Source of the DNA: a virus
Taxonomy: Duplodnaviria; Caudoviricetes
Length of the DNA stretch: 63,102 nt
IMG/VR virus record: IMGVR_UViG_3300031952_000016
Coordinates: 1-63,102 of that record
Reading direction: 5' to 3' (one strand)
In this document: in pieces, positions 1 through 63,102 of the stretch
Numbering within the stretch: position 1 is the stretch's first letter
How the letters are laid out: each line of letters begins with the position of its first letter
Translations under genes and position numbers: made by a program
The notes under the pieces: generated by a model
Told to the model about the DNA's origin: nothing
Database searches by the model: none
The model's input: the letters and a program-made list of their open reading frames with translations, nothing else

Positions 1-29
1 GTTTGAACAATTTAAAAACAAATAAGATT

Positions 30-221
30 ATGGAATTAGTAAAAAGATTTGGGATAGGTTGCGTAGGGTTTTTAATTATGTATTTGATGTGTTCATTTTA
101 TAATGTAACATTTGACATATCAAAATGGAGTGCAGAATCAAGGTTTATAGCAACTATGATTGGAGGGTTTTCCTTTGCAATGTTAGCTACTTTTCCAAAT
201 TATAATTTTAAAAAAGAATAA
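30..221 (+). CDS. small membrane protein (accessory cassette)
   Basis: ATG at 30 follows the junction motif AAACAAATAAGATT; two hydrophobic segments; ends FKKE*. Confidence 0.7.
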   Translation: MELVKRFGIGCVGFLIMYLMCSFYNVTFDISKWSAESRFIATMIGGFSFAMLATFPNYNFKKE

Positions 222-222
222 G

Positions 223-420
223 ATGAGATATATTATAATACCGTTAGCAATAATCCTTTATTTATACTGGAGTTATAAAGCAATTGATAATTTAATTGAT
301 TGCTATAAAAACCCATATTTGGATGGAACTGATGGAGAAGATTATACTTCTGCATGGCTTCTTACACATTTATCTATCTTATTTGGAATCATTGTGTATT
401 TTGTAATTAGATATTGGTAA
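223..420 (+). CDS. small two-TM membrane protein
   Basis: ORF track; hydrophobic N- and C-terminal stretches. Confidence 0.7.
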   Translation: MRYIIIPLAIILYLYWSYKAIDNLIDCYKNPYLDGTDGEDYTSAWLLTHLSILFGIIVYFVIRYW

Positions 421-450
421 AATTTATTAAACAATTTAAAAAGAAATAAG

Positions 451-537
451 ATGATAAGATTTATTATATGGTTAATGTTTCAACCTTTTAAGTTGGTATA
501 TGATTGTTTATTTATGAATCCATTTAAAAAGAAATAA
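451..537 (+). CDS. 28-aa hydrophobic peptide
   Basis: Manual translation MIRFIIWLMFQPFKLVYDCLFMNPFKKK*, bounded by junction motifs on both sides. Confidence 0.55.
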   Translation: MIRFIIWLMFQPFKLVYDCLFMNPFKKK

Positions 538-540
538 GTT

Positions 541-1305
541 ATGAAAAACATATACGTATTACCAACATCACAACCAAGTAGGTTAGTTAAGCAAAAATAT
601 GATACACTTGATAGACTATGTTTAGCTGATATAGCCACAAAAAGAACTGAATATAAAAGATTTAACATCTACATCAATTCTGATGAAGAAATTAAAAAAG
701 GAGATTGGGTTTATTCAGAAGCAAGAAAAACTTTGTTTAAAGTAAAATCAATTTGTAATACTTCTGCTGGTTATCTTCTTATTGAAGATGATGTTATTAT
801 GCCTTTAGAAATTAATGAAGTTGATTGTAAAAAAATAATCCTAACAACAGACCAAGACTTAATCAAAAATGGTGTACAATCTATTGATGATGAGTTTTTA
901 CAATGGTTTGTAAAGAATCCAAGTTGTGAGAATGTTGAGGTTGAGGAAGAAGACTACTCTCAAAAATGTAGAGAATGTGGAGAAACTGTAAAGAGAGGTT
1001 ATAGTTGTAAAAAAGGATGTTTTATGAGAGCAGGTAATTTTATACCTACAGATGAAAATATAAAATACAAAATAATTATTCCAAAAGAAAAACCTAAACA
1101 AGAAACACTTGAAGAAGTTGCTGAAATATATGCAAGTCATTCATTAAAAGAAGAAAGACAAAAAGATTTAAATATGGGTTTTAAAGAAGGTGCTAAATGG
1201 CAACAAGAGAGAAGTTATAGTGAGGAGGATATGAAACAAGCATTTAGAGGATTTGCATCAGGAAAAAGTTTTAAAGACTGGTTTGAACAATTTAAAAACA
1301 AATAA
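541..1305 (+). CDS. mosaic hypothetical protein (MKNIxVLPT...SDEEIK...KQETLEE...WFEQFKNK type)
   Basis: ORF track; shares DNA blocks with ORFs at 62365-63102. Confidence 0.8.
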   Translation: MKNIYVLPTSQPSRLVKQKYDTLDRLCLADIATKRTEYKRFNIYINSDEEIKKGDWVYSEARKTLFKVKSICNTSAGYLLIEDDVIMPLEINEVDCKKIILTTDQDLIKNGVQSIDDEFLQWFVKNPSCENVEVEEEDYSQKCRECGETVKRGYSCKKGCFMRAGNFIPTDENIKYKIIIPKEKPKQETLEEVAEIYASHSLKEERQKDLNMGFKEGAKWQQERSYSEEDMKQAFRGFASGKSFKDWFEQFKNK

Positions 1306-1306
1306 T

Positions 1307-1477
1307 ATGGAGAAAGGCACAACTTATACAGAAAATGAAATGGAAGAGATAGAGTTTCTTGAAGAAGAAATAAAAACTATTTTTTACAAAGATTATATAC
1401 CTGATAATTTAGCTAAAATAGGAACTAAGATGATTAACAAATGGAAACAATTAACCAATTGGAAAGAAGCAAATTAA
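1307..1477 (+). CDS. hypothetical protein
   Basis: ATG immediately after the FKNK* junction. Confidence 0.65.
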   Translation: MEKGTTYTENEMEEIEFLEEEIKTIFYKDYIPDNLAKIGTKMINKWKQLTNWKEAN

Positions 1478-1480
1478 ATT

Positions 1481-1738
1481 ATGAAGAAATTATTATTATT
1501 AGGAATGTTTGCTATAATGTCTTGTAGCAAACCCGAGAGTGAAGAAGTTAAGGCTGATTGTAATTGCGATAGAATAGTGGAGATAGTTAACTACAATATT
1601 GTAGGAAACGCACAAAGTCCTGCACTTAAATATTACAGTAATTACACAACAATAAATGATTGCACTCAAATACAAAGAAGCAAAACAAGTAGTACAACAA
1701 ATTCTAGTTTAATTCCCAAAAAGGGACAATGTAAATAA
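1481..1738 (+). CDS. Cys-containing lipoprotein
   Basis: MKK + hydrophobic core + IMS-C lipobox. Confidence 0.7.
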   Translation: MKKLLLLGMFAIMSCSKPESEEVKADCNCDRIVEIVNYNIVGNAQSPALKYYSNYTTINDCTQIQRSKTSSTTNSSLIPKKGQCK

Positions 1739-1741
1739 GTT

Positions 1742-2134
1742 ATGAAAATAGAAAGAATCGTATCGAGAGAGATACTTGAAAATGTATTAGTAACCGCACT
1801 TGAAGGCGGTAGTAACTATTGGTATTACTTGACTGACGATGCAGTCAAACTAATTAGAAAGGTTGTGCCTAACAATGAAGACCCTTATCTAAGCACGGCT
1901 ATATTAAAAGCAGTACTAGACCATCACATTGACATACCTATCAATGATGCAGAGAATGAGGATGATGTGTTAGGCTACTTGAGCCACAAGACTATGATGT
2001 CAAGGCTTCAAGAATTGTCAGAAGACAAAGGATGTATGTGGGCATTAGATAGAGAGCTTGAAGGACAAGGAGACGCAGACAGTAGTGATGTTGTCTTTCA
2101 GTGTTTGGTAATGGGAGAATGTGTATTCGGATAA
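1742..2134 (+). CDS. hypothetical acidic protein
   Basis: ORF track, tight packing with neighbours. Confidence 0.75.
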   Translation: MKIERIVSREILENVLVTALEGGSNYWYYLTDDAVKLIRKVVPNNEDPYLSTAILKAVLDHHIDIPINDAENEDDVLGYLSHKTMMSRLQELSEDKGCMWALDRELEGQGDADSSDVVFQCLVMGECVFG

Positions 2135-2148
2135 TTAATAGAAATAAT

Positions 2149-2451
2149 ATGAAAGATAAAATTGTACAATCGGTTTTGGAAAAGTACCAACAACGTTCAG
2201 AAGTTGGTCAAGAAAAGTATGGTGTTACCTTAGAGCGTAACGACCTCAACTTCCTGCAATGGTTAAACCATCTGCAAGAAGAATTAATGGATGCAACTCT
2301 GTATGCTGAAAAGCTAATGCTAGAGCTACAAGAAAGCTCTGCATTCCCGGATGGGCACGTTATTTCAAAAGAATCTTGGGATACTGCAGACAAGATAATC
2401 CACGATGGATTTACCTATGTAAGATTTACGGACTTAAAATTTTATAGATGA
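2149..2451 (+). CDS. MazG-like/all-alpha nucleotide pyrophosphohydrolase
   Basis: GQEKYGVTLERNDL...HLQEELMDATLY (EExxD motif). Confidence 0.6.
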   Translation: MKDKIVQSVLEKYQQRSEVGQEKYGVTLERNDLNFLQWLNHLQEELMDATLYAEKLMLELQESSAFPDGHVISKESWDTADKIIHDGFTYVRFTDLKFYR

Positions 2452-2579
2452 AATATAAGTTTTACGGATTCATAGCTTGGATGATTATAATAGTAGTCAT
2501 CTCTTTATCAATATTAATATTAATAAGATAATTGTTAATAACATTATTACTAAATTGCAAAACTTATGAAAATTATTTG

Positions 2580-2587
2580 TAGTTTTG
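2580..2587 (+). promoter_or_regulatory. Bacteroidota -7 promoter box
   Basis: TAGTTTTG matches TAnnTTTG, intergenic, upstream of the recombination/replication genes. Confidence 0.55.
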
Positions 2588-2609
2588 CTTTTTAATTAAA
2601 TCAAATGAA

Positions 2610-2912
2610 ATGAAAGAAGATGTGTTCAATCAGTACGTTGATAGGGTTGTGGACCTATTCAACATAGACAGAGAAGTTCTATTCTCAAAGTCTAAGCAAA
2701 GACATATAGTAGATGCACGACAGTTACTATATTACCTATGTTACAGTAGGAAAATGCAATTAGTTACTATCAAGAAGTTTATGAATGACAGAGGATGTTC
2801 TATCCTCCACAATTCAATCGTTAACGGTGTTAAGAACGTTGAGCTTAAGCTCGAGGAAGACAGAGACTACCAAACCGTTATCAGAGACATAGAGAAAGCA
2901 GTATTTATATAA
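2610..2912 (+). CDS. DnaA C-terminal-like helix-turn-helix protein
   Basis: SKSKQRHIVDARQLLYYL...HNSIVNG resembles DnaA domain IV. Confidence 0.6.
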   Translation: MKEDVFNQYVDRVVDLFNIDREVLFSKSKQRHIVDARQLLYYLCYSRKMQLVTIKKFMNDRGCSILHNSIVNGVKNVELKLEEDRDYQTVIRDIEKAVFI

Positions 2913-2931
2913 TTTAATTTAATCAAATCAA

Positions 2932-3582
2932 ATGGAAAAAACAACATTCGAGAAATTGTCAGCTATCAATATGAACGCTCATACTGAGAAGAAAAGCAAC
3001 CTGACTTACCTTAGTTGGGCGTGGGCGTGGGGAGAGACTAAAAAGACTTGTCCTGATGCCACTTACAAAATTGGAGAGACAGACTATGACGAAGCACTTG
3101 GCTTTATGTGTCATACTACTGTAACAATCGCAGGAGAAACTTTAGAGATGTGGCTACCGGTTATGGATGGAGCCAATAAGTCTATGAAGAAAGTAGCCTA
3201 TACGTATCAAACAAAATACGGAGAGAAGTCAGTAGAGGCTGCAACAACATTCGACATCAACAAGACTATTATGCGTTGCTTGGTTAAGAACCTTGCTATG
3301 TTTGGTATGGGTATCTATATCTACGCAGGAGAGGACTTGCCTGATACTCCGGTAGAGACTACTGCTGTAGCAAAGCCATCAGCAAGTAACCTTAAGAAAG
3401 AGATTGAACTATCTGACCTTAAGAAAGGTACAGATGATTGGGAGAAAGTAGTTAAGTACGTTACAGCCAACAAAGAGTTGGGTATTGAGAAGATTGGTCA
3501 ACAGTTAACTCGTAAGTACAAAATCAGTCCTGCACTTAAAAAAGAAATCGCTAAAATAGTAACAACCACAAACGTAGAATAA
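2932..3582 (+). CDS. single-strand annealing protein, Sak3/DUF1071-like
   Basis: EKKSNLTYLSWAWAW, WLPVMD, INKTIMRCLVKNLAMFGMGIYIYAGEDLP. Confidence 0.8.
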   Translation: MEKTTFEKLSAINMNAHTEKKSNLTYLSWAWAWGETKKTCPDATYKIGETDYDEALGFMCHTTVTIAGETLEMWLPVMDGANKSMKKVAYTYQTKYGEKSVEAATTFDINKTIMRCLVKNLAMFGMGIYIYAGEDLPDTPVETTAVAKPSASNLKKEIELSDLKKGTDDWEKVVKYVTANKELGIEKIGQQLTRKYKISPALKKEIAKIVTTTNVE

Positions 3583-3583
3583 T

Positions 3584-4315
3584 ATGCAAGTACTAGAATT
3601 ATTAAAAGACGACAGAGAATACTACTCAGGTATTGGTAAGAATTACCTTTCAAACTCAGACATCGGAACATTGCTAGAGAATCCAAAAGAGTTTGGTAAG
3701 CCTAGAGAAGACAACAAAGCATTTGCAGAAGGCAGATACTTTCATCAGTCAATACTTGAGCCTGAGAAGATTAAAGATGTACCATTCGTTGATGTGAGTA
3801 CTCGGACTACTAAAGAGTACAAAGCATTTTGCGAAGCAAACAACCTACCTTTCTGTTTGCTGAAGAAAGAGATTGACGAGATTAAAGGTCTAGTTAATAT
3901 TATCAATAGTAATATTGTATTCTTTGAGGAGATATACAAGACCGGTAATCAGTTTGAGGTTCCTGCTATTGGAGAGATACAAGGTATGATGTGGAAAGGT
4001 AAGGCAGACATCGTAACAGATGATTGCATCATTGACTTGAAGACCACTAGTGATATACAGAAGTTCAAATGGAACGCAAAGAAGTACAACTATGACTCTC
4101 AGTGCTACATATACCAACACTTATTCGGTAAGCCTCTAGTGTTCTATGTGATTGACAAGGTTACAGGAATCCTAGCGGTGTTCAAGCCTACGCAAGAGTT
4201 TGTAGACGGAGGAGCAGTTAAGGTATCAAGAGCAATCGATATGTACCAAAGATACTTCTCAGAGAATCCATCAGACGACATCGACAACTATTACATTGAC
4301 GAATTTTTATACTAA
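3584..4315 (+). CDS. PD-(D/E)XK exonuclease (RecE/ExoVIII-like)
   Basis: LSNSDI, GRYFH, KGKADIV...IIDLKTT, YDSQCYIY; adjacent to the annealase. Confidence 0.8.
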   Translation: MQVLELLKDDREYYSGIGKNYLSNSDIGTLLENPKEFGKPREDNKAFAEGRYFHQSILEPEKIKDVPFVDVSTRTTKEYKAFCEANNLPFCLLKKEIDEIKGLVNIINSNIVFFEEIYKTGNQFEVPAIGEIQGMMWKGKADIVTDDCIIDLKTTSDIQKFKWNAKKYNYDSQCYIYQHLFGKPLVFYVIDKVTGILAVFKPTQEFVDGGAVKVSRAIDMYQRYFSENPSDDIDNYYIDEFLY

Positions 4316-4320
4316 CAATA

Positions 4321-4360
4321 AACCAACTATCATCTCAGCCTTAGGGGGTGGTAGTTGGTT
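4321..4360 (+). promoter_or_regulatory. 16-bp RNA hairpin between exonuclease and SSB
   Basis: AACCAACTATCATCTC pairs with GGGGTGGTAGTTGGTT; the three non-Watson-Crick positions are all G-U. Confidence 0.65.
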
Positions 4361-4395
4361 CAAATAGACTAAGGCAAACTAAAACATTATTTACA

Positions 4396-4701
4396 ATGGC
4401 ACAAGAAGAAAAGATTTTCGCAGACGGTTTCTTATTCAAGAGAAACGAAAAAGCCCCTGACTTCGTAGTAGGGAGAATTAGTATCAAAGTTGATGAAGCA
4501 ATCGCTTTCATTAAACAACACCAAAAGAATGGATGGGTTAACCTTGGGGTTAAGACAGCTCGTAGTGGTAACTACTACATTGACCTTGATACTTTCGAGT
4601 CAAAGAGTCAAGAAGGCGCAGTTGATAAGTACGAGGCTAAAGCAAAAGCTGTCGCTCCTGTAGAAAAAGAAGACGATTATGATGATGATGTTCCTTTTTA
4701 G
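4396..4701 (+). CDS. single-stranded DNA-binding protein
   Basis: KRNEKAPDF motif, acidic tail ending DDDVPF, position after annealase and exonuclease. Confidence 0.65.
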   Translation: MAQEEKIFADGFLFKRNEKAPDFVVGRISIKVDEAIAFIKQHQKNGWVNLGVKTARSGNYYIDLDTFESKSQEGAVDKYEAKAKAVAPVEKEDDYDDDVPF

Positions 4702-4725
4702 TAACTAATTTATTATCAGGTAGAT

Positions 4726-4755
4726 AAAGAGGAATATAATCGTTCCTCTTTTTTT
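4726..4755 (+). terminator. intrinsic terminator
   Basis: AAAGAGGAA/TTCCTCTTT stem followed by a T-run. Confidence 0.75.
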
Positions 4756-4926
4756 ACCAACAGCTTGTACCGTAAATGACAATAAATTTCCATACTACTA
4801 CTATATAGAATATATATATATTATTTTTTTTTAATTTAATAAAAAGAGAAAATAATTAACATAAAAGACAGTAGTATTGATTATCAATAAGTTATAAAAT
4901 AAAAAACGACATAAAATCGACACGAG

Positions 4927-7353
4927 ATGACGCATATAATAACAATCTTCCAAAACATAAGGGATACAGACACTCCGTTCTTTAGAGATGTTCACGTTAT
5001 ACTTGAAAGAATAAAGGATGGAGCCGGTGCTACCAAAGACATCGTTAAAAGAATACGACAAGAAAAAAACAAAGCCGAACGAAACGAGATTAAAAAGCTA
5101 CTACCGGCTATTTGCTTTAGTGGTACTTTCAAAAAAAGATTAGACAGTGCACTCGAACAACATTCAGGACTTATATGTTTGGACTTTGATGGATATGCAA
5201 AGCAAAAAGAATTACTAAAAGACAAAGAGACTATATCTAAAAACAAATATGCTTTCGCTGTCTTTATTTCCCCTTCAGGAAATGGATTAAAAGTATTAGT
5301 TAAGATACCGGCTGACGAAGAGAATCACGTAAACTACTTCAATAGCCTAGAAAAGCATTTTAATAGCCCTTATTTCGACAAAACTAGTAAAAACCTTAGT
5401 CGAGTATGCTACGAGTCTTATGACCCTTTAATCAACGTTAATTTAAACTCCTCTGTTTGGGATGTGATTGATGAACCTGAATATACGGAAGTCAATAAGG
5501 TAAGAGACCAAGCTACTATACCAATTACAGATGAGAATAAGATTGTAGAGATATTAGTTAGGTGGTGGGAGAAGAAGTATCCGATGCAAGAAGGACAACG
5601 CAATCACAATGCTTACATACTTGCGATGGCTTTCAATGACTTCGGTGTAAATAAAAGTCTTGCGGCATACATCTTAAATCAGTTCTCTACTTCTGACTTT
5701 ACAATAGCAGAGATAGCTACCACGATTGACTCAGCTTATAAGCATACTGCTAACTTCGGTACTAAGTACTACGAAGACGAGGAGCGAATCAATCAGATAC
5801 GTGCTAAGTTAAGACGTGGTGTATCAAAAAAGGAGGTTCGCTACCAACTACAGGATTCCAATTTGGATAGCGAGACTATCGAATCGGTTCTAAATAAAAT
5901 CGAGGATGAAAATTATAAGATGACCTTTTGGACCAAGAACGATAAAGGAGCCATAAAGATTGAGCACATACTGTTCAAGCAATTCTTAGAGGATTCAGGA
6001 TTCTATAAGTTCTGTCCTGAGGGAAGTCGCAACTATGTATTCGTAAAGGTTACGAACAACCTTATAGACCATACATCAGAGAAAGAGATTAAAGACTTTG
6101 TGCTTACTCACTTACTAGAGTTAGATGACTATAGCGTTTACAATTACTTTGCCGACAACACGAGATTCTTTAGAGATGATTTCCTTTCAATGATTTCAAC
6201 TATTGAGATATACTTTATAGCAGATAGCAAAGATTCAGCTTACTTGTATTATAAGAACTGTGCTGTAAAGATTACGAAGGATAGCATACTTACTATTGAC
6301 TATTTGGATTTAGGAGGCTACGTTTGGAATGACCACGTTATCGATAGGAACTTCAACATCTGTGATGTTACCGGAGCCTGTGATTTCAAGCAATTCATAT
6401 CTAATATCAATGGAGGAGATGAGAATAGAATCAGAACTATGGAGAGTACACTAGGCTTCCTGCAACACGGATATAAAAATCTATCGTTCTGTCCTGCGGT
6501 AATCTTAAACGATGAAGTTATCAGCGACAATCCTGAGGGAGGAACTGGTAAGGGATTGGTTATGAACGCCCTTAGCAATATGAAGAAACTCGTAGTGATT
6601 GACGGTAAGTCTTTCAACTTTGAGAAGTCTTTCCCTTATCAATTAGTATCGGCAGACACGCAAATACTTTGCTTTGATGATGTCAAGAAACATTTTGACT
6701 TCGAGAGACTGTTCAGTGTGATTACAGAGGGTCTAACTCTTGAGAAGAAAAACAAAGATGCTATCAAGATTCCTTTCAATAAATCTCCTAAGGTTACAAT
6801 AACGACTAACTATGCTATAAAAGGCGCAGGGAACTCATTTGCGAGACGAAAATGGGAATTAGAACTACATCAGTATTACACGATGAATTTCACTCCTAGA
6901 GACGATTTTGGCAAGATGATGTTTGGAGATTGGAATGACGATGAGTGGTGTGAGTTTGATAATTATATGATTGGGTGTTTGAAATACTACCTATCAAGCG
7001 GATTGGTTAAGTCTAAGTTTGTGAACTTAAAGATTCGTCAGTTATCGGCAGAGACCTGCCACGAGTTTATCGAATGGTGTGGGCTCGTTGATATTAATGA
7101 TAAAAGCAATGTTCTTCCTGTAAACACTAGATTATACAAGAATGAATTATATAGTATATTTGTTGATGAATATCCGGACTACGGAGCTCGAGGTAAGATG
7201 ACAATTAGTAGAACTAAGTTTTACAAATGGTTAGTAGCTTACGCTATCTACAAAGAAGGCATTATGCCTGAGGAAGATAGAGACCACATTGGTAGATGGA
7301 TAATCATAAAAAAGAGAGCAGATAACGATACGCAAATACAACTCAACCAATGA
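4927..7353 (+). CDS. primase-helicase (VirE-N/BT4734-like primase + D5-type helicase)
   Basis: KKLLPAICFSGTF, HSGLICLDFD, FISPSGNGLK, GQRNH; Walker A GGTGKG; Walker B LCFDD. Confidence 0.85.
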   Translation: MTHIITIFQNIRDTDTPFFRDVHVILERIKDGAGATKDIVKRIRQEKNKAERNEIKKLLPAICFSGTFKKRLDSALEQHSGLICLDFDGYAKQKELLKDKETISKNKYAFAVFISPSGNGLKVLVKIPADEENHVNYFNSLEKHFNSPYFDKTSKNLSRVCYESYDPLINVNLNSSVWDVIDEPEYTEVNKVRDQATIPITDENKIVEILVRWWEKKYPMQEGQRNHNAYILAMAFNDFGVNKSLAAYILNQFSTSDFTIAEIATTIDSAYKHTANFGTKYYEDEERINQIRAKLRRGVSKKEVRYQLQDSNLDSETIESVLNKIEDENYKMTFWTKNDKGAIKIEHILFKQFLEDSGFYKFCPEGSRNYVFVKVTNNLIDHTSEKEIKDFVLTHLLELDDYSVYNYFADNTRFFRDDFLSMISTIEIYFIADSKDSAYLYYKNCAVKITKDSILTIDYLDLGGYVWNDHVIDRNFNICDVTGACDFKQFISNINGGDENRIRTMESTLGFLQHGYKNLSFCPAVILNDEVISDNPEGGTGKGLVMNALSNMKKLVVIDGKSFNFEKSFPYQLVSADTQILCFDDVKKHFDFERLFSVITEGLTLEKKNKDAIKIPFNKSPKVTITTNYAIKGAGNSFARRKWELELHQYYTMNFTPRDDFGKMMFGDWNDDEWCEFDNYMIGCLKYYLSSGLVKSKFVNLKIRQLSAETCHEFIEWCGLVDINDKSNVLPVNTRLYKNELYSIFVDEYPDYGARGKMTISRTKFYKWLVAYAIYKEGIMPEEDRDHIGRWIIIKKRADNDTQIQLNQ

Positions 7354-7535
7354 TACCAAAAGAAATAGCAAAAAAATTATTTTTAAAAATTTACAAAACA
7401 GGCATTTACCAATATCAAGCTAAAAAATGCGCACTAATAACAGTTGACGAAATGATTGAAGAATCAATAATACATCTATCAGTTTATAGAAATAAATATT
7501 GGAAAGAAATAAAAAAAGAAATAGAAAAGCTATGA
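7350..7535 (+). CDS. hypothetical protein (AKxCALIxV...EIEKL type)
   Basis: ORF track; paralogous to the next gene. Confidence 0.7.
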   Translation: MIPKEIAKKLFLKIYKTGIYQYQAKKCALITVDEMIEESIIHLSVYRNKYWKEIKKEIEKL

Positions 7536-7759
7536 CACCAAAAGAAAAAGCGTGGGAGTTATACCACAAGTATAGAACATTAGAAGGTAAATATGGCGAT
7601 AAAGTATTGTACAACTACGACGCTAAACAATGCGCCTTAATAACAGTTTATGAGATAATGGAAGAATTAGATTCAATAAGAGATGTTACAGGAAGTAGTT
7701 TTGTATTAGGAGTAATAGAGTATTACCAAGAAGTTAAACAAGAAATAGAGAAGCTATGA
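7532..7759 (+). CDS. hypothetical protein (MTPKEKA...AKQCALITV...EIEKL)
   Basis: ATGA-coupled start at 7532. Confidence 0.75.
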   Translation: MTPKEKAWELYHKYRTLEGKYGDKVLYNYDAKQCALITVYEIMEELDSIRDVTGSSFVLGVIEYYQEVKQEIEKL

Positions 7760-7869
7760 AACAAAAAAATATGAACGAACTAGAGTTTGTGATAAAAACC
7801 ACATTCAAAATGCTATTGATACTTTTTTATTTTGTATTGATAGGAATGATATTATTTTTAGCAAGATAG
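7756..7869 (+). CDS. 37-aa membrane peptide
   Basis: Manual translation; ATGA overlap with the previous stop. Confidence 0.5.
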   Translation: MKQKNMNELEFVIKTTFKMLLILFYFVLIGMILFLAR

Positions 7870-7871
7870 AT

Positions 7872-8042
7872 ATGGAAAATGTTTATACACAAGAAGAAGT
7901 ATTAAGAAACATTAATATTTTTCAAAAGAAAGAAGAAGAGCTTGTAAATAAAAGAAAAGAGCTCAACAAAGAATTGTTGCAGACAAGAAAGCAAAAAGAG
8001 TATTGGAAAGAGCTAGACCTTAGTCAATTAAAATTATTATGA
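7872..8042 (+). CDS. 56-aa coiled-coil protein ending QLKLL
   Basis: Manual translation MENVYTQEEV...DLSQLKLL*. Confidence 0.6.
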   Translation: MENVYTQEEVLRNINIFQKKEEELVNKRKELNKELLQTRKQKEYWKELDLSQLKLL

Positions 8043-8117
8043 AAGAAGATTTAGTACCGTGTTATAAATGGTGTTACGGGAAGTATATATTGATTGGATA
8101 TATTAAAAAAGATTAAT

Positions 8118-8522
8118 ATGACACTCGACATATTGGAAAGAAACTCAGGCTTTAGCAATAAAGAAATGTGGAAGCAATGTGAGTTATTAAAGAATGTTGT
8201 GTGCGCTACTGTTGATGTAAAAGTGGGCAGGGGTAAAAGTGTGAGAATAATAAAAGAGTACAAACATCAAACTCCTACCGAGATTAGAGAGCGCATAGTA
8301 AATAGTTGTGAACATTATAAAAAATTATATGAAATGAAAAAGAAAGAAATAGGGAGCCTTGAGATAACAAGGTACAAATTTGAATACGTTAACGGAGAAC
8401 CAAAAATAATAATTGAAATGGTAAAGGTGTTAGATACAGATGGCAACTATATGAAGTTTGCAAAACTCGAGGGCGTTGTTGGATTTCTCTCTAAGTATCC
8501 TGTAAAGTTTAAAGAAATATGA
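8118..8522 (+). CDS. hypothetical protein
   Basis: ORF track; ATG at 8118 preferred. Confidence 0.65.
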   Translation: MTLDILERNSGFSNKEMWKQCELLKNVVCATVDVKVGRGKSVRIIKEYKHQTPTEIRERIVNSCEHYKKLYEMKKKEIGSLEITRYKFEYVNGEPKIIIEMVKVLDTDGNYMKFAKLEGVVGFLSKYPVKFKEI

Positions 8523-9823
8523 TAACAGACAAGAGCCAAATAGATGCTGTGATTGATATTCTCAATGCAGTTCCTGAAGTATTTGTAAGTAATACTATTC
8601 AATTTAGAGATTATCAAACTAAGATTATATATGAAGGAGCTAAGATTATAAAAGAACACGGCTTCTTATATCTCGCAATGGAAGTGAGAATAGGTAAGAC
8701 CTTAACAAGTCTCGGTATAGCGTCAAAGATTTCAAGTAGCAACGTACTTTTCTTAACAAAAAAGAAAGCTATTAGTAGTATTCAAAAGGATTACGAGATG
8801 CTTAGCCCTTTCTATCATTTAACAGTTATCAACTACGAGAGTTTACATAAGTTACCCGATACTAAATGGGATTTGATTGTCTGTGATGAGGCTCACTCTA
8901 TGGGAGCTTTTACTAAGCCAAGTAGAAGAGCTATTCAAGTTAAAGACTTGATAGTAAAGACTAAAGCCAATGTTATTCTCCTATCGGGAACTCCAACTCC
9001 TGAGTCGTACTCTCAGATGTATCATCAGGTTTATGGCATACCGAACAACCCTTTCAGAGAGTTTAAAAATTTCTACAGATTTTGTGATAAATTTGTAATT
9101 GTAAAGAACAAAATGATTAACGGATTGTCGATGAATGATTACTCCGAAGGTATGTACACCATTATTGAAGCGATGGCTCCTTTCACAATCAACTACACTC
9201 AAGCTGAAGCAGGATTCGTGGCTACAACTACAGAAGAGATATTTGAGGTTGAGCTGAAAGAATTAACTTATAAGTTAATTAATAAGCTAAAAAGAGATTT
9301 AGTTGTTGAAGGAAAGGATGAAGTAATACTCGGAGATACACCTGTAAAACTAATGAGTAAAATACATCAGTTGTACTCAGGAACGGTTAAGTTTGAGAGT
9401 GGAAAGTCAATGGTTATTGACACTACCAAAGCTGAGTTTATCAAAGAGCAGTGGGAGGGGTGTCAGATTGGTATCTTCTATAAGTTTAAAGAAGAATTAG
9501 TAGCTTTACAGAAAATATTCGGAGATGAACTTACCACTGAGCTAGATGAATTTAATGATAGTTTTAAGAACATTGCATTGCAGATTGTATCAGGGCGAGA
9601 AGGCATTAGTTTAAAGAAAGCAGACTACCTTGTATACTATAACATAGACTTCAGTGCGACAAGCTATTGGCAGTCTAAAGATAGAATGACTACCAAAGAA
9701 AGATTAGAGAACCAAGTATTTTGGATTTTTGCTAAGGGAGGTATTGAACAAGAGATTTATAAAGCAGTAACTAAGAAGAAAGACTATACATTAGCACACT
9801 TTAAAAAAGATTTTTACTTATGA
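8519..9823 (+). CDS. superfamily 2 (SNF2-like) helicase
   Basis: FRDYQ, RIGKT, INYESL, CDEAH, LSGTP, EGISL, QSKDR. Confidence 0.85.
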   Translation: MITDKSQIDAVIDILNAVPEVFVSNTIQFRDYQTKIIYEGAKIIKEHGFLYLAMEVRIGKTLTSLGIASKISSSNVLFLTKKKAISSIQKDYEMLSPFYHLTVINYESLHKLPDTKWDLIVCDEAHSMGAFTKPSRRAIQVKDLIVKTKANVILLSGTPTPESYSQMYHQVYGIPNNPFREFKNFYRFCDKFVIVKNKMINGLSMNDYSEGMYTIIEAMAPFTINYTQAEAGFVATTTEEIFEVELKELTYKLINKLKRDLVVEGKDEVILGDTPVKLMSKIHQLYSGTVKFESGKSMVIDTTKAEFIKEQWEGCQIGIFYKFKEELVALQKIFGDELTTELDEFNDSFKNIALQIVSGREGISLKKADYLVYYNIDFSATSYWQSKDRMTTKERLENQVFWIFAKGGIEQEIYKAVTKKKDYTLAHFKKDFYL

Positions 9824-10017
9824 AACCAAGAGAAAATGTATTTGATGTTGAAGCAATAGAGGCACAAATAAAAATTAATCAAGAAAGAGAAGATAACTTT
9901 GCTATTGCGTTTCATCAATGGATGAGAAAAAATGACACTCAGGAAAATGCTGAGAAGTATTTCCACTATACAGATAAAGATATGTTAAACGCATTTAAAG
10001 AAGAAAAAGGATTATGA
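9820..10017 (+). CDS. hypothetical protein (FAIxF..W...EKGL type)
   Basis: ORF track; paralogous C-terminus with 10192..10395. Confidence 0.7.
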   Translation: MKPRENVFDVEAIEAQIKINQEREDNFAIAFHQWMRKNDTQENAEKYFHYTDKDMLNAFKEEKGL

Positions 10018-10205
10018 ATACAATTTATTTTCAACCACCGGGCATCAAAGAGCAATATTGCGAAGCAGGTATGATTTCAGAAACAGACCCTGATTATATT
10101 TGGTATTACAGCGAACCTTGTAAAGTTTTAATAAGTGAAGTTAAAATTATACCAAAAGAAAATGTAATTTATAATAAAAAAAATAGGCTATATGAAATTA
10201 AATAA
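10014..10205 (+). CDS. hypothetical protein
   Basis: ORF track; ATGA coupling. Confidence 0.65.
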   Translation: MNTIYFQPPGIKEQYCEAGMISETDPDYIWYYSEPCKVLISEVKIIPKENVIYNKKNRLYEIK

Positions 10206-10395
10206 AAAATATTGTGCATTAATAGATAGCGATAATGGATATGATAATCAATTATTAGCTGATTGTTGTGAGAATATAGCAGATGAATTTGCTATTGGAT
10301 TTAACGATTGGGTAAATGTGAATGCTTACAAATTTTCAACAAAAATAACTACACAAGAACTATTAGAAATCTATAAAAAAGAAAAAGGATTATGA
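10192..10395 (+). CDS. hypothetical protein (FAIxF..W...EKGL type)
   Basis: ORF track. Confidence 0.7.
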   Translation: MKLNKKYCALIDSDNGYDNQLLADCCENIADEFAIGFNDWVNVNAYKFSTKITTQELLEIYKKEKGL

Positions 10396-10508
10396 ATTGG
10401 GAATATCAAGAAGAAGCAAAAGAGTGTACCTGCAAATATTGTGGAGAGGACTCAGAGAGAGAATTTTGTAGTAATGAATGTTTAAAAGCATATAAATCAG
10501 ACAACTAA
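10392..10508 (+). CDS. 38-aa zinc-finger-like peptide
   Basis: Manual translation with CKYC...FCSNEC. Confidence 0.6.
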   Translation: MNWEYQEEAKECTCKYCGEDSEREFCSNECLKAYKSDN

Positions 10509-10509
10509 G

Positions 10510-10788
10510 ATGAGAAACAAACTAGCCGGGAAACACCCATCGTATGACAAGTTAGGTATGTCAGAAGAAAGAAAGAAAAAGAAGTTAGCCTACGATAAGA
10601 AGTATCAGGACAATCCTAAAAGAGTCAAGTATCGTCAGGAGCTTAACAAAGCCAATCGTGATGCCGGAACCTACGGTAATGGAGATGGTAAAGATATGAG
10701 CCATACCAAAGCTGGGACTATGGTAAAAGAGAATATGATGTCCAATCGTGGGCGTAATGGTCAGAACGGGAAGTCAAGTAAGAAGTGA
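10510..10788 (+). CDS. small basic protein, possibly a minimal HNH-like domain
   Basis: GDGKDMSH...NRGRNG pattern. Confidence 0.55.
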   Translation: MRNKLAGKHPSYDKLGMSEERKKKKLAYDKKYQDNPKRVKYRQELNKANRDAGTYGNGDGKDMSHTKAGTMVKENMMSNRGRNGQNGKSSKK

Positions 10789-11027
10789 AAGAAAGTAAGA
10801 TACAGTCTGACAAAATAAAAGAACTTGAAGCTCAGGGGTACTATGTTATTAAGTTAATTCTTACAAATAAGAAAGGTATCCCTGACATCATTGCTATACC
10901 TCCTAACTCCGATGTTGAGTTCTACGAAGTCAAAGGACCTACAGGAGGGCTAGAGCCACTACAAGTATTTAGAATAAAAGAACTAACAAAGCACGGTGTT
11001 AAAGCCGAGCTATATAAACCAATTTAA
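10785..11027 (+). CDS. VRR-NUC domain nuclease
   Basis: ESKIQ, KGIPDII, FYEVKG, LEPLQ; GTG start. Confidence 0.8.
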   Translation: MKESKIQSDKIKELEAQGYYVIKLILTNKKGIPDIIAIPPNSDVEFYEVKGPTGGLEPLQVFRIKELTKHGVKAELYKPI

Positions 11028-11031
11028 TCAA

Positions 11032-11247
11032 ATGGAAAATTATAAAATAGAAGTAAACGAAATATTTTTTAAAAATGTAATTAAATCTTTAAATGAAGGC
11101 GGTCTTTATGCGTTTCCTGATGCGATGGAAGTATATAAGAAAGAAGGAGAATTTCTTGTAGGAAGCGAAGTTGCTTTGTCAAAAATAAAAGATATAGTTA
11201 GCGAAGATTTTTACAATAAGTATTTTAAATTACAAAAATTAAATTAA
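11032..11247 (+). CDS. hypothetical protein
   Basis: ATG after the TTTAATCAA leader. Confidence 0.65.
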   Translation: MENYKIEVNEIFFKNVIKSLNEGGLYAFPDAMEVYKKEGEFLVGSEVALSKIKDIVSEDFYNKYFKLQKLN

Positions 11248-11736
11248 ATGCACGAAAAAGAAATAGAAGAACTCAAAAGAATTGTCAATGATATTTTTTT
11301 AGTAAATTTGGATTCAAAAAGCAGAGAAAGAAATATTGTGGATGCTAGAAAAGTTTACTCTAAGATGTTAAGAGACAGTGGATTTAGTTATGAAGCAATA
11401 GGGAAGACCATAGGTAAATGCCACGCTACGGTTGTGCATTACATTAATAATGTAGAATACATATTATCTTACGATAAGATACTTAGAGATAAGTACATTG
11501 CCTGTAAGAATGATTTTATTAAAAAAAGAGAATCCATTTCAGAACAGATTAAAAAAGATGCAGATGTATATGTAACGGTAATAAGATTGGCAAATGAATT
11601 ACAAGAAGCTATATCGGATAAAAATAGAGTTCTAAATGACTTTGTTGACTATCTTGAAAATTTTCAAAAAACAGCAGGTCATTTCCCAAACGCTTTAGAT
11701 TTAAGAAGACATATACTACCATTGTTTACCAAATAA
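11248..11736 (+). CDS. second DnaA C-terminal-like HTH protein
   Basis: SKSRERNIVDARK...SYEAIGKTIGKCHATVVH. Confidence 0.65.
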   Translation: MHEKEIEELKRIVNDIFLVNLDSKSRERNIVDARKVYSKMLRDSGFSYEAIGKTIGKCHATVVHYINNVEYILSYDKILRDKYIACKNDFIKKRESISEQIKKDADVYVTVIRLANELQEAISDKNRVLNDFVDYLENFQKTAGHFPNALDLRRHILPLFTK

Positions 11737-11747
11737 ATAAATAATGT

Positions 11748-11942
11748 ATGAGCACACCACACCCCCAAGAAAATGAACGAGCAGGTAGAATAGCCTACAG
11801 AATAGAGGAATACCATTCTTTATTAGCTAACATTTACGAGAACCTAGTTGACCGTGATTTTAAAATCGTCAGGAGGGAAGCTCAAATTTTAATTATGGAG
11901 TTGAGGTGTGTGTTAAAATCCACAGAAGAAGATGACTTTTGA
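11748..11942 (+). CDS. hypothetical protein
   Basis: ORF track. Confidence 0.65.
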   Translation: MSTPHPQENERAGRIAYRIEEYHSLLANIYENLVDRDFKIVRREAQILIMELRCVLKSTEEDDF

Positions 11943-12315
11943 AACTGAGCAAGACTTAAAGAGAGAGCATAAAGCAATAACAACATTTGTAAATACATTC
12001 GGAGGCTCGTTTCAAAAACTAGGACCTCAAGATATTGACTACAAAGTGTTCGACAAAGAAGGCAAACTAATTGCATACGTTGAAGTAAAGAGTCGTATAA
12101 GAACTATGCACGATGCATACCCTTTACCTATATCAGCAAAGAAGCTTGTCAAGCTAATGGATAAAAGATTAAATCCTGTGATAGTTTGGTCCTGTGAAGA
12201 TGGTATAATTTACGGACAAGTAAATCGTCTAACAGGAGAAATCAAGTTAGACGATTCAGAGCTTATGGTATTCTACAGCAAGCAGAAACCTTTAAAGTAT
12301 ATTAGATTCGTTTAG
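11932..12315 (+). CDS. PD-(D/E)XK nuclease-like protein
   Basis: DIDYKV...YVEVKSR motif. Confidence 0.6.
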   Translation: MTFETEQDLKREHKAITTFVNTFGGSFQKLGPQDIDYKVFDKEGKLIAYVEVKSRIRTMHDAYPLPISAKKLVKLMDKRLNPVIVWSCEDGIIYGQVNRLTGEIKLDDSELMVFYSKQKPLKYIRFV

Positions 12316-12317
12316 AA

Positions 12318-15300
12318 TTATTTGTATGTTTTTGACTTTCTTACAACTGTTCCATCAGAATTATATCTTTCGCTACTACTACCATAAGAACTACCGTAAG
12401 AACTACCATAAGAACTTTTATCAGAAGTAGATTTTCTGTAATTGTACTCCTTTTCTTCTTTTTTTGTAATTTCTTCATTCATTTTCTCATTAGCCTGCTT
12501 TTCATACTTGTGGTCTTTATACCATTGTGAACGAGGTCCGAAATTTTTATTCCAAAGTCTTCTGTTGTACTTTTTTAAATCTTCTTCATTGTCATAAGAC
12601 TCGTTAGTAATTGGGTTGATAAGTAATTGACTCTTAGCTTCTTTCTCTGCTTTTCTTTCTGCAGTTAATTGAGCTTTTTCTTCAGGACTTTCAGTCAATA
12701 GTTCATTTCTTTTTGTTTCAAGAGCTTCTTCCAACTTAGGATTCGAGTTTTTTTCTAATAGCTTATCAAGAACTTCTACTTTTTCATTTAATTTTTCATC
12801 TACTTTTTGTTCAATTGCAGGAGGATTTTTTAAATCTTTATAGATATTATTCATCACTGTTTTTCTGATGTCTTTGTATAAAGGTATGAATCCTGCATTG
12901 CCTAACACCTCTAAAGGTATTCTAATGTTTTTAACATCTTCCTGTCTCTGAATTGCATCAGCTTCTTTTTTATCTCCGCCACTATATGTCTTTATAATCA
13001 AATTAGTGGTTTTAATTGCAGGACCAAAAGCTCCTGAAAAACTTTCTGCATAGTCATATAATCCTGTTTGCTTTCCTTTTTTCTCTATTGGAATAGATGT
13101 GTACTGTATGGCATCTTTGTATGGGTCATAAGGTCCTTCTCTTAAATCTTGAAGATACTCTTCATTAAACATCTCTAGTCCTTTATTTATAAACATTTTA
13201 GTTGCGTTACCAAAATCTCTATTAAAAAGTAATGAAGTAAAAGTAGATGTCAATGCTTGACCAATAGACTTGTCTAATGCTTTTTCTTCCTCTTCATCAT
13301 CGTCTCCAAATAATAACCCTATTAATCCTGAGCCTAACGCTTTTGAAAGTAAACTATATACAGTCATTCTAGTTGTAACAGCTCCTAGTAATGCAATTCC
13401 TTGTTTCTTACTTAAAGAACCATTACCCATAGCAGCCATTATACCTGTTCTTGCAGAAGTGTATTCGTAAATCAAGAACCTAGTCATAAAGTTATTGAAG
13501 TTATTAAATCCTTTAATAAAGTTAGATTGATTCGGTTTTGATGTTCCTTTTAAAATACCTGTAAAAGTATTATTACTAGCTCCTGTAATTACAGACCTTT
13601 CGTCTGCCGCATCTTTAGCCTTGTCAATAGCCTCTATATTCTGATTCATATATGCTTCATCATTAGCCGCTATCTTTTCAAAATCAATATCTTGACCTGT
13701 TTGTTTCTTAAAATTAGCAGCAAATGCTCCAAACCATATAGGTCTCATTATAGCTTTATCAGGTGTAGTTATTAATACATCAGCCGTTAATTCAACAGCA
13801 TTTTTATATTTCTTACCTGTTAAGTTCCAAATTTGTTGAGCTTTATTTACAACTTTGTTTTTAGCTTTCCCTCCTCTTATTCCATTTGCCTGACTTAAAA
13901 TATTAGTATCAATAAGCCTGCCTGATAAAGTATCAGAAGGAAAAATTCTATTTATCTCCTTGCTATTTACGTTATGCATTATTAATGGAGCGTCAGGAGA
14001 CATAAGTGTAGAAGTGTATTTTAAACCTTCAGCAAATGTTGTAGGGTCGCTTATTATAACAAAACCAACGTTCGATAAAAACTCTGCAGCAAATCTTCCT
14101 GTTCCTGCAAGAATAGAACGATAACCTTGTTTTTTTATATAGTCAATAACATCATCTCCTATTGATGTCTCCATATAACTATTTTGAACTAATCCTTCAA
14201 CTGCTTCTTCAAAAGAATTTTTTATAGCATTTATAATTTTTCTTTTGTCTTTGCTAATTCTTCCTTGATTTTCTAGTTCTGTTATAGCTTTGTTTATAGT
14301 TTTACGAGCAGTACGAATAGGCTCTGTTAAATTATAATCCATTAATACAAACTTAGCTCCCTTGTTAACAGATGCAAATACATCAAAATTAAGAGGAGAT
14401 ACTTTACCTGTTCTTTCTATTAATGATTTTGCTTTTGTAGATGGCTTCAATGAATTGTTGTACTGGTCAGCAAAAGACTCTCCTGATTGCAAATCATTAG
14501 GCTTGGTATCGCTAAGCACGTTTAAGTGAATATAGTTGCTTAAAGGGTTTATTCTTTGACCTCTAATAACTGAAGCAGTGTACTCAGCTTTTTCTGTCAA
14601 AGACTGATTTACTTCTTGAATTGTTTTTATACCTGCTTTTTCTGCACTATTAAAAGAATTGTATAGTTCATCAATATCTATCTCTCCATTAGGCGCAAAT
14701 TTGTCTAATATCTCTTGAAGCATATTGGCATCTCGTTCTTCAAATTGAGACTTTCCTTCATCAATATGTTTTATTGTTGCTTTTAAAAACTCAGCCGCAG
14801 GATTTACTTGTTTGCTATCAGGATTAGAATTGTGCTCAAGTTGAACCATATAAGTCATCATCTTAAACTTAGCCATTAATGTGGCATCAGGATTAAGACT
14901 GTGTGATTTTGCTATTTTTTCTTCCGCATTGGATAGCTTTAATTGAATAGCTTTTAATTCAGCTGTAAACTTAGCCTCTCCTTCAGCCGCTTTTTCTAAT
15001 ATAGAATTAAATATATCTTTCGTTTTAAAGTCTGAAAATATTTGGTCTATATTAAATAACGGATTTCTTCTTATCATCTCAAGAACATAATCTTTTTTTG
15101 TAATAACAGATTTTACCCGAGCATATATTTTTGATAAAGGAAGTAATACTGCTCTTTTTACAGAAGATACTAATGATTTTTTATTATTATTTGAGTTCAA
15201 TTCTTCTATAATCAATTGAGCAGAGTGAGCAAAATATCCATTATTGATATTATCAATGACCTTCAACAAATTCTTTAGTTGAGCATTTGTCAATTCTTTT

Positions 15301-18300
15301 ACCGCAGAAGTTTTTAATAGTGAAGCTAATTTTTTAGCAGCATCACGCTCAATTCTTGTCGGTAATTCATCTGAATTAATAGATAATTTTCCTACTTCTT
15401 TGAGTAAATCGTCTTTTTCTTTTTGTATTTCTGCATCAGTTGCTTGAGTCTTTTCTACTTGAGGAATAATTTCGCTCTTGTATTTATTCATTAGCTCTGC
15501 CTCTTCTTCAGTAATCTCTCCTTCTTTGAGCATCTTCTTAACTGTAGCGGCATAGTTTAATTTACCATCTTCAATTACTTGATTCTCTGAGTAATTAAAC
15601 CTTTGTGATAATTCATCAACAGCTGACCTTTCATTATTTATCTCATCAAGTATATCATTAACGTCATTAATAATTTTAGATTTTTCCTCAAGAGTAAGAA
15701 CAGCTTTTCTTTCAGAGAACATATCTACAAGCTCTATATACCTTTCAAGATTCTTTATAGGGATAAGGCTTGGGTTTATAGAAAGCAATCTTTGTAATGG
15801 TCCAATAAGACCATCAGCTATACCAATCTTAGTATTGATATTTTTCTTAGCGGTTTTTAATTTACCCTTCGCTACATTTATTTTATTATCATAGTCTGCA
15901 TCAGCAAATACCTTAGCCATATAATCTACAAAGTTAGATACTGATATTTCGTTCAGCATATTTACCTTGCTAAACTTAGAAATCATATTTAGAGATTGAG
16001 TAGGCGTTATTTTACCTGATGATTCTAACTCCTTAATTTCTTTTACTAATTGCTGACTAATTTCTTTTGTAGTTTTTATTACATCTTTAGCTCCTCTTAT
16101 TTTATCTCTTATTTGTTTAATCAACAACTCTTTCTCAGTCATTGTAATTTTCTTGATGTCTTTAATTGTTCCAAACAATTTACCTACAGACGGAGCTGAC
16201 TTTTGACTTAATCCAAACTTCTTACGAACCTCACGAACTAATAGTTCTTTTTGTACGTCATTAGCACGTTTATAAACATCTGACCTATTCATATAGTTCA
16301 GCGCATCATCTATCGTCTTACCTCCTGAAATTGCGCTGTCTACAACGCTAGAGAACTTATCGTAACCTTTTAATGCTTGTTCAGATAATTTTTCTCCTTT
16401 ATTGAATTTATTAAGTATTTCATCTTCTATTTTGTCTCTGTTTTTTTGTCCTAATAATCCTACTAAATCTTTTGAAGCTTCTTTAAGAGCTTTTGAGAAC
16501 TCAACTCCTGCATCCATTAATTGACCAAGTTTAATAACGGAGTCAGCGAATGCTCTTTTAAGTACAGTAGAGTCAACACCTTGTTTAGCACTTCCTTTAG
16601 CTCCTTCAGCAACCGCCCAATCAGGTAACTCAAGCTTCATTATTTCATCAGCTATTTTCTTAGCCTTGTCCTCAAATTTAGTTTCAGGAGCAGCTTTAGG
16701 TTTTGTTTTAGGTTTAGGAGTAGGAGCTTCATTTAGGTCTTCAAACTTAAACTCAATCTCTGAGTATCTTTCTCCCATACGGGTATTCAAGAAAGTTTTA
16801 ACTGACTGAGCATCTGATTCAAATGCTTTTTTAGCTCTTCTTAATGTGATTAAATCATAATTACTAGCAGGATTAACCCAAGCACTTGTATCAGGTCCAT
16901 TTGTTTCAAACAAAACCTCTATAGCGTTATCTATTTGCGCTATTCTCTGTTGCACTTTATCGGTAAGAGGCTTTGCTACTACAGGAGATACCTCTTCTAC
17001 TACAGGAGTCTCTGCTACAGGAGTTGGCTCTTCTATTACAGGAGTTACCTCCTCTACCGCAGGAGTCTCTGCTGTAGGAGCTGGCTCAGTTACAACATCT
17101 ATTTCTTGAGGCTTAACTTCTACTACTGTTTCAGGAGCAGGAGTTAATTCTCCTGTTCTTCCTCCTCTGTCAAGTCCTTGAACACTTCCCTGAGTATTTT
17201 TGCTTTTTCTTTTGGCGTTAGCCTCTCGAACTCCTCTGTTAAAACTTTCTCTTGCTGTTGCATCACTATTTATTTTTTTTGTTAAACCTCCTTGTTTTGC
17301 TAAATCAAACATCATAACTTCTGCTAAATCATTAGCCAACTCTCCTTTTATAGAATGAGTTACACCATTTACGTCTGTTATAACAACTCTTTTTACATTT
17401 CCATTCTTATCAGTCTTAATAGATTTTAAACCTGTCCCTTGAGGTGTTATTTTACCTTCAGGAACGCCATCAATTTCTTTCAATATAGTAATACCTCCAT
17501 CTTCACTAATATTAAAGTTAGGAGTTACTTCTTTTGCATTTAGACTATTATCACTCAAAACATCTTGAACAGTACCTAATGAAAACTCTTTGTTGCTATC
17601 TGTAAAAACAACCTCTTGACCATCAAAGAATATATTCCCTTTTAGTTTGTCTCCTGTTATTGGGTCTGTGTACTCGTAAATTTTACCTAATATATTATCT
17701 AAAAATGTTCCTTTTACTTCTTCCGGTTGCGAAGTAGTGATAGTTCCCCCTTGGGTGTCTCCTTCGCCCATTTCTTGCAATCCCAATTCGGGTTGTTCTG
17801 TGCGTAGCACGCTTTCATTTGCTGTTTGTTCTTGAATGGCATCTTGTTTTGTTTTTAAGTTGTCTAATTCTTTTAGTGCTTTTTCTGATTTTTCTACCGA
17901 ACCTTTATCGAATCCACTTTCAGGATTTTCTTTTAAAGCTTTTTTTGCTATCTCTAAAGTTTTTTCAATATATTTTCTTTTATCAGCAAAATATTCATTA
18001 GCCAGTTCTTTTTCCCAATCATAGCTTTTTTCATCTTCAAGAATTCTTTTATTATAATCATCTAAACGTGATATTTCAGGAGTTTCAAAAGAGCCTTCAA
18101 CTTCGCTAACAACTTCATCTGCTAATTGGTTTTCTTGAATATCTTTTATTTTGCCTTTAAGAAGAGAGGCTTTATCTTTACCGGTTTGAGTTTTATTTCC
18201 TTCTAAACCTTTGAGTTCTTTTTCTAACTCGGTAATAGCATTTAGACTTGGTTCATTCAAATTTGGATTAGCTGTTCTAACTTCTTTTTTAATTGCACTT

Positions 18301-19754
18301 GTAACTACTTTGTCTTGTATTTTAAACATTCTTCCTTCGTAGTCATTGTTTATTACAATATCTGTAGCGTGTAACTGCTCAGGAGTCATTGTGTTTATCA
18401 GTTCGTCAATTTGTTGTACTGAAACTTTTTCTCCATTAACTTCATAAGAAGGTTTAGCAAGTCTTGCCTGAATAGTAGAACGAACACCTCCGGGTAATTC
18501 AGCAAGTCCTTCAAGTGCTATTTCAGATACATCCATATCCTGACCTATAGCTAAACGAGCTGCTGCCTCTCCTGCAGAACCTCCTAAAGATTCAACAGCC
18601 GAGCCTGCTGCGACTGATTTTGTAACTGCTTGTTTTGTAGCAGTTCCAACTGATGACTTAGCGGCTGACTTTGTAAGTATTTTAGCACCAACGCCTGAAG
18701 CAAGTTTACCTGTAAGAGCGTCTACAGTACCTATTATTATACCTCTTGCAATCGCTCTATTTCTAATTGATTGTAATTTTTCAGGGTCCTCAAGAATGGC
18801 TCTTACGTTTTCTTTATTAAGGTCTTTCCCTTCTAGTTCTTCGTTAAGTAATTCTCCAAATGTAGAGCCTGCCTCTACTACCGTACTTGCTAATCCAAAC
18901 GCATAAGGAACAGCGCTTACTGCACCTGCTAAAGCACCCGGAACAGCACCTGCTCCTGCAAATTCAGGAGTAGCTATTGCTCCTGTAACTGCACCTCTTG
19001 TGGCTCCTACTCCTATAGCAGCACCTCCTGCTTTTAAAGCATCGGTATTTGTAGCCATTGAAATTATAGAACTCGATAGTACTTCAGGGATAATACTTGG
19101 GTTATTGGCTAATCCTTTTATAACTCCCCAAAATCCTTTACCTTCTTCCTCGTATATTTTATTGTAGTCTTCCATCTCAGCAGAAGATTTTAATTGCTGA
19201 GCACTCTTATTTGCGTCTATAAATTTTTGTATCTGTTCAGGAGTGGCTTTATGCCCTTTTAATAGCAAATCGTCAGCTACTTGAGCAACCTCTCCTTGTC
19301 TATATCCTGAGGCAACACTACGTGCCATATCATCAACAAAATCTCCTATACCTAAAGGAACAATATTGTCAAATCCTCTTAATACATTACCAAAGCCTCC
19401 TGTAAAATAATCTTCTTCTTCGTCAATTGGCTCTTTCTTAGGAGTTATTTTCTTAGGAGGTAACTGCGTAGCCGATAAACCATCTTCCGCAGGTAATTCC
19501 GTAGTACCTTGTTGAGGAATTGGATTTTCTGACGACCCAACAGTATTTTTTTTTTCAGTAGTTAACGAACCGACACCCATAAGTGTTTTATACTCGTCAA
19601 TACTTTTTGAATATCCGTTAGTAACAAATACATCATACGAGTCTTTTAACGCTTGAGGATTTACGTTTATTAATTTCTTATATTCATCAAAGCTTTTAGT
19701 GTATCCATTTGATACAAATACGTCATACGAGTCTTTTAATGCTTGTTCGTTCAT
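12318..19754 (-). CDS. very large (2478 aa) putative internal virion/ejection protein
   Basis: Size, Ala/Gly-rich hydrophobic N-terminal region, last position in the structural operon. Confidence 0.65.
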   Translation of the reverse strand: MNEQALKDSYDVFVSNGYTKSFDEYKKLINVNPQALKDSYDVFVTNGYSKSIDEYKTLMGVGSLTTEKKNTVGSSENPIPQQGTTELPAEDGLSATQLPPKKITPKKEPIDEEEDYFTGGFGNVLRGFDNIVPLGIGDFVDDMARSVASGYRQGEVAQVADDLLLKGHKATPEQIQKFIDANKSAQQLKSSAEMEDYNKIYEEEGKGFWGVIKGLANNPSIIPEVLSSSIISMATNTDALKAGGAAIGVGATRGAVTGAIATPEFAGAGAVPGALAGAVSAVPYAFGLASTVVEAGSTFGELLNEELEGKDLNKENVRAILEDPEKLQSIRNRAIARGIIIGTVDALTGKLASGVGAKILTKSAAKSSVGTATKQAVTKSVAAGSAVESLGGSAGEAAARLAIGQDMDVSEIALEGLAELPGGVRSTIQARLAKPSYEVNGEKVSVQQIDELINTMTPEQLHATDIVINNDYEGRMFKIQDKVVTSAIKKEVRTANPNLNEPSLNAITELEKELKGLEGNKTQTGKDKASLLKGKIKDIQENQLADEVVSEVEGSFETPEISRLDDYNKRILEDEKSYDWEKELANEYFADKRKYIEKTLEIAKKALKENPESGFDKGSVEKSEKALKELDNLKTKQDAIQEQTANESVLRTEQPELGLQEMGEGDTQGGTITTSQPEEVKGTFLDNILGKIYEYTDPITGDKLKGNIFFDGQEVVFTDSNKEFSLGTVQDVLSDNSLNAKEVTPNFNISEDGGITILKEIDGVPEGKITPQGTGLKSIKTDKNGNVKRVVITDVNGVTHSIKGELANDLAEVMMFDLAKQGGLTKKINSDATARESFNRGVREANAKRKSKNTQGSVQGLDRGGRTGELTPAPETVVEVKPQEIDVVTEPAPTAETPAVEEVTPVIEEPTPVAETPVVEEVSPVVAKPLTDKVQQRIAQIDNAIEVLFETNGPDTSAWVNPASNYDLITLRRAKKAFESDAQSVKTFLNTRMGERYSEIEFKFEDLNEAPTPKPKTKPKAAPETKFEDKAKKIADEIMKLELPDWAVAEGAKGSAKQGVDSTVLKRAFADSVIKLGQLMDAGVEFSKALKEASKDLVGLLGQKNRDKIEDEILNKFNKGEKLSEQALKGYDKFSSVVDSAISGGKTIDDALNYMNRSDVYKRANDVQKELLVREVRKKFGLSQKSAPSVGKLFGTIKDIKKITMTEKELLIKQIRDKIRGAKDVIKTTKEISQQLVKEIKELESSGKITPTQSLNMISKFSKVNMLNEISVSNFVDYMAKVFADADYDNKINVAKGKLKTAKKNINTKIGIADGLIGPLQRLLSINPSLIPIKNLERYIELVDMFSERKAVLTLEEKSKIINDVNDILDEINNERSAVDELSQRFNYSENQVIEDGKLNYAATVKKMLKEGEITEEEAELMNKYKSEIIPQVEKTQATDAEIQKEKDDLLKEVGKLSINSDELPTRIERDAAKKLASLLKTSAVKELTNAQLKNLLKVIDNINNGYFAHSAQLIIEELNSNNNKKSLVSSVKRAVLLPLSKIYARVKSVITKKDYVLEMIRRNPLFNIDQIFSDFKTKDIFNSILEKAAEGEAKFTAELKAIQLKLSNAEEKIAKSHSLNPDATLMAKFKMMTYMVQLEHNSNPDSKQVNPAAEFLKATIKHIDEGKSQFEERDANMLQEILDKFAPNGEIDIDELYNSFNSAEKAGIKTIQEVNQSLTEKAEYTASVIRGQRINPLSNYIHLNVLSDTKPNDLQSGESFADQYNNSLKPSTKAKSLIERTGKVSPLNFDVFASVNKGAKFVLMDYNLTEPIRTARKTINKAITELENQGRISKDKRKIINAIKNSFEEAVEGLVQNSYMETSIGDDVIDYIKKQGYRSILAGTGRFAAEFLSNVGFVIISDPTTFAEGLKYTSTLMSPDAPLIMHNVNSKEINRIFPSDTLSGRLIDTNILSQANGIRGGKAKNKVVNKAQQIWNLTGKKYKNAVELTADVLITTPDKAIMRPIWFGAFAANFKKQTGQDIDFEKIAANDEAYMNQNIEAIDKAKDAADERSVITGASNNTFTGILKGTSKPNQSNFIKGFNNFNNFMTRFLIYEYTSARTGIMAAMGNGSLSKKQGIALLGAVTTRMTVYSLLSKALGSGLIGLLFGDDDEEEEKALDKSIGQALTSTFTSLLFNRDFGNATKMFINKGLEMFNEEYLQDLREGPYDPYKDAIQYTSIPIEKKGKQTGLYDYAESFSGAFGPAIKTTNLIIKTYSGGDKKEADAIQRQEDVKNIRIPLEVLGNAGFIPLYKDIRKTVMNNIYKDLKNPPAIEQKVDEKLNEKVEVLDKLLEKNSNPKLEEALETKRNELLTESPEEKAQLTAERKAEKEAKSQLLINPITNESYDNEEDLKKYNRRLWNKNFGPRSQWYKDHKYEKQANEKMNEEITKKEEKEYNYRKSTSDKSSYGSSYGSSYGSSSERYNSDGTVVRKSKTYK

Positions 19755-19766
19755 ATTTCTTATTTA

Positions 19767-21608
19767 TTAATAGCTTCCTATTCTGCTTTGTGCGTTACCT
19801 GATGTTGTTGTTTCTTTTCCTATAGCTTTTAGCTTACCTGCCGCAGGCACAGCTTCTAGTATTTTTTGTAAATCAGTTGCGTGCCCTGCAGCGGTATCTT
19901 CATCTTCATTAGAATTTAACTCTATAGTTTTTGGAGTTGTTCCCTCTGTATATTTTATTGTAATAGTATTATTTCCGGGTAGTTTTGGATACTTCTCTAC
20001 CACCTGTATTCCCGGAACATCTTTAAGCATTACTTTTAGTTTGGAAACAGTAGGTCCTACTTTGTTACCTGTAAACAAATCAGGAGTTACTTTGTCAATT
20101 ATATTTGTTTTATATTCTCCTTCAACATCTCTTTCTGCTGCAAGTCCTGTTCCTGAGAAAGTAGTGTTAAATTTCTTACCAATCTTCATATTCTTAAACA
20201 CTAAGTCTTGAGGGAAATTCTGACCTGTAGCTCTTAATAGACCTCCAATAACAGCTCTACCTCCTGCGGTAACATCTCCGTCTTCTGTTTCTAATAAAAC
20301 ATACTTTCCTGTTTCGTTATTCATAATATAATTTCCTTTAGGTTTTCCTGCAGGATTAACCATAATATCAGCACCCATACCTGTGAAATAGGTAATAGCT
20401 TCTTTCTTCTGAGCGTCAGTTCCGTAAAGGAAGTTCGATGTATTAACTGCAAAGTTTTTAGCATCTTTCTCCATATTAGTTTGAGCATTTTCTTCAGAAG
20501 TTTTAGGTCTTCTTTCTTGTAATTGACTTTGAGCAGTAGGTTTAATACCTCTTTCTAAATCTATCTTACTGTATATTTTTTTAGCAACAAAATCTGAAGC
20601 CTCTTCATATTGCTTTTTGTAATTAGGACCCTCTTCATCTATTGTTGGTAAATTAGTTATAGGGTCAATTTTTAGCAGTATTTTAGTAGGGTCTTTAGCT
20701 GCCTCTGCTTTGTCATATATAAAAGAACTTGGATTATATTTTCCTAACTCATCTCCTAATATAGAAGTTAAATTATAAGGATTTTGAAAATAACTATCGA
20801 TTTGTAAAGATATACTATCCTTCGTATCTTTTACTATTTTTTGAGTAACAGGGTCTTTTTTTGTGGCTAAAAAGTCAGGTCCCATAAGTTCAGTAATACT
20901 TCCTGCTTTAGCGGTAGTAGCGGCTTCAATTAAAAAATCTTTACGAGTTCCAAGACCATCTACATAAGAGGTAGTAACTTCATCGACTTTAAATTTTAAA
21001 GGCTTATGCATCATTTTTGACATAGCCACATTTACAGGAACTGCATTTGTAGAAAGAACTTTTACCTTCTTTCCATCTATAATTTTATTTTCATATAAAT
21101 TAATACCAACTCTCCCATCTCCAAGTGAATCAATAGTAGCTACAGAGGAACTGAAATTACCTATACCTTCTACGCTACTCATATTGCTAATAGTAAGTCC
21201 TGATTGAAGTGTTCCATTATCAATGTCTGCCATTGTTTTAGCTGCCTCTGCTTGATATACTTTAGATAGGTTAAATAACTGACTTGTTCCGTCAGTATAA
21301 TTCTGTCTTCTTAGTCTATATTGCTTTTCACTCATTCGACCTGACTTAAATAATTTCTCATCCATTAACATTTGATTTGTCATTAAGTCAACGTAGTTGT
21401 TCGTGAAGCCATTTACATCTTGGTTTTCTCCTTGAGGAGCGTTAGCCAAGTTGTTCATATCTTCACGAGTAGCCTGATTATAAGCTTCTTTCTTTTCTTC
21501 CCGAATACGGTTAGCCTCAGAAAGGGTATCTGTTAACTCTTTCCCAACCTCAAACCAATTTACATCTGAATCAGCACTCCGTTCCGCATATTTATATCCT
21601 AAAGGCAT
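19767..21608 (-). CDS. putative internal virion protein
   Basis: 613 aa; lies between the pilot-like and giant proteins. Confidence 0.55.
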   Translation of the reverse strand: MPLGYKYAERSADSDVNWFEVGKELTDTLSEANRIREEKKEAYNQATREDMNNLANAPQGENQDVNGFTNNYVDLMTNQMLMDEKLFKSGRMSEKQYRLRRQNYTDGTSQLFNLSKVYQAEAAKTMADIDNGTLQSGLTISNMSSVEGIGNFSSSVATIDSLGDGRVGINLYENKIIDGKKVKVLSTNAVPVNVAMSKMMHKPLKFKVDEVTTSYVDGLGTRKDFLIEAATTAKAGSITELMGPDFLATKKDPVTQKIVKDTKDSISLQIDSYFQNPYNLTSILGDELGKYNPSSFIYDKAEAAKDPTKILLKIDPITNLPTIDEEGPNYKKQYEEASDFVAKKIYSKIDLERGIKPTAQSQLQERRPKTSEENAQTNMEKDAKNFAVNTSNFLYGTDAQKKEAITYFTGMGADIMVNPAGKPKGNYIMNNETGKYVLLETEDGDVTAGGRAVIGGLLRATGQNFPQDLVFKNMKIGKKFNTTFSGTGLAAERDVEGEYKTNIIDKVTPDLFTGNKVGPTVSKLKVMLKDVPGIQVVEKYPKLPGNNTITIKYTEGTTPKTIELNSNEDEDTAAGHATDLQKILEAVPAAGKLKAIGKETTTSGNAQSRIGSY

Positions 21609-21630
21609 AGCTTATATTTTTTTATTTATC

Positions 21631-22371
21631 CTAAAATTTACGATTAGCTCTTCCCGTTCCAAATCCCGGTCCTCCTACGCTTGAAAAAATTGAATCGTAA
21701 GCGGTTGCTCCAAAAATAGGGTTTCTATCTGATGCAAGACTTTGAAATGCAGGATTAGCTCCATTTACATTCGTTCCTGATGTTGTGGCTTTAGATAAAT
21801 CAAACTTATCTTTTCCATCTTTAAAGTATAATGGCAGTAAATTAAGACCTTGACTAGCAAAACTTGATACTCCTTGAAACCCTTGAGCGATTTGTGCTGC
21901 TCTTGATTCTGAGGCATCTCTTGCTATTTGCTGCTGTCCTTCAACTTCTCCTAAATCCAACTGTACGTTTAAGTCTCTAAGACGACTTTGCTCTGCTATT
22001 TGTTGTCTCTCAATTTCGGTCATCTCTGCACCCATAGCAGTTCTTACTCCTGCTTGAGCTTCGTTCTGAGCCATCATTACTTTTCCTGCTGTAGCTGCTG
22101 CTCCTCTATCTGATTCTACTCCTGCCTCTATAGCCTGAGCACCTGCAGAAAGTAAAGCTTCTCTTTGAAGTTCGTAAGGCTCTTTCTTTACAGCCATCTC
22201 ATCGGTAAAGTTTATACCTAGTTTTTTTCTAGCTTCATCCATTGCCGCCTGAGCTGACGCTTCTGCCTCTCTTTGTTTCTGCTTTTGCTTTCCTGCTTGA
22301 ACAAACGAGTTTGTCGTAGTGGCTGCTGTAATTGCTAACCCTCCTATTGCTACTGCTGTTGCTACTCCCAT
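21631..22371 (-). CDS. putative ejection/pilot protein
   Basis: Hydrophobic Ala/Gly N-terminus followed by an Ala/Gln coiled coil. Confidence 0.6.
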   Translation of the reverse strand: MGVATAVAIGGLAITAATTTNSFVQAGKQKQKQREAEASAQAAMDEARKKLGINFTDEMAVKKEPYELQREALLSAGAQAIEAGVESDRGAAATAGKVMMAQNEAQAGVRTAMGAEMTEIERQQIAEQSRLRDLNVQLDLGEVEGQQQIARDASESRAAQIAQGFQGVSSFASQGLNLLPLYFKDGKDKFDLSKATTSGTNVNGANPAFQSLASDRNPIFGATAYDSIFSSVGGPGFGTGRANRKF

Positions 22372-22372
22372 A

Positions 22373-22783
22373 TTATAATATTTTTATCATTTCACTTGTG
22401 TATCCTTGTCCTTCAGACCAACCTTGGGCAGTATAGGTTTTAATTAAACTTTTGTTTTTAATCAATGCATATCCGTATTTACTTCCTGTGTTTTTACAAA
22501 TATTAGTAAGAGATTCTATTAATAGTCTTATTGCCTCTTTCCTTTTATCTTTTACTCGATACTCTTTGTTGGATATTATCCAATCAACCCAAGCAACTTT
22601 TGAATTTGTAATGTATATAAAACCTGCACAAATTGGTGTATCTCCATCGTAAATTATCAAACCTCCTTTACCATCGTCAGGTAAGAAATCTCTTACAGGT
22701 GCTTCCCAATTCCATTGCTTCCACCAACCTACGAGAATTTCTTCGTAATCGCCTTCCTTAAGAGGTCTAATAGTTAACTCCAT
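22373..22783 (-). CDS. GNAT-fold protein of the virion module
   Basis: TIRPLKEGDY start, ICAGFIY, WIISN; such genes commonly precede podophage ejection genes. Confidence 0.6.
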   Translation of the reverse strand: MELTIRPLKEGDYEEILVGWWKQWNWEAPVRDFLPDDGKGGLIIYDGDTPICAGFIYITNSKVAWVDWIISNKEYRVKDKRKEAIRLLIESLTNICKNTGSKYGYALIKNKSLIKTYTAQGWSEGQGYTSEMIKIL

Positions 22784-22790
22784 ATTGTTA

Positions 22791-22798
22791 CAAAGATA
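22791..22798 (-). promoter_or_regulatory. Bacteroidota -7 promoter box
   Basis: TATCTTTG on the - strand, just upstream of the ATG at 22783. Confidence 0.6.
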
Positions 22799-22804
22799 TT
22801 AAAT

Positions 22805-23632
22805 TTAAGGAAAACTTTTCATTACGTTAGATTCCGCTACAAACAACTCGATTTTACTGTTAAAAGCATTTTCAAGTGTAAATGTACAATAATGCCCCAA
22901 AACTCCGTGCGATTCTGCAACTGAATTTTTAATATATAAAAAGTAATTTGTATCAGTCGGAATTGGCGTTGTAGCAGGTGTAAGCATATTGTTGTTGATT
23001 ACAATTTGATTTATACCTGAAGGATAGTCTACGTTTACATCTGTAACAGGTCCTGCAAAAACAGGATTATTACCTGATAAAAAGTAAACATAATCTCCTA
23101 CACTTATGATATTCCCTATTGCTACAAGAGGAGATATGCTAAAGTTTATTACTGCACTGTTAGTACCTTTTCCTGTAACAGTTGTGCTACTACCTATACC
23201 ATTAACACTTCTAAGAGCAAGTTGTCCTAGTGAGGTATTTCTTACAAAAGCAAAGTACGAAGCTTCTTTTCTATCAAACCAATTCCCGTCTATAAACCCT
23301 GAGTATTGCAAGTCAGTTTCTAAAGTAACTCCCCAAGGAGCATCTCCTTCTAAGCTAATGGTCTTAAATAGCTTGTTCTCAATAGGAGAGGTATTAAATA
23401 CACTTTGAAGTCTTGAAGGAGTAAATGCATTTGGAGAAGGCACTATGTCGTCTTTTAAATCCCACCACGGTTGATAGAATGTATTACGAATTTCATTTAC
23501 ATTATGTCTGTAAAGATTTCCTCCTTTGAAGGTATAGAAAAAATTGTTCATTCCAATCATCCAATCAGGTTGATAAGAGTAAAAAGATACCCAACCGGCA
23601 ACTCCTTCGCTATATGATAATGTGTAATTCAT
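22805..23632 (-). CDS. tail structural protein (nozzle C-terminal-like)
   Basis: TLSYSE..GWVSFYSY.PDWM pattern; follows the large tail protein. Confidence 0.6.
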   Translation of the reverse strand: MNYTLSYSEGVAGWVSFYSYQPDWMIGMNNFFYTFKGGNLYRHNVNEIRNTFYQPWWDLKDDIVPSPNAFTPSRLQSVFNTSPIENKLFKTISLEGDAPWGVTLETDLQYSGFIDGNWFDRKEASYFAFVRNTSLGQLALRSVNGIGSSTTVTGKGTNSAVINFSISPLVAIGNIISVGDYVYFLSGNNPVFAGPVTDVNVDYPSGINQIVINNNMLTPATTPIPTDTNYFLYIKNSVAESHGVLGHYCTFTLENAFNSKIELFVAESNVMKSFP

Positions 23633-23634
23633 AA

Positions 23635-26600
23635 TTATAATTCAGTTGGTAAACAAACTCGTATAGCATCCCATCCTGTACCTACACTGCCTGTTATTCT
23701 TATATTAACTTCATTAGATGCTATATAATCTGCAGCACTATATATCCACCAAATTCTTTGTTGGTAATCAGTTGTAAGAGGTAAGGTCGTTATTCCTGTA
23801 GCAGCTGTAAATTGAGTCATTCTAGTTGGAACAGTTCCTTTATCGGTCCCTATAAATTGGTCTGTTGCATTAGCTTGCAATACAGTAGGAACAACATCGG
23901 AAGGTCTAGTTCCGTAGTCATTATCAAAAGGACCTGAATTATTAGCAGCGGTCATACTACTTGTTGATTTCTTGATATACGAAGTACCTACCTTATGTAT
24001 TATCTCTAACTTATCAGGCACTGCAGCAGGTTTGAAATCAAATATAATAACACCTCCTGAAGGATTGTCTAAAATAACAGTAAGGTCATATATACCTGTT
24101 TCTCCTTCAGTTTCAACAGGCACGCCACAAGGCACTCCACAAGTAGGACAATTTTGTTTAGGTAGTAATACTCCATCTACAAGTTGTCTTACAATACCTC
24201 CTAATGAATAGAATCCATTTGCTGCAAATACAGTTAAATCGCTATTAGTAAATATTGATGTAGCCGTAGCGAACGGAGCGTTTAAATAGTAATTATCATC
24301 CGTACAATCACAACAAGCATCTTCTTTACTTGTAAGTGCGTAACATAATTCAGTAAAAAGAGACGTTCTTAAATCCCATAATAAATAAAGATATTCTCCA
24401 TCTACAACATCAGGAGTTATAAAGCTTGAGTAATACAAAGGAGAGCTACCTAAAATTGGAGTAGCTGTTATTGATTCATTGATTAAATCTTGAATCTCAA
24501 TACTATTGTTTTCATATAAAACAGAGCTTCTAAGGTATCTAAATTTATTTTTCTCAGGATTAAATACAAAGTCATCAGGGTTTATTCTGTTTGTAGACAA
24601 TATCATCGTGCTTCCTGCAGGAGGATAAGCTCCTTGACCTGCAAATCCTGAAGAAATATTGTACCTAGACACTAATGGAGTTTCTGTTCCACTATCGAAT
24701 AAAACAAGATTAGATAATAATGGACCTATAAAATTATCATTAGTATATCTATACTGAGTATGTATTGTTTTCCCTGAATCTGCGTTATCTGTTAAGACAA
24801 CTTCCACAATTTTTACCTCTTCAGAAATAGGACAATCAGATGTTACAGAAACAACCATATCTCCTTTATATGTTATTGTTATTTCTGCAGTACTAACAGA
24901 TATATTATTTTTGTTAAAAGATATAGTTCCATTTGAAGCAGTTTCTATAGAATCTACAACTACTCCATTATAGTTTACGCTTATCTGTATAGAGGCTCCT
25001 TCTTGAATACTTGTAAATACCCAATTTATATCTGAAATTCCTACAATAGCTCCTAAATTAACGCAGTATATCTCTTGTTTTTCTTCTATCAAGTCTTCTG
25101 ATGATAAAGTAAATGTTTGACTAATACCACATCCTATACATTGAGGGGTTGATGGTAATGGTTGGTCATTCATAGATAGTACATACTCGTTCATATAAGG
25201 GTCGTAACCTCCTAGTTTTTGATAATTGAACGAAGAGTTAAATTCATCTCTAAACCAAGTTCTCATATTTTGATTAGAGATAGCTACCAATTCTTCATTC
25301 TGAGTATCTCCTCCTTTTAATTGGAGAACAACTCCACGTTTTACATCTGTAAAGAACCTATCAAATCCCCATTGAACATAACTTTCAGGATTGAAACTAA
25401 TACCATACTTTTCAGTACGTGCTATTTGCGTTCCTAAGACCTCAGGAGTGGCTGTAATTATACCTCCGGCACTTGCATCAGACAATAAATTTTTCTCCGC
25501 TAAAACGTAAGATATTTTATCTTCTTGTAAAACCAACACATCTGTATTTCTTGCATCTAAAAGTTGTATCTCTCCGAATGAAGACTCGCATTTTTTAAAG
25601 TTTAATAGTCCTGAGTTAAATTGGTTTAATCTATTAATATTTGATTCATTATTATAAACTCCACTATATGTTATATCTGACATTCTGTGAGCTTTTTTAT
25701 AATCTTGAGCTGAAACAGTAGTTACTCTTTCTCCTAGATTGAAACTTCTTCCAACTATTGAGTCTCTAATTTTATAGCTTTCTGCTCCGTTACCAAAAGC
25801 AAAGCAGTTAAAAAATTCAGTATCTACAACACCGTTTATCCCTGCGCTTATATCTTGATTCGTAACATTACCTAAGTGGTTTCCATCTTCATCAATAGCG
25901 AACGACAATTCATTTTCAAAGAAAATATCAGGTAAAGCATCTTGAGGTTCTGTCTCAAAAATAATTGTATTTAAAGCTCTTAGTATCTGAATAGTAACAT
26001 TTAAACGATACTCTCTACGGCTAGGTCTTGAGAATCCTCTACACGCTTTACCTATTGTCAACTGAAGTATTGTTTCGTTTGTTATATCGTCAGTATAAAA
26101 CTGAAGATATTGTGGACCAAAACTCTCTATATCTAGTATTCCTTTTGTAGGAATATATACCAAACTAGTTACATCATCCTTTGGCGTTCCTGTACTTAAT
26201 AAAGCACCTATGTTATCGCCATTCCACCAATCTTCAAAACTATCATAATCAGCAGAAGATTGAATCTCTCTTTGAAATAAATACCCTAGAGGGTCGCATT
26301 TTCTTCCTGAAAAACCTGCTCTATTCCAATTAAAATCTAAAGTGATTATACTTCCTGCAGGAATTGAGTAGTCTTTATACTCCCAAAAAGGGTGTAAATC
26401 GTCAAAACCTGCTCCTTTAAATTCATTAACGCCATACTTCATCATTCCGTAATTACCATCAAAAGTATAATCGTATTCGGCTCCAAGATTTACAAAAGCA
26501 TCAGGAGCTACAACTGCTAAAAAACTATTTGGGTTTATCTTAACGTATAGACCTGCAGGAGGAGTTATATCTCCAATAACAGTAATATCTCCTGATGCTT

Positions 26601-28698
26601 TTGCTTCTTTTGCTAAGATAGTTGCATAAGCACAATTTTGTCTAGGACCACCTGTATCTGCTTTAACAATTAACCTATCTCCTGTTTCTACTTTTCTAAT
26701 ATTTTCTCCTTCTAAATAAAACCAATTCTCGTTGGTTTCAGAATCTGTAAAAAATAAATTACAGTAGATTGTTTCGTAATTCTCTTCATCAGGTTTGATG
26801 ACAAACTTATATCTCTTTGCAAATTTAGGAGCCACTTGGCTAAAAGGTATAGTTACTCTAATACCGTTTTTAGTATCAGAATCATCGCACGAAGTAAATA
26901 CTGCATTGTTTTGACTTACCAAAGCGGTTGTAGACCTATTAAATTCATCCATATAAACAATGCCTATCTCATAACCTCTATTACTGTGTAGGCTTTTTGG
27001 ATTTCCTATTTCTTGAAAAACAGCACTAGAAAAAAGAACTTTGTAATACTCATATATAGTTACCGTAGGAGTTACAATGTCATCTACATATTTTGCTGCA
27101 CATAATTGTAATCCTATTTCAGTACTTGCCGGAGTAGTAACAATTCTTATTGGTTGATTAATTGCATCTATACCACTTTCTACTTTTATTAATAAATCTA
27201 AGGCACTAGGAATATTACAATTTACTCTGTCAGTAAAAGTAATCCCATCGCAAGCAGTAGCCATAGGCTCTATATTTGTAACACTTCCAACAACATCTTG
27301 AAATTCTACGCTAGTGGCTAGTTCATAAACAGAAGAGTAATTTCTATTTAAAAAGAAATCAAATGTAACTTGTGTGTCTCCTGTTTCTTGTGTAGGCTCA
27401 GGAGTTCCTGAAAATCTATCGTGAGTAAAAGTAAAATCTAAATTAATAAAAGCACCCTTTACAAGGTTTAATCCTACTAAATCAATATACACTATAGAAT
27501 CAGGTATAGTTAATGCTGTATCTATAGTGTAGTTTCCACTTCCTGTTCTATCAGTAACTGCGGATTCTCCTATATCTTCTGATATTATTTCAGGTCTATA
27601 TTCAATTTTTGTAGCATATCCAAATTTATCAATTAAATCATACCCTTCTACATAGTTCCCGTACATTAATCTATTACCCATAATCGTTTGAGCTTTAGCT
27701 ATTAATGGTACGTTATCGTATAATCTCAATATCTCAGCCTCAGTTAATATAGTAAAAATCTTACTGTTGTTAAATGAAAAACTTTGTATGCTGTTATCAG
27801 AAAAGCCTGCTTCTTTCTTATCTATTTTTTGTATGACTTTTATTATATTATTGTTTGCTTGCTTAAAAAGTAAGTCAATTCCTACAACAAGAGGTCCTCC
27901 TGTATTGTATTTAACAATAGCTGCGTTGAAAAAATTACTCATCCCTTCATTTAGCATACTATTTACGCTAAACTGAAATGAATTAGGAGCAAACGCAGGT
28001 GCTGACCATTGTGATGTAGCTGAATACTCTCCATCTTCATATTTATATCTATAAGCAAAACATATAAATCTAGTATCTAAGTAATTCTCTTGACCACTCG
28101 TGGTTATAGGAGTTACTTCAGGAGACTCTGTAGGCGGTTTCTTTATAACGAGAATTGCTTCAGGATTTAATACGTCAATATCTCCAACAGGATTAGGATA
28201 ATTTTTATCTATGTTTATAAAACGAGGAGGATTATAATTATCAGTCCAAAACAAAAGATTATCAATTAAATTGATTCCTGTAATAAGATAAGAAGGATTA
28301 AAATTTAATGTAGTATCTACTCCATCTCCATTATCTATACTGATAACGTGATACGTTAGTATATCTGTAAGCACGTTGTAAGACACAACTAAATCAAGTT
28401 TCCCTGTGTCTCCAACAGTAAATTCAGGGTCGTGAACAAACCAATATACTGTTTCGTTAGCACTATCTTCAACAGCACCAATGCATCTTGCATTTATACT
28501 TAATGGAGTTCCATCTAAATAGGTCAATATGGTTAATGATGAATTTCCTTTAGTGTTAGTAATAACGCCTACTTCTGATTTTTCAGTAGACCCCATTCTA
28601 ATATTCATAGCATCGACATATTCTCCATCAGGAAGTAGTCGTTGGTCTACGACTTTGTTCATTCTTCCTGCTATAAAATTCCTTGTTACTTTTGCCAT
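23635..28698 (-). CDS. tail stabilisation/nozzle (muzzle)-like protein
   Basis: NFIAGRMNKVVDQRLLPDGEYVDAMNI, LFWTDNYNPPRFIN, FAYRYKYEDGEYS, GNRLMYGNY. Confidence 0.7.
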   Translation of the reverse strand: MAKVTRNFIAGRMNKVVDQRLLPDGEYVDAMNIRMGSTEKSEVGVITNTKGNSSLTILTYLDGTPLSINARCIGAVEDSANETVYWFVHDPEFTVGDTGKLDLVVSYNVLTDILTYHVISIDNGDGVDTTLNFNPSYLITGINLIDNLLFWTDNYNPPRFINIDKNYPNPVGDIDVLNPEAILVIKKPPTESPEVTPITTSGQENYLDTRFICFAYRYKYEDGEYSATSQWSAPAFAPNSFQFSVNSMLNEGMSNFFNAAIVKYNTGGPLVVGIDLLFKQANNNIIKVIQKIDKKEAGFSDNSIQSFSFNNSKIFTILTEAEILRLYDNVPLIAKAQTIMGNRLMYGNYVEGYDLIDKFGYATKIEYRPEIISEDIGESAVTDRTGSGNYTIDTALTIPDSIVYIDLVGLNLVKGAFINLDFTFTHDRFSGTPEPTQETGDTQVTFDFFLNRNYSSVYELATSVEFQDVVGSVTNIEPMATACDGITFTDRVNCNIPSALDLLIKVESGIDAINQPIRIVTTPASTEIGLQLCAAKYVDDIVTPTVTIYEYYKVLFSSAVFQEIGNPKSLHSNRGYEIGIVYMDEFNRSTTALVSQNNAVFTSCDDSDTKNGIRVTIPFSQVAPKFAKRYKFVIKPDEENYETIYCNLFFTDSETNENWFYLEGENIRKVETGDRLIVKADTGGPRQNCAYATILAKEAKASGDITVIGDITPPAGLYVKINPNSFLAVVAPDAFVNLGAEYDYTFDGNYGMMKYGVNEFKGAGFDDLHPFWEYKDYSIPAGSIITLDFNWNRAGFSGRKCDPLGYLFQREIQSSADYDSFEDWWNGDNIGALLSTGTPKDDVTSLVYIPTKGILDIESFGPQYLQFYTDDITNETILQLTIGKACRGFSRPSRREYRLNVTIQILRALNTIIFETEPQDALPDIFFENELSFAIDEDGNHLGNVTNQDISAGINGVVDTEFFNCFAFGNGAESYKIRDSIVGRSFNLGERVTTVSAQDYKKAHRMSDITYSGVYNNESNINRLNQFNSGLLNFKKCESSFGEIQLLDARNTDVLVLQEDKISYVLAEKNLLSDASAGGIITATPEVLGTQIARTEKYGISFNPESYVQWGFDRFFTDVKRGVVLQLKGGDTQNEELVAISNQNMRTWFRDEFNSSFNYQKLGGYDPYMNEYVLSMNDQPLPSTPQCIGCGISQTFTLSSEDLIEEKQEIYCVNLGAIVGISDINWVFTSIQEGASIQISVNYNGVVVDSIETASNGTISFNKNNISVSTAEITITYKGDMVVSVTSDCPISEEVKIVEVVLTDNADSGKTIHTQYRYTNDNFIGPLLSNLVLFDSGTETPLVSRYNISSGFAGQGAYPPAGSTMILSTNRINPDDFVFNPEKNKFRYLRSSVLYENNSIEIQDLINESITATPILGSSPLYYSSFITPDVVDGEYLYLLWDLRTSLFTELCYALTSKEDACCDCTDDNYYLNAPFATATSIFTNSDLTVFAANGFYSLGGIVRQLVDGVLLPKQNCPTCGVPCGVPVETEGETGIYDLTVILDNPSGGVIIFDFKPAAVPDKLEIIHKVGTSYIKKSTSSMTAANNSGPFDNDYGTRPSDVVPTVLQANATDQFIGTDKGTVPTRMTQFTAATGITTLPLTTDYQQRIWWIYSAADYIASNEVNIRITGSVGTGWDAIRVCLPTEL

Positions 28699-28699
28699 A

Positions 28700-29623
28700 T
28701 TACTTAATTACTTTGTCCATACCTCTTAAATTCATTAAGAGTCTTCCCGGATGAAGGTTGCTAATTCTTATTCTTGCATTTCTTAATAATGCAGCTCTTT
28801 TCTTACGACAACGATTAATAACATACTCCTGAACATTAAACTTAGAACTTAATATTTCATATTCAATTGCTGCATAGATATATGCTTCAAACATTTTATT
28901 TACAGTAATCAAAGAATTATCTCCACCCTCCATACCATCAGATACATACTCAAGGATACAAAGTTCTCCTGCCATACTTGAATCAAAATTTATAACCCCT
29001 GCTTTTTTATCAATTTTAAAAGTAGGATTAAAATTCGCAGTTTCGGTATTCAAGCCAAACTTTGCCCCAATATTATAATCAAAATACCACATCCCATCAA
29101 AGTTATATCCTTCTTGACCGTGAAATTGATGACCTTGATTCAAGTAAATGCTTTTCTTCATTTTATGGAGTCTATCGTAGTCAATATCAGAGTATTGAGG
29201 TCTAAGGATATTCCCATTTTGGTCAAATAAAATATTCCCCTGTTGGTCTTGTAGGTATGCGTTAGATGACATTATTTGAATATTTTCAGTCAAAGGTCTT
29301 AAATATCCATCTTTGTATAAAGAGATACGAACCCAATTCACAAAATCTGATGGAAGTACATATCTCAAAGAATCAGCTACGCTTAGTTCTAATATTTTAA
29401 TTTCTTTAAAAGCATCGTAATTAAGCTCTTGTATCGCTCTCTTTGCGTGAAAGATTACTTTATATCGCTCCTCATTATTTATTAATGAATGATTCCCTGC
29501 ATACATCAGTAAGAAATTATTAACTACATCGTCTAAGCTAATGTATTGATAAGAGCCCCAATTTGTATCTTGAGGAGCATTCCCGCTATTGTCGTAATAT
29601 TGATATTGTGATATATATGCCAT
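28700..29623 (-). CDS. tail ring/adaptor protein
   Basis: Position; HAKRAIQELNYD...LPSDFVNWVR pattern. Confidence 0.6.
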   Translation of the reverse strand: MAYISQYQYYDNSGNAPQDTNWGSYQYISLDDVVNNFLLMYAGNHSLINNEERYKVIFHAKRAIQELNYDAFKEIKILELSVADSLRYVLPSDFVNWVRISLYKDGYLRPLTENIQIMSSNAYLQDQQGNILFDQNGNILRPQYSDIDYDRLHKMKKSIYLNQGHQFHGQEGYNFDGMWYFDYNIGAKFGLNTETANFNPTFKIDKKAGVINFDSSMAGELCILEYVSDGMEGGDNSLITVNKMFEAYIYAAIEYEILSSKFNVQEYVINRCRKKRAALLRNARIRISNLHPGRLLMNLRGMDKVIK

Positions 29624-29634
29624 TTGTTTTTATT

Positions 29635-30585
29635 TTATTGTTGCATACTAAATGTAGGCTGTTCGTGTTGTTGTTGCGCCATACCAAACTGTGTAACTTC
29701 CATTTCACGAATAGTGATACCACAATACTCAAGTATCTTTGTTACTAACTTGTAGCCATCTTCAAGAGGAAGCTCAAAATCTTGATAATCAGATTGTGAT
29801 TGGTCAAATGCTGGCTCTCCACTAAATAAAGTTACATAAGTCCATTTCGGAACTTTAGGGTGTCTAAAATACACTGCTTCAACTTGACCTAATGTGTTAA
29901 TGGTATTTGGATATATCTTAATATTTTGACCTTGTAATGTGTATGAGGGATATAAGTCAGAAGGAGTAGTTAATAATGAAGAATTAAGCATCGTTATTTT
30001 TCCAACACTTACTTTGTCTGCTTCTTTAGACTTATTAGAATATATTTCATAATCATTATTTGAGGTAAGAAATATATTTTTATCTAACAATACTGCTGTT
30101 TGAGACAAGACGCTTATAATTGTAGCTACTTTTCCTGTTTCATTATTAATAACTATATATCCTGTAGTTATTCCTTCTGTTATAAAAGCAGCTACAACAT
30201 CAACAAGTTGATTTGCCGCTACAGATGTATTGGCATTTGAAGTTACAAACTCGGTATGACATAATATTTTCAGTATATAATAAGCATCATTTCCAACGGT
30301 AGTAACAGTAGGAGCTGAAAATATATTTCCTCCTAAGTGCGTTAAAAAATCTGTCATTAAAAAAGTTTCTAATGTCTCAGCTATTGGACTCTCAATATCA
30401 GCGTAATCAGTACCCGAACCTCGTTGATTTTCAGCGTTTATAGTTTTATTATAACTGCTATAATACTCTTCATAGATTTCCATCTGTGCATTTGCAGCAA
30501 ACAAATTAAAGTCTGATGGAGAGATATATCCATAATTATTCTTATTCAATATGGACAATACTGCATTTCTAACTTCGTTTATCAT
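29635..30585 (-). CDS. tail ring/adaptor protein
   Basis: Position after capsid genes; NKNNYGYISPSDFN, YFRHPK..KW, DFELP; ATG at 30585 preferred. Confidence 0.6.
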   Translation of the reverse strand: MINEVRNAVLSILNKNNYGYISPSDFNLFAANAQMEIYEEYYSSYNKTINAENQRGSGTDYADIESPIAETLETFLMTDFLTHLGGNIFSAPTVTTVGNDAYYILKILCHTEFVTSNANTSVAANQLVDVVAAFITEGITTGYIVINNETGKVATIISVLSQTAVLLDKNIFLTSNNDYEIYSNKSKEADKVSVGKITMLNSSLLTTPSDLYPSYTLQGQNIKIYPNTINTLGQVEAVYFRHPKVPKWTYVTLFSGEPAFDQSQSDYQDFELPLEDGYKLVTKILEYCGITIREMEVTQFGMAQQQHEQPTFSMQQ

Positions 30586-30599
30586 CTTAAATGTTTTTA

Positions 30600-30607
30600 C
30601 AAATATA
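30600..30607 (-). promoter_or_regulatory. Bacteroidota -7 promoter box
   Basis: TATATTTG on the - strand. Confidence 0.6.
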
Positions 30608-30610
30608 CAT

Positions 30611-30638
30611 AAAAAAAGCACAGAATTATTTCTGTGCT
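30611..30638 (-). terminator. intrinsic terminator
   Basis: AGCACAGAA/TTCTGTGCT stem with a U-run on the - strand. Confidence 0.75.
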
Positions 30639-30666
30639 AATTTTGAACTAATCCAAATGTGATTGA

Positions 30667-31410
30667 TTATTGCGGAATATTTGCCTCTAACATTTTGAGA
30701 GAATCTATACCTTCATCACTTGATAAAAATGACGCTGCCATATCGTAAGGGTCTTCCCCATAAGGTATAGACATCATTTTCTTTTTATTGGTCGGAGTGC
30801 TAAACCAAATCTCTTTATCGTTATTACGTAATGCTAATAATTTTTCTGCAAAGAATACACGAATCTTATCCTGAAATTGTAACTCAGGGTCATTCAATGT
30901 AGCCAAGAATCCTCTTGGGTCATTTTTAGCAAACACTAATATATCTCGTTTTAATTCTGCTGTAGAGATTATTGAAGGGTCCTTGCCAAACATTACTCTT
31001 GTAAGAGTTTCAAGTTGCTCAAGGCTTAATTTTCTTGCCTCAACTAATGCATCGATTTCAAGGTCTAAATATTCTACTTCAGATACTGCATCTTTCTCGT
31101 CATCTACTTCTACGAAAACTCTTCCGTTTAAAGGATGATAATGCAAGAAGGCTTGTAGTGCAGGGTTCTCTCTTGGAACTCTTAAAAAGCCATCTTCAAA
31201 CATAATTGGCTCAATGACTACATTCCCATCTTGTTCATCCTCGAAAGGAGACTTTTGGTTTATTGCATATCTAAGAGCTCTATTTTCATTCTTTTTTTCA
31301 TCATACCACATTAGTGGGAATCTTGGATGATTTCTTGATGCTAAACTATAGGAAAGAGGACTGCCTATTTTTAATTTGTAAACTTTGTTTACTGAAACTA
31401 CTGTTGCCAT
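30667..31410 (-). CDS. hypothetical protein downstream of the major capsid gene
   Basis: ORF track. Confidence 0.75.
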   Translation of the reverse strand: MATVVSVNKVYKLKIGSPLSYSLASRNHPRFPLMWYDEKKNENRALRYAINQKSPFEDEQDGNVVIEPIMFEDGFLRVPRENPALQAFLHYHPLNGRVFVEVDDEKDAVSEVEYLDLEIDALVEARKLSLEQLETLTRVMFGKDPSIISTAELKRDILVFAKNDPRGFLATLNDPELQFQDKIRVFFAEKLLALRNNDKEIWFSTPTNKKKMMSIPYGEDPYDMAASFLSSDEGIDSLKMLEANIPQ

Positions 31411-31446
31411 TTTTAATAATGATTTAATTTGATTAAATATTTTTTT

Positions 31447-31480
31447 AAAAAATACAGAGCCCCACTAATGAGGCTCTGTT
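31447..31480 (-). terminator. intrinsic terminator after the major capsid gene
   Basis: ACAGAGCC/GGCTCTGT stem with a U-rich tail on the - strand. Confidence 0.7.
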
Positions 31481-31494
31481 ATTTAAACTATATA

Positions 31495-32934
31495 CTATCC
31501 GAAACGGAATAATACGAAGTTGTTTGCACCTAAAGTACATACACATCTCTCAGACAAGAAGTTAACCTCCATTGCATCCAAGTCGCTTGTGGCAGCACCA
31601 CCGGCAGAACCTGTAATCCAAGTTTTGTAACGTCTATCTTCAGCTTCAGAAGCACGGTAACGAACGTGCAAGAATGGTCTCTTAGCGTTTTTACCCATAA
31701 TTTGGTCATACACTGAAGTAGAACCTGCAGGAACTAAAAGACCTGTGATTGTACCTGTTGCTGTAGCAGCAGTAGTATTCAATCCACCTCTCATAGTTGG
31801 GTCGTTTAGGTATTTCCAATCAGACTTGTAAAAATCATAACCTCTACGGAATCCTGTGAATCCTAAGTTCAAAGCCATATCAGTATCGTTATCGAACAAT
31901 CCATAAGAAGCTGCAGCTGCAGGAGATGCTCCGTTGAAACCGTTCAATGTTGCTAACATATTGTCGATGTCAAAAGACAATCCACGGTTAACAAATATTA
32001 CGTTCTCTTCGATAGCTCCTTGTTTGTCCAAACGAGAAACAATAGAATCCCAATCAGTTAATGAAGTTGGTGTACCACCACCCCATACATTTCCTCTGTT
32101 GTTAACAACATAGAAGATACCTTCTGACCCTGCTGAGCCTGCAACTCCTGCAGAACCTAATGCAGATATTGCTCCCGAACCTACTTCAGCAGGAACAGTT
32201 TCAATCATTGCAGTTTCTAAGTAATCCTCGAAACGCAAACGAGTTTCGTGCTCTGATTTCAAATACCACAAGTATCCTGTAGCACCGTTCTCAGTAGTAA
32301 CCTCAACCCATCCGATTTGAGCCATATCAGACCCATTAACAGCATATTTATCTTTAATGATAATAGGCTTGTTGCTGTAGATTTCATCTTCAGCTTCCAA
32401 AGAACCAACCATTCCATTAGTTCCTTTTTTGAACTCAGAACCGTAAATAAATACAGTACAAGCAGTAGACACAGCAAAAGCTTGACCACCTGCCTCATAG
32501 TAAGCTACTGTAAAAGTAGTTGCTGAAGGAACAGCAGTAACAACTGCTTTGTTGAAAACTCCTGAAGAGTTGTTTTGAATCATAACAGTTTGACCAACTC
32601 TAATAGCGATGTAAGTAACACCTGAATCAGCTACTGTAAAAGTTGCTGTATCAGCAGCAAGAGCTGCAGCTGAAGTACAGTTAGTGTACTTAATGTGAAG
32701 ACGACCTTGTTCTGCCCATTTGATTTGGTCAGAGTTAGAAGGCATCTCAGCGCCTACCATTCTTAAGAATGATGCGATGGTTCTATTACCATATCTTTCA
32801 AACTCTTTTTCGTAAGTATCAGGAAGATACTGATTCAAAAAGTTAAAGTTGGTAATATAGTTTGTTGATAACGCTACTTGCTCCGCTGCCGGTTGTAATG
32901 CAAAAGTAGGGTTGTTTAATAAAGCACTTGCCAT
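31495..32934 (-). CDS. major capsid protein
   Basis: 479 aa; follows portal and scaffold; followed by a terminator. Confidence 0.8.
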   Translation of the reverse strand: MASALLNNPTFALQPAAEQVALSTNYITNFNFLNQYLPDTYEKEFERYGNRTIASFLRMVGAEMPSNSDQIKWAEQGRLHIKYTNCTSAAALAADTATFTVADSGVTYIAIRVGQTVMIQNNSSGVFNKAVVTAVPSATTFTVAYYEAGGQAFAVSTACTVFIYGSEFKKGTNGMVGSLEAEDEIYSNKPIIIKDKYAVNGSDMAQIGWVEVTTENGATGYLWYLKSEHETRLRFEDYLETAMIETVPAEVGSGAISALGSAGVAGSAGSEGIFYVVNNRGNVWGGGTPTSLTDWDSIVSRLDKQGAIEENVIFVNRGLSFDIDNMLATLNGFNGASPAAAASYGLFDNDTDMALNLGFTGFRRGYDFYKSDWKYLNDPTMRGGLNTTAATATGTITGLLVPAGSTSVYDQIMGKNAKRPFLHVRYRASEAEDRRYKTWITGSAGGAATSDLDAMEVNFLSERCVCTLGANNFVLFRFG

Positions 32935-32952
32935 TTTTTTTTAATTTAAAAT

Positions 32953-34059
32953 TTATACTCTTTTTATACTACGGATTTTTAGGCTTTTACCGGAATCAGG
33001 ATTTACCGCTTTTACCTGCATTCCTCCTGTTGTTTTTGTAACTTCAGGTGCTCTATTGGCAGACATTTGAATATTCTTAATGCCTTTCATAGTAACATCT
33101 GTAGCATCTGCTTGCCCTTGTTCGTAAAAGAACCTTGCAAACTTCTCAGGATTCATAGCTACTGCTAATGACCTATGATAACCTGCCGCATCCTTAACTA
33201 AGCCTTGCTCATCTAAAAACTTGTTTATAAAGTTTGCAGGTGTAGATTGTGCTTTTTTAAGTTCATTAGCATCTCCGGGATTGAAAGTGATTCGTTTGTC
33301 GTTAACATTGAACTCAAAACCTTTGAACTCTCCGTTAAACACTTCATCAGACTTTTGGTTAAACCAATTTCTTTTTCTTTCGTTCTCTTCTTCAATAGTC
33401 TTCGCTTGCTTGGTATATTGCTTATAGCTTTCGTAAGTCTCTTTCTCATCATCAGAAACAAATGCCGCACTTGACTCAAGTGGCACTTTGTATTGTTCTT
33501 TTTGATTATTAAAAAACTTTCTTGCCTCAGCAACTGCCTTTTTAGTTGTAATCTTAACTCTCTTAATGTGAGATTCATCATCAATATCTTCGTCATATCG
33601 ATAGTCATCCATTAAAGAATCAATGTCGTCAGCATCAAGTCCTTCTTGAGTTGCTGCCAAATAATTTTTAAGTAAACTCTCAGAGTCCATAGAATCAAAG
33701 TCTTTTTTAAGACTTAAGAAATCCTCAAAACCTCTTCCTGTTTCTTTTTTGTATTTCATATAAGCAGCAACATCTTCAGGCAAAGCCTCAGACTCTACTC
33801 TTTGAGCTGTTAATTCATCTAATGAATTAATCTGCTTATTGTATCTTTTCCCAATATATGAAAGAACTTGCTCTTCGCTTAATTCAGCAGGGACCTCTAT
33901 TTCAGGAGTTTCTACCTCAGGAACCTCTATCTTTGCTACTTCTTGTCCGGGGATTCTTACGTTTTCAAACTGTTGCTCGTGTCTTTCAAGTAACTCTTGT
34001 TCAACTTGAGCAGTTCCCTTTTCTTCTGTACCGTCTAATAATCTAACTTTTAATTCCAT
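32953..34059 (-). CDS. capsid scaffolding protein
   Basis: Acidic coiled-coil protein between portal and capsid genes. Confidence 0.65.
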   Translation of the reverse strand: MELKVRLLDGTEEKGTAQVEQELLERHEQQFENVRIPGQEVAKIEVPEVETPEIEVPAELSEEQVLSYIGKRYNKQINSLDELTAQRVESEALPEDVAAYMKYKKETGRGFEDFLSLKKDFDSMDSESLLKNYLAATQEGLDADDIDSLMDDYRYDEDIDDESHIKRVKITTKKAVAEARKFFNNQKEQYKVPLESSAAFVSDDEKETYESYKQYTKQAKTIEEENERKRNWFNQKSDEVFNGEFKGFEFNVNDKRITFNPGDANELKKAQSTPANFINKFLDEQGLVKDAAGYHRSLAVAMNPEKFARFFYEQGQADATDVTMKGIKNIQMSANRAPEVTKTTGGMQVKAVNPDSGKSLKIRSIKRV

Positions 34060-34081
34060 TTTAATTTGATTTAATTTTTTA

Positions 34082-34089
34082 CAAATCTA
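34082..34089 (-). promoter_or_regulatory. Bacteroidota -7 promoter box
   Basis: TAGATTTG on the - strand upstream of scaffold and capsid. Confidence 0.6.
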
Positions 34090-34108
34090 TACAATTTTTC
34101 TGACATTT

Positions 34109-36541
34109 TTAACGAGGGTCAAATTCTCCTAAATCAAACCCGTCTAAACTATCTTCATTTGATTCAAAATTCAATGGAGGTAGGTTGTTTTTACGTTGGT
34201 CTATTAGTTTAGATTGGTTCGTACTTTGTATGTTTATACGCTTGTCTTTAGCTATTTCACTATCTTGTTGCTTCTTGCTTATAGTCTGCATCTCCATACT
34301 GTGAAGCTGTTGATTGTATTGAAACTCTTCAGCCATTAAGTGAGATTTTAATTCAGCTTGGACCTGCATAGTTTTGATATTATATTCAGTCTCCATTTGC
34401 TTCAATTTCAATTTAGAATCTAAATCTGCCTGTGTTTTTTGCATTGCGGTTTGAGCTGCTAACTGCTGAGATTGTAATTGTAGTTGAGAAGTCATCGTTT
34501 GTTTCTGCATCTCCATTTGCTCTCTTTTGTCCTGAATTTTAATTCGTTTCATTTTTAACAATTGGTTTGCAAGTTTAAGGTTTCTCAACTCACGAATATC
34601 AATAGCATCTTCAAGGTTTATATCTCCTTTTTGTAGAGCCATTTGAACGTTAGCTTCAAGCTGTGCTTTTTGTTCTTCATCAGGAGCTACCTCAATAAAG
34701 ATTCCAAAATCATAAATATAAAGGTCTGATATTTCATTTAATATAGATACATTGTACTTACCGATTTGATTTGCAAACTCATCTTTGAAATCAGAGTATT
34801 GTAGAATATCTGCAATCCTATAAGTCAAAGCCTCCGCCATTGAACGATAGATAAATAAACCACCTTCGAGGATATGTCTAGTAGCTGTATTTGAATTTAA
34901 AGCTGCTAACTTCTGTAAACCAACTAAAGAGTTAGGGTCAGGTGCATCAGCTCTTGCTTCATTTAATCCTGTTACCGTTCTAATCATATCCATATAATGA
35001 TTATAATTAGCAATAAGCATTTGAGTTTTACCTGAACCTGAATTTGAACTTAATTGAGTAACAGGAACTTTAGCATTATTAAAGTCTCCATCTTGCGTAA
35101 AACTTCTACCTACAACGGACCCCGTTTGGAAATATAACCTTAAAGCATCTTCAGGAGTATAGGCAGAGCCATTTCCTAAATCAACCTCATTAAGTCCATC
35201 AGCATCAATAAATACACCATCAGGTACAACACGATTTATTACTTGTTGTAGTTTTAAGTGGGTAATCTGAATAAGGTCAGCAAATGGTATCATTCTACGA
35301 ACCAAAGACTCAATAGCTCCTTTATACATACGAGGAGCAGAAGCTACATAGTTTGGAAGTGCGTGCTGAGAAGCTGATTTAGGTCTTACCATATTTTCAG
35401 ACATTCTCCATTGCAATAGGATATTAGTACCCATAACCATAATGCCTTCGTACCATACGTCGATAGTCTTCTCAATTTTCTCAAATTTTCCTTCCTCCAT
35501 CATTTCTACAGGAGGATTAAAGGTATCGTCTTTCTCTATAACTCGTGCCCCACCATTTTCTAATATCTTTTTCTTATATACTATCTTCTTGGTAGTCTTA
35601 TAGTTAAAATACATTAACGTACAAGTATCTCTTGAGAATACGCTATTCTCATAAAACTGAGCTACATTGAAATAATCATACCAACCTTGACTGTATTGTG
35701 TAATTTCTTGCAAGTCTTCTTTAGTAAGACTTTGGTCAATCTTCATCAACTCTGTTATTGGAAGAGTTTTAATTTCTCCCCAATAAAAACAATCTCTAAA
35801 GTAAGGGTCTTCAGTATAGCTGTAAACAACATTAGCAGGGTCAACGTATGAAATCTTAACTCCTGAGCCTTGTAGAAACTCGTGCTTAGCTATAGATATT
35901 CCTAGTACCGTAGCATCATAATCAAGTCTCTTACGGATTTCATCATAATGGTTTTCATCAAACATTGTATTGATAGCCTCTTCTTCAGCAATCTCAATAG
36001 CAGGCTTGTAATTTAACTGCATATACAATTTCAACTCTTCGTCTGTTTCAGGTAATTTCTCAGGGTCGGTTGAAAATGGATTGAATCCTGTCTTGTCTTG
36101 AATTATTTTCAATACAGGTTTTGCAATCATCTGACCTTCAATCATATCCTGATACTTACTTCTCTTAGATTGAGACATTGCATCTTGCGCATATACTTTA
36201 ACCTTGAACAACCTATCGGACATTCCGTTGACAACAATATCAACAAACTTAGGTATTACAGGAACGGGTGTCCAATCTAAATTTAGATAAGACAAATCTC
36301 CATCAATAGCTAATTCGTTTTTATATTTTCCAACCGATTGCTCTCCTCTAGCATACAGTCTAAGTCTATGAAATTCCTTCCATTGACCATAATATCTACA
36401 ATTATTTCCATCCTTTCTAAACCACTCATACTGAATAGCTTGACCTACTTGTAAGCCGAATTGTTCGGATGCTTTTTCTGCATCAGTTGCTAACTGACTT
36501 GGAAAGGCTGACGATGTAATATCTATTGCTACGTTTTTCAT
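34109..36541 (-). CDS. portal protein
   Basis: 810 aa directly after terminase; PVIPKFVDIVVNG; Gln-rich C-terminal coiled coil. Confidence 0.8.
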   Translation of the reverse strand: MKNVAIDITSSAFPSQLATDAEKASEQFGLQVGQAIQYEWFRKDGNNCRYYGQWKEFHRLRLYARGEQSVGKYKNELAIDGDLSYLNLDWTPVPVIPKFVDIVVNGMSDRLFKVKVYAQDAMSQSKRSKYQDMIEGQMIAKPVLKIIQDKTGFNPFSTDPEKLPETDEELKLYMQLNYKPAIEIAEEEAINTMFDENHYDEIRKRLDYDATVLGISIAKHEFLQGSGVKISYVDPANVVYSYTEDPYFRDCFYWGEIKTLPITELMKIDQSLTKEDLQEITQYSQGWYDYFNVAQFYENSVFSRDTCTLMYFNYKTTKKIVYKKKILENGGARVIEKDDTFNPPVEMMEEGKFEKIEKTIDVWYEGIMVMGTNILLQWRMSENMVRPKSASQHALPNYVASAPRMYKGAIESLVRRMIPFADLIQITHLKLQQVINRVVPDGVFIDADGLNEVDLGNGSAYTPEDALRLYFQTGSVVGRSFTQDGDFNNAKVPVTQLSSNSGSGKTQMLIANYNHYMDMIRTVTGLNEARADAPDPNSLVGLQKLAALNSNTATRHILEGGLFIYRSMAEALTYRIADILQYSDFKDEFANQIGKYNVSILNEISDLYIYDFGIFIEVAPDEEQKAQLEANVQMALQKGDINLEDAIDIRELRNLKLANQLLKMKRIKIQDKREQMEMQKQTMTSQLQLQSQQLAAQTAMQKTQADLDSKLKLKQMETEYNIKTMQVQAELKSHLMAEEFQYNQQLHSMEMQTISKKQQDSEIAKDKRINIQSTNQSKLIDQRKNNLPPLNFESNEDSLDGFDLGEFDPR

Positions 36542-38784
36542 TTAATTAATTGACTTGTTGAACCATCATTAGAATACCTTGCGAAGTTAATACTTATTTT
36601 TGAATCTTTTTTCTCAGGCATATATACGTGCTTTTGATTAGCCATAATAGCCAATCCCGAACTAATAGACGCATCAAATTTAGTTCTATCGTTAATATCA
36701 AACTTTGCCCAATCCTCTAACGTTCGAGTAAAAGGCATAGTACCCATATCTTGACTACTTCTATAATCTCCTGCGAAATCTATACCTACATATTTTTCTA
36801 TGTAGGACTCAATTGCAGATGCGTGAGATTGCTTAACATCTTCAGAGGTGTTGGGTATCCCTCCAAGTTCTCGTTCTGTTTTTGTTAGTTTGTTGTATTG
36901 TTTATCAGGTCTATTCAAACAGTAATGTCTGTATCCTCTATTCTTAAAATGATATAACAGACGAGGTTTGTTGTTCTCTATAAGGATTGGCATACCGTAA
37001 AACACACAAGCCATTAAGACTTCTTCAAAAAATATCTCTGCCGTTTGAGGTCTAGCAATATACTCTAAGAAAAACTCATTTGAAGGAGCGTCATCCATAT
37101 TAAACTTAGTAAGTCCGTGTAATGAACCATTAGACCCTCTACCTCCTACAACTGCCGATATATCATAGCTATCACAACCAAAGGACCCAATATGCTCATT
37201 GCCCGGATGTTTCATTCCGTTTAAAGAATGTACGTTGTTTTGAAGATGCTTTGCAGGAGTCCAACTTACTCTGAATCTACCCCTCGAATCAGGCGTAAAA
37301 ATTACCTTCGTATCTTTTTCTCCGTCTCTCCAATGAAAAGACCCACGAGTTATAAAATGCTCTTTTATCAAACTATCATTATAGTCAATCTGTTGGTAAA
37401 TTTTTGTAAGGTTAAAAAGAGATTGCTTGCTCTCATCTCTAAAGGCGTGAGAATGTGTTCTCGGGAACTGTCGATAAAATTCATTTAATGCGTCAGCATC
37501 ATTTTTCAAAGAATCAACTTCATTTTGCCAATAATCAACAGCTCCATTTTTAATCATAATACCATCAACCCCCAGTATAGGAGTTTCAGGCTTCTCAAAA
37601 ACAGGCATACCGTATCTATCGATGAACCCTTCCATATTCCATTCCATCGGAATAAACAAAGCATACAATCCACTTTTTGTTTGCCCATTGGCATTACGAG
37701 TTAAGATGTCTGAATCCTCAAACATATCTTTGTAGTTCTGACCTCCTTTAGATAATGCATTTGATGTTGAGCCCATCATACACTTCCCAATGATTTTAGA
37801 ACCCAATCTAAGACAAGTTTTAGTTACTCGCCAATTGTCTTTTATATTGTTTGGTTTCAACCATTTAGCACTTTCATCGTGAGCTAATAATAATAGCTTT
37901 TCCCCATCATAGGAGTTGTCATCTGTATTTCTCCAATCTATAGACGTATCTAATCCGTCAATTGAATCTGACTCAGAATCATACATATTTTTCTTGGTAA
38001 TCTTAGAAGCAGGTATTCTGTAGGATAATTCTGTCTTTGGTTTATCCATACCATCCATAATTGGCTTGAAGAAGAAAGGTAGTCTGCTATTTATAGGAAC
38101 TACTTTGTCTGTAAACATCTTCTTAGCATCGGCTCCTGTCTTTGACAAGATGCCTATACGTGCATCACGAGCAAGAGTACCCATATTCACACATTCAGAC
38201 GAAGCCATAAACGAAAACCCTGAACGTCTAATCTTTAGGTATATCATTCCAAAACTTCTTGAGTCTGCTCTACACGCTTCCCAAAAAATCCAATATATTC
38301 TATTTGCTTCACGAAAATCAGGGTAACCTATATCAATACTCGCCCATTGAAGATACATATAGTGAGAGCCTGTTATATACGTTGGAGAGCCATTGTTCAT
38401 AAACCACACTCCATTATCTCTGCAATCAAATTCGTTCTCAATGTAATCAACCCACTTATTCTTAAAATCAGAGGGCATTTCGTTCCATTGGAATATTGAT
38501 TGTATTTTTGAAAGTTGTTTTGGAAGAGGTTCTCTTCCCCAATACTGTTCCGATTTGCTAATACTTCTTTGAGTGCATTTTTTAGGAGTAGGAGGTAGTG
38601 CAATATAAAGACCTGCTATGTTTACAATCTCTCCAATTTTACCTGTCTTAGATATTACTACAAGATTATACTGTTCGTTATAGCCGTACAGCCAAGACGT
38701 ATTACTATTTTTTTTAGTAATAGCATTAGCCGGAACATAGTCTCTAACTACTCTGTATAAATTATCTTGACCTTCTTTCTGCAA
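36538..38784 (-). CDS. terL: terminase large subunit
   Basis: LKIRRSGFS (Walker A variant), LLAHDE (Walker B), GSTSN, FGCDSYD nuclease domain, IENN. Confidence 0.85.
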   Translation of the reverse strand: MQKEGQDNLYRVVRDYVPANAITKKNSNTSWLYGYNEQYNLVVISKTGKIGEIVNIAGLYIALPPTPKKCTQRSISKSEQYWGREPLPKQLSKIQSIFQWNEMPSDFKNKWVDYIENEFDCRDNGVWFMNNGSPTYITGSHYMYLQWASIDIGYPDFREANRIYWIFWEACRADSRSFGMIYLKIRRSGFSFMASSECVNMGTLARDARIGILSKTGADAKKMFTDKVVPINSRLPFFFKPIMDGMDKPKTELSYRIPASKITKKNMYDSESDSIDGLDTSIDWRNTDDNSYDGEKLLLLAHDESAKWLKPNNIKDNWRVTKTCLRLGSKIIGKCMMGSTSNALSKGGQNYKDMFEDSDILTRNANGQTKSGLYALFIPMEWNMEGFIDRYGMPVFEKPETPILGVDGIMIKNGAVDYWQNEVDSLKNDADALNEFYRQFPRTHSHAFRDESKQSLFNLTKIYQQIDYNDSLIKEHFITRGSFHWRDGEKDTKVIFTPDSRGRFRVSWTPAKHLQNNVHSLNGMKHPGNEHIGSFGCDSYDISAVVGGRGSNGSLHGLTKFNMDDAPSNEFFLEYIARPQTAEIFFEEVLMACVFYGMPILIENNKPRLLYHFKNRGYRHYCLNRPDKQYNKLTKTERELGGIPNTSEDVKQSHASAIESYIEKYVGIDFAGDYRSSQDMGTMPFTRTLEDWAKFDINDRTKFDASISSGLAIMANQKHVYMPEKKDSKISINFARYSNDGSTSQLIK

Positions 38785-39046
38785 ACCCTTGTTTTGTATC
38801 AGTTCTATTTACTCCTTTTTCAGACATTTCAATACTTTCTCTTTCCGATTCTATTCTACTAAGAATCTCGAAAGCATCAAATATAGCTAACTTTTTTGTA
38901 GCTGCTGCATTTTTTAATTTATCAGCCGACAAATCATCTCCCTCCATATCAGGATTTAAAATAGCATCTTCAGCAACTTTAATCAACTCTAACACAGCTT
39001 TATGACCTGCAGCAATAATCTTTAACTTTATCTCTTTATTTGTCAT
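38762..39046 (-). CDS. putative terminase small subunit
   Basis: Small helical protein overlapping the terL start. Confidence 0.5.
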   Translation of the reverse strand: MTNKEIKLKIIAAGHKAVLELIKVAEDAILNPDMEGDDLSADKLKNAAATKKLAIFDAFEILSRIESERESIEMSEKGVNRTDTKQGFAERRSR

Positions 39047-39050
39047 ACGA

Positions 39051-39617
39051 TTATCTATAAAACATTACATATACCATTCTTCCCTCTTTCCACCCTGTGT
39101 TTGGATATTTGCTATGAAAGTAATTAGAAGGATACATAAGAGCACGATTTGGTCTATATCCTACTACAGAATGTAAATCCCAATTATCTAAATTGTTCGC
39201 TTCGTCTGAAAGAAACCTATCAGCTTCTTCATTTGAAACATCTAATGGCATTTCATAACCTACTTCTTTATGCTTCCAAAAAGCGGTTCCGTGAAGCCCT
39301 TCTTTTGTTGACGGAGACAAGTATAACACTAAAGCTCTTTCAGGTCTAATATCGCCTACCTTTGAGTCTGCGTGGATTCTCCAATCAGTATCGAACTCTT
39401 CAGTTGCTACCCTAAAAAACCCTAGTAAACATTCTCTCTTGGTTTTATCTATATCGCTTAGTTTATAGGTAATAAAATCATCAAATTCTTTATTACTATA
39501 TTGTACCCAAAATTTCTTATCTCCAACTTCAACTTCTTGAAATTGATTACTTGCTAAACTATTATAAATATAGTTATAAATATCTTCATCCAAAAAATCA
39601 TCTACAATATTTATCAT
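39051..39617 (-). CDS. 2OG-Fe(II) oxygenase
   Basis: NIVDDFL start, HAD iron motif, LVLYL, NRALMY, FHS, GR. Confidence 0.75.
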   Translation of the reverse strand: MINIVDDFLDEDIYNYIYNSLASNQFQEVEVGDKKFWVQYSNKEFDDFITYKLSDIDKTKRECLLGFFRVATEEFDTDWRIHADSKVGDIRPERALVLYLSPSTKEGLHGTAFWKHKEVGYEMPLDVSNEEADRFLSDEANNLDNWDLHSVVGYRPNRALMYPSNYFHSKYPNTGWKEGRMVYVMFYR

Positions 39618-40177
39618 AGCTTTACAGTTATTTGATGGTCATACATACGATACAACTTCTCTCCATCAACAGTAAACTCATATTCACTGTCAGGAGTAAA
39701 GCAGATATAATCTCCTTCTTTTATTCCTTTACTTGAAAGGTATTCATTTGGATATACCATCTGCCCCATTAGAGGTTCTTCTTTTAAAAATTTTTCTATG
39801 TAATACTCTGTAGCTGAAATAGGTCTGACGAAGCAATACTTATCATAAGCATTCCAAGTAGCCCCTTTTTTGTACATAAAGAATTGGTCTGTCTCTATAA
39901 AGAATAAGTCATCTTTAAAAAAACTTTTACCGCTTTTTTGACGACCTCTCATATCATTATAATACTTAAAAGCATTATGGTGTACAAGAAGGGTGTCTCC
40001 TATTGATATAGGACCGGTATAGCCTAAAGGAAGCTCAATAACCTCAGCATATCTATTGGAAAACTTATGGTCCTCCTCTGAAGTGCTGACTATAAAATCA
40101 GCAACTCCTATGTCTTTTGTATTATCGTAACGCTTTCCATTCATAGGCTTAACTATAAAGTAGAATGGAGATTTCAT
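39614..40177 (-). CDS. GroES-like protein, probably two domains
   Basis: Two repeats: FIVKP...AEVIELP...ISIGDTLL and CFVRP...GQMVY...IKEGDYI. Confidence 0.55.
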   Translation of the reverse strand: MKSPFYFIVKPMNGKRYDNTKDIGVADFIVSTSEEDHKFSNRYAEVIELPLGYTGPISIGDTLLVHHNAFKYYNDMRGRQKSGKSFFKDDLFFIETDQFFMYKKGATWNAYDKYCFVRPISATEYYIEKFLKEEPLMGQMVYPNEYLSSKGIKEGDYICFTPDSEYEFTVDGEKLYRMYDHQITVKL

Positions 40178-40404
40178 TAAAAGTCTATATTAAATTCGAT
40201 TGAAATTGGAATTGTAAAGGTAAACTCTTTCCACAAGACTACCTCTTCTTTTTCATTAATAATATATATTAGTATAGCACCTGTTTCAGCTTGTCGCTTA
40301 ATATGATGAATTTCATTAGAGTTTCCAAGTATTTTTTGACCAACAATATAGTGCATTGCACCACTCTTGTAGTCAGGACCTATTGATATTTTTCTTATAT
40401 CCAT
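40177..40404 (-). CDS. hypothetical protein
   Basis: ORF track. Confidence 0.7.
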   Translation of the reverse strand: MDIRKISIGPDYKSGAMHYIVGQKILGNSNEIHHIKRQAETGAILIYIINEKEEVVLWKEFTFTIPISIEFNIDF

Positions 40405-40764
40405 CTACACTAGTATATAAATTATTATCCCTACTATTGAAGATATAACCCAACTAGCAACAACATCTTTATCGCTTTCAAATTGGTCAGGTCTGCTCTT
40501 TCCTTTATAACTTGCATACATACCTTGCCCTCTTTCAAATCCCCAATACAAAGCAAGTGGTACAAATAGTAACACAAAATACTGAAACCACAATGCTTCA
40601 TTAAGAAGGAATAACTTGTACTTAAGCGTTAATGAAAAAAATATAATAAATCCAACACTTACAAAAATGTGTTCAATCCAATTGTTTGCTACTATTTTCT
40701 CTTTGTTCTTCATATCTTGAAAATAAGAGATGAATACTTTTTTTATGTAATTTAATGTTTCCAT
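40405..40764 (-). CDS. membrane protein
   Basis: Three hydrophobic segments. Confidence 0.65.
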   Translation of the reverse strand: METLNYIKKVFISYFQDMKNKEKIVANNWIEHIFVSVGFIIFFSLTLKYKLFLLNEALWFQYFVLLFVPLALYWGFERGQGMYASYKGKSRPDQFESDKDVVASWVISSIVGIIIYILV

Positions 40765-40765
40765 T

Positions 40766-41098
40766 TTAATTAAATTTAATTGCATCTATACAATGCTTCT
40801 CGGTTAATATCCACACAAGAACTTTTCCTGTATTTGTTAAGTTGTTTAATAATATATTCTTTCCCAAAACACTTGATATTGTTTCTCCTTGTAATCCAAA
40901 TGGATAAGATATTTTATTTTTTATTAAATGATTATTCCAAAAAGTTCTAAACTCAACATTTCCCCAAATATCTAGATTTAAAGCAGTGCTTCTGAAATAA
41001 CCTTTCTTATTTTTTACTTCAATAAAATTTATTATAGTCATTACAAAAATAAGAATTAATGCTAGAGTAAATAATAAAAACCCTTTTATTTCTTTCAT
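40766..41098 (-). CDS. hypothetical protein with an N-terminal TM segment
   Basis: ORF track. Confidence 0.65.
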   Translation of the reverse strand: MKEIKGFLLFTLALILIFVMTIINFIEVKNKKGYFRSTALNLDIWGNVEFRTFWNNHLIKNKISYPFGLQGETISSVLGKNILLNNLTNTGKVLVWILTEKHCIDAIKFN

Positions 41099-41099
41099 A

Positions 41100-41486
41100 C
41101 TACAAAGGAGTAAAATCCCAATCTTCTATATGAGTTTTAAAGTTTTGACCATTTTCCATAGTTAATTGAATTACTGTAAATTGCGTAACTCTCTCTAATA
41201 TACTATTTAATAACGCCAAAGAGTTTATAGGAGGAAGTTGAGCTATTTCAACATAAGCAACTGTATTCCAAGACATCAGTGTTGTAATGTTTCTTAACTT
41301 AACCACCTTTTCAACCTCTACTTCATTTAGGATTTCTGGTATCTTATAGTAATAATATCCTTTTGCGGTTATATCATTCCTATCCATATATAAATTTTCA
41401 ATGGTAAGATATATTTCTTTGTTATATATTACATTGTAACTTATATCTAAAATATCAAAAGGTTTGTTTGTTTTAATTGTTAACAT
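41100..41486 (-). CDS. tail-fibre-associated protein
   Basis: Position directly after fibre and lectin genes. Confidence 0.5.
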   Translation of the reverse strand: MLTIKTNKPFDILDISYNVIYNKEIYLTIENLYMDRNDITAKGYYYYKIPEILNEVEVEKVVKLRNITTLMSWNTVAYVEIAQLPPINSLALLNSILERVTQFTVIQLTMENGQNFKTHIEDWDFTPL

Positions 41487-41495
41487 AATATTTTT

Positions 41496-42251
41496 TTAAA
41501 AGTTAGGGTAATAGTTTGTTTGTAATGTTGCTACTTGTGTAGCTGTAAGAGCAGCATTAAAAATATATAATTCATCTATAGTACCTACAAACTTAATACT
41601 TCCTGATGCCGATGCACCGATTACAGGTGTTATTGCTGTGTTTCCCATACTAAGATAAGTACCAAAAATTACATTGTTAGTAGATTGTAATGCATTATTA
41701 ACATATAACTTAATCCCAGCAGCTGTTCCACTACCATCATAAGTTACAACTACATATTGTACAGCACCTGTTGGTATTGTTGCAATAGTCTCAACTAAAA
41801 GATAAGCTCCTCCTGCAGTTCTATTTAACAACAACAATGCTAATCTACCGTTGGTTCTAACATAGAATAGATATTCTGAAGTATTATCATTAGCACCACT
41901 GTATTTACTAAAGATTCCATTATTAGTAGCGTAGTTATTAATTCTAATATTTGCTTTAATTGAAAAAGGTTTATCTACACCATTACCTACTCCTGTACTT
42001 GTTGTAAATGAAAATACATCATTATCGGGAATAGTTATTCTTGTAGTTGTAGTAACTGTAAATTGTGCTGCTAATCCATTAACTGCATTTAATGTAGAGA
42101 ATGTAGTACCTACACCCACTGTACCATTATACCCACCTGTATGTGAATCATTACCATTGTTTTCAAACTTATAAGCAGCTATTAGTAAGTTTTTAAAACT
42201 TGCTGGTGCTGTTATTATATTATAATAAAATATGGGATTAAATGTACTCAT
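41496..42251 (-). CDS. LamG/concanavalin A-like lectin domain protein
   Basis: AAYKFENNGND, YVVVTYDG, KLYVN, FVGTIDELYIFNAALT. Confidence 0.8.
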   Translation of the reverse strand: MSTFNPIFYYNIITAPASFKNLLIAAYKFENNGNDSHTGGYNGTVGVGTTFSTLNAVNGLAAQFTVTTTTRITIPDNDVFSFTTSTGVGNGVDKPFSIKANIRINNYATNNGIFSKYSGANDNTSEYLFYVRTNGRLALLLLNRTAGGAYLLVETIATIPTGAVQYVVVTYDGSGTAAGIKLYVNNALQSTNNVIFGTYLSMGNTAITPVIGASASGSIKFVGTIDELYIFNAALTATQVATLQTNYYPNF

Positions 42252-44677
42252 TAGTAATTAGTTATTTGTAAATAATAAATACTACCATTTCTTGATAAAC
42301 AAGCTTTACTTCCTGCCACTCCCGTCATAGCAGCTGTTCCTGATAAAGTTGTAAGTGTTACTCCTGCCCCTGCTGTAAAAGTAATAGCTCCTGTTCCTAT
42401 TTTTTCGTAACTTGCTACAAAATCTGCATTAGAAGTTGTTTGAACAGTTAAGTTTATTGCATTAGCTCCGTTTGATATTTTATTATGTCTACCGTGTTGA
42501 CCATAAGTACCATTTGTTGTATCTGTAGTTATTGAAACAGCAGTTGTAATAGTAATTACATTTACATTTACAGCATCAATTTGTGTTTGAATAGGACTTG
42601 TTACTCCTTTTACATTTGCTAATTCTGCTAAACTGGGGTAAATTGTAGTATCTAAACCTGCTATATTGCTACCATTTGATGTAAAGTAAGCAATTTGATT
42701 AGTTAATGCTGCTCCTGTTACTGTTCCTGCACCAATAGCTATTCTAAATGTAGAAGCATCTAATGTTGATATACTATTGTCAGCATTAATCTGTATAAAT
42801 GTAATTGCAGAAGGATTAGCAAGGATAAATAAATTACTGCCAACTGTGTTTGCTCCTAAAGATGTTCTACCTATTGCAGCAACTAATCCTGTTGCTCCCC
42901 CATCCCATTTTAATCTATCTGTATAAGCTGTATTAAAATTTGTCCAATCTGTTGTGCTTAATGCTCCTCTGTTAGATGCACTTGCTGTTGGTAAATTAAA
43001 TGTATGTGTGTCAAGTAAACTATTAATAGTAAAGTCAGTACCGCTTGTACCTACTGCTAAATATTGTGTATTTGCAGTTAATCCATTTAATGAAGTTACA
43101 CCACCTGAAAAAGTAGTAATGATTTCACATAAATGACTATTTTCAGTATGTAATGTAGCTGTTCTACCACCTGAATTATCAACTATATAAACTCTAATAG
43201 CAAGTCTATCTGTAACTAATAATGCTGTTGTAGGAACTGCTAAAGATGTTAAATATAAATCAATTGGAATACCTCCACTTATTGTTTCAGGCGTTGCAGA
43301 GTTTGATGCAATACTTGTAAAAGTTGTGCCATTATATTTTAAAAGTTCAACATAAAATTTAGGACTTCCTCCACCTGAAGACATACTAAAAAACATCTCA
43401 AAGTTCCACGCACCCCCTGGTATCTCAGTTCTATTTGGATTACCTACATCTGTTAAAAACTGTGCTATTAATCCATTACCTGTTAATGGAAAGTCAGTAC
43501 CTGCTCCAATTATTGCAGTGTTTGACATCTGCTTATAAGTTGCAACTGATGCAGCAATTGAACCATTTAAATAATAATTAACAGAAGAACCGCCACCACC
43601 ACCACTTGGGAAAGTTGCTAATTGTCCATCTCCTCTAACATATTGAGAGGCAGTTCCTGCACCAGTTATTGCAAATGTACCTGATGTAGTTATTGTACTA
43701 GGCGTAACATTAAATGCAGAAGGCACAGTTAATCCAACAGATGTTACTGCTGTAGTTAAATATGTAGATGTATCAAGAGTGAATGTGCCTAATGCGCTCA
43801 TCTTAACAAATCCTAGAGAAGAATATGTAAGTCCTGATAAAGACGTAAGATTAGTTGATAATGGTTGTCCATTTAGTCCACTTAATGTGTACGTTGGTAT
43901 ATTTAAGACTCCTGCTATTAATGTAGAGGGTCCTGAATTTCCTGTTACTGTTAAAGACGTAACTGTAGAATCGGAATTAGTTATCCATTCTAACCCCCCG
44001 GCCCCAACGCTTAAAACTTGATTTAAAGAACCGTTACTGTCCGTACTATCTTTTATATCAGTAGGTTTTATGTACCCATTTAAAATAATATTATTTGTAG
44101 CTGTATTTCCAACCAATAAAACATCAGCTAAGCCTGCGGTATATACTGTAGGATTATTTATCCATCGTACCCCCGATGCTGTTTTTGAAAGTATCTGACC
44201 TGTTGTTCCTACTCCTGAAGTATCATCTTGTATGTTACCCGGTATTATCTTTGTTGCCGTGATGTCTCCAACAAGATTTATATTTTGAGTAGCAGTATTC
44301 CCTGTATTAAGAACTGCCTGAAGATTACTTATAGGTAAATCTACCCAATTTATACTTGACGTTCCTTTACTAAGGTATTGAAATGTAGTTCCTTGACTTC
44401 CTGTTGGGTCCTCAATATTCACAGGTTTTATTAATGTAGCATTAATAGTTCCTATCAATGTAATGTTTTGAGTAGCAGTATTTCCTGTATTAAGAACAGC
44501 CTGCAACGAAGCTGCAGGAAAGTTTGAAGAGAACAATTGCAACAACTCCCCTAGCGAGAAGTTCTTTGTCGCAAGAGGAGTTGAAGTAGGCGGTGTTCTA
44601 ATAGCTTCCGTACCTATCAGCCTATCGCTTAATTGTAAAGGGGTATCCGCTGAAGGATAAGTAGATATTTTAGACAT
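42251..44677 (-). CDS. tail fibre protein
   Basis: Thr/Gly-rich; three LxxVLxxGNTATxNI repeats; N-terminus shared with the neighbouring fibre. Confidence 0.75.
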   Translation of the reverse strand: MSKISTYPSADTPLQLSDRLIGTEAIRTPPTSTPLATKNFSLGELLQLFSSNFPAASLQAVLNTGNTATQNITLIGTINATLIKPVNIEDPTGSQGTTFQYLSKGTSSINWVDLPISNLQAVLNTGNTATQNINLVGDITATKIIPGNIQDDTSGVGTTGQILSKTASGVRWINNPTVYTAGLADVLLVGNTATNNIILNGYIKPTDIKDSTDSNGSLNQVLSVGAGGLEWITNSDSTVTSLTVTGNSGPSTLIAGVLNIPTYTLSGLNGQPLSTNLTSLSGLTYSSLGFVKMSALGTFTLDTSTYLTTAVTSVGLTVPSAFNVTPSTITTSGTFAITGAGTASQYVRGDGQLATFPSGGGGGSSVNYYLNGSIAASVATYKQMSNTAIIGAGTDFPLTGNGLIAQFLTDVGNPNRTEIPGGAWNFEMFFSMSSGGGSPKFYVELLKYNGTTFTSIASNSATPETISGGIPIDLYLTSLAVPTTALLVTDRLAIRVYIVDNSGGRTATLHTENSHLCEIITTFSGGVTSLNGLTANTQYLAVGTSGTDFTINSLLDTHTFNLPTASASNRGALSTTDWTNFNTAYTDRLKWDGGATGLVAAIGRTSLGANTVGSNLFILANPSAITFIQINADNSISTLDASTFRIAIGAGTVTGAALTNQIAYFTSNGSNIAGLDTTIYPSLAELANVKGVTSPIQTQIDAVNVNVITITTAVSITTDTTNGTYGQHGRHNKISNGANAINLTVQTTSNADFVASYEKIGTGAITFTAGAGVTLTTLSGTAAMTGVAGSKACLSRNGSIYYLQITNY

Positions 44678-44683
44678 CGTATA

Positions 44684-46051
44684 TTAATTATATATTTCTA
44701 TTTTAAATTGACTATTATTTAAAAGACCATCCTCGAAACTAAAAGTTGCTGTATTATATGTTCTTAATATAAACGTATTAGCAGATGTAGTATTTGCAGT
44801 ACAAGTACATCCTTGTTTAGCATTTAAAGTAGCAAAAAAAGTTTTAATAGTAAATTCACTAGTAGTAATAGTTCCAATATATTGCCCGTCTGCAAATCTT
44901 GACCACACAATAGGGTCTGTTATATCGTTTTTATATTCCAAATTTACTATTGGTGCATTTCCTCCTGTTTGACTTAATGTAACTGCATAAATTTTTTGAG
45001 TTTTTTGGTCTACATAAGTTTTGACAGCATTTTGAGAAGGATATAGAATATCACTTGTTCCTAAAGCTACATCGGTAGATTTATTAGCTATGTTTTCAGT
45101 CGTATAACCCTCTAAAATTTCTGCTTTCCAATATCCACCAAAACCAACATAAGTAAATCTATATACTTCATTTGTAGCTAATGTTACAGACGATACAAAT
45201 GTTTGAAATTTAACAAACATAAAATTTGTCCCTGCTGAATTTGCTCTAATTTCAATATTATTTGCTGTTGATAAAACAATTATTTCTTTTCCATTTTCAG
45301 TTGTTGTTGGTAAAAAAGCTTTTCCACCACCAAAAGAACAACTATTTATATCATAAGGCAATACTTGAAAAGTGCCGTTTAGAGTTATAGTACCACTTGT
45401 TTTTGGACTGCCACCACTAACAACTAAATCTCCACTACCTAAAATATCGCTTCCATTAATAGTTTTAATATTAGTGCCACTTACTAATGTGTTTTGTTTT
45501 AAATCTAAAACAGCTTTTAATTTTACAGGAGTTACAATATTTGTACCATTAATACCTTGCCCTACTTCAACAGTTGAAGCTAAAGAAGCAATTCCTTTAA
45601 CTCCCTCTTGAGCATTAGGGACTATGCCTACTCCTCCTTGAGGTCCTGTAGGTCCTTGCACTCCTTGAGGACCTTGCGCTCCTTGAGAGGCTAATAATGC
45701 CCAATTAGTTGGGTCTGCATTTGGAGGCGTAGTCCCTGTTACTGCAGATATACAAAACCAAGATGCCCCATTATATGAAACAGAATCATTAGCAACATAA
45801 GAAGTTCCTGATACCCAAATCCCCTCCCAAGTTAATCCTGCAGGACCTACAGCTCCATTAGCTCCTGTAGGTCCTTGCACTCCTTGAGGACCTATAGGTC
45901 CTTGAGTTCCAATATTTTGAGTACCTAAAAAAGTTATAAAATCTCCAATCAAATAATTTTTTGTAGCTAACGAACTATCAGCATCCGTACCTATTAATTT
46001 GTCCATTAAAGATATGTTTGAATCTTTAGGATAACTACTAATAATCGCCAT
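44684..46051 (-). CDS. tail fibre protein with collagen-like repeats
   Basis: G-X-Y runs (GPQGVQGPTG) flanking a WEGIWVSGTSY..DSVSYNGASW module. Confidence 0.75.
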   Translation of the reverse strand: MAIISSYPKDSNISLMDKLIGTDADSSLATKNYLIGDFITFLGTQNIGTQGPIGPQGVQGPTGANGAVGPAGLTWEGIWVSGTSYVANDSVSYNGASWFCISAVTGTTPPNADPTNWALLASQGAQGPQGVQGPTGPQGGVGIVPNAQEGVKGIASLASTVEVGQGINGTNIVTPVKLKAVLDLKQNTLVSGTNIKTINGSDILGSGDLVVSGGSPKTSGTITLNGTFQVLPYDINSCSFGGGKAFLPTTTENGKEIIVLSTANNIEIRANSAGTNFMFVKFQTFVSSVTLATNEVYRFTYVGFGGYWKAEILEGYTTENIANKSTDVALGTSDILYPSQNAVKTYVDQKTQKIYAVTLSQTGGNAPIVNLEYKNDITDPIVWSRFADGQYIGTITTSEFTIKTFFATLNAKQGCTCTANTTSANTFILRTYNTATFSFEDGLLNNSQFKIEIYN

Positions 46052-46078
46052 TTTGTTTTAGTTTAAAGTTAATAAGTG

Positions 46079-46318
46079 TTATTCTGTTTTATGAGTTACT
46101 TCTCCTGTTTGAATATTTATAACTGCATCTGCGCCATATTTCTCTACCAACAATTTTTCGTGTGCAGTAAATTGAGCCTTTAATTCCTCAATATGACGAA
46201 TTATATTTGCTTTCTGCAACTCAGCGTCTCCAATAGCCATTTTAGCCTTGTTGAACTCTGCGTTTAATTCTTGAATTATTGTTAATTCTTCCTGCGATAC
46301 TGATTCTACTTTTTTCAT
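46079..46318 (-). CDS. small coiled-coil protein
   Basis: ORF track; own -7 box upstream. Confidence 0.7.
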   Translation of the reverse strand: MKKVESVSQEELTIIQELNAEFNKAKMAIGDAELQKANIIRHIEELKAQFTAHEKLLVEKYGADAVINIQTGEVTHKTE

Positions 46319-46339
46319 TTTAGTTTGATTTAATTTTTA

Positions 46340-46347
46340 CAAATATA
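46340..46347 (-). promoter_or_regulatory. Bacteroidota -7 promoter box
   Basis: TATATTTG on the - strand. Confidence 0.6.
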
Positions 46348-46348
46348 A

Positions 46349-46726
46349 TTATTTTATTATAAACAAAACCGCTAGTATTATAGAGGTTATTTTATAAAGG
46401 TTTTTTTTGTTTTTTTCTTTGCGGATTATCTTGTCCTGAAGTTGTATTGATTTTTTCAACTCATTAGATTCAAGTACTCTTTCATCGTAAGCTGTTTCTA
46501 AATTAAAATTAGCCGTTGTAAGCGTTCTAATTCTTTTTACGCACAAACTATCCATTTCTTTGTAAATCTTTAATTCTGACTTAGCTATATCCCCTTGAAT
46601 GAGTTGATTGATAATCTTGTTTGACTGAATGCTATCTAGTATTACTACTTTCTTATTTTGTGCGTTCGTCAAAGTAATGCTGCATATCAGAAACAGAATA
46701 CTTATTAACCAATTTGATTTTTTCAT
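46349..46726 (-). CDS. spanin-like protein
   Basis: Signal peptide and C-terminal TM; overlaps the upstream coiled-coil gene in the lysis cassette. Confidence 0.5.
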   Translation of the reverse strand: MKKSNWLISILFLICSITLTNAQNKKVVILDSIQSNKIINQLIQGDIAKSELKIYKEMDSLCVKRIRTLTTANFNLETAYDERVLESNELKKSIQLQDKIIRKEKNKKNLYKITSIILAVLFIIK

Positions 46727-46976
46727 TGTACTGTATTTTAATTTTATTTTTCTCTACAAACAAGCTATCGTATTTTACTTCTAATATGCTATCCTTTTGC
46801 ATTAGGTCTTCGTATATTTCTTTATAAAGTATAGCTTTTGTTTCGTGCTCTTTGGCTTTTAAAGAAGCATCTTTAATCTTCTCGTCTAAAAATCCTATTC
46901 TGTTAAATAAAAAATAGATAACAATAAGCAATATGCTTATCAATATCCATTTCCAATTGGCTTTAACTTGTTCCAT
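46653..46976 (-). CDS. inner-membrane spanin-like protein
   Basis: N-terminal TM and coiled coil, directly after the endolysin. Confidence 0.55.
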   Translation of the reverse strand: MEQVKANWKWILISILLIVIYFLFNRIGFLDEKIKDASLKAKEHETKAILYKEIYEDLMQKDSILEVKYDSLFVEKNKIKIQYNEKIKLVNKYSVSDMQHYFDERTK

Positions 46977-46980
46977 AAAA

Positions 46981-47481
46981 TTATATTTTTGGATAAACAA
47001 TTCCATTATCAACAATAGTAACGCCCCTGTCTACTCTTTGTTTTAAAACTTTCCAATCAAATCCGAAGTCCATCTGAAAATGCGGAGCGTCTTTAAAGCT
47101 TTTCCAATCGCCTCCCCATTCCCATCCTTTTGATTTAAAATAGTCAGTTACTTCTTTCCAATCAGCAATACTGTCTTTATCAAAGTCTTTAACTTGCGAC
47201 CAACTTGCTTCTTCAAATGTACCATTACCATCATTGTCATATAGCATTACAATATCAAATGCCAATCCATAATTATGAATTGATTGACCGCCTTTAGCAT
47301 TGGTAACTTTAGGGCGTTGGTTATATAGCTTATCTTGTAGCGCATTACTTCTGTAAACGTAAGCAAAACGCAATCTTGCTCCTTTACCAAGCAAGTTATT
47401 AGCTTCTTGATACTGCTGTAAAAGCATACTCCTAAGTTTAGGATGCGCTTCTTTTATTCTATCAAGTGTTATTTGGTCCAT
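46981..47481 (-). CDS. endolysin, M15 family L-Ala-D-Glu peptidase
   Basis: YRSNALQ..LY, SIHNYGLAFD, EWGGDW, DAPHFQ. Confidence 0.9.
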   Translation of the reverse strand: MDQITLDRIKEAHPKLRSMLLQQYQEANNLLGKGARLRFAYVYRSNALQDKLYNQRPKVTNAKGGQSIHNYGLAFDIVMLYDNDGNGTFEEASWSQVKDFDKDSIADWKEVTDYFKSKGWEWGGDWKSFKDAPHFQMDFGFDWKVLKQRVDRGVTIVDNGIVYPKI

Positions 47482-47912
47482 TACGTTAATTCATCAATGT
47501 TATTTTTAACTTCTTTTGCTCTAAGAAATACTTTCTTGAGTAGTTTCCAAATATCAATATTAAAACTCTCTTCAATGTTTTCTTTTATAGATACCAACTC
47601 TACAAAAATCAATAGTATAGCACATATTTTTGTGAACATATATGTTATTCCAAAAGCCCTGATTACAAACTCATTTAAAGCATATTTGTCAATCGCAAAA
47701 AGAAATAATATACAAAGTTCGTATAATGCCATTTTTGATATTATGTTCGATAATATTCTACTTCTAATACTGCTTACTCCCTTTAGTTTTATGGTTTTAA
47801 AAATACCTGTTAGAGTATCAAGAAAAATAGCGGCTCCAACCGCTATTAACAACCCATATATGGGTACAAATAATAGTATCAAAGATGATGCTATATAATT
47901 TAAGTATTTCAT
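47481..47912 (-). CDS. holin
   Basis: Multiple TMs; DTLTG and ELVSIKEN motifs; precedes the endolysin. Confidence 0.75.
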   Translation of the reverse strand: MKYLNYIASSLILLFVPIYGLLIAVGAAIFLDTLTGIFKTIKLKGVSSIRSRILSNIISKMALYELCILFLFAIDKYALNEFVIRAFGITYMFTKICAILLIFVELVSIKENIEESFNIDIWKLLKKVFLRAKEVKNNIDELT

Positions 47913-48046
47913 TATCTTCCCTGACCTTTATACGCTTTCACGTAATTCTTACTTGTTTTTAGAGTGCTCGTTTTTGTTTTTGCAGCTACACCTGACTTAC
48001 TTGAATTAGACTTGTGGGTAGTTTCTTGTTGCTTAACTTTTGCCAT
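47912..48046 (-). CDS. 44-aa basic peptide ending YKGQGR
   Basis: Manual translation. Confidence 0.65.
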   Translation of the reverse strand: MAKVKQQETTHKSNSSKSGVAAKTKTSTLKTSKNYVKAYKGQGR

Positions 48047-48047
48047 C

Positions 48048-48533
48048 TTACCAAAGAGCGTTTACTAGAGTAGCAGTTGTGCCTGTTGATTTTAAAGCTA
48101 TAACTTGAACAGGCAAAATTGTGCCCACAGGGACAGCACTAAACGTTATATCATCTCCTCCAATAGTTGTAACAGCTACATTACCTGCACCACCAACATA
48201 TAAAAAAGCACCTGTATTTCCTAAACCTGTTTGCGCAGATTGTTGGTAAATTTTAAATGATTGACCGCCTGTTGTAAAAATATTTGCATTTAAAGTGATT
48301 TCGGTTTCACTATTAACAGATACTACCGTTGCGGCTGTTGATGAAGACGTATTGTAAACAACATCTCCTGTTTTTACATTGTCAAAAATAAAATCGCCCG
48401 TAATTGTGATTAATTTATTAGTTGCGACACTTGTATTTGCTCCGGTATGTATTAAATTAATACTTGGTATTACTGCATTATCAGATTTTATAACTGATAA
48501 CGCTCTTGAGAATGTTGTTTTAAATACAGACAT
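48048..48533 (-). CDS. putative virion spike/decoration protein
   Basis: LYVGGAGNVAV...VPVGTILPVQV..LKSTGTTA; beta-rich. Confidence 0.6.
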   Translation of the reverse strand: MSVFKTTFSRALSVIKSDNAVIPSINLIHTGANTSVATNKLITITGDFIFDNVKTGDVVYNTSSSTAATVVSVNSETEITLNANIFTTGGQSFKIYQQSAQTGLGNTGAFLYVGGAGNVAVTTIGGDDITFSAVPVGTILPVQVIALKSTGTTATLVNALW

Positions 48534-48539
48534 AGTTTC

Positions 48540-48710
48540 TTATTTATATAATGTTTTGTTAATCAATAGATTGGGGTTATTCAAAGCTTTTTTTCTTTCA
48601 CTACATTCACAATCTTTACCTGTTGCTTTAGCTACAGCTTCTACTACAGTTTTTATTCCTGTAGCAGTAGTTATTTTTTCAATTGTATCTCCTAGCCCTT
48701 TTGATTTCAT
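48540..48710 (-). CDS. 56-aa protein (GLGDTIEKIT...DCEC)
   Basis: Manual translation. Confidence 0.7.
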   Translation of the reverse strand: MKSKGLGDTIEKITTATGIKTVVEAVAKATGKDCECSERKKALNNPNLLINKTLYK

Positions 48711-48732
48711 TTTGTAAAGGTATTAAATTTTT

Positions 48733-49071
48733 TTAAACTTTTGAAACTCTGTTTCCCATACCAACCTTAGTCTTTTCTGCTTTTTTAGAAGCCAATTTAG
48801 ACTTGCTAATTTCAGATATAGTCTTTGGTGTTTTTGAAGAAACTTTTACTTTTGGTCTACAGTATTCATTACTTCCTCCTGCGCCACAAGCCTTGCCTGT
48901 TTTAGTATCGGTCCATTTCTCTTTATCCCATCTCTTTAAAGATGTACCTGCCTCAGTCTTTCTTACAACGCCTGAGCCTTTACGGCATTTAGCAATAGCC
49001 TGAGAGGCTCTTGCAGATGGAAAGATATCATACTGTGCCTTTACTTTTTTATAACAAGCATCTTTTGGCAT
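48733..49071 (-). CDS. basic hypothetical protein
   Basis: ORF track; Lys-rich. Confidence 0.7.
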   Translation of the reverse strand: MPKDACYKKVKAQYDIFPSARASQAIAKCRKGSGVVRKTEAGTSLKRWDKEKWTDTKTGKACGAGGSNEYCRPKVKVSSKTPKTISEISKSKLASKKAEKTKVGMGNRVSKV

Positions 49072-49072
49072 C

Positions 49073-49267
49073 TTATTTCTTTTTAGCAGGGATTACTCCT
49101 TTTGCAATAAGAATGTCTTTCTTGGTTACTTTACCATCGCCACTAGCGTCAGGAAATTTACCTCCTTTAGCCGGAGCTTTTTTAACATTCCCTTTTAGGA
49201 ATTTCATTTTACCGTCTAATGATTTCTTAGACTCGTATTGTTTTGCTTTTTCAATTACTTTTTTCAT
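49073..49267 (-). CDS. basic peptide with a DASGDGKVTKKD (EF-hand-like) motif
   Basis: ORF track. Confidence 0.65.
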   Translation of the reverse strand: MKKVIEKAKQYESKKSLDGKMKFLKGNVKKAPAKGGKFPDASGDGKVTKKDILIAKGVIPAKKK

Positions 49268-49557
49268 TAGTATTTTCCTTTACGATTACTTGGATTACTT
49301 GTTGTTGAACCTCCTGCACCTGCCCATAAATTTTTACACGCCCAATATCTTGCAGTTAGCCTGTCTTTTGCTTCAGCGCAATTATGTCTTGCTTTAAAAC
49401 TTTTACGTGCGGCATCTGAATAATTATTGCCATAGCCTTTTGCTCCAAAATGAATAAGTTTTTCTTGTCCATTTGAACAGGCTTTTACCATTTTCTTTTT
49501 ACCCGGTCTGTCTGACGAGACCGGGCTATTACATTTCATTTTAGATTTATCAGCCAT
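49267..49557 (-). CDS. basic hypothetical protein (RKSFKARHNC...ARYWAC)
   Basis: ORF track. Confidence 0.7.
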   Translation of the reverse strand: MADKSKMKCNSPVSSDRPGKKKMVKACSNGQEKLIHFGAKGYGNNYSDAARKSFKARHNCAEAKDRLTARYWACKNLWAGAGGSTTSNPSNRKGKY

Positions 49558-49560
49558 AAC

Positions 49561-49689
49561 TTATTGTCTAAATGCTCTTGTATTATGACCCGGATACTTG
49601 TCATCTACTACAGTAGGAGTCTCTACTACAGGAGTCTCGTTTACTACTTCTTCTACGGTTTCTACAACCTCAATTTGTTTCTTTGCCAT
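49561..49689 (-). CDS. 42-aa peptide
   Basis: Manual translation MAKKQIEVVETVEE...AFRQ*. Confidence 0.6.
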   Translation of the reverse strand: MAKKQIEVVETVEEVVNETPVVETPTVVDDKYPGHNTRAFRQ

Positions 49690-49694
49690 CTTAA

Positions 49695-49862
49695 TTAACA
49701 ATAAGAGTTACTACCTTTCATTCCTTTTCCTTTAGCAGAAGACATTACTTTACTAGTAGCGCCTTTGCTGTTTTGATTGATAGCCAATTTTTTGTTGCTA
49801 CCACTTGTAGCCGGAGCCTTCATACGAGACGAACCCGGTAATTTTGGTGTTGATTTTGCCAT
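49695..49862 (-). CDS. 55-aa Lys/Ser-rich peptide
   Basis: Manual translation MAKSTPKLPG...SNSYC*. Confidence 0.6.
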   Translation of the reverse strand: MAKSTPKLPGSSRMKAPATSGSNKKLAINQNSKGATSKVMSSAKGKGMKGSNSYC

Positions 49863-49876
49863 TGTGTTTATATTTA

Positions 49877-50155
49877 TTATGTTAATCTTGTTCTATCTGA
49901 AAATGATGCCAATCCGTGAAGTCTACCGCCTGCTGTAGAACGACTTTCTACCCTACTTCTCTCTACTCTTTTAACCTCTGCATCTTGACTTATTTTATCT
50001 TTAACAGCCTTTCTCTCTGCAGCTCTTTGTTTGATACCTGCTAACGCATCCTCAATATTACCTACTTTAGGGCTATCCCCCAACGGAGTAGACTCTCTGT
50101 ATTTTGCTGCAGAATCTGCCTGTCTCTCTTCTTTTGTTTTTTTAGTAATTGGCAT
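49877..50155 (-). CDS. small basic protein, TPL-motif family
   Basis: RESTPLGDSP. Confidence 0.7.
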   Translation of the reverse strand: MPITKKTKEERQADSAAKYRESTPLGDSPKVGNIEDALAGIKQRAAERKAVKDKISQDAEVKRVERSRVESRSTAGGRLHGLASFSDRTRLT

Positions 50156-50157
50156 AG

Positions 50158-50340
50158 CTATGGTTGTTCAGGTTGAGGTTGAGGTTGAGCAGGAGCAATA
50201 TTTTTCTTAGAAATATTACCTACCTGCTGAATAGCAGCATCTGCTGTTGCTTGGTATTTATTAACAGGCATTGGCTGTTGTCCTGAGTTAACAGGCATTG
50301 GCTCGGGCGTAGCCGCTAATGGAGTATCGGGTCTCATCAT
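50158..50340 (-). CDS. small Pro/Gln-rich protein, TPL-motif family
   Basis: RPDTPLAATPEP. Confidence 0.7.
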   Translation of the reverse strand: MMRPDTPLAATPEPMPVNSGQQPMPVNKYQATADAAIQQVGNISKKNIAPAQPQPQPEQP

Positions 50341-50359
50341 AATTATTTTTTATTAAAGT

Positions 50360-50689
50360 TTATTCTGTTGAGTAATAATTTCCTTTTGTACAACTTCCTC
50401 TAGGGTCGTCTTTTGTAAATCCGTTTGCTTGACCACAATAAGGGTCGGCATTGGGTTTCTTTTTATCTTTCTCTTGTTTAGCTCTAACTTCTTCTCTTGT
50501 CTTGCCTTGAGCATTAGCATTTCTATTTAAAATAGAATCTCTAGCTCTAATATTTTTTTGTTTAACTAAATCTTGAGCAGCTCTCTTTTGCATATAAGGA
50601 CTTATCTTTTCTTTAACAGTATCTTTAACTGCAGTAAATCTTGGTTCAGGAGATGTAGCCAAAGGGGTATCTCTATTTAAAATTGCCAT
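50360..50689 (-). CDS. small basic protein, TPL-motif family
   Basis: RDTPLATSPEP. Confidence 0.7.
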   Translation of the reverse strand: MAILNRDTPLATSPEPRFTAVKDTVKEKISPYMQKRAAQDLVKQKNIRARDSILNRNANAQGKTREEVRAKQEKDKKKPNADPYCGQANGFTKDDPRGSCTKGNYYSTE

Positions 50690-50691
50690 AA

Positions 50692-50946
50692 TTATTTTTT
50701 ATTTTTAGGTAGTAATTTTCTTTCTTTAGCTTCCTGATAACCTCTAACCGATGAAGCTGTTGGGAAGAATTTATGTTTTCCTGTTGTACCTCTTTCAAAA
50801 CCAACTCTGTACTCAGCACTATCTTGTGCTGTTGCTGTGTATGGCTTGTCTTTAAAAAACTCCCTTTTTGATGTTGGAATGTTTCTGTAATCAGGAGTTG
50901 GGCTATCTGCCAACGGAGTATCCGGTCTTTTTTTAGGTTGTAGCAT
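50692..50946 (-). CDS. small basic protein, TPL-motif family
   Basis: RPDTPLADSPTP. Confidence 0.7.
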   Translation of the reverse strand: MLQPKKRPDTPLADSPTPDYRNIPTSKREFFKDKPYTATAQDSAEYRVGFERGTTGKHKFFPTASSVRGYQEAKERKLLPKNKK

Positions 50947-50951
50947 AATTA

Positions 50952-51170
50952 TTAGTCTAATAAGTTTGTTAAAAATCCTTTTTTTGTTAAATCTTCAGGG
51001 TTTTTACTAGCTCTGATTTCAGCTTTAGCAATTTCATCATTAGTGAAAAGCAAACATCTTTCGTTTTTCCCATTTGAATCCTCTACTTGGATAGCTATAT
51101 AGTTATTAGCAGAACCAAATTTTCTTTCTGTATTGTCTACAAAAATTAATCTTCCTTTAACTACTTTCAT
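50952..51170 (-). CDS. hypothetical protein
   Basis: ORF track. Confidence 0.7.
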   Translation of the reverse strand: MKVVKGRLIFVDNTERKFGSANNYIAIQVEDSNGKNERCLLFTNDEIAKAEIRASKNPEDLTKKGFLTNLLD

Positions 51171-51171
51171 A

Positions 51172-51501
51172 TTATTTATTTTTTAAATATTTGAAATCAT
51201 TAGGATTAGCTTTTTCATCTTTCTTAGAAACAACAACTCCTTCTGCGTATTTCTTTACAGCAGAATTAGCTTTAGCTTTCTTTTCTTGCGCTTTTAGAAC
51301 TCCGGGGTCTGTTTTTGAAGAACCTGTATGAATATTTTTTAAATCCATCATTGTTCTTGGCTCAGGACTAGGAGCTAATGGTATGTCTCTACCTGAATTA
51401 GGACCTTTAAAAATAGGTCTTGAATTAATACCTCCTCCTGAAGTGGCATCTATAATATTTTGCTCTTGCTTACTTAAACTCTTTTTAGGCTGCTTTGGCA
51501 T
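51172..51501 (-). CDS. small basic protein, TPL-motif family
   Basis: RDIPLAPSPEP. Confidence 0.7.
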   Translation of the reverse strand: MPKQPKKSLSKQEQNIIDATSGGGINSRPIFKGPNSGRDIPLAPSPEPRTMMDLKNIHTGSSKTDPGVLKAQEKKAKANSAVKKYAEGVVVSKKDEKANPNDFKYLKNK

Positions 51502-51520
51502 AACTAATTATTTTAATTAA

Positions 51521-51539
51521 TAACTTTGTAGCAAATATA
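51521..51539. promoter_or_regulatory. overlapping opposite-strand -7 boxes
   Basis: TAACTTTG (+, 51521-51528) and TATATTTG (-, 51539-51532). Confidence 0.6.
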
Positions 51540-51553
51540 TAAAAAAAAATCAA

Positions 51554-51994
51554 ATGAAATCAGATAGAGATGACTACCTAAAATATTACAGGGTAATACG
51601 ACAGTTTATAAAAATTAAATACGAGATAACTCAGGCTGACTTAGATATGCTTTTGTTCTTGTATTCAGAGAAGTACTTCGGAAGGGATAAGTTTGATGAA
51701 TATACCAAACTGCTAGGATGGGATGTAGTGCGCTTTTTTAGACTCCAACAAGAAGGTTGGATTGTCAAATTTAGAAATCGAGTTGGTAAGAGAAAAGCTT
51801 TGTACAAACTTACCATAAAATCTGAACGTATGATTCAGTCGATATATAGAAAACTAAGTGGGGAAGAAATCCCCACTAGTTTATCCCAAAATAAAATGTT
51901 TTTAAAAAATGCATCATACCTAGATAAAGCGTATCGTGATATGATTATTCAGATGAATGAAGTTATAAGACAACAACGACATCTCTCTCAGTAA
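51554..51994 (+). CDS. MarR-like winged-helix regulator
   Basis: ITQADLDMLLFL...RLQQEGWI...LYKLTIK. Confidence 0.6.
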   Translation: MKSDRDDYLKYYRVIRQFIKIKYEITQADLDMLLFLYSEKYFGRDKFDEYTKLLGWDVVRFFRLQQEGWIVKFRNRVGKRKALYKLTIKSERMIQSIYRKLSGEEIPTSLSQNKMFLKNASYLDKAYRDMIIQMNEVIRQQRHLSQ

Positions 51995-52226
51995 TAATCG
52001 TGTACTGCTTTTCATCAATTAGCATTGTAAATCCGTGTGCCTTGTCATAGTAGATGTCATCATCTTTCTTTATGTTAGGCACATCTGTTCCTGCTTCAAT
52101 AACTAAACCACGTTTGTATCGCATTTGGTTTACATCTTCTCCCGATAGAATCAATCCTGACTCTGTCTTCAACTCTTCATCAACGGTCTTGATGACTATG
52201 TATTTTCCTATGGGCTTTAATGACAT
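51963..52226 (-). CDS. groES: co-chaperonin GroES
   Basis: LKPIGKYIVI, KTESGLIL mobile loop, GLVIEAG, ERDVVVV. Confidence 0.9.
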   Translation of the reverse strand: MSLKPIGKYIVIKTVDEELKTESGLILSGEDVNQMRYKRGLVIEAGTDVPNIKKDDDIYYDKAHGFTMLIDEKQYTIITERDVVVVL

Positions 52227-52897
52227 AATTTTTTTATTTTTAATTGTTTATTTAATATTTTACTGTTTACTTTTTTAGACCTTCCGTATAGGTTATTTGA
52301 TATTGCTGTCTCTAAACATCCTAATTTTTTTGCTGCTTCTCTTACAGAAGAAAAATTTTCAATAAATTCAGAAGTATAATAGTCATAACAAGAAATAGGA
52401 ACGGATGTTATTATTTTTGACTTATTTGACAATCTCATTTTAGCTTTAACTTGCTCAGGTATCTTTGTTCCTGTTCTTGCTTTGGCTATATTTTCTCTAT
52501 GCTCTTTAGATTTTATCTTTCCTTTATGAGATAAAGATATTTTATTTTTCCATTCTTCAGTTCTTATAACAGATTTTAAAGATTCTATTTTCTTTTTTAA
52601 AATGCTAAAAGAAACTGCTTCGACAGTAATTCCTCCTTTTGTTTGATTAATAAGTTGGCCATTTTTTAAATCTATTCTTCCGTATTTAGTAATAAGTTCT
52701 ATCTCTAACTCAAATGCTTGCTCTTGAGTTAATCCATCTTTATATATTTCAATTATATAACCATATTTACTTACTACTCTATTCCACCATTCAGGTCTTT
52801 GCTTACAATAGGCTCTTTTTAAATCCCCCATACCTACATAGAAAACAGAATTATCTGTTTTCTTTTTATGTAGATATACAACTTTGTTATTTTTCAT
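52217..52897 (-). mobile_element. free-standing homing endonuclease (GIY-YIG-like with NUMOD3/NUMOD1-like repeats)
   Basis: VYLH...FYVGMG..KRA, E..LI..YG, LINQTKGG; RTEEWKNKISLSHKG repeats; FSSVREAAKKLG. Confidence 0.8.
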
Positions 52898-52915
52898 TTA
52901 ACAAAAATAGTAATT

Positions 52916-52942
52916 TTATTTGTATTTCCCGATTGGTTTCAT
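52916..52942 (-). pseudogene. groES: relic of the original groES 5' end
   Basis: ATG AAA CCA ATC GGG AAA TAC AAA TAA = MKPIGKYK*, matching the GroES N-terminus. Confidence 0.75.
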
Positions 52943-52946
52943 ATCC

Positions 52947-54554
52947 TTACTCGTTTGATTGTTCGTAGCTTCTCGCCATTGTGATTATCGCATCTGTGCT
53001 TAGGATTGTTACCGCTACACTCACTGCGTTTTGCAATGCTGAACGGGTTACTTTCAACGGGTCTATTACTCCCATTTTTACCAAGTCTCCAAACTCTCTT
53101 GTTTTTAGATTGTACCCGTGACCCTGAGCTACACCATCTGAATAGATGTCTGATGCTCTTAGTCCTGCGTTAGCAAGTATCTGTAAGAACGGAGCCATAA
53201 GTGCTACGCTTAAAATATTTATTGCCGCATTGTACTCCTCACTCTTGTTATCGTCTAAATGTAACGCTGCACTCTCCTCAAGTAATGCTTTCCCTGCTCC
53301 GGGCACGATACCTTCCTCTAGTGCTGACCTTACCGCACATACCGCATCATCAACTCTATCAAATAACTCTTTCTGCTCTAGGTCTGTCTGACCTCCTACG
53401 AATATCACTCCGATACCTCCTGTAAGGGAAGCGATACGCTCTAAGATAAAGTCTTTCTCGTGTTTCTTAGTTGCGTTCTTATGCGCATCCCACAACTGAG
53501 ACACTCTTTCGTCAATTGCTTTTTGGTCTAACCTCAAGTCTGACTTGATGATAACAGTTTTGTCCTTGCTCACAATTATCTTAGCTGCGTGCCCTAGGTC
53601 TCCAAAGTTGATGATACTCAAATCATCTCCCGTTTTCTCGCTGAAGTAAGTCGCTCCAACGCTAATGGCAATGTCATACATCAACTCGTGTTGCTTGTAC
53701 CCAAAACTAGGTGGTGCAACTGCACATACCTTGATGTTCCCCTTTACAACATTTGCCGCCAAACTATTGATTAGGTTCTGACCACAAGGAGATATTATCA
53801 ATAACTTTTTACCCTCACTAACAATTGGCTTAAGCACGTTCTCAATCTGAAGGATATTAGTAATCTCCATATCAGCAACCAACACCATAACATCCTCAAA
53901 TATGCACTCATCTTTTTTCTGCTCGTTTATAAACATCGGACTCAAATACCCTCTGTCAAATTTCAACCCTAAAGTGGTCTCCGCATACGTCTCGTCAGTC
54001 TGACTTTTCTCCACCGTTACAATACCGGTCTTACCAACATCTTTGTACACCTCAGAGATTATCTTCCCTATCTCTCTATCGTTGTTTGCAGATATGCTCG
54101 CTACATCCACCAACATAGAGCTAGTAACTCTCTTGCTCTTTTTGCGCAACCTATCCACCACCTTGTCGCTTATCTCCACCATACTCCTTAAGACCTCAGT
54201 CCTGTTTAGATTTGGCGTAATATGCTCAAGTCCTCCCAATACCAACCCCTCTGTAAGCACAATAGCCGTAGTGGTCCCATCTCCTGCGGCAGTAGCGGTA
54301 CGCTCAGCAGCCTCCTTCATCATCTTAACCGCAAGGTTCTCCGAAGGGTCTAACAAGTCAATAGCCTTAGCCACTGTTACACCATCTTTAGTAACCGTGA
54401 TGCCGTGAGTGTGTGTAGGGCTCTCTATCAAGACCGGATTACCTCCCGGACCTAACGTAGCTTTTACAGCTTTTGACATCTTTACCACTCCATTTACTAA
54501 TTTTTTCCTTCCTGTGTCCCCAAAACACAAATCTTTAGGCGAATACTCTAGCAT
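52947..54554 (-). CDS. groEL: chaperonin GroEL
   Basis: TLGPGG, TKDGVTVA, AGDGTTTA, FDRGYLSP, EEGIVPG, GVIDPLKVTRSALQNA. Confidence 0.95.
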   Translation of the reverse strand: MLEYSPKDLCFGDTGRKKLVNGVVKMSKAVKATLGPGGNPVLIESPTHTHGITVTKDGVTVAKAIDLLDPSENLAVKMMKEAAERTATAAGDGTTTAIVLTEGLVLGGLEHITPNLNRTEVLRSMVEISDKVVDRLRKKSKRVTSSMLVDVASISANNDREIGKIISEVYKDVGKTGIVTVEKSQTDETYAETTLGLKFDRGYLSPMFINEQKKDECIFEDVMVLVADMEITNILQIENVLKPIVSEGKKLLIISPCGQNLINSLAANVVKGNIKVCAVAPPSFGYKQHELMYDIAISVGATYFSEKTGDDLSIINFGDLGHAAKIIVSKDKTVIIKSDLRLDQKAIDERVSQLWDAHKNATKKHEKDFILERIASLTGGIGVIFVGGQTDLEQKELFDRVDDAVCAVRSALEEGIVPGAGKALLEESAALHLDDNKSEEYNAAINILSVALMAPFLQILANAGLRASDIYSDGVAQGHGYNLKTREFGDLVKMGVIDPLKVTRSALQNAVSVAVTILSTDAIITMARSYEQSNE

Positions 54555-54580
54555 TTGATTTAATTTTTAATTGTTATATG

Positions 54581-54588
54581 CAAATATA
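54581..54588 (-). promoter_or_regulatory. Bacteroidota -7 promoter box for groEL
   Basis: TATATTTG on the - strand. Confidence 0.6.
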
Positions 54589-54668
54589 GTACAATAAATT
54601 ATATTTGATACCATACTTGATGGGAAATGCGAAGCAGAGATGGATTTTTATGTGTCGTTTATTGGGTT

Positions 54669-54748
54669 ATGTCGGTTTGTATGTCGGTTTTATGACGATT
54701 TATGACGAAAAATGTCGAGAAATGTCGGTTAATGTCGAAAAAATGTCG
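54669..54748 (+). repeat. eight phased ATGWCG direct repeats (iteron-like)
   Basis: Starts at 54669, 54681, 54692, 54702, 54712, 54722, 54732, 54743. Confidence 0.8.
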
Positions 54749-54973
54749 CAGGAAGTCCAGTAAACATTGAAAAAACGACAAAAATGCAATTTTATTTTCT
54801 CTACCTCTCTCTCAGAAAATATATACTCTTCTTCTTTTTTTTATTATTTCATTCTCTTCTTTTTTTCGACATTATCGACATTAAAAGAATAAAGTATTAA
54901 TAATCAAATAGTTAGAAAAATTGAGTCGTCGCAAAAACGTCGTAAAATATAACCGATTGTGTCGATTATAAGT

Positions 54974-55009
54974 AAAAAGAAACCCTATAGTTCGTATAGG
55001 GCTTTTTTT
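54974..55009. terminator. bidirectional terminator
   Basis: CCCTATA/TATAGGG stem flanked by an A-run and a T-run. Confidence 0.7.
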
Positions 55010-55032
55010 ACTCTGTTGATTGGGATTGTTTT

Positions 55033-55266
55033 TTAATCACAACAATCTTCTTCCATCATCTCAGACATAGCATTGCCTCTTGCAACAATAGAAATCTTCT
55101 CAGCGGTTCTAATAGACTTTCTCATCTGTGCCATCTGTGCAATACCAGTTTGTCCATCAGGGCGTTCGTTAATCAACATACCATTCTTTACAGTCAATCC
55201 ACTATATGAACCACTAGCGGTCTTCTGTTGGTAGATACTGTTCTTTAAATTTAAAGGATTTTTCAT
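55033..55266 (-). CDS. hypothetical protein
   Basis: ORF track; TATCTTTG box at 55295-55288 favours the ATG at 55266. Confidence 0.65.
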   Translation of the reverse strand: MKNPLNLKNSIYQQKTASGSYSGLTVKNGMLINERPDGQTGIAQMAQMRKSIRTAEKISIVARGNAMSEMMEEDCCD

Positions 55267-55833
55267 AGTGTACTTATTTAAGTTAGACAAAGATAATAAT
55301 TTTTAGATAGTAGTAGTGATTGGGCTATATGTAGGTTTGACGACAGCGCGCCCCAAACGAAAACGACTTTTTTTTCGCATAGTGGGGTACTGTTTTGTAG
55401 GATTTTCCCTACATTTTTTCAGCTTTTTGCAAGCTACTTTGTAGTCCTTCTCCTACAAATACGCTATACGCTTGTACTAATTCTCCTACATTTTGCACTA
55501 GTTTCTTACTACATTTTTTATCGTTGCTATCCTGCTAATTGCTTGACTGTCAGTGTGTTATGAATGTAAGAATCCACTTACAAACGCTTACAATAGGCTA
55601 TTTTAGGGCTTGACTTAAAACCTCTTTTGTAGTCCTAATCCTATTAAAACTTAAAAATATTAATTCCATAACTACCTGATTTTAAACAACTTACATTTAA
55701 TATCTCAAAAAAAACTAAATTTTAACATTTTAAATATTGTATTGTAAAACTATTGTATTAATATTGCTAAAGATTTGCAAAGGGAATTAACCATATTAAC
55801 CACAAATCAAAACAACGATTAAAATTTAATATT

Positions 55834-56112
55834 ATGGGAACTAAAGTAACAATTCAGAATGTAAGAAACGTAAACAATGCTAAAAAAGAGCAAAACAAAA
55901 CAATAGGCGGTATTATATCCAACATCTTAACGCTAGACAAAAACAAGCTAGAGAATAAAGAAGATAAAAGTATAATTGAATATTTAGTTAAGGCAAAAAA
56001 AGATAGTAACGTATATAAAAGATTATGCGAAAATGTTAAGCTCCACTACAAAACTAATCTACCTAATCAATACGCCGTATTACAAGCCGTTAAGGTTATA
56101 TTAAACAAGTAG
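55834..56112 (+). CDS. first early hypothetical protein (basic)
   Basis: ORF track; first + strand gene after the strand switch. Confidence 0.7.
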   Translation: MGTKVTIQNVRNVNNAKKEQNKTIGGIISNILTLDKNKLENKEDKSIIEYLVKAKKDSNVYKRLCENVKLHYKTNLPNQYAVLQAVKVILNK

Positions 56113-56244
56113 GAATTATCTTACATTTTCAGGGTGCCTACTTTGTTGAGAATAGACAAAGGTAAAAATCGAATTTTTGCACTCTACAAAAGTGGTTTTA
56201 TTGTGTTACACTAGATTAACACAAAATTTATAAAAGTATCTTAT

Positions 56245-56318
56245 TTTGTAGCTCCTAGAGTGCAATTTTAGAAACGTAAACTTTTATAAATAGTTGTATT
56301 TGTAGCTCCTAGAGTGCA
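56245..56318 (+). repeat. 20-bp direct repeat TTTGTAGCTCCTAGAGTGCA x2
   Basis: Copies at 56245-56264 and 56299-56318. Confidence 0.85.
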
Positions 56319-56755
56319 TTTAATAACTGTTATTTGAAATTTCGATATATTACAAAGGTGCAAAAGTGTACTAAAATAACCGTATTGTTATACGTTTAAA
56401 ATTAGTACTCGATTAGCTAACAAAGTACATATCGATATGTAAAAAAATGCATTAAACAGTATAAAAAAACTGTTTACAATTGTAACACTACAACGTTACA
56501 AACGTGGTTTTTTGTGTGTTTTTTATCCATAGGACTGTACGAGGCAAAAGTATGAAGACTCGCCTAAACTAAGTTAATGACTTAATGATACAGTACACAA
56601 AGGTACTAAAGACAAGCTATGTCTAGTAGTGGGCGACCTTTGTAGTAAAAAAGCCAAACGTTGAACGGGGCGAACGGTATTTACAAATGTAAATTTACAA
56701 ATGTAAACAACAATATTAAACTATTCCACTTCAAACGAGGTGGAATTTTTATATA

Positions 56756-56805
56756 GCATAGTCATTGGAATGATTAATTAAGGTTCGATTCCTTACTATG
56801 CGCTA
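56756..56805 (+). ncRNA. tRNA-like minihelix (acceptor-like stem + T arm)
   Basis: GCATAG/CTATGC stem stacked on TAAGG-TTCGATT-CCTTA. Confidence 0.6.
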
Positions 56806-56823
56806 ATTTAAAACCAAATAAAG

Positions 56824-57006
56824 ATGAGAACACGAATGAACACAAAGGTTGATGTTACAAATGTAATACAACAAATTGAGATTGAGATTAGAGCCTATTC
56901 AAAAGCGGTACGTACTATAATGCTACTTAAGAAGGTGGAGTACAAGGACGCAAAAAGAATTTTGGAAATGAGATTAACTGAACGTTTAATATTTAAAACA
57001 GCATAA
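56824..57006 (+). CDS. hypothetical protein, paralog of 57644..57814
   Basis: IQQIE...YKDAK.IL..RLTERL.FK.A. Confidence 0.7.
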   Translation: MRTRMNTKVDVTNVIQQIEIEIRAYSKAVRTIMLLKKVEYKDAKRILEMRLTERLIFKTA

Positions 57007-57007
57007 A

Positions 57008-57232
57008 ATGAACAGTCTAACAAATCATCAGTACTACAAAGGATTAAATAATAGGTTTGACAATAGGGTAAAAAAGCTAGTGAAAGCAGGACTTTTTTAT
57101 GATAAAGAACTTATAGGATTTAGAGTAAGGAATAGAAATCAAAGTAACCCGAATAATTATATTTTAAATTCAATAATAATGCATTCAGACAAGAGACATT
57201 TCAATTTAACATTAAACAATATGATACAATGA
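57008..57232 (+). CDS. hypothetical protein
   Basis: ORF track. Confidence 0.65.
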   Translation: MNSLTNHQYYKGLNNRFDNRVKKLVKAGLFYDKELIGFRVRNRNQSNPNNYILNSIIMHSDKRHFNLTLNNMIQ

Positions 57233-57346
57233 AAATAGCTTTAAACATTATTATAGCGAGCATATGCATGTTAACATCATATCCCATCGTTTTAATTATA
57301 GGAATAGTAGTATTAGTAGCAATCAATTATAAAACCAATTAGTAAG

Positions 57347-57640
57347 ATGGAAGATTTTATCACACCAATCAAAGACAAATTAGACTTTGAAATGCATCAA
57401 CAGTGCGTAGTGTTCATGTTATTAGGTACGCCAAGGGAGTCGCCAAGATGGCTAAACTATGGAGGCTTTGACATAGACACGAAGGTACTACGTATAGAGA
57501 GTACACAGACATCTCATATATTCTTTGAGATAGAGACAGAAGGCTTCAATCATATACCGTGTGATGAGTTTTGGTTACAGTTCAAAAAGTATAGAACAGA
57601 GTTTTTAGAGAAGTATTACCCAACAATTAAAACCTATTAG
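57347..57640 (+). CDS. hypothetical protein
   Basis: ORF track. Confidence 0.7.
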   Translation: MEDFITPIKDKLDFEMHQQCVVFMLLGTPRESPRWLNYGGFDIDTKVLRIESTQTSHIFFEIETEGFNHIPCDEFWLQFKKYRTEFLEKYYPTIKTY

Positions 57641-57643
57641 ATT

Positions 57644-57814
57644 ATGAATGACAACCAAGAATTAGCAAGCGCTATTCAACAAATCGACTATGAGTTTAAT
57701 GCGTACTGTAATGCAATCAGAACAGTAATGAAATTAGACAACGTAAAGTACAAGGATGCAAAGGCTATCCTAGACAGAAGACTAACCGAACGTTTACTAT
57801 TTAAAAAAGCATAG
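57644..57814 (+). CDS. 56-aa paralog of 56824..57006
   Basis: Manual translation MNDNQELASAIQQID...YKDAKAILDRRLTERLLFKKA*. Confidence 0.7.
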   Translation: MNDNQELASAIQQIDYEFNAYCNAIRTVMKLDNVKYKDAKAILDRRLTERLLFKKA

Positions 57815-57816
57815 CT

Positions 57817-58179
57817 ATGAAGACATATACATTTTACGAGCAAACCATTATAGACAACATTGACTTTAGTGGTTACGAGGATGATGCCGATATATTCGGG
57901 GATTATCCATTGTACACAAACATTCAGAATGTGTACTCAATATTCAAAAAAGAATATGTACATCAAAACAATTCGTTTATGAATGAGGAGATACTATTCA
58001 AAGAGTGGCTTCAAGGGTTGCCATCTATATTAACGGTTCCGTTCTACAACTATGATATAATAGAGAACGCAAGGAAAGCAGGATTCAGTCTTATGACAGA
58101 GAGTAAAGAGGAACAATTTTTAGATACGTATTGGAGTAGGTTAGCCAATGCTTTCTTCACTTTAAAAGAGAACTTATGA
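57817..58179 (+). CDS. hypothetical protein
   Basis: ORF track. Confidence 0.75.
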   Translation: MKTYTFYEQTIIDNIDFSGYEDDADIFGDYPLYTNIQNVYSIFKKEYVHQNNSFMNEEILFKEWLQGLPSILTVPFYNYDIIENARKAGFSLMTESKEEQFLDTYWSRLANAFFTLKENL

Positions 58180-58333
58180 AACAAAAAGTATGGGAGATAT
58201 GGTTTATTATCTCAATAGTCATTTCAATTGCCTTCTTTCTAGTAGGCACATTGCCCAATTTTTTATATGGTTTTATACCATCAATCATTAACCTAGTCGT
58301 ATGCGTATGCTATGGCACAATCAATTCAGACAA

Positions 58334-58489
58334 ATGAGAACAGAGATAACAGACATTCAAAAGTGGGTACGAGAGTACAACTATCCAACAAGTGAACAAC
58401 AATTTGTTAAGGCAAAGCGAGAGCTTGAGAAAGTCCATAATAAGTACGGCACAATAGATATAAGTATAATCAAATCATTAATCAATTAA
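58334..58489 (+). CDS. hypothetical protein
   Basis: ORF track; internal ATG preferred. Confidence 0.55.
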   Translation: MRTEITDIQKWVREYNYPTSEQQFVKAKRELEKVHNKYGTIDISIIKSLIN

Positions 58490-58503
58490 CAAAGTATCAC
58501 GCT

Positions 58504-58671
58504 ATGGAAAAATTAATATTATTTATAATCATCGTGGCTACGCTATCAAGTTGTGGCTCAAACTGTAGCAGAACGAGAAGGTATTGGAGCACCCACAGAT
58601 GTGTGTACCAACCTACTCAAATTGACACTCAATTCACATTTATTAACAACCAAATTGTAATACTTAGATAA
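58504..58671 (+). CDS. 55-aa lipoprotein
   Basis: Manual translation MEKLILFIIIVATLSSCG... with an LSS-C lipobox. Confidence 0.65.
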   Translation: MEKLILFIIIVATLSSCGSNCSRTRRYWSTHRCVYQPTQIDTQFTFINNQIVILR

Positions 58672-58763
58672 CGGTTTGCAGCTAACAGAAGTGGCTGCTT
58701 TTAAGAACTTCTGAATTGAAAACAAATGCCTGAAGCATCCATTTTTGTTAGGTGCTGTTATAA
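58666..58763 (+). repeat. attC-like imperfect inverted repeat
   Basis: TAAC...GTTA ends; TAACGGTTTGCAGCTAACAGAAGTGGCTGCTT pairs with AAGCATCCATTTTTGTTAGGTGCTGTTA. Confidence 0.6.
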
Positions 58764-58842
58764 AGGGTATTCACTAACTGATAAAAATAACTTAGATGAA
58801 CCTGCCACTTGGGGTGGTTGGGGAGACTACTAATTCAAGAGT

Positions 58843-59052
58843 ATGACAAACATTATACATTATTCAGACCAAGAACTTAGCTTATTGTTTCTAAACGATG
58901 AGGTATTGTACAAAGAATTGATGAGAGCAGTTAGAAGAACTGACTTTACCATTGTAAAGGAACTGTGTGATGAGTTATTCATATACACTGAAGACCAATT
59001 AGAAGATTTGGCAGACACATTTAACGATGAATTAATAGAGTACGAACTATAA
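58843..59052 (+). CDS. acidic hypothetical protein
   Basis: ORF track. Confidence 0.7.
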   Translation: MTNIIHYSDQELSLLFLNDEVLYKELMRAVRRTDFTIVKELCDELFIYTEDQLEDLADTFNDELIEYEL

Positions 59053-59078
59053 TAATTATTAACTAAACAATTAACATT

Positions 59079-60284
59079 ATGAGATTATCAGTATTAAGAA
59101 CGCTTTACGAAGTGTTCAACGATGACAGAGAGAAAGTACAACGTGCAATCTCTAGTTTAGAAAATGGGGATGTATCTATCCAAGAGATAGAGTCCGGAGA
59201 ATACTTCTCCCACGAAGATGGCTACTATTCCTGTGAGGACTATGTAACTACCGAAAATGGAGATGTACTACATAGAGACGATGCTTTCTATTGTAATGGC
59301 TATGAAGAGTATTATCACGAGGATGATATGGTAACTGTGTACGAGGATGGAGACACGAACTATTACAGCCGACAATGGATAGAGAACAGGACTGATGACT
59401 ATGCTTTTTATGAGGGCGAGTGGTATGACAACAGTGCACAACAAAGATACTGTCTTGTGTGGGCACAAGATATGAACCAATTAATCCACGAGGACTGTGC
59501 GTACTACCACGATGGAGATGGTTGGTACTCGTATGAGCCTGACGAGACTGAGGAGTATGTTCGTGGCTATCACAATGGTAGCTATCAGTCCATTAACTTT
59601 GACAACAAGTCTAAGTATCGTATCGGCTACGAGATTGAGAAGGAGGACTCAGAGGTATTGGAGAGTATCAACATCCAAGACTTCGAGAGTAATACTGATT
59701 ACAAGTGGCGTAAAGAAAAAGATGGCTCTCTCGATGATGATTCAGGCTATGAACTTATCAGTCCTACCTTTGAGTTTAACATCGACAAGATATTTGAGCA
59801 TATTGAGAGTAATGATGTATTAGTAGAGCATATCAATGCAAAGTACAGTACAAGTTGTGGTGGACACATTCATCTATCAGAGAAGAACCTTAATGGAGAG
59901 CAGTTGTTCGAGAAGATTAAAGGGTACACACCTCTGTTGTATGCCTTGTACTACGGCAGGGTAGACAAGAACTTCTGCAAAGGTAAAGCCAATAAAGACC
60001 TAGCCTATGAGAATGAGAAGTATCAGGCTATCAAGATACACCACGATAGGGTAGAGTTTCGTATCATCAGTGCGGTTATCAATGTTAAGACTCTCAAGTG
60101 GAGAACAAAGTTATTGATGATGATTTTGCAGAACCCTACCCACGATGTCATCAGAGCGTACTACAACGTGGATACTAAGTTCACAAAGTTACTCAAGCAG
60201 ACTTATACAGACAGCAAGTTAGTTGACTTGAAGGAACGCTTTATAAAATTTACAAAACAATTTGAAGGAATAGATATTAAATAA
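59079..60284 (+). CDS. putative amidoligase (COOH-NH2 ligase) with an acidic Tyr-rich N-terminus
   Basis: IGYEIE, KDGSL...GYELISP, SCGGHIH, VEFRI. Confidence 0.75.
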   Translation: MRLSVLRTLYEVFNDDREKVQRAISSLENGDVSIQEIESGEYFSHEDGYYSCEDYVTTENGDVLHRDDAFYCNGYEEYYHEDDMVTVYEDGDTNYYSRQWIENRTDDYAFYEGEWYDNSAQQRYCLVWAQDMNQLIHEDCAYYHDGDGWYSYEPDETEEYVRGYHNGSYQSINFDNKSKYRIGYEIEKEDSEVLESINIQDFESNTDYKWRKEKDGSLDDDSGYELISPTFEFNIDKIFEHIESNDVLVEHINAKYSTSCGGHIHLSEKNLNGEQLFEKIKGYTPLLYALYYGRVDKNFCKGKANKDLAYENEKYQAIKIHHDRVEFRIISAVINVKTLKWRTKLLMMILQNPTHDVIRAYYNVDTKFTKLLKQTYTDSKLVDLKERFIKFTKQFEGIDIK

Positions 60285-60303
60285 CAATTAAACAATTAAC
60301 ATT

Positions 60304-61113
60304 ATGTGCATAGCAATTTTAAACACGAAAAAAGCAGGTAGATTACCTAAGAATCAAATCAAAAACTCTTGGGATAACAATGATATGGGAGCAGGTCTCC
60401 TATGGAACAAAGACGGTAAGTTAAATGTATTCAAGTCGTATGACTATGATGACTACATAGACAAGTACAATGCCCTTAGAGATGACAATACCATCAACAG
60501 TATAGTGTTACATTTCAGGATAGCCACTAGTGGTTACAATGGAGAGCATAACCTTCATCCCTTTCTTGTCAATGACAACGTAGGATTTGTACACAACGGA
60601 GTCATTAGTGGACTAGGTAACAAGACCTTCTCAGACACGTATGAATTTAATGATATGCTTAAAAAGTTTAAGCACGATTTCTTATCTTGCGATATGAGTA
60701 AGTTCTTCATATCAGAGTACATAGGGTACAGCAAGCTAGTGTTCTTAGATAACAAAGACAAGCATACCATTATCAATGAGGAGTTAGGTAAGTGGTCCAA
60801 TGGTAATTGGTACTCCAATGATTCCTACAAAGAGTACAAGCCCTATGTTTATTATGGGAATCAAAAGGTTGCTAAGACGGATGTTGCAGGCAGTAAGACC
60901 TACCCTCACTATGATTACAGCAAAGATGCGTGGGATGATTTAGACGAGGGAATAGAGTATGACGAGTGGGATGTGTATGACTACCTATGTAGCGTGTACG
61001 GACTAAACCCTGAGGCAGACGATTCAATAGATGAGTTAGAGACGTATATGACGCTGAACAACGTAGACAACATCATAGATTTGTACAAAATCATAGGCGG
61101 GGAAATGGAATAA
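60304..61113 (+). CDS. class II glutamine amidotransferase
   Basis: N-terminal Cys (MCIAI), HFRIATSG, HPF, FVHNG, SDT. Confidence 0.85.
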   Translation: MCIAILNTKKAGRLPKNQIKNSWDNNDMGAGLLWNKDGKLNVFKSYDYDDYIDKYNALRDDNTINSIVLHFRIATSGYNGEHNLHPFLVNDNVGFVHNGVISGLGNKTFSDTYEFNDMLKKFKHDFLSCDMSKFFISEYIGYSKLVFLDNKDKHTIINEELGKWSNGNWYSNDSYKEYKPYVYYGNQKVAKTDVAGSKTYPHYDYSKDAWDDLDEGIEYDEWDVYDYLCSVYGLNPEADDSIDELETYMTLNNVDNIIDLYKIIGGEME

Positions 61114-61387
61114 ACTATCATCATTATGGAAAACGTAAACAGATTTTACGAGTGGATGCTTAAAGTGAAGAGCATCCACTTATCGGACAACGAGCGTATG
61201 ACTAGAGCATACGAAATAGTATATCAAAACAGTTAGAAATTATGGTAAAAGTGTATTTTGAAACAGATGGCTATGTAGAATTAGTAGCTATATTTGCAAC
61301 GGAGAGCAACTATATGGTTTGCTTGCCTATATTAGAATTAGAGGCTATTAAACAAGGGTTTATGCGTGTAACCGAATCAATTGAAGT

Positions 61388-61612
61388 ATGAAAGTATATA
61401 GAGTAAACACAACAGCGTACAAGGAGGAAGATTTCTACCTCCTTACAGACCTATCAGAGGAAGAGATTGCAGATGTTATAACACCAATAGTTGTCCGAGA
61501 GCGAGATGGGTATGAGGAATATGATAATGAATTATTAGTAGATGCACTAAAGAAAAAGTATCCAAGAAAAAAGGTTGAGCTCTATTCAGAGTTTGACCTT
61601 ATTACAATCTAA
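61388..61612 (+). CDS. hypothetical protein
   Basis: ORF track. Confidence 0.7.
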   Translation: MKVYRVNTTAYKEEDFYLLTDLSEEEIADVITPIVVRERDGYEEYDNELLVDALKKKYPRKKVELYSEFDLITI

Positions 61613-61756
61613 GTGGAATGACGGTTAAAAATCCTTACTTGTCGGTAATGTAGGCAGTTGTAATGCCATTGGTTAATTCAGTACGTCATTCAGCATCAAT
61701 AGATGCTCACTCATATAGCTGAAATTACAATAAGACTGACTGATGGAAAGACATCA
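61613..61756 (+). ncRNA. candidate pseudoknotted RNA
   Basis: GAATGACG/CGTCATTC helix; GGCA-GTTGTAA-TGCC loop complementary to TTACAA; terminal TGATG-GAAAGA-CATCA hairpin. Confidence 0.5.
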
Positions 61757-61758
61757 AT

Positions 61759-61834
61759 GGGGGATTAGCTCAATTGGTAGAGCCGTGAGCATAGGCATAA
61801 CGAGGTTACAGGTTCGAGTCCTGTATTCCCCACT
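61759..61834 (+). tRNA. tRNA with a non-canonical anticodon arm (identity undetermined)
   Basis: GGGGGAT/ATTCCCC acceptor, GCTC-AATTGGTA-GAGC D arm, ACAGG-TTCGAGT-CCTGT T arm; anticodon arm malformed; no CCA. Confidence 0.7.
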
Positions 61835-61852
61835 AATTTTAAATTTAATCAA

Positions 61853-62368
61853 ATGAAAACAGTAAGAGAAAAAGTAATTGAACAGATTAGACTGCAGGAG
61901 AAAATGCAAAGTCTAGCAAAAGTAAACCTAGTTACTTGTGGTAATTGTGGTGCTACATTATTGCACGAGCTGAATGAAGAGCAAATTGACTGCTTTGCGT
62001 GTGGTAATATGATTGACCAATCAGACTGCCCGGACTATTGGTATAGTGGACTAGAGAACTCAGAAGAGTACAATAGAGAGGAGCCTACTCTTTATGGAAA
62101 GTTAATTGACATAGAGGTTAATGAAGCGGTAGAACTCAGCACTATCATCAAACAAGAAAACATTGAGAACGCAAAAAAACTACTTAAAAGTGAGGGCTAC
62201 TATATAGACAGCCTTTGGACGACAGATGACGTTACAGAGAACTACAATTGCACAGAGGAACAGGCTCAAGAGGTGCTTGATAGCGCATTAAATAACGAGG
62301 CAACTATGCAACAGATATGGGATGCCATCAAGTGTAGTGCAGAGGATTTAAAACTAAAAGAGATATGA
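61853..62368 (+). CDS. zinc-ribbon hypothetical protein
   Basis: CGNC...CFAC. Confidence 0.7.
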   Translation: MKTVREKVIEQIRLQEKMQSLAKVNLVTCGNCGATLLHELNEEQIDCFACGNMIDQSDCPDYWYSGLENSEEYNREEPTLYGKLIDIEVNEAVELSTIIKQENIENAKKLLKSEGYYIDSLWTTDDVTENYNCTEEQAQEVLDSALNNEATMQQIWDAIKCSAEDLKLKEI

Positions 62369-62622
62369 AACAAGAAACACTTGAAGAATTTATTTTTAAA
62401 GTTCCTTTTGATTATAACATCAAACCTAAAGAGGTTATTAATATGTGTATGAAAGAACAAGAAAATATTATTCTTACTTGGAGATTAGGTTATTTTATAG
62501 ATATGATTAATTCTTTACCTGATGACACAGAAAAGAATAGAATATTAAAATCTGTTTTTGATAACAGAGATGGAGAATTATTATTAGAATCTTATAAATC
62601 AATGAAATCACATTATGAATAA
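62365..62622 (+). CDS. hypothetical protein starting MKQETLEE
   Basis: ORF track. Confidence 0.7.
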   Translation: MKQETLEEFIFKVPFDYNIKPKEVINMCMKEQENIILTWRLGYFIDMINSLPDDTEKNRILKSVFDNRDGELLLESYKSMKSHYE

Positions 62623-62863
62623 ACAAGAAACACTTGAAGAAGCTGCTAAAGAATTTTTTAGAAAATTTAAACATACACACAGTCCTGATAATTATTATTT
62701 AGCTTTAGTTGAATTTGCTAAATGGCAACAAGAAAGAAGTTATAGTGAGGAAGATTTAAAAGAAGCATTTAAACAATCTCGATAATATTTTATATTCCAA
62801 AAAGATATGCCACCATTATATAAAAATTTTGAAGAATGGTTTGAACAATTTAAAAACAAATAA
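62615..62863 (+). pseudogene. KQETLEE...WFEQFKNK type gene interrupted by an in-frame TAA
   Basis: TAA at 62783-62785; the same frame continues to WFEQFKNK* at 62863. Confidence 0.7.
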
Positions 62864-62866
62864 ATT

Positions 62867-63102
62867 ATGAAAAACATACACGTATTACCAACTTTACAAG
62901 CAAGTGAATACTTCATTAACAAAGAAGGTATTCTATCAGAAAGTTATTCACTAAAAAGAGGGGGTGCAGTACATTTCTACATCACTTCTGATGAAGAAAT
63001 TAAAGAAGGTGATTGGTTTATTACAGACAAAAACACAATTTGTAAATGTGTTAGAGTAGATTGGAAATATGCTTACTCTATTGAAGCAGGAAGTAGAAGT
63101 AA
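62867..63102 (+). CDS. partial paralog of 541..1305, truncated by the window end
   Basis: MKNIHVLPT...FYITSDEEIKEGDWF; open to the end of the window. Confidence 0.75.
   Translation, partial: MKNIHVLPTLQASEYFINKEGILSESYSLKRGGAVHFYITSDEEIKEGDWFITDKNTICKCVRVDWKYAYSIEAGSRS

Follow-up and report, generated by a model that had tools for sequence, protein, structure and literature searches.

A recurrent stop/start junction in a Caudoviricetes phage gene array is the C-terminal block of a large mosaic protein family

The window analysed here, all 63,102 nucleotides of IMG/VR record IMGVR_UViG_3300031952_000016, contains an array of small genes joined by a recurrent sequence that runs from the end of one gene to the start of the next. 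We find that this motif does not stand alone as a junction: in frame, it encodes the C-terminal octapeptide and stop codon (WFEQFK[KN]K plus stop) of a mosaic protein family. Our preferred reading, to which we assign a probability of about 0.72, is that six homology blocks run through a very large mosaic phage family, that the junction is the final one, and that it combines three roles: the peptide with its stop codon, a leader for the next gene, and a patch for exchange.

The motif is real and far above chance. A search with its 24-mer form, allowing at most 3 mismatches, gives 4 matches in the record where 0.00 are expected, and the 15-mer core, with at most 1 mismatch, occurs in 7 copies against 0.31 expected, 5 of them inside the array. 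Among the sites listed in the initial annotation, those at 1-32, 1280-1309 and 62838-62869 are exact, and that at 521-543 holds an exact core which closes the mini-ORF g12. The pair at 1280-1309 and 62838-62869 lies in frame at the C-termini of g13 and the nonsense-interrupted g08. The copy at 1-32 would close the last ORF (62867..63100) in frame if the end of the record joins its start. Backbone synteny in relatives places the two next to each other; read this way, the g09 frame extends into bases 1-25 and yields the tail minus its W. A Logan contig of run X1 also ends at position 1. The listed site at 204-225 did not hold up: it is weak (13/15 to the 15-mer core) and is the native C-terminus of g10. 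A tail origin for it was rejected, as g10 relatives (68% identity) end in NYNFKNN plus stop. The observation that the motif at 428-453 lies past the true stop of g11 and out of frame was borne out. This copy is untranslated, and because g11 relatives all end in W plus stop without a tail, it is the leftover of another gene.

Table 1 Features of the array and of the neighbouring recombination genes.
Feature	Position	Strand	Description
g07	62365..62622	+	85 aa; block B4 (MKQETLEE) at start
g08	62615..62863	+	Stand-alone C-module (B4, B5, B6); tail block 62838-62863
g09	62867..63102	+	N-domain fragment (B1, B2); runs off the record's end
24-mer match	2-25		At most 3 mismatches
24-mer match	426-449		At most 3 mismatches
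24-mer match	1282-1305		At most 3 mismatches
24-mer match	62840-62863		At most 3 mismatches
Tail block copy	1..25	+	FEQFKNK plus stop at the record's very start; ATG of g10 follows at 30
g10	30..221	+	Small hydrophobic protein, non-family; own end NYNFKKE plus stop is the weak variant at 204-221
g11	223..420	+	Small hydrophobic protein, non-family; native stop (relatives end in W plus stop)
Orphan tail remnant	421..450	+	Untranslated; leader for next ATG at 451
g12	451..537	+	28-aa mini-ORF; closes with an exact copy of the 15-mer tail core at 523-537
g13	541..1305	+	Full-length family member, 254 aa
g13 block B1	541-585	+	N-domain
g13 block B2	664-708	+	N-domain
g13 block B3	829-930	+	N-domain
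g13 Cys-rich insert	931-1065	+	
g13 block B4	1066-1125	+	C-module
g13 block B5	1189-1230	+	C-module
g13 block B6	1279-1302	+	C-module; tail, with stop at 1303-1305
g14	1307..1477	+	Non-family cassette
g15	1481..1738	+	Non-family cassette, lipoprotein-like start; relatives in L135, L138, L142
Sak-type single-strand annealing protein	2932..3582	+	PF06378, 152.7 bits vs cut-off 22.3, E 7e-45
PDDEXK-type exonuclease	3584..4315	+	PF12684, E 7.6e-22

The genes between the motifs had been described as unrelated. This stands for g10, g11, g12, g14 and g15, none of which is matched by the family HMM, but not for g07, g08, g09 and g13, which all belong to a single family, as members or as fragments. g13 can be aligned end to end with 69 homologues and carries all six blocks in order, and the HMM also matches g08 (B4-B6) and g09 (B1-B2 plus the tail); g09 in addition matches phrog_15656 (E 1.3e-5). 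B4 is the only block in g07; L116 (comparative loci are given as L numbers) encodes a 256-aa N-domain protein whose C-terminal part shares 96% protein identity with the remainder of g07. A 21-nt block B4 occurs exactly at 62368 and again at 62621. The in-frame TAA of g08 at 62783-62785 pairs with CAA in L049 (88.7% nucleotide identity). The start of g12 copies that of g11 (75% over 40 nt), and g12 is probably a scar ORF, judging from its sequence. For g14 we found no relative in IMG/VR; g14 and g15 end the variable part, and the backbone gene g16 comes next.

The array is thus a variable island made up of the intact g13, the fragments or pseudogenes g07, g08 and g09, an orphan tail and a scar ORF, and the unrelated small genes would have landed between them. 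Gene content is far from invariant in relatives: across 26 backbone islands, the number of C-modules is 0 in 19, 1 in 4 and 2 in 2, and the window has 3; these modules sit at three different insertion positions. Because 19/26 of these relatives have no family member at all, the tail block is dispensable for the plasticity of this island.

Members of the family consist of an N-domain (blocks B1-B3) followed by a C-module whose blocks are B4, KQETLEEAAE; B5, GAKWQQERMYSEE; and B6, WFEQFKKK plus stop. A degenerate pattern for the tail is directly followed by a stop in 81/86 matches, and an HMM of the C-module matches 141/153 unique tail-bearing bodies even with the tail removed beforehand. Out of 8,000 clusters at 90% identity that were scored, 7,851 have E<=1e-3, and the family comprises 5,235 cluster representatives at 50% identity. 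Among the 15-mer core sites of the comparative set, 181/241 are the in-frame ends of open frames of at least 40 codons. Another 36/241 are orphans; in 11 of these an ORF in another frame stops within the motif, and some orphan copies sit after terminator-like hairpins (L115, L116).

The C-module has no covering model in Pfam or PHROG, and a tblastn search with g13 against 50,697 GenBank phage records gave no match. Profile searches of the PDB gave no match either, tRNA was the sole Rfam match in the record, and the ESM Atlas returned viral hypotheticals alone (scores 0.83-0.85). The strings WFEQFKK, WFEQF, KWQAER, KWQQER and QETLEEAA were not found in the main text of the papers searched, and nothing relevant was found there on a multigene family of Flavobacterium phages. 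In 185,579 species genomes, the family was seen on just 11 MAG contigs, 4/11 of them Flavobacterium; it is carried by uncultured phages whose host is probably Flavobacterium. Family-bearing phages range from 30 to 219 kb and have five different recombinase families among them.

The blocks are conserved in DNA as well as in protein. The modal-codon share is 0.87 over 37 block positions, 13 of them with non-preferred codons, compared with 0.57-0.61 in the conserved columns of g21, g20 and g19 orthologues; AAA-AAG-AAA spells 82% of 151 C-terminal KKK-stop ends vs 34% of 486 internal KKK, and both the modal-codon and the KKK counts take in loci fetched with an exact 20-mer, which biases the codons of FEQFK. 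Free of that bias is the count for the second Lys of the tail, which is AAG in 83/86 cases, while the same gene bodies use AAA at 86%. Part of this AAG preference reflects a general avoidance of A runs. At the DNA level, the tail and the five other blocks are equally conserved. Homogenisation of junction strings within genomes is weak (4/25 pairs vs 0.96 expected, a value reached in 37/2,000 shuffles). We infer that recombination causes the codon-level identity of the blocks.

The tail also has the makings of an initiation region. In Flavobacterium johnsoniae, as the cited account describes it, A at -3, -6, -12 and -13 are positive determinants of initiation (Baez et al. 2019, PMC6847099). A at these positions is found in 72% of 146 tail junctions vs 15% of 3,122 control starts, and starts in the window have A at 0.54-0.65 from -14 to -10, with G low. 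The junction RNAs are weakly folded (z 1.20, 1.45, 0.09, -1.97 and 0.35), so that the junctions show what is expected of SD-less initiation regions in Bacteroidota: the A positions, no SD and low structure. The ATG lies 0-8 nt past the stop in 198/236 core sites, with 98 sites at 1 nt, 22 at 2, 41 at 3 and 30 at 4. From its sequence, then, the tail would make a near-ideal SD-less leader for the next gene. Much of the tail sequence is accounted for by the conserved peptide together with this leader. Programmed frameshifting or read-through at the A-rich tail was rejected because the spacing from stop to ATG varies over 0-8 nt, with no fixed frame relation to the next ATG.

Segments between the blocks reassort almost freely. 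Counting segment sharing from an alignment, segment V1 is common to 147/2,415 pairs, and of these only 3, 9, 3 and 4 share V2, V3, V4 and V5, respectively. Internal ends of matches with at least 97% identity fall within 20 nt of the core in 3/22 cases, compared with 0.59% of positions, in a small sample of 22 ends from 10 pairs. Individual comparisons are consistent with exchange at the tail: between L128 and L129 identity resumes exactly at the motif, and L193 and L216 share a single-gene cassette, 97.8% identical, with a tail at each side. In the window, the match between the g07-g08 segment and L116 extends from block B4 through the tail, and a contig of run X3 (record 17) switches neighbour at position 207. 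A joint from 450 to 541, which would delete g12, was not counted, its simplest reading being the tail-to-MKNIH junction of another phage; contig loose ends without a stated match length were also left out. Of the 22 internal ends, 19 lie elsewhere than at the motif.

These results bear on the initial annotation's idea that the junctions are recombination boundaries. The variable island, the homology breaks at the tail, the untranslated copies and the synonymous conservation all speak for it. What does not survive is the notion of a dedicated element joining unrelated genes, since the same module lies upstream of nearly all tails and the five other blocks are equally conserved and are also exchange sites. 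The recombination-boundary idea is partly supported, and the evidence points to ordinary homology-driven shuffling at coding blocks rather than a dedicated cassette system.

We propose the following. The tail block encodes the conserved C-terminal octapeptide of the family and its stop codon; together with that stop and a spacer of 1-5 nt, its Lys codons form, at sequence level, a near-optimal SD-less Bacteroidota leader for the next gene. All blocks are nearly identical in DNA in the thousands of copies that co-occurring phages carry, and because of this near-identity the tail could serve as a short homology patch for swapping gene segments or small genes. An exchange at the tail would preserve the stop of the upstream gene as well as the start of the downstream gene. 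Phage recombinases would perform the exchanges; here the Sak-type protein and the PDDEXK exonuclease (2932..4315) are the candidate drivers from their sequence. The annealase, labelled Sak3-like in the initial annotation, is placed by its Pfam match as Sak-type. A Sak-type protein occurs in only 1/49 other tail-bearing records, and 15/17 complete tail-bearing records encode some recombinase.

Could the shared tail simply reflect descent? On this account the paralogues keep a C-terminal peptide under protein-level selection, the DNA and RNA have no role, and exchanges are incidental. The common module upstream of 141 of the 153 tails, the many core sites that end long frames in frame, and the four array genes that belong to the family all fit. 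Synonymous sites are, however, far more uniform than in the controls, with non-preferred codons fixed; moreover, 36 core sites are orphans, 11 of them with an ORF in another frame stopping inside, the copy at 421-450 is untranslated, and the motif is enriched for breakpoints. We consider this account unlikely. If instead selection acted only on the A-rich SD-less initiation region, with the Lys-rich peptide as a by-product, one would expect the A positions, the close spacing of stop and ATG, and perhaps the orphan copies behind terminator-like hairpins. But conservation reaches upstream through TGG TTT GAA CAA, past the leader positions, internal blocks distant from start codons are just as codon-conserved, and the tail is tied to a single protein module, which makes a leader-only origin quite improbable.

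A site-specific cassette system of the integron kind, in which a specific recombinase would cut and join the junctions as attachment sites, is the most far-fetched of the alternatives. It would suit single small genes set apart by a repeated sequence and the lone cassette between two tails in L193/L216. Against it, the initial annotation's statement that there is no integrase holds for the whole record, where neither PF00589 nor PF00239 was matched, leaving it with no tyrosine or serine recombinase; no attC-like imperfect inverted repeats or foldable sites were found at the junctions. Internal blocks exchange as well, and the family spans phages of widely differing size and recombinase type. 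Chimeric assembly is a further alternative. The comparative data all come from metagenome assemblies, in which 20-50 identical bases could produce chimeric joins wherever co-occurring phages share k-mers. Contigs from four Logan runs are indeed broken at the edges of blocks; depth is 133-176 over 800-1400 and about 20.7 elsewhere; and the record itself begins exactly at a tail copy. Yet independent sources yield the same mosaic in thousands of proteins, separate samples contain identical arrangements (e.g. L018/L052, L021/L032), and unitig-level contigs of run X3 locally support the order g11, remnant, g12, g13. The large k-mers usual in assembly should also be longer than the blocks. An artefact is therefore very improbable as the source of the pattern.

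Our preferred reading of the tail as the last of six blocks can be taken further, tentatively and at somewhat less than even odds. The family may be a recombination-driven system of combinatorial diversification in which the six blocks act as crossover anchors, the terminal one having evolved into a portable 'stop plus start' adaptor; synonymous identity would then be maintained for exchange, by selection for recombinability or gene-conversion drive, and not by protein or leader function alone. If so, variable segments and whole cassettes would be continually reassorted within and between co-infecting Flavobacterium-type phages, and the adaptor would let any exchange preserve the expression of both neighbours.

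A long-standing question on phage mosaicism is whether it stems from homologous exchange, guided by short conserved sequences, or from random illegitimate joins followed by selection. The family offers thousands of natural replicates, with conserved stretches of 20-50 nt within genes and at their ends and breakpoints open to direct reading. The family is itself a very large one (5,235 clusters at the 50% identity level) that lacks a Pfam model, a functional PHROG and any cultured representative, and the tail provides a defined sequence for probing SD-less initiation and the translational linkage of neighbouring genes in Bacteroidota.

Several known systems share features with the array. Integron gene cassettes are moved at attC sites by the integrase IntI. 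The array resembles them in its single small genes with a recurring boundary sequence but has no integrase and no attC-like imperfect palindrome, and here the boundary is translated. The var genes of Plasmodium, which encode PfEMP1, form a homology-block multigene family of eukaryotic antigen genes. There, as here, conserved blocks lie amid hypervariable segments that are reassorted by recombination among many paralogues. The Kozak-like SD-less initiation regions of Bacteroidota, as that account presents them (PMC6847099), share with the tail the A at -3, -6, -12 and -13, low G and low structure, but the leader here is a fixed sequence of 15-25 nt laid over the last five codons of the previous gene. 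Phage Rad52-like recombinases have been linked to mosaicism in temperate lambdoid phages and prophage remnants, in the account of De Paepe et al. (2014, PMC3945230). In both cases short or diverged homologies border the exchanged fragments and the phage encodes a single-strand annealing protein (Sak here); relative to the cases in that account, the homologies here recur as codon-conserved blocks that belong to a single multicopy family, and the recombinase is a candidate driver.

The PeSLs of T4-type phages, as portrayed by Arbiol et al. (2010, PMC2839356), are intergenic promoter and terminator stem-loops of ~100 bp that flank small non-essential genes, and recombination between them was put forward as a way for single genes to be inserted, deleted or swapped with expression signals retained. 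The likeness lies in short repeats around small genes in a hyperplastic region, with differences between close relatives adjoining the repeat. Compared with the PeSLs of that account, the repeat here is coding (a C-terminal peptide plus stop), is tied to a translation leader instead of a transcription signal and contains no stem-loop, with 0 terminator-like sites in 1-3000; no strong promoter plus terminator of the PeSL type was seen inside it, in a sigma-70 scan whose coverage leaves out Bacteroidota promoters. Because the repeat is one of six blocks within one family, gene segments and whole genes both reassort here.

The junction motif that the initial annotation had seen is far more frequent in the window than chance predicts: the 24-mer (at most 3 mismatches) occurs 4 times against 0.00 expected, and the 15-mer core (at most 1 mismatch) 7 times against 0.31, with 5 of the 7 inside the array formed by g07-g09 at the 3' end of the record and g10-g15 at the 5' end. 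Three exact 26-nt copies are coding and specify the final residues (W)FEQFKNK and the stop of three genes; true in-frame tails occur at 1-32, 1280-1309 and 62838-62869. In a relative with 88.7% DNA identity, CAA stands where g08 has its internal TAA. Relatives of g11 end in Trp-stop, with neither tail nor motif behind them, so the g11 stop is native and site 428-453, which lies outside coding sequence as had been claimed, is the untranslated remnant of a lost tail-bearing gene. Site 521-543 is an exact core at the end of the 28-aa g12; because the start of g12 also copies that of g11 (75% over 40 nt), g12 looks like a scar. The site at 204-225 had been counted as a further copy but was rejected: since g10 relatives (68% identity) terminate in NYNFKNN-stop, it is g10's own conserved end, only generically similar to the motif. 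Elsewhere in the window, two small paralogous ORFs lie at 56824-57006 and 57644-57814 (55% identity over 56 aa, E 8e-22), and ahead of the former stands a motif-like leader (56807-56821) that differs from the 15-mer at one position.

Array features and their relation to the junction motif
Feature	Position	Strand	Relation to motif
g10	30..221	+	
g11	223..420	+	
Orphan tail	421..450	+	
g12	451..537	+	
g13	541..1305		Exact copy is the in-frame C-terminal end and stop
g08	62615..62863		Exact copy is the in-frame end; internal in-frame TAA at 62783-85
Last ORF	62867..63100		Exact copy is the in-frame end, provided the record end joins the start

The genes between the motifs had been described as unrelated, but four of them (g07, g08, g09 and g13) are members or fragments of one family. 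The exact 20-mer occurs in at least 120 IMG/VR contigs, and almost all of the 20-mer matches listed are the end of an ORF, followed by ATG within a few bases; in a degenerate back-translation search, a stop directly follows 81 of 86 matches. Once the tail is stripped off, the HMM of a single module matches 141 of 153 unique upstream bodies; 42 also match an N-terminal domain, and 10 match neither, about five of these being truly unrelated. Open frames of at least 40 codons terminate at 181 of the 241 unique core sites, and 36 sites are orphans; for 11 of the orphans the motif's internal TAA ends an ORF in a different frame, and terminator-like hairpins precede some orphans.

An alignment of 70 homologues (with cluster representative P0001, one residue different from g13, in its place) reveals six conserved blocks, B1-B3 in the N-domain and B4-B6 in the C-module, with five variable segments between them (V1-V5) and an optional Cys-rich insert; B4 is KQETLEEAAE and B6 is the tail, WFEQFK[KN]K and a stop. 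The gene g07 begins at B4; the body that follows corresponds, in comparison locus L116, to the C-terminal portion of an N-domain protein of 256 aa. The family matches 7,851 of 8,000 scored 90%-identity clusters and 5,235 representatives of 50%-identity clusters (E<=1e-3), and 497 short stand-alone C-modules were detected. A Pfam search returned no model for it, no PHROG covers the C-module (phrog_15656, of unknown function, spans part of the N-domain), and the block peptides were not found in the literature searched. Searching g13 by tblastn against 50,697 GenBank phage records gave no match; a second member gave N-domain matches only, at 29.6% identity, in Bacteroides phages. Among 185,579 species genomes the family is found in only 11 MAG contigs, 4 of them labelled Flavobacterium. 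This is a very large, unstudied, dark-matter phage family.

Family genes are repeatedly separated by very small hydrophobic ORFs (30-65 aa; L105 8251-8620; L114; L128/L129 7314-7418), some with an in-frame tail and some stopping at the TAA inside the motif; g10, g11 and g12 match this pattern. A non-family gene starting MNSGCFKKG ends in AVEQFKNK-stop in L142 (5348-5791), where the usual junction follows, and in AVEQFKKSKDGNI-stop in L127 (7779-8189); in other relatives (compared: L125, L128, L129, L135) it ends in AVEEYGR-stop or AVKDYERLL-stop. This unrelated gene has possibly captured the tail.

The blocks are conserved at the level of codons. In the degenerate sample (n=86), which is unbiased for codon counts, the tail codons are near-fixed (TTT 86/86, GAA 85, CAA 82, TTT 84, AAA 86), and the second Lys is AAG in 83/86, even though 86% of the Lys codons in those gene bodies are AAA. 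Part of this AAG preference is explained by avoidance of A-runs; the form AAA-AAG-AAA accounts for 34% of 486 internal KKK versus 82% of 151 C-terminal KKK-stop, a comparison in which, as in the survey of 37 block positions, fetching loci by exact 20-mer biases the FEQFK counts, leaving the degenerate sample and the other blocks untouched. Across the 37 positions the modal codon has a share of 0.87 (median 0.92); the control, amino acid-conserved columns of exonuclease, annealase and DnaA-HTH orthologues, gives 0.57-0.61, as codon usage predicts. Thirteen modal block codons are non-preferred, including CTT for Leu in ETLEE (0.86 vs 0.19 overall), AGT-GAG in YSEE, and CTA..GAC in LTTD.

The variable segments reassort almost freely. 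V1 is common (at least 60% identity) to 147 of 2,415 pairs, of which only 3, 9, 3 and 4 also share V2, V3, V4 and V5, respectively; V3 is common to 284 pairs, with V1 shared in only 9. Where loci match at 97% identity or more, a small sample of 10 pairs provides 22 internal match ends; 3 are no further than 20 nt from a core, compared with a background of 0.59% of positions, and a fourth is 27 nt away. L128 and L129 are identical up to B2, then diverge, and identity resumes exactly at the motif. L193 and L216 have in common a 111-aa cassette (97.8% DNA identity) between unrelated flanks; the tail of the preceding gene forms its left border and its own tail the right one. In the window, the match of g07-g08 to L116 extends from B4 through the tail. 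A 335-nt contig from another sample matches window 207-454 with one difference; its first 87 nt are off the window, so in that sample g11 has a different left neighbour, and the change occurs at the junction. In the g05-g19 island, which lies on a shared backbone, C-modules number 0 in 19 of 26 genomes, 1 in 4, 2 in 2, and 3 in the window, and family genes occupy three different positions. All of the evidence comes from metagenome assemblies, and assemblers could be misled by blocks that co-occurring phages have in common; over window 800-1400 the depth is 133-176, versus about 20.7 elsewhere, and contig ends fall at block edges.

Among the window's genes are a Sak-type SSAP and a PDDEXK exonuclease and, consistent with the reported lack of an integrase, no tyrosine or serine recombinase. 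The annealase and exonuclease had been proposed as the likely drivers. From 80 listed 20-mer matches we took 50 tail loci on contigs of at least about 24 kb and examined 49 records, of which only 1 carries Sak. Seventeen of these tail-bearing records are at least 90% complete: 15 encode a recombinase that scores above cut-off (Sak 1, RecT 4, ERF 5, AAA_24 3, RecA 3; G024 has both AAA_24 and RecA), one has a weak RecA-like match, and one has none; this survey, which had no control set, is compatible with an annealase as putative driver.

Several lines suggest that the window comes from an uncultured phage whose host is Flavobacterium or a related member of the Bacteroidota. Relatives of its primase, annealase and exonuclease are found in the circular 60.8-kb environmental phage MW202828.1, and more distant ones in Flavobacterium, Polaribacter, Cellulophaga and Bacteroides phages; the runs containing the DNA are freshwater and sediment metagenomes. 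Window gene starts are without Shine-Dalgarno signals and A-rich at -14..-10, -6 and -3. The window covers an IMG/VR virus record in full (63,102 bases, linear class), with a CheckV completeness of 100. Because 66 relatives fetched via the exonuclease share the order g01-g02-..-g05-g06-[variable]-g16-g17-g19-g20-g21, the record end probably joins its start, perhaps with a small gap, since the record begins exactly at a repeat copy.

Other features were observed in passing. A tRNA-Leu (anticodon TAG) at 61759-61833 sits where the variable island begins on its left side, immediately 5' of g06. The N-terminus of the 269-aa ORF at 60304-61113 (start MC..) weakly resembles glutamine amidotransferase, matching glmS models at E 3.5e-4, far short of the cut-off; the homologue of this ORF in MW202828.1 carries the annotation gamma-glutamyl cyclotransferase. 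That phage, the nearest GenBank relative, has annotated groES and groEL genes at 40671-42561 (L124). The ORF at 4348-4701 has an acidic C-terminal end, ..DDDVPF, resembling that of bacterial and phage SSB proteins; a Pfam search of 4393-4701 returned no family. The intergenic stretch 2532-2609, which precedes the DnaA-HTH gene, includes TAGTTTTG, a fit to the Bacteroidota -7 promoter consensus TAnnTTTG; this stretch may start the replication and recombination operon.

The tail, its stop and a 1-5 nt spacer also place A at -3, -6, -12 and -13 in 72% of 146 junctions, compared with 15% of the 3,122 remaining gene starts of those loci, and junction RNAs are unstructured. In F. johnsoniae, A at these positions has been shown to stimulate initiation (PMC6847099).

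The observation is confirmed in part, and the reading of the junctions as recombination boundaries is supported in part, by the breakpoints, the tail-bounded cassette of L193 and L216, and the neighbour switch near 207. The idea of a dedicated cassette system we set aside; the system is homology-block shuffling in and around one dark-matter phage family of very large size. Its terminal block combines four roles: peptide end, stop, leader of the following gene and, probably, crossover point. Of described systems, the PeSL cassette of T4-type phages (PMC2839356) comes nearest; it is intergenic and transcriptional, whereas the terminal block is coding and translational.

Follow-up and report, generated by a model that had tools for sequence, protein, structure and literature searches.

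The window analysed here, a stretch of 63,102 nt of viral DNA (Duplodnaviria; Caudoviricetes; IMG/VR record IMGVR_UViG_3300031952_000016), contains a groES gene whose 5′ end is interrupted by an endonuclease gene. Comparison with related loci indicates that this element is a real free-standing homing cassette which replaces the 5′ end of groES. Most probably, the 722 nt involved, lodged within the first eight codons of groES, are a mobile cassette with a stand-alone gene for an I-TevI-like GIY-YIG homing endonuclease as its core. Its left edge would be the original groES start, left behind as a dead 8-codon stub, its body would comprise a TAnnTTTG box and the endonuclease gene, and its right edge would supply a replacement groES start whose ATG lies within the last codons of the endonuclease gene.

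The locus and its endonuclease

On the minus strand of the window, groEL is followed by 4 nt, a mini-ORF reading MKPIGKYK and a stop, a TATTTTTG box, an ORF of 226 aa and groES (Table 1). The stop codon of groEL (TAA, 52949-52947) is separated from the mini-ORF by a gap of four bases (52946-52943). The TAnnTTTG motif also precedes groEL and six more ORFs of at least 80 aa in the window. groES starts with MSLKPIGKYIVIK, reading MSLKPIGKY across the stop of the endonuclease ORF; the overlap corresponds to its first 10 nt and the position of the native ATG is taken by a TTA codon, so that GroES gains two residues. A stop/start overlap of the same design was found at loci L082, L084, L086, L087, L094, L096 and L097. 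The two K-P-I-G-K-Y copies of the window, 722 nt apart, differ at the third positions of all four K, P, I and G codons (AAA/AAG, CCA/CCC, ATC/ATA and GGG/GGA), and the AAA TAC A which follows is the same in both. The mini-ORF, the box, the overlapping groES start and the four wobble differences had been pointed out in a first-pass annotation of this DNA, and all were confirmed exactly where it had placed them.

Table 1. Features of the groEL-groES region of the window and the evidence for each
Feature	Position	Strand	Evidence or remark
groEL, 535 aa	52947..54554	minus	Upstream neighbour of the insertion site; Pfam Cpn60_TCP1, E 4e-56
Stub left from the native groES start (mini-ORF MKPIGKYK, stop)	52916..52942	minus	Coincides with the native start of the 15 empty loci
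Duplicated groES segment of 19 nt, left copy (codons 2-7 + 1 nt)	52921..52939	minus	Sequence
TATTTTTG box, TAnnTTTG type, putative promoter element carried by the cassette	52902..52909	minus	4 nt before the endonuclease ATG
Intact stand-alone gene for the GIY-YIG homing endonuclease, 226 aa	52217..52897	minus	phrog_314, signature residues, profile match
Catalytic GIY-YIG domain, residues 3-88	52634..52891	minus	VIA-align versus 1ln0/1mk0
Predicted C-terminal DNA-binding region, residues 147-226, NUMOD1/helix-turn-helix type	52220..52459	minus	Structural and Pfam matches
Nucleotides shared by the replacement groES start (ATG TCA TTA A) and the final codons of the endonuclease gene, TAA stop included	52217..52226	minus	Sequence
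Right (working) copy of the duplicated segment, cassette-type AAG CCC codons	52199..52217	minus	Sequence and codon statistics
groES, 87 aa, two-residue N-terminal extension (M-S-L)	51963..52226	minus	Pfam Cpn10, E 1.5e-13, residues 3-86
Probable co-conversion tract, first ~90 nt of groES travelling with the cassette	52137..52226	minus	Identity between the window and L008

The 226-aa ORF matches phrog_314, annotated as 'homing endonuclease' (E 6.5e-19), and six residues in the GIY-YIG signature columns (Y8, Y20, G22, R28, E65 and N84) are invariant across 26 homologues. We take these signature residues to be equivalent to the catalytic residues of I-TevI. A profile search of the PDB returned a GIY-YIG protein (E 3.5e-4), with the signature aligned to its motif and to that of UvrC. 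This assignment was further supported by an AlphaFold model (pLDDT 83-94 for residues 1-80), whose N-terminal domain superposes on the catalytic domain of I-TevI (1ln0/1mk0; VIA-align Z 8.9, rmsd 2.5 Å over 81-83 residues) and on the GIY-YIG domain of UvrC (Z 7.1-7.5). The C-terminal region of the model matches residues 106-173 of I-HmuI (Z 9.1) and the DNA-binding domain of I-TevI (1i3j; Z 5.5). Pfam returned a NUMOD1 match under its cut-off of 22.8 bits (E 2.9e-4, 21.4 bits), and both NUMOD1 and NUMOD3 appear in the precomputed annotation of several endonuclease homologues.

Sequence identity to I-TevI is only 17-18%. The family was assigned by profile and fold because other searches with the protein gave no GIY-YIG match: single-sequence phmmer against PDB sequences had 0 matches at E ≤ 10, NCBIfam gave only a chance match to Tic20, and the GIY-YIG model of Pfam was not found at E ≤ 0.01. 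A Foldseek search of the PDB with the model likewise returned nothing at E ≤ 1e-3. Collectively, the phrog_314 match, the invariant residues and the I-TevI-like fold identify the protein as a modular, I-TevI-like GIY-YIG homing endonuclease for which DNA cleavage is predicted, in agreement with the homing function assigned to it at the outset.

Empty, occupied and scarred alleles

Relatives of the endonuclease locus were retrieved with a search profile built from 15 closer endonuclease sequences. Among 80 groEL loci, 15 are empty and have a native groES start. The first-pass annotation had predicted that empty sites would read groEL stop, then MKPIGKYIVIK, and all 15 bear this out: the groEL stop is followed by 0-11 nt and M-(K/Q/R/T)-P-I-G-K-(Y/F), with an M-x-L extension in none of them (0/15).

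Among occupied loci, counting that of the window, 16 distinct configurations have the stub and the same junction ahead of the endonuclease gene; likeness of the mini-ORF to groES is thus not a matter of chance. The box, with its 4-nt spacing to the start codon, is present in 16/16 of these stub-bearing configurations, and in every one the stub occupies the position of the native groES start of empty-site relatives. On the other side of the cassette, groES lies directly downstream of the endonuclease in 28/28 full-length or nearly full-length homologues of at least 55% identity (6/6 IMG/VR loci and 22/22 metagenome loci). The neighbour on the upstream side of the stub is of at least three kinds: the groEL stop, an HNH gene, or some other gene. 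This identifies the groES 5′ end, irrespective of the sequence ahead of it, as the target, and not the groEL/groES junction as had been thought. The proposed insertion into groES itself has held, as the element lies within the 5′ end of this gene and carries the replacement start.

The most direct comparison is provided by a nearly isogenic pair of loci, L088 (occupied) and L028 (empty), which are 99.3% identical upstream and 96.4% identical downstream. They differ by a clean insert of 722 nt, flanked by an identical 16-nt repeat and equal in length to that of the window. In a second set, the flanks of L094 (occupied) and of L074 and L073 (empty) are ~92% identical. In the phage GenBank collection, a distant blastn search with positions 51900-54600 returned MW202828 as sole record (65% over groEL), in which groES directly follows groEL and the endonuclease is absent. 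Four metagenome runs yielded a contig of 1669 nt (X4) with groES, the endonuclease gene and the stub at ~94% identity, then 500 other letters between the stub and the end of groEL, and a contig of 907 nt (X5) whose endonuclease gene and stub show 1 difference. Among the contigs listed for these four runs, none has a near-identical backbone that lacks the cassette, although contigs cannot show absence.

Traces of former cassettes were also found. The M-x-L start occurs without the endonuclease gene in 7 of the 80 loci; L013 retains just the last ~35-40 nt of this gene together with an MSL start. In L087 and L103-L105, the endonuclease gene is truncated at its 5′ end.

Gain, loss and the two groES copies

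The cassette would have spread by recombination between related ~60-kb freshwater phages, most likely when an empty groES allele is cut by the endonuclease and the break is repaired. This break would fall near codon 7/8, at the left junction, and the stub would have served as a short left homology arm, so that homing would not depend on which hypervariable genes precede groES. Occupied alleles would be protected because a contiguous recognition site, made of the ATG region and codons 7-8, has been split, rather than by wobble changes. A Tyr at codon 7 is associated with loss of the native ATG (12/12 versus 1/5, p 0.002, the loci being related). The cassette is also lost, 1) by untidy deletion, leaving an M-x-L scar, and possibly 2) by scarless recombination between the two repeats. 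The CNNNG motif of I-TevI was considered as a cut mark at the left junction and rejected: it is present in the native-type sequence of the window and absent in F-type lineages and in the working copy of L008.

Codon usage and the identity of codon 2 support the view that the cassette brings the new start with it. AAG is found in 8/22 cassette or scar copies versus 5/72 other loci (Fisher p 0.002) and CCC in 7/22 versus 4/72 (Fisher p 0.003). In L094, L097 and L091, whose stubs encode T, Q or R at codon 2, the working copy encodes K there. In L086, L088, L091 and L097, by contrast, both copies have the same wobble states over codons 3-7, as judged by eye; these loci count against a single break followed by donor copying, which predicts a donor-type right copy. 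They would be explained if the short repeats of the groES start were the working ends of the element, either as a transposon-like target duplication of 16-19 bp or as a portable homology arm of ~20 nt, a reading which we regard as a tentative possibility. Either route would let the endonuclease gene into groES irrespective of the gene upstream, and excision without a scar could take place through the repeats; recipient-type wobble states in both copies, the identical junction in 16 configurations and the perfectly native near-isogenic empty alleles would follow. If so, divergence of the copies at wobble positions would make the element less prone to repeat-mediated loss.

A different role for these wobble differences had been put forward in the first-pass annotation, namely that recoding destroys the cut site. 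In its strict form, in which synonymous changes are selected since they make the occupied allele resistant to the endonuclease, this explanation fits the window, where all four K-P-I-G wobbles differ, and the enrichment of the otherwise rare AAG and CCC codons in cassette copies. The mean left-right difference over codons 2-5 is also higher than between random lineage pairs (3.0 for 15 loci versus 2.22), but differences of this order are about those expected between any two diverged lineages, and the cassette persists in L086 and L088 although their copies are identical over codons 2-5 (2/15 loci). By analogy only, polymorphisms of the replaced region in the MobA/gene 60 system did not by themselves block nicking, according to the accessible part of that report (bioRxiv 10.1101/2022.08.31.505936). 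Recoding is thus unsupported as a rule, and we consider selected resistance of this kind unlikely.

A further explanation is long-standing vertical inheritance of the arrangement, with the endonuclease as a passenger, inactive or domesticated, and a patchy distribution due to repeated loss only, without ongoing homing. Losses are indeed documented, by the deletion scar of L013, the 7/80 scarred loci and the 5′-truncated genes (L087, L103-L105), and the identities of the endonuclease gene and of groES correlate (r 0.49). Against this stands the comparison of the window with L008. While the backbone is 77.9% identical in groEL, 78.2% in the remainder of groES and 77.8% in the downstream gene, identity rises to 95.6% in the stub and box, 92.5% in the endonuclease gene and 87.8% in the first 90 nt of groES. 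The same direction, with the endonuclease gene more similar than the 3′ part of groES, is shared by 141/153 locus pairs, these pairs not being phylogenetically independent and groES being short; it is reversed between the window and L106 (70.7 versus 84.9% identity). Moreover, the 5′ part of the stub switches with the recipient lineage, with Q in L088 as in the empty L028, T in L094 as in the empty L074, and A in L085 and L102; the 3′ part and the junction remain of cassette type. Together with an intact gene in which all signature residues are kept and with the near-isogenic pair L088 and L028, these observations make purely vertical inheritance improbable and favour transfer of the cassette. 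Co-conversion next to the junction is only suggested by the sequences of L094 and L074 (8/45 differences versus 18/210, p 0.098).

The mini-ORF might also be viewed as a functional leader, coupling translation after groEL or controlling the endonuclease, and not as a relic. Its first five to six codons are well preserved in most configurations and its end always lies shortly before the endonuclease start. Its length and stop are nevertheless variable (5-14 codons, or read-through into another frame), it has decayed in place in L084, L085, L093 and L094, and it is missing in L090 and L114, where the 5′ end of the endonuclease gene is intact. As its sequence simply equals native groES starts, a leader function appears very improbable.

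Finally, a self-splicing intron housing the endonuclease gene, whose removal would join the stub to the rest of groES, is hardly credible: the stub and the working copy do end in the same seven bases, so that a precise join would restore the native frame, but 1) the ORFs are separate and non-coding sequence around the endonuclease ORF amounts to 44 nt on its 5′ side and 0 nt on its 3′ side, without room for a ribozyme core, 2) an Rfam scan of 51800-53100 at E ≤ 10 gave 9 chance-level matches (E ≥ 0.7) and no intron family, 3) the working groES copy has its own ATG, and 4) scars retain this ATG once the endonuclease gene is gone, all of which agrees with the intron-less element first described.

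Significance and relation to known systems

Free-standing homing endonuclease genes are usually intergenic, and the few which, to our knowledge, lie inside an ORF (T4 MobA and Aeh1 MobE) split it. The groES series would represent a third solution: insertion takes place right at the beginning of a gene that looks essential, the former start is reduced to a stub and the element supplies another. The literature searches made here turned up no account of a phage groES with an endonuclease inside or next to it, nor of such a stub at a 5′ end. This natural series, which includes near-isogenic pairs and a seemingly older intergenic form beside alleles that are empty, occupied, scarred or truncated, offers a directly testable system for how such elements become immune to their own enzyme and for the minimal homology needed for homing. 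The series also bears on the interaction of homing endonuclease genes with a hypervariable accessory-gene slot. This slot also holds a Tad2-like anti-defence candidate. For annotation, an M-x-L extension on these GroES proteins can be read as a mark of past occupancy.

Among known enzymes, I-TevI from the T4 td intron shares both the catalytic fold and the C-terminal DNA-binding module of the groES endonuclease, whose gene is not located in an intron and whose sequence is distant. The site recognized by I-TevI is in two parts, and cleavage falls some two helical turns away from the point of insertion. A spacing of ~20 nt, as between the two groES junctions, would by analogy fit this geometry. 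The T4 Seg endonucleases, as far as the accessible text describes them, are likewise modular GIY-YIG proteins encoded by stand-alone genes which spread through recombination with co-conversion of flanking sequences (PMC2988022). In the same source, Seg genes are intergenic and cleavage occurs further from the insertion site than with intron-encoded enzymes (PMC2988022). Unlike them, the groES cassette interrupts its target ORF and duplicates its first codons.

The closest analogues are fungal mitochondrial end duplications in atp6 and cox2 and the T4 MobA/gene 60 system. In fungal mitochondria, endonuclease-associated duplications of gene ends are described, in the parts of these reports available, for atp6, cox2, cob and rps3, including atp6 of Allomyces macrogynus (PMC4019555, PMC6279837). 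As in groES, an endonuclease ORF inserted at one end of a gene supplies a new version of that end, and the displaced original persists as a fragment. The fungal duplications so described concern 3′ ends (C-termini), often as in-frame fusions, with mostly LAGLIDADG or GIY-YIG enzymes, whereas the phage cassette acts on a 5′ end, affecting start codon and N-terminus, with a stop/start overlap.

In T4 and relatives, MobA is an HNH endonuclease encoded within the gene for the topoisomerase large subunit (bioRxiv 10.1101/2022.08.31.505936; PMC2988022). According to the accessible portions of these sources, it resembles the groES cassette in several respects: 1) a free-standing endonuclease gene occupies one fixed place inside a conserved ORF, 2) the element encodes a homologue of the displaced coding segment and an N-terminal extension for the downstream part, 3) insertions are found in several clades beside near-identical empty relatives and 4) 'hit and run' scars remain after loss. 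The groES cassette differs in that its nuclease belongs to the GIY-YIG and not to the HNH family, it has no translational bypass element, the feature that guards the MobA/gene 60 system against self-nicking, and the displaced segment is retained as a direct repeat instead of being deleted. In addition, groES is interrupted so early that what remains upstream amounts to a dead stub of 8 codons, and not to a second functional polypeptide that reassembles with the downstream one as in MobA/gene 60. With this short stub of variable stop and no coding gap in groES, the cassette is thus partly MobA/gene 60-like without being a member of that system.

Layout of the groES locus and family of the inserted gene

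In the window, the groES 5′ end is present in two copies which flank a gene encoding a 226-residue protein. The first copy is a mini-ORF that likely represents a relic of the old groES start (hereafter, the stub), while the second is the working start, whose ATG is located 10 nt inside the 3′ end of the 226-aa ORF. The K-P-I-G codons of the two copies have unlike third positions at 4/4 codons and the following seven bases are the same. Since the coordinates and the four wobble differences were recovered when re-read on the minus strand, this observation of the first-pass annotation is exact. The 226-aa ORF is found as a single copy in the whole window.

Features of the groEL-groES region in the window
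Feature	Coordinates	Strand	Evidence or remark
groEL	54554..52947	minus	Pfam Cpn60, E 4e-56
Spacer, groEL stop to mini-ORF		minus	4 bases; read from sequence
Mini-ORF MKPIGKYK-stop (27 nt)	52942..52916	minus	read from sequence
Box TATTTTTG	52909-52902	minus	6-nt gap after mini-ORF; 4 nt before 226-aa ORF
Endonuclease ORF, 226 aa	52897..52217	minus
groES	52226..51963	minus	Pfam Cpn10, E 1.5e-13; begins MSLKPIGKYIVIK
Repeat copies compared by eye	52921-52939; 52199-52217		codon 7 is TAC in both
Accessory slot (groEL-groES interval)	52226-52947		equivalent interval in L002-L081
Iteron-like repeats	54660-54760; 54866-54947	minus	about ten, CGACAT/CGTCAT-centred, 10-12 nt period
Convergent ORF, 146 aa	51554-51994	plus	overlaps groES 3′ end by 32 nt

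The family assignment of the 226-residue protein relies on a PHROGs match (phrog_314 'homing endonuclease', E 6.5e-19), on 61 homologue clusters, and on residues Y8, Y20, G22, R28, E65 and N84, which form a GIY-YIG pattern invariant in an alignment of 26 homologues and which we equate with the I-TevI catalytic residues. The profile of this alignment matched a PDB 'GIY-YIG domain-containing protein' (E 3.5e-4) and the UvrC GIY-YIG domain (E 0.02); Pfam gave only a sub-threshold C-terminal NUMOD1 match, and phmmer against PDB sequences gave no match. In the AlphaFold model (mean pLDDT 79; >85 over most of both domains), aligned with VIA-align, residues 3-88 resemble the I-TevI catalytic domain (Z 8.9, rmsd 2.5 Å, 81-83 residues), residues 147-226 the DNA-binding part of I-HmuI (Z 9.1), and residues 160-225 the I-TevI DNA-binding domain (Z 5.5). 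Foldseek with this model returned nothing at E ≤ 1e-3. Sequence and predicted fold together identify the 226-aa product as an I-TevI-like GIY-YIG endonuclease, modular and intact.

The possibility that the endonuclease gene resides in an intron was ruled out, as the ORF leaves just 44 nt of non-coding sequence at its 5′ end and none at its 3′ end, an ATG of its own starts the working groES copy, and an Rfam scan of 51800-53100 (E ≤ 10) gave nine chance-level matches (E ≥ 0.7), none to an intron family. The element is thus intron-less, as initially proposed.

Two other features border this region. The iteron-like repeats, placed 5′ of the groEL promoter-like box, may serve either as an origin or as a binding array for a regulator. 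The convergent 146-aa ORF has a match to phrog_17028 (E 3.5e-12) and a weak one to a family of transcriptional regulators; its counterpart in MW202828 is annotated 'repressor protein', and the overlap with the groES 3′ end is present in L083-L087 too.

The groES 5′ end in related loci

An IMG/VR scan with groEL, in which 128 of 135 candidate stretches were confirmed, led to 80 loci with 75-89% protein identity, whose groEL-groES distance extends from a 4-nt overlap to ~3.5 kb. Fifteen of these are empty (groEL-groES gap ≤ 15 nt) and all 15 read as had been predicted for element-free relatives: the groEL stop is followed, within a few bases, by an unextended M-(K/Q/R/T)-P-I-G-K-(Y/F) start (MTPIGKY in L074). 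The same endonuclease gene was found in a single locus (L008, 91% protein identity). Seven scars (L002, L003, L009, L013, L022, L061, L075) have a groES start of the M-(S/A/G)-L-(K/Q)-PIGK type and no endonuclease gene, and in the remaining 57 loci groES starts natively and the interval contains assorted small genes.

Between groEL and groES, at least nine small-gene families recur in combinations that change from locus to locus, making the interval a hypervariable accessory slot. Clustering of 79 loci (L001 excluded) delineated a small membrane-like protein (24/79), two unknown families (23/79 and 15/79), a UVR-motif protein (12/79; Pfam UVR E 3e-5, weak Acb2/Tad1 hairpin), a Tad2-like Thoeris anti-defence domain protein (9/79; E 1.8e-24), a crAss001_48-like protein (5/79), and a RyR-domain protein (3/79).

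When the endonuclease itself was used as query, groES was located directly 3′ of it in 6/6 IMG/VR loci (one being the contig of L008) and in 22/22 metagenome loci with full or near-full matches (L088-L109, 55-83% identity). Among 33 other metagenome loci, L110, L111 and L114 end at a contig edge yet follow groEL or a stub, and the other 30 are N-terminal-domain matches to different endonucleases elsewhere. After merging identical junctions, 16 configurations share one design, consisting of a groES-start stub, a common junction, and a TAnnTTTG box 4 nt 5′ of the endonuclease start. The stub stands behind the groEL stop (window, L084, L085, L088, L091, L094, L102), an HNH endonuclease gene (L086, L089, L097), or other genes (L082, L083, L092, L093, L096, L111), and in all 16 it occupies the native ATG position of element-free relatives. 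As read from these junctions, the insertion target is therefore the groES 5′ end, which is constant, and not the groEL/groES junction initially predicted, since the upstream neighbour varies.

Six configurations are devoid of stub. The endonuclease gene is 5′-truncated in L087 and L103, begins directly after the groEL stop in L090 and L114, and meets the contig end in L110. In L106-L109, the TGA of a 55%-identical GIY-YIG endonuclease gene overlaps the native groES ATG, with neither stub nor extension; this form looks like an ordinary intergenic state and could be an ancestor of the stub-bearing cassette.

Genes of another endonuclease family, HNH (Pfam PF01844; E 2.5e-6 in L060, 1.1e-4 in L086), stop just 5′ of the native groES ATG in L031, L038, L041, L060 and L061, and lie directly 5′ of the stub in L086, L089 and L097-L100, resulting in tandem endonuclease genes at one gene start.

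Probable cassette transfer, recoding, and allelic states

Between the window and L008, backbone identity is 77.9% in groEL, 78.2% in the groES 3′ two-thirds and 77.8% in the downstream gene, versus 95.6% in stub and box, 92.5% in the endonuclease gene and 87.8% in the first 90 nt of groES; 5′ of the stub, their sequences bear no relation. Loci with the endonuclease were also compared in 153 pairs, which are non-independent and in which groES is short. In 141 of these, identity in the endonuclease gene surpasses that of the groES 3′ part (means 74.9 vs 66.4), and between the window and L106 it falls below (70.7 vs 84.9). Such incongruence in both directions fits cassette exchange among backbones. 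Because the first stub codons are of recipient type (Q in L088 and L097, R in L091, T in L094, A in L085 and L102), while its last bases and the junction are of cassette type throughout, the left recombination point is, by this comparison, within the ~20-nt stub.

The working groES start is, judging from its codons, cassette-borne, since cassette or scar copies are enriched in Lys AAG (8/22 vs 5/72 other loci, p 0.002) and Pro CCC (7/22 vs 4/72, p 0.003; 0/15 in empty loci) and the working copy has Lys at codon 2 where the stub has T, Q or R. This agrees with the first-pass annotation regarding invasion and a supplied N-terminus. Its further proposal, that recoding protects the allele by destroying the cut site, probably does not hold in general: over codons 2-5, stub and working copy are separated by 0-6 base differences (mean 3.0, n=15), against 2.22 on average when native starts are paired at random, and the two copies are identical in L086 and L088.

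Common to all occupied alleles is that neither copy keeps both native flanks. The native ATG before codon 2 is lost in 12/12 working copies with Tyr at codon 7 and kept in 4/5 with Phe, Asn or His (p 0.002, the loci being related), which hints at a two-part site (start region and codons 7-8) disabled by altering either half. Such a site would presumably suit an I-TevI-like enzyme. By eye, both repeat copies have the same wobble states over codons 3-7 in L086, L088, L091 and L097, whose cassettes differ between genomes, and codon 7 is concordant in the window (see table) and in L008 (TAT in both). If one break had been repaired from a donor, the working copy would be expected to be of donor type; the concordance instead suggests duplication of the recipient target at insertion, repeat conversion, or formation of empty alleles by scarless repeat recombination.

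Occupied L088 and empty L028 (99.3% identity over 143 nt upstream, 96.4% over 450 nt downstream) align with one clean difference, a block of 722 nt with the same 16-nt direct repeat (groES codons 2-7) at either end; in the window, too, the equivalent repeat-to-repeat distance is 722 nt. L094 shares ~92% identity on both sides with empty L074 and L073. L013, the nearest backbone to L008 (88% upstream, 93% downstream), lost the stub and nearly the whole endonuclease gene and retained the last ~35-40 nt and the MSL start, a deletion remnant which explains the seven M-x-L scars. In L075, the groES start (~L075:2104-2140) reads M-K-P-M-S-L-K-P-I-G-K-Y and looks like a deletion product, with the first three stub codons fused in frame to a cassette-type start.

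Proposed history and known systems

In the most likely scenario, an intergenic L106-type endonuclease gene just 5′ of groES would have targeted an empty allele in a genome where another gene lay upstream, and cut it. At the right end, the donor groES start, endonuclease gene and promoter region would have been copied in, and the left end, still carrying the recipient's first seven codons, would have been joined without homology, generating the stub. Thereafter, the stub would serve as a left homology arm of ~20 nt, usable in any genome regardless of upstream sequence, and the TAnnTTTG box would travel with the cassette. We take this box to be the Bacteroidota -7 promoter element, and its fixed 4-nt spacing would yield a nearly leaderless endonuclease message. 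Such boxes lie 4-30 nt 5′ of 8 of the 68 window ORFs of at least 80 aa (endonuclease, groEL and six others); along with the 34% G+C content and the lake and sediment metagenomes as sources, they suggest a Bacteroidota host, if the motif indeed acts as such a promoter element.

Intronless homing of Seg and Mob genes has been reviewed, together with genes split by insertion, namely nrdA (Aeh1 MobE) and a topoisomerase gene (T4 MobA) (PMC2988022). A study on the MobA element describes an element-encoded homologue of the target segment that was deleted, added N- and C-terminal extensions, independent insertion in several clades, 'hit and run' scars, and nicking not blocked by polymorphisms alone (bioRxiv 10.1101/2022.08.31.505936). 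In fungal mitochondria, endonuclease-linked duplication of the atp6, cox2 and cob 3′ ends is reported (PMC4019555, PMC6279837). The main texts of the literature searched contained no account of an endonuclease with a 5′ stub in phage groES. The groES cassette draws the features of these systems together, and is set apart by its location at a phage gene's 5′ end, its GIY-YIG enzyme, the retained stub, and the stop/start overlap.

What the first reader, a model, noticed from the sequence alone, without database searches (positions are those of the whole stretch)
56113..56823. About 700-nt hairpin-packed non-coding tract at the start of the early region
Seen: stems include TTGTGTTA/TAACACAA, TTTATAAAAGT/ACTTTTATAAA enclosing one copy of a 20-bp repeat, GTACTAA/TTAGTAC enclosing CGTAT/ATACG, TACATATCGATATGTA, AAACAGT/ACTGTTT, TGTAAC/GTTACA, ACTGTA/TACAGT, ACAAAGGT/ACCTTTGT and ATTCCACTTC/GAGGTGGAAT. 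TGCACTCTA (56178) can pair with AGGGTGC upstream or with TAGAGTGCA in either repeat, allowing alternative folds. Inference: a large early ncRNA or a cluster of small RNAs, possibly anti-defence decoys or protein sponges.
Basis: partly seen in the sequence, partly recalled or inferred. Interest (0 to 1): 0.7.

Follow-up and report, generated by a model that had tools for sequence, protein, structure and literature searches.

The report
Structured early phage RNA with tRNA mimic
A 700-base gene-free stretch near the start of a freshwater phage's presumed early genes is a mosaic of conserved RNA hairpins that ends in a terminator and a small tRNA look-alike without an anticodon arm, a kind of phage non-coding RNA not yet catalogued.

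Summary
Window 56113-56823 has no ORF of 32 aa or more. It folds better than dinucleotide shuffles (z -4.2 on +, -4.8 on -, 0 of 100 shuffles each). It is the most consistently structured ~650-nt run on the + strand of the whole 63-kb phage genome.

Related viral contigs show the same layout: gene 1, then a 550-770-nt ORF-poor tract, a tRNA-like element, then small ORFs. The tract is a mosaic of modules shared in different combinations.

- centre and M3 hairpin: 34 pairs, 98.9% paired, 12 with changes on both sides;
- M3 and terminator: 25 pairs, 8 with changes on both sides;
- tRNA-like element: 12 pairs, 9 sequences, 9 with changes on both sides.

G.U pairs outnumber A.C 19 to 1, which points to a + strand RNA.

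It holds an intrinsic terminator (56723-56746) and a tRNA-like element without an anticodon arm (56756-56802), about 21 nt before the next ATG.

No Rfam family matches the window. Transcription could not be tested. A decoy or sponge function remains speculation. The closest precedent is the abundant early long non-coding RNAs of Cellulophaga phage phi14:2, one of which I find holds a tmRNA.

The parts
55834..56112 (+). Gene 1 (92 aa), the first + strand ORF after the divergent switch. It belongs to a fast-evolving family with a shared C-terminal Y..LQ motif.
   Evidence: ORF list. It is 92% identical in L002 and 93% in L009. Weak similarity links the positional counterparts in L013, L014 and L017. 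No Pfam or PHROG hit.
56109..56124 (+). P0, a hairpin that overlaps the stop codon of gene 1 (GTAGGA....TCTTAC).
   Evidence: One pair reads G.U in the window and G-C in L009. L002 has one mismatch.
56131..56185 (+). P1 helix (AGGGTGC/GCACTCT), which encloses hairpin P1a (56141-56161).
   Evidence: One pair changes A-U to C-G. Another reads G.U in the window, A-U in L002 and G-C in L009. A third changes C-G to U.G. In L009 the inner hairpin is replaced by a different one. The register in L009 was set by hand, because neither MAFFT nor Infernal re-registered it.
56201..56224 (+). P2 hairpin (TTGTGTTA CACTAGAT TAACACAA).
   Evidence: In L009 one pair changes U-A to C-G and another A-U to G.U.
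56227..56290 (+). P3, an 11-bp helix that encloses twin-repeat hairpin R1 (56246-56265).
   Evidence: L009 has one A-U to G.U change and one broken pair (U.U). R1 is invariant in the 3 sequences.
56300..56318 (+). R2, the second copy of the 20-nt repeat. It can form the same bulged hairpin with a CUA loop. A conserved tail follows to about 56340.
   Evidence: The repeats are identical in the window, L002 and L009, so they give no covariation.
56368..56408 (+). Hairpin GTACTAA...TTAGTAC around CGTAT/ATACG. It lies in the stretch from about 56340 to about 56440, for which no relative was found.
   Evidence: Sequence. No match in any tract compared. Its structure is therefore untested by comparison.
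56426..56441 (.). Perfect 16-nt palindrome TACATATCGATATGTA.
   Evidence: Sequence. No comparative data.
56454..56475 (+). Ha hairpin (AAACAGT/ACTGTTT).
   Evidence: helix 1: 7 pairs, 3 with changes on both sides, 100% of cells paired (window, L022, L027).
56481..56500 (+). Hb hairpin (TGTAAC/GTTACA). Its 5' flank holds the first TTACAATTGTAA palindrome (56474-56485).
   Evidence: By my own reading of the alignment, L022 and L027 each have a hairpin of different sequence at the same place. It was not counted formally, because the alignment registers differ.
56502..56533 (+). Conserved U-rich stretch ACGTGGTTTTTTGTGTGTTTTTTATCCATAGG. It may be an internal 3' end or a protein site.
   Evidence: Nearly invariant in the window, L022 and L027. 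Its function is inferred only.
56534..56594 (+). Hc helix (ACTGTA/TACAGT) with an inner hairpin TAAGT/ACTTA.
   Evidence: helix 2: 6 pairs, 4 with changes on both sides. The inner hairpin is identical in L022 and deleted in L027.
56597..56643 (+). M3, a three-tier long hairpin (ACAAAGGT/ACCTTTGT, ACTA/TAGT, AGAC/GTCT).
   Evidence: window, L014, L017; window, L022, L027. Helices 4 and 5 are 100% paired, with 5 of 16 pairs changed on both sides. Where the window has AGAC/GUCU, L014 has GGG/CCC and L017 has GGG/UUU, that is G.U pairs.
56680..56707 (.). Two tandem copies of the palindrome TTTACAAATGTAAA. Two further copies lie at 56474 and 56855.
   Evidence: TTACAAWTGTAA occurs 4 times in the genome, all within 56474-56866. 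The motif also occurs in L012 and L027. In L012 it sits 31 nt into the homologous 60-aa ORF, as in the window. In L027 it lies inside the stretch that aligns with the window. Whether it acts in DNA or RNA is undecided.
56723..56751 (+). Intrinsic-terminator-like hairpin (10 bp) followed by TTTTT.
   Evidence: Terminator scan. A hairpin plus T5-6 plus ATATA is seen in L012, L002, L014 and L017 and in L027. L022 has the hairpin and T-run followed by TTTAATTAT. In one search, helix 3, 2 of 10 pairs are changed on both sides.
56756..56802 (+). TL, a tRNA-like element made of an acceptor helix (6-7 bp), a small D-like hairpin (UCAU-UGGA-AUGA) and a T arm (UAAGG-UUCGAUU-CCUUA). It has no anticodon arm.
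   Evidence: GGTTCRANTCC occurs only here and in the phage tRNA-Leu; 0.05 matches are expected. Across 9 distinct homologues, 12 pairs are 95.4% paired and 9 have changes on both sides; the covariation score is 0.593 against 0.238 in shuffles (0 of 500). Model R2 finds one copy per genome. The L013 member scores 34.2 bits on Rfam tRNA with the anticodon arm deleted. ARAGORN calls none.
56803..56823 (+). A-rich 21-nt spacer between TL and the ATG of the next ORF (56824-57006, 60 aa).
   Evidence: By my own count from the sequences, a spacer of about 21-24 nt is seen in L002, L014, L017, L022 and L025. It is about 35 nt, with an extra hairpin, in L012, L024 and L027.

Best explanation
The tract is a modular, highly structured non-coding RNA locus read on the + strand. 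It lies between the first gene of the + strand (presumed early) block and the small ORFs that follow, in a clade of freshwater podoviruses related to crAss-like phages of Flavobacteriia.

Proposed course of events. Transcription coming through gene 1 makes one or several stable hairpin-rich RNAs:
- module M1 with two identical bulged hairpins;
- a central set of hairpins (Ha, Hb, Hc);
- the long hairpin M3.

These RNAs end at an intrinsic terminator (56723-56746). Directly behind it sits a tRNA derivative that lacks the anticodon arm (TL, 56756-56802), about 21 nt before the next start codon.

TL keeps exactly the parts of a tRNA that RNase P, RNase Z and the CCA-adding enzyme recognise: the acceptor/T minihelix and the D-loop/T-loop elbow. 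I therefore infer that it is a punctuation signal. Host tRNA-processing enzymes would cut there, separating the non-coding RNA from the downstream message. This would leave that message a short, unstructured, A-rich leader suited to Bacteroidota translation, which does not depend on Shine-Dalgarno pairing.

What is shown: the absence of coding, the excess structure, the conserved layout, covariation in most helices, and the strand.

What is inferred: transcription, early timing, termination, cleavage at TL, and any trans-acting role of the hairpin RNAs.
For: Non-coding.

Excess structure: and against the rest of the genome.

Conserved layout. Homologous modules were found in L002, L009, L012, L013, L014, L017, L022, L024, L025/L026 and L027. 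In the nine of these that hold a TL (all but the truncated L009) the order is the same: gene 1, then an ORF-poor tract that I read as about 550-770 nt, then TL, then small ORFs.

Covariation:
- A13: 34 pairs, 98.9% of 93 cells paired, 12 pairs changed on both sides. Score 0.510 against 0.229 in shuffles (0 of 500); slid controls at most 0.088.
- A11: 25 pairs, 94.6% paired, 8 pairs changed on both sides. Score 0.480 against 0.233 (0 of 500).
- A14 (TL): 12 pairs, 95.4% of 108 cells paired, 9 pairs changed on both sides. Score 0.593 against 0.238 (0 of 500).
- M1 helices P0-P3: 94 of 96 cells paired, with 2 compensatory changes and 6 G.U cells.

Strand: 19 G.U cells against 1 A.C cell over all helices. 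The T-loop motif reads UUCGAUU only on the + strand.

Terminator.

TL is tRNA-derived. The L013 copy passes the Rfam tRNA threshold (34.2 against 29 bits), aligned with the anticodon arm deleted.

Precedent. In phi14:2, two long intergenic regions at the start of the early region are transcribed above most genes from the earliest time point, and their function is unknown (bioRxiv 10.1101/2020.03.07.982082, passages read). One of them holds a tmRNA, and both hold tRNA-like minihelices.

Analogy. tRNA-like t-elements define mRNA ends in plant mitochondria (PMC1920247, search listing and abstract only).
Against: No expression data.

Folding energy does not separate the strands: z is -4.2 on + and -4.8 on -.

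Most alignments have only 3 sequences. They are related to each other, so the shuffle controls overstate significance. The register of P1 in L009 was set by hand.

The twin repeats R1 and R2 and the TTACAAWTGTAA palindromes are conserved as sequence without covariation. They could equally be protein-binding sites in DNA.

The stretch from about 56340 to about 56440 has no relative, so its hairpins rest on one sequence.

The terminator lies between the hairpin RNA and TL. If it is efficient, TL and the downstream ORFs need their own promoter, and none was identified (one search gives only weak sigma-70-like matches).

Mosaic exchange of modules argues against one integrated fold.

MW202828.1, the nearest named relative (TerL 76%), has no such tract and no TL.

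In L025 the T loop reads AGCGAAA instead of UUCGAUU. If the T-loop/D-loop elbow matters, this copy departs from it.
Confidence: 0.55

Rival explanations
1. The tract is an anti-defence decoy or protein-sponge RNA. The repeated identical hairpins (R1/R2, and the UUUAC-AAWU-GUAAA hairpins) and the tRNA mimic would bind and titrate a host factor. Candidates are a tRNA-targeting nuclease or nucleotidyltransferase, a type III toxin, or an RNA chaperone. This is a function layered on the same RNA, not a different anatomy.
For: Twin identical hairpins are invariant in 3 phages while their flanks vary. Twin repeats of unrelated sequence occur in two other versions of the tract: L014 has 28 nt twice, 60 nt apart, and L022 has 22 nt twice, 25 nt apart. 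TL keeps the tRNA upper half but cannot decode. Fast mosaic turnover of modules between close relatives is typical of loci in an arms race; that generalisation is my own inference.
Against: No partner is known. No Rfam antitoxin, CRISPR-repeat or other family matches the tract in the window or in L002 and L009. The 18-mer core of the repeat has only 2 chance matches in 185,579 prokaryote genomes, neither in Bacteroidota, so there is no exact host sequence to mimic. In 6 of the 8 further tracts scanned no close tandem twin repeat was found at these thresholds: four gave no direct repeat at all, and L025 and L027 gave only pairs 379 and 175 nt apart. No defence or counter-defence gene was recognised next to the tract (the padloc library was not scanned).
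Confidence: 0.15
2. The tract is a cis-regulatory leader and operator region. It would be the long structured 3' UTR of gene 1 and 5' UTR of the next operon. Its hairpins, terminator and palindromes would set how much transcription and translation reaches the downstream genes, by attenuation or antitermination, by a repressor binding TTACAAWTGTAA, and by TL acting as a ribosome- or factor-recruiting 5' element.
For: The terminator lies directly upstream of the next ORFs. Four copies of a genome-unique palindrome flank it, and the motif recurs in L012 and L027. By my reading, TL is always about 21-35 nt from the next ATG, whatever ORF follows.
Against: A tract of 550-770 nt holding ten or more covarying helices is far more than known attenuators need. 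The modules are exchanged independently of the downstream gene. No regulator was identified.
Confidence: 0.2
3. The hairpins act in DNA, as a replication origin, a packaging site or hairpin promoters for a phage RNA polymerase, in the manner of the N4 early promoters.
For: The tract lies near the GC-skew and strand switch. Folding energy is as low on the - strand. Perfect palindromes are present. In phi14:2 the virion polymerase needed denatured DNA in vitro (figure legend).
Against: G.T outnumbers A.C 19 to 1 in the helices, which DNA cruciforms would not favour. The T-loop and tRNA homology are strand-specific. An iteron-like array lies elsewhere, at 54668-54745. The giant protein shows no DFDxD motif.
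Confidence: 0.04
4. The tract is a remnant of decayed genes, or junk left by recombination, with hairpins arising by chance in AT-rich DNA.
For: The central part differs between close relatives. The stretch from about 56340 to about 56440 has no homologue.
Against: Covariation is found in every module that has homologues. The tract is the most structured + strand run in the genome. Its length and layout are conserved across the nine related contigs that hold a TL.
Confidence: 0.01

Closest known systems
Early long non-coding RNAs of Cellulophaga crAss-like phage phi14:2 (g004-g005 and g005-g006 intergenic regions; Drobysheva et al., bioRxiv 10.1101/2020.03.07.982082, passages read)
   Same: Both are long ORF-free regions within the first few kb of the block of small ORFs that is transcribed rightward. 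Both are phage-encoded, in phages of Flavobacteriia. In phi14:2 the regions hold tRNA-like T-arm/acceptor elements that I read by eye, and for element 'a' a hairpin plus TTTTTATAT before it. In phi14:2 they are transcribed from the earliest time point at high level, and their function is unknown.
   Different: There is no sequence similarity beyond short words. Models R1 and R2 do not hit phi14:2. phi14:2 carries a full tmRNA, which the window lacks. Expression is shown for phi14:2 and not for this phage.
tRNA-like processing signals: t-elements of plant mitochondrial mRNAs (PMC1920247, listing and abstract only) and mascRNA at the 3' end of MALAT1 (recalled, no call)
   Same: All are tRNA-shaped elements that do not decode and that sit at the border between two RNAs. 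TL keeps the acceptor/T minihelix and elbow that RNase P and RNase Z recognise.
   Different: Those are eukaryotic or organellar. Cleavage at TL is not shown. TL lacks the anticodon arm altogether and lies in a phage, about 21 nt before a start codon.
GOLLD and ROOL large ornate RNAs of phages and prophages (PMC12286853, passages read)
   Same: They are 500-800-nt structured non-coding RNAs of unknown function, encoded by phages, often beside or around tRNAs. GOLLD has a conserved part and a variable part.
   Different: No Rfam family, these two included, reached E of 10 or less in the tract or the gathering score in the window. The tract is made of simple hairpin modules that are exchanged between relatives, not of one ornate pseudoknotted fold.
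tRNA-like domain of tmRNA
   Same: Both have an acceptor helix, a T arm with a UUCGA loop, a D-loop with GG and no anticodon arm. Rfam tmRNA gives two weak partial alignments in the tract (E 5.6 and 7.8).
   Different: TL has no message-like reading frame or pseudoknots between the two acceptor strands. It has no G3.U70 pair: in alignment A14 that pair reads C-G in 8 sequences and U-A in 1. No CCA is encoded. ARAGORN finds no tmRNA.

Membership tests
Canonical tRNA (Rfam RF00005 / ARAGORN) | Detection by a tRNA covariance model or by ARAGORN | tested here: not met
   The window TL has no tRNA hit at E of 10 or less and no ARAGORN call. Of the 9 TL homologues, only L013 passes Rfam tRNA (34.2 bits against 29). 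ARAGORN calls none.
Canonical tRNA (Rfam RF00005 / ARAGORN) | Anticodon arm with a 7-nt loop | tested here: not met
   In the window only 16-17 nt lie between the acceptor and the T arm. Where an inner hairpin exists, I read its loop as 4-6 nt and not conserved. Infernal aligns L013 with the anticodon arm deleted.
Canonical tRNA (Rfam RF00005 / ARAGORN) | Acceptor helix stacked on a T arm with a UUCRANY loop | tested here: met
   12 pairs, 95.4% paired, 9 covarying. The T loop reads TTCGATT in the window. L025 is the exception, with AGCGAAA.
tmRNA (Rfam RF00023) | tRNA-like domain split by a tag reading frame and pseudoknots; G3.U70; detection by ARAGORN or Rfam | tested here: not met
   ARAGORN finds none. 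Rfam gives only partial hits at 7.1 and 6.7 bits, E 5.6 and 7.8. The two acceptor strands are about 35 nt apart. The pair at the third acceptor position is C-G or U-A. As a positive control, the phi14:2 tmRNA scores 46 bits.
tRNA-like processing element (t-element / mascRNA type) | Non-decoding tRNA-shaped element at the junction of two RNAs | tested here: met
   By my reading of the sequences, TL lies between the terminator and the next ATG in 10 contigs.
tRNA-like processing element (t-element / mascRNA type) | Cleavage by RNase P at its 5' end and by RNase Z at its 3' end | not testable with these tools
   This needs RNA end mapping or enzyme assays.
Intrinsic terminator | G+C-containing hairpin followed directly by a U run | tested here: met
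   56723-56746 has 10 pairs, 4 of them G-C, followed by TTTTT. The same arrangement is seen in relatives. Termination itself is not shown.
GOLLD / ROOL large phage RNAs | Match to the curated covariance models | tested here: not met
   No such hit at the gathering score in the window, at E of 10 or less in 54500-57200, or at E of 1 or less in relatives.
RNA anti-CRISPR (solitary repeat mimic) or other mimic of a host sequence | Near-identity of the repeat to a host CRISPR repeat or host RNA | tested here: not met
   The 18-mer core gives 2 hits in genome contigs, in a Nitrososphaera and a Bacillota MAG, both single copies. No Rfam CRISPR-DR hit falls on the repeats. Only exact matches were searched.

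The most novel reading that the evidence does not exclude
TL is a new class of phage tRNA mimic without an anticodon arm. The tract is a modular 'hairpin cassette' RNA whose modules are swapped between phages under selection from host defences. TL would recruit the host's tRNA machinery (RNase P, RNase Z, the CCA-adding enzyme, perhaps the ribosome itself). It would do so either to mature and load the first early message in hosts that do not use Shine-Dalgarno pairing, or to decoy tRNA-targeting immune nucleases. The twin hairpins would titrate a dimeric host protein. Together with the tmRNA inside the phi14:2 early RNA, this would mean that phages of Flavobacteriia related to crAss-like phages routinely open infection with abundant tRNA-derived non-coding RNAs.
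Probability: 0.2. Interest if true: 0.8.

Novelty: new variant of a known kind. Interest (0 to 1): 0.62.

Why it matters
Abundant early non-coding RNAs were seen in the model crAss-like phage phi14:2 and left unexplained. This tract gives that open question a comparative handle. It offers a set of about ten related genomes in which the same slot holds covarying RNA modules, a conserved terminator and a defined tRNA-derived element.

It yields two concrete, testable objects. One is the roughly 47-nt TL element. The other is the twin-hairpin module M1. There is also a plain hypothesis to test: cleavage by RNase P and RNase Z, which would set the 5' end of the first downstream message.

If TL is processed, it would be a bacterial-virus counterpart of organellar t-elements and of mascRNA. 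If instead the hairpins bind host factors, the locus is a candidate RNA-based counter-defence. Either way these RNAs are absent from Rfam and from phage annotation pipelines.

Tried and rejected
- Rfam: the gathering-score scan of the whole window found only tRNA-Leu. The permissive scan of 54500-57200 gave only chance-level hits at E above 4.
- ARAGORN found nothing in the tract.
- blastn of 55400-57100 against 50,697 phage records gave no match. tblastn of the 401-aa neighbour gave no match.
- The repeat 18-mer in viral contigs gave L005 (the same contig as L002) plus L004. L004 is a ribosome-binding site and start codon in a GC-rich jumbo phage, so it is a chance match. In genome contigs there were 2 chance hits.
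- The scan with the 401-aa alignment used only two patterns and returned only the known contig.
- Model R1 (module M1) hits only the window, L002/L016 and L009. It found nothing in MW202828.1, phi14:2 or the other relatives, apart from one weak hit in L015 at E 0.21. Infernal did not re-register helix P1 of L009, so that helix was compared by hand.
- My own scanner for acceptor plus T-arm missed the window's TL because of its 6+5 register. It gave 0.59 hits per shuffled genome and was dropped.
- The Bacteroidota -7 box (TAnnTTTG, a consensus recalled from memory) was looked for by eye only; none was convincing and no call tests it. The sigma-70 scan gave only 9-of-12 matches in the tract.
- Recoding of TAG or TGA was rejected (and the TAA after TAG in L002).
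- Gene 1 has no Pfam or PHROG hit and no Atlas lead.
- The giant 2478-aa protein has no DFDxD motif and no PDB sequence match, so a virion RNA polymerase is not shown.
- Earlier findings of this scan: nothing on this genome, sequence or topic.
- Literature: searches for tmRNA with crAss-like or Cellulophaga and for tRNA-like phage early non-coding RNA turned up no description of such an element in the listings I read. Supplements of the bioRxiv paper are closed and may hold the coordinates of the phi14:2 RNAs.
Full report
**Context**

The window is a complete 63,102-bp virus record. It encodes a crAss-type muzzle protein, portal, large terminase, a 2478-aa giant protein, a GroEL-like chaperonin and a primase-helicase. 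Its terminase is closest to an uncultured freshwater podovirus, MW202828.1 (76%). Next come the Flavobacterium 'elemo' phages (45%) and Cellulophaga podoviruses (37-39%).

Genes on the - strand run from about 12.3 kb to 54.5 kb. A + strand block of mostly small ORFs starts at 55834, and GC skew turns at the same place. The finding lies directly after the first + strand gene (55834-56112, 92 aa). 'Early' is an inference from this layout. The giant protein has no DFDxD motif and no PDB sequence match, so a virion RNA polymerase is not shown here.

The tract has no ORF of 32 aa or more, and recoding TGA or TAG does not rescue one. In L002 the TAG that ends gene 1 is followed in frame by TAA.

The 711-nt RNA folds at -165.5 kcal/mol. 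One hundred dinucleotide shuffles give -135.6 +/- 7.1, so z is -4.23 and 0 of 100 shuffles fold as well. The reverse strand gives z -4.83 (the tool's 20 shuffles are).

I also regressed MFE on base composition for 1259 windows of 200 nt across the genome. By that measure the tract is the lowest run of ten consecutive windows on the + strand. The hairpin density is therefore real and unusual for this genome. Energy alone does not tell the strand.

**Relatives**

Searches anchored on flanking proteins brought in related contigs:
- gene 1: L002 and L009;
- the 60-aa ORF family that follows the tract: L012, L013, L014, L015 and L017;
- a conserved 51-aa ORF further downstream: L019, L022 and L024-L028.

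In nine related contigs that hold a TL the order is the same. It runs: GroEL-like gene, a small - strand ORF, a fast-evolving gene 1, an ORF-poor tract, a tRNA-like element, then small ORFs. By my reading the tract is about 550-770 nt. L009 shares gene 1 and module M1, but its contig ends before the tRNA-like element. L015/L028 lacks the tRNA-like element, L019 starts too late to tell, and MW202828.1 has neither tract nor element.

**A mosaic of modules**

All-against-all comparison shows that the tract is assembled from modules shared in different combinations:
- M1 (56107-56340) is shared with L002 (95%) and L009 (90%). In L002 it is better conserved than the gene before it.
- 56438-56669 is shared with L022 (80%), and more loosely with L027.
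- M3 and the terminator are shared with L014, L017, L022 and L027.
- The last 115 nt are shared with L012.
- The stretch from about 56340 to about 56440 has no relative.
- L002 shares other modules with L012, and L009 with L014 and L017, that the window lacks.

Modules that persist at 65-95% identity in changing company are unlikely to be junk. They are equally unlikely to be parts of one integrated fold.

**Covariation**

- Window, L022 and L027 (alignment A13). I counted Ha, Hc, its inner hairpin and the three tiers of M3. Of 93 cells, 98.9% form standard pairs. Twelve of 34 pairs have changes on both sides. The covariation score is 0.510 against 0.229 in shuffles (0 of 500) and at most 0.088 when the partner is slid by 1-3 columns.
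- Window, L014 and L017 (A11). M3 plus the terminator give 94.6% paired, with 8 of 25 pairs changed on both sides. The score is 0.480 against 0.233.
- M1. P0-P3 are paired in 94 of 96 cells. There are two full compensations: A-U to C-G in P1, and U-A to C-G in P2. One pair reads G.U, A-U and G-C in the three phages. The register of P1 in L009 was set by hand, because MAFFT and Infernal kept a sequence-based register.
- Caveats. The alignments are small and the sequences are related, so the shuffle figures overstate significance. The slid-partner controls are the fairer comparison, and they are clearly lower.

**Strand**

Across all counted helices there are 19 G.U cells and 1 A.C cell. A structure in DNA, or in RNA from the - strand, would not show this bias. 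The T-loop motif and the tRNA homology described below are also specific to the + strand. The structure therefore belongs to an RNA with the sense of the flanking genes.

The hairpin ATTCCACTTC/GAGGTGGAAT is followed by TTTTT and scores as an intrinsic terminator. A hairpin with a T-run and ATATA stands at the same place in L012, L002, L014, L017 and L027. In L022 the T-run is followed by TTTAATTAT.

Nine bases later begins GCATAG..UCAU-UGGA-AUGA..UAAGG-UUCGAUU-CCUUA-CUAUGC. This is an acceptor helix, a small D-like hairpin with a UGGA loop, and a T arm with the canonical T loop. The 11-mer GGTTCRANTCC occurs only here and in the phage's own tRNA-Leu; 0.05 matches are expected by chance.

Nine distinct homologues align end to end (A14):
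- The 12 acceptor and T-stem pairs are standard in 95.4% of 108 cells.
- Nine of the 12 pairs have changes on both sides.
- The covariation score is 0.593 against 0.238 in shuffles (0 of 500) and at most 0.19 when slid.

The inner part varies between homologues:
- a short D-like hairpin alone in the window, L024, L025 and L027;
- an extra hairpin in L012 and L022;
- one longer bulged hairpin in L002, L013 and L017.

None of them has an anticodon arm. A model built from the nine (R2) finds exactly one copy per genome. It does not hit true tRNAs, MW202828.1 or phi14:2. ARAGORN calls none of them. Rfam's tRNA model passes only the L013 copy (34.2 bits against a threshold of 29), aligned with the anticodon arm deleted.

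TL is therefore a tRNA derivative that keeps the 'upper half' of a tRNA. By my reading, it lies about 21-24 nt before the next ATG. The distance is about 35 nt where a small hairpin is inserted. This holds whichever ORF follows.

**Elements that may act as sequence, not structure**

- The twin 20-mers are identical in all three phages that carry M1, so nothing can be said about their pairing. Each can form a bulged hairpin with a CUA loop.
- Two other versions of the tract carry twin repeats of unrelated sequence: L014 (28 nt, 60 nt apart) and L022 (22 nt, 25 nt apart). Six of the eight further tracts scanned show no close tandem pair.
- The palindrome TTACAAWTGTAA occurs four times in the genome, all within 56474-56866, and recurs in L012 and L027. 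In L012 one copy forms the inner hairpin of TL.
- These could be sites for a dimeric DNA-binding regulator or for an RNA-binding protein. I cannot decide between the two.

**What it most likely is and does**

The anatomy is that of a non-coding RNA locus. It has a train of independently folding, exchangeable hairpin modules, then a terminator, then a tRNA-like element at the head of the next message.

The best precedent is phi14:2. There, two long intergenic regions at the start of the early block are transcribed above most genes from the first time point, persist, and have no known function (passages of the preprint). Looking at that region, I find that 4031-4502 is a tmRNA. ARAGORN gives the tag GSSVQKLAMVA*. 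Rfam gives 46.0 bits against a threshold of 47, with E 1.6e-15. By eye there are also two further tRNA-like minihelices, at 1759-1852 and 3385-3457. The first of these stands behind a hairpin plus TTTTTATAT. tRNA-derived RNAs at the start of the early block may thus be a wider habit of these phages.

TL keeps just what RNase P, RNase Z and the CCA-adding enzyme need; that this is their recognition set is established knowledge of those enzymes, not something tested here. I therefore propose that TL is a punctuation signal like the t-elements of plant mitochondria (PMC1920247, listing and abstract). Cleavage there would free the hairpin RNA and give the downstream message a short A-rich leader.

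This last step is inference. My confidence in a structured + strand non-coding RNA locus is about 0.8. My confidence that TL acts as a processing signal is about 0.35-0.4. For the whole statement I give 0.55.

**Rivals**

It has no known partner, and the host holds no exact sequence that the repeats could mimic.
- A purely cis-regulatory leader is possible for the palindromes, the terminator and TL. It does not explain ten covarying helices that are exchanged independently of the downstream gene.
- A role in DNA is disfavoured by the G.U bias.
- Junk is contradicted by covariation.

**Comparison with known families**

No Rfam family fits the window.
- TL is not a tRNA: it has no anticodon arm and is not detected in the window.
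- TL is not a tmRNA: it has no tag frame, no pseudoknots and no G3.U70.
- The tract is not GOLLD or ROOL, because the models do not match. It resembles them in being a large phage RNA next to tRNA-like sequence (PMC12286853, passages).

I rate it a new variant of a known kind. It is a phage-encoded structured non-coding RNA with a tRNA-like processing element, in a form and lineage I found described in none of my literature searches.

**What remains open**

- Expression, RNA ends and timing.
- The promoter that serves TL and the downstream ORFs.
- The role of the twin hairpins and the palindromes.
- The stretch from about 56340 to about 56440, which has no relative.
- How far the TL family reaches beyond these contigs.

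Noticed in passing
L007 (NC_021806.1, Cellulophaga phage phi14:2) 4031-4502, + strand: A tmRNA gene lies inside the g005-g006 'long non-coding RNA' region that the phi14:2 transcriptome paper left without a function. ARAGORN gives the tag GSSVQKLAMVA*. Rfam gives 46.0 bits against a gathering score of 47, with E 1.6e-15. The record's feature table lists no RNA gene there. Two further tRNA-like minihelices, at 1759-1852 and 3385-3457, are weaker and were read by eye.
   Followed up: partly
window 54668-54745: An array of about eight ATGTCG/ATGACG words at roughly 10-nt spacing, with related TCGACA words at 54866-54880 and 54960-54978. It lies just upstream of the GroEL-like gene. It looks like iterons or an operator array and is a better origin candidate than the tract.
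   Followed up: no
window 55395-55417 and 55472-55494: Two hairpin-plus-T-run elements on the + strand, in the divergent intergenic region. They resemble hairpin P0, which follows gene 1 (repeat family D2). One of them scores as a terminator although it lies upstream of the first + strand gene.
   Followed up: no
window 56824-57006 and 57644-57814; L002 5292-5471: A family of about 60-aa paralogous proteins with no Pfam or PHROG match. It is present twice in the window and once or more in relatives. It served as an anchor to find homologous loci.
   Followed up: partly
L014 1845-1932; L022 1400-1446: Other versions of the tract carry their own twin, nearly identical hairpin repeats: 28 nt twice, 60 nt apart, and 22 nt twice, 25 nt apart. 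Their sequences are unrelated to the window's 20-mer.
   Followed up: no
window 52217-52897, - strand: A homing-endonuclease-like ORF (NUMOD1 / I-HmuI-like; phrog_314) lies next to the GroEL-like gene.
   Followed up: no
window 59079-61113: An amidoligase-like ORF (401 aa) is followed by a glutamine-amidotransferase-like ORF (269 aa). Both Pfam matches fall below the curated cut-offs. The pair is conserved in L002.
   Followed up: no
window 12318-19754, - strand: The 2478-aa giant protein matches phrog_32588 (function unknown). It has no DFDxD motif and no sequence match in the PDB, so its identity as a crAss-type virion RNA polymerase is not established.
   Followed up: partly
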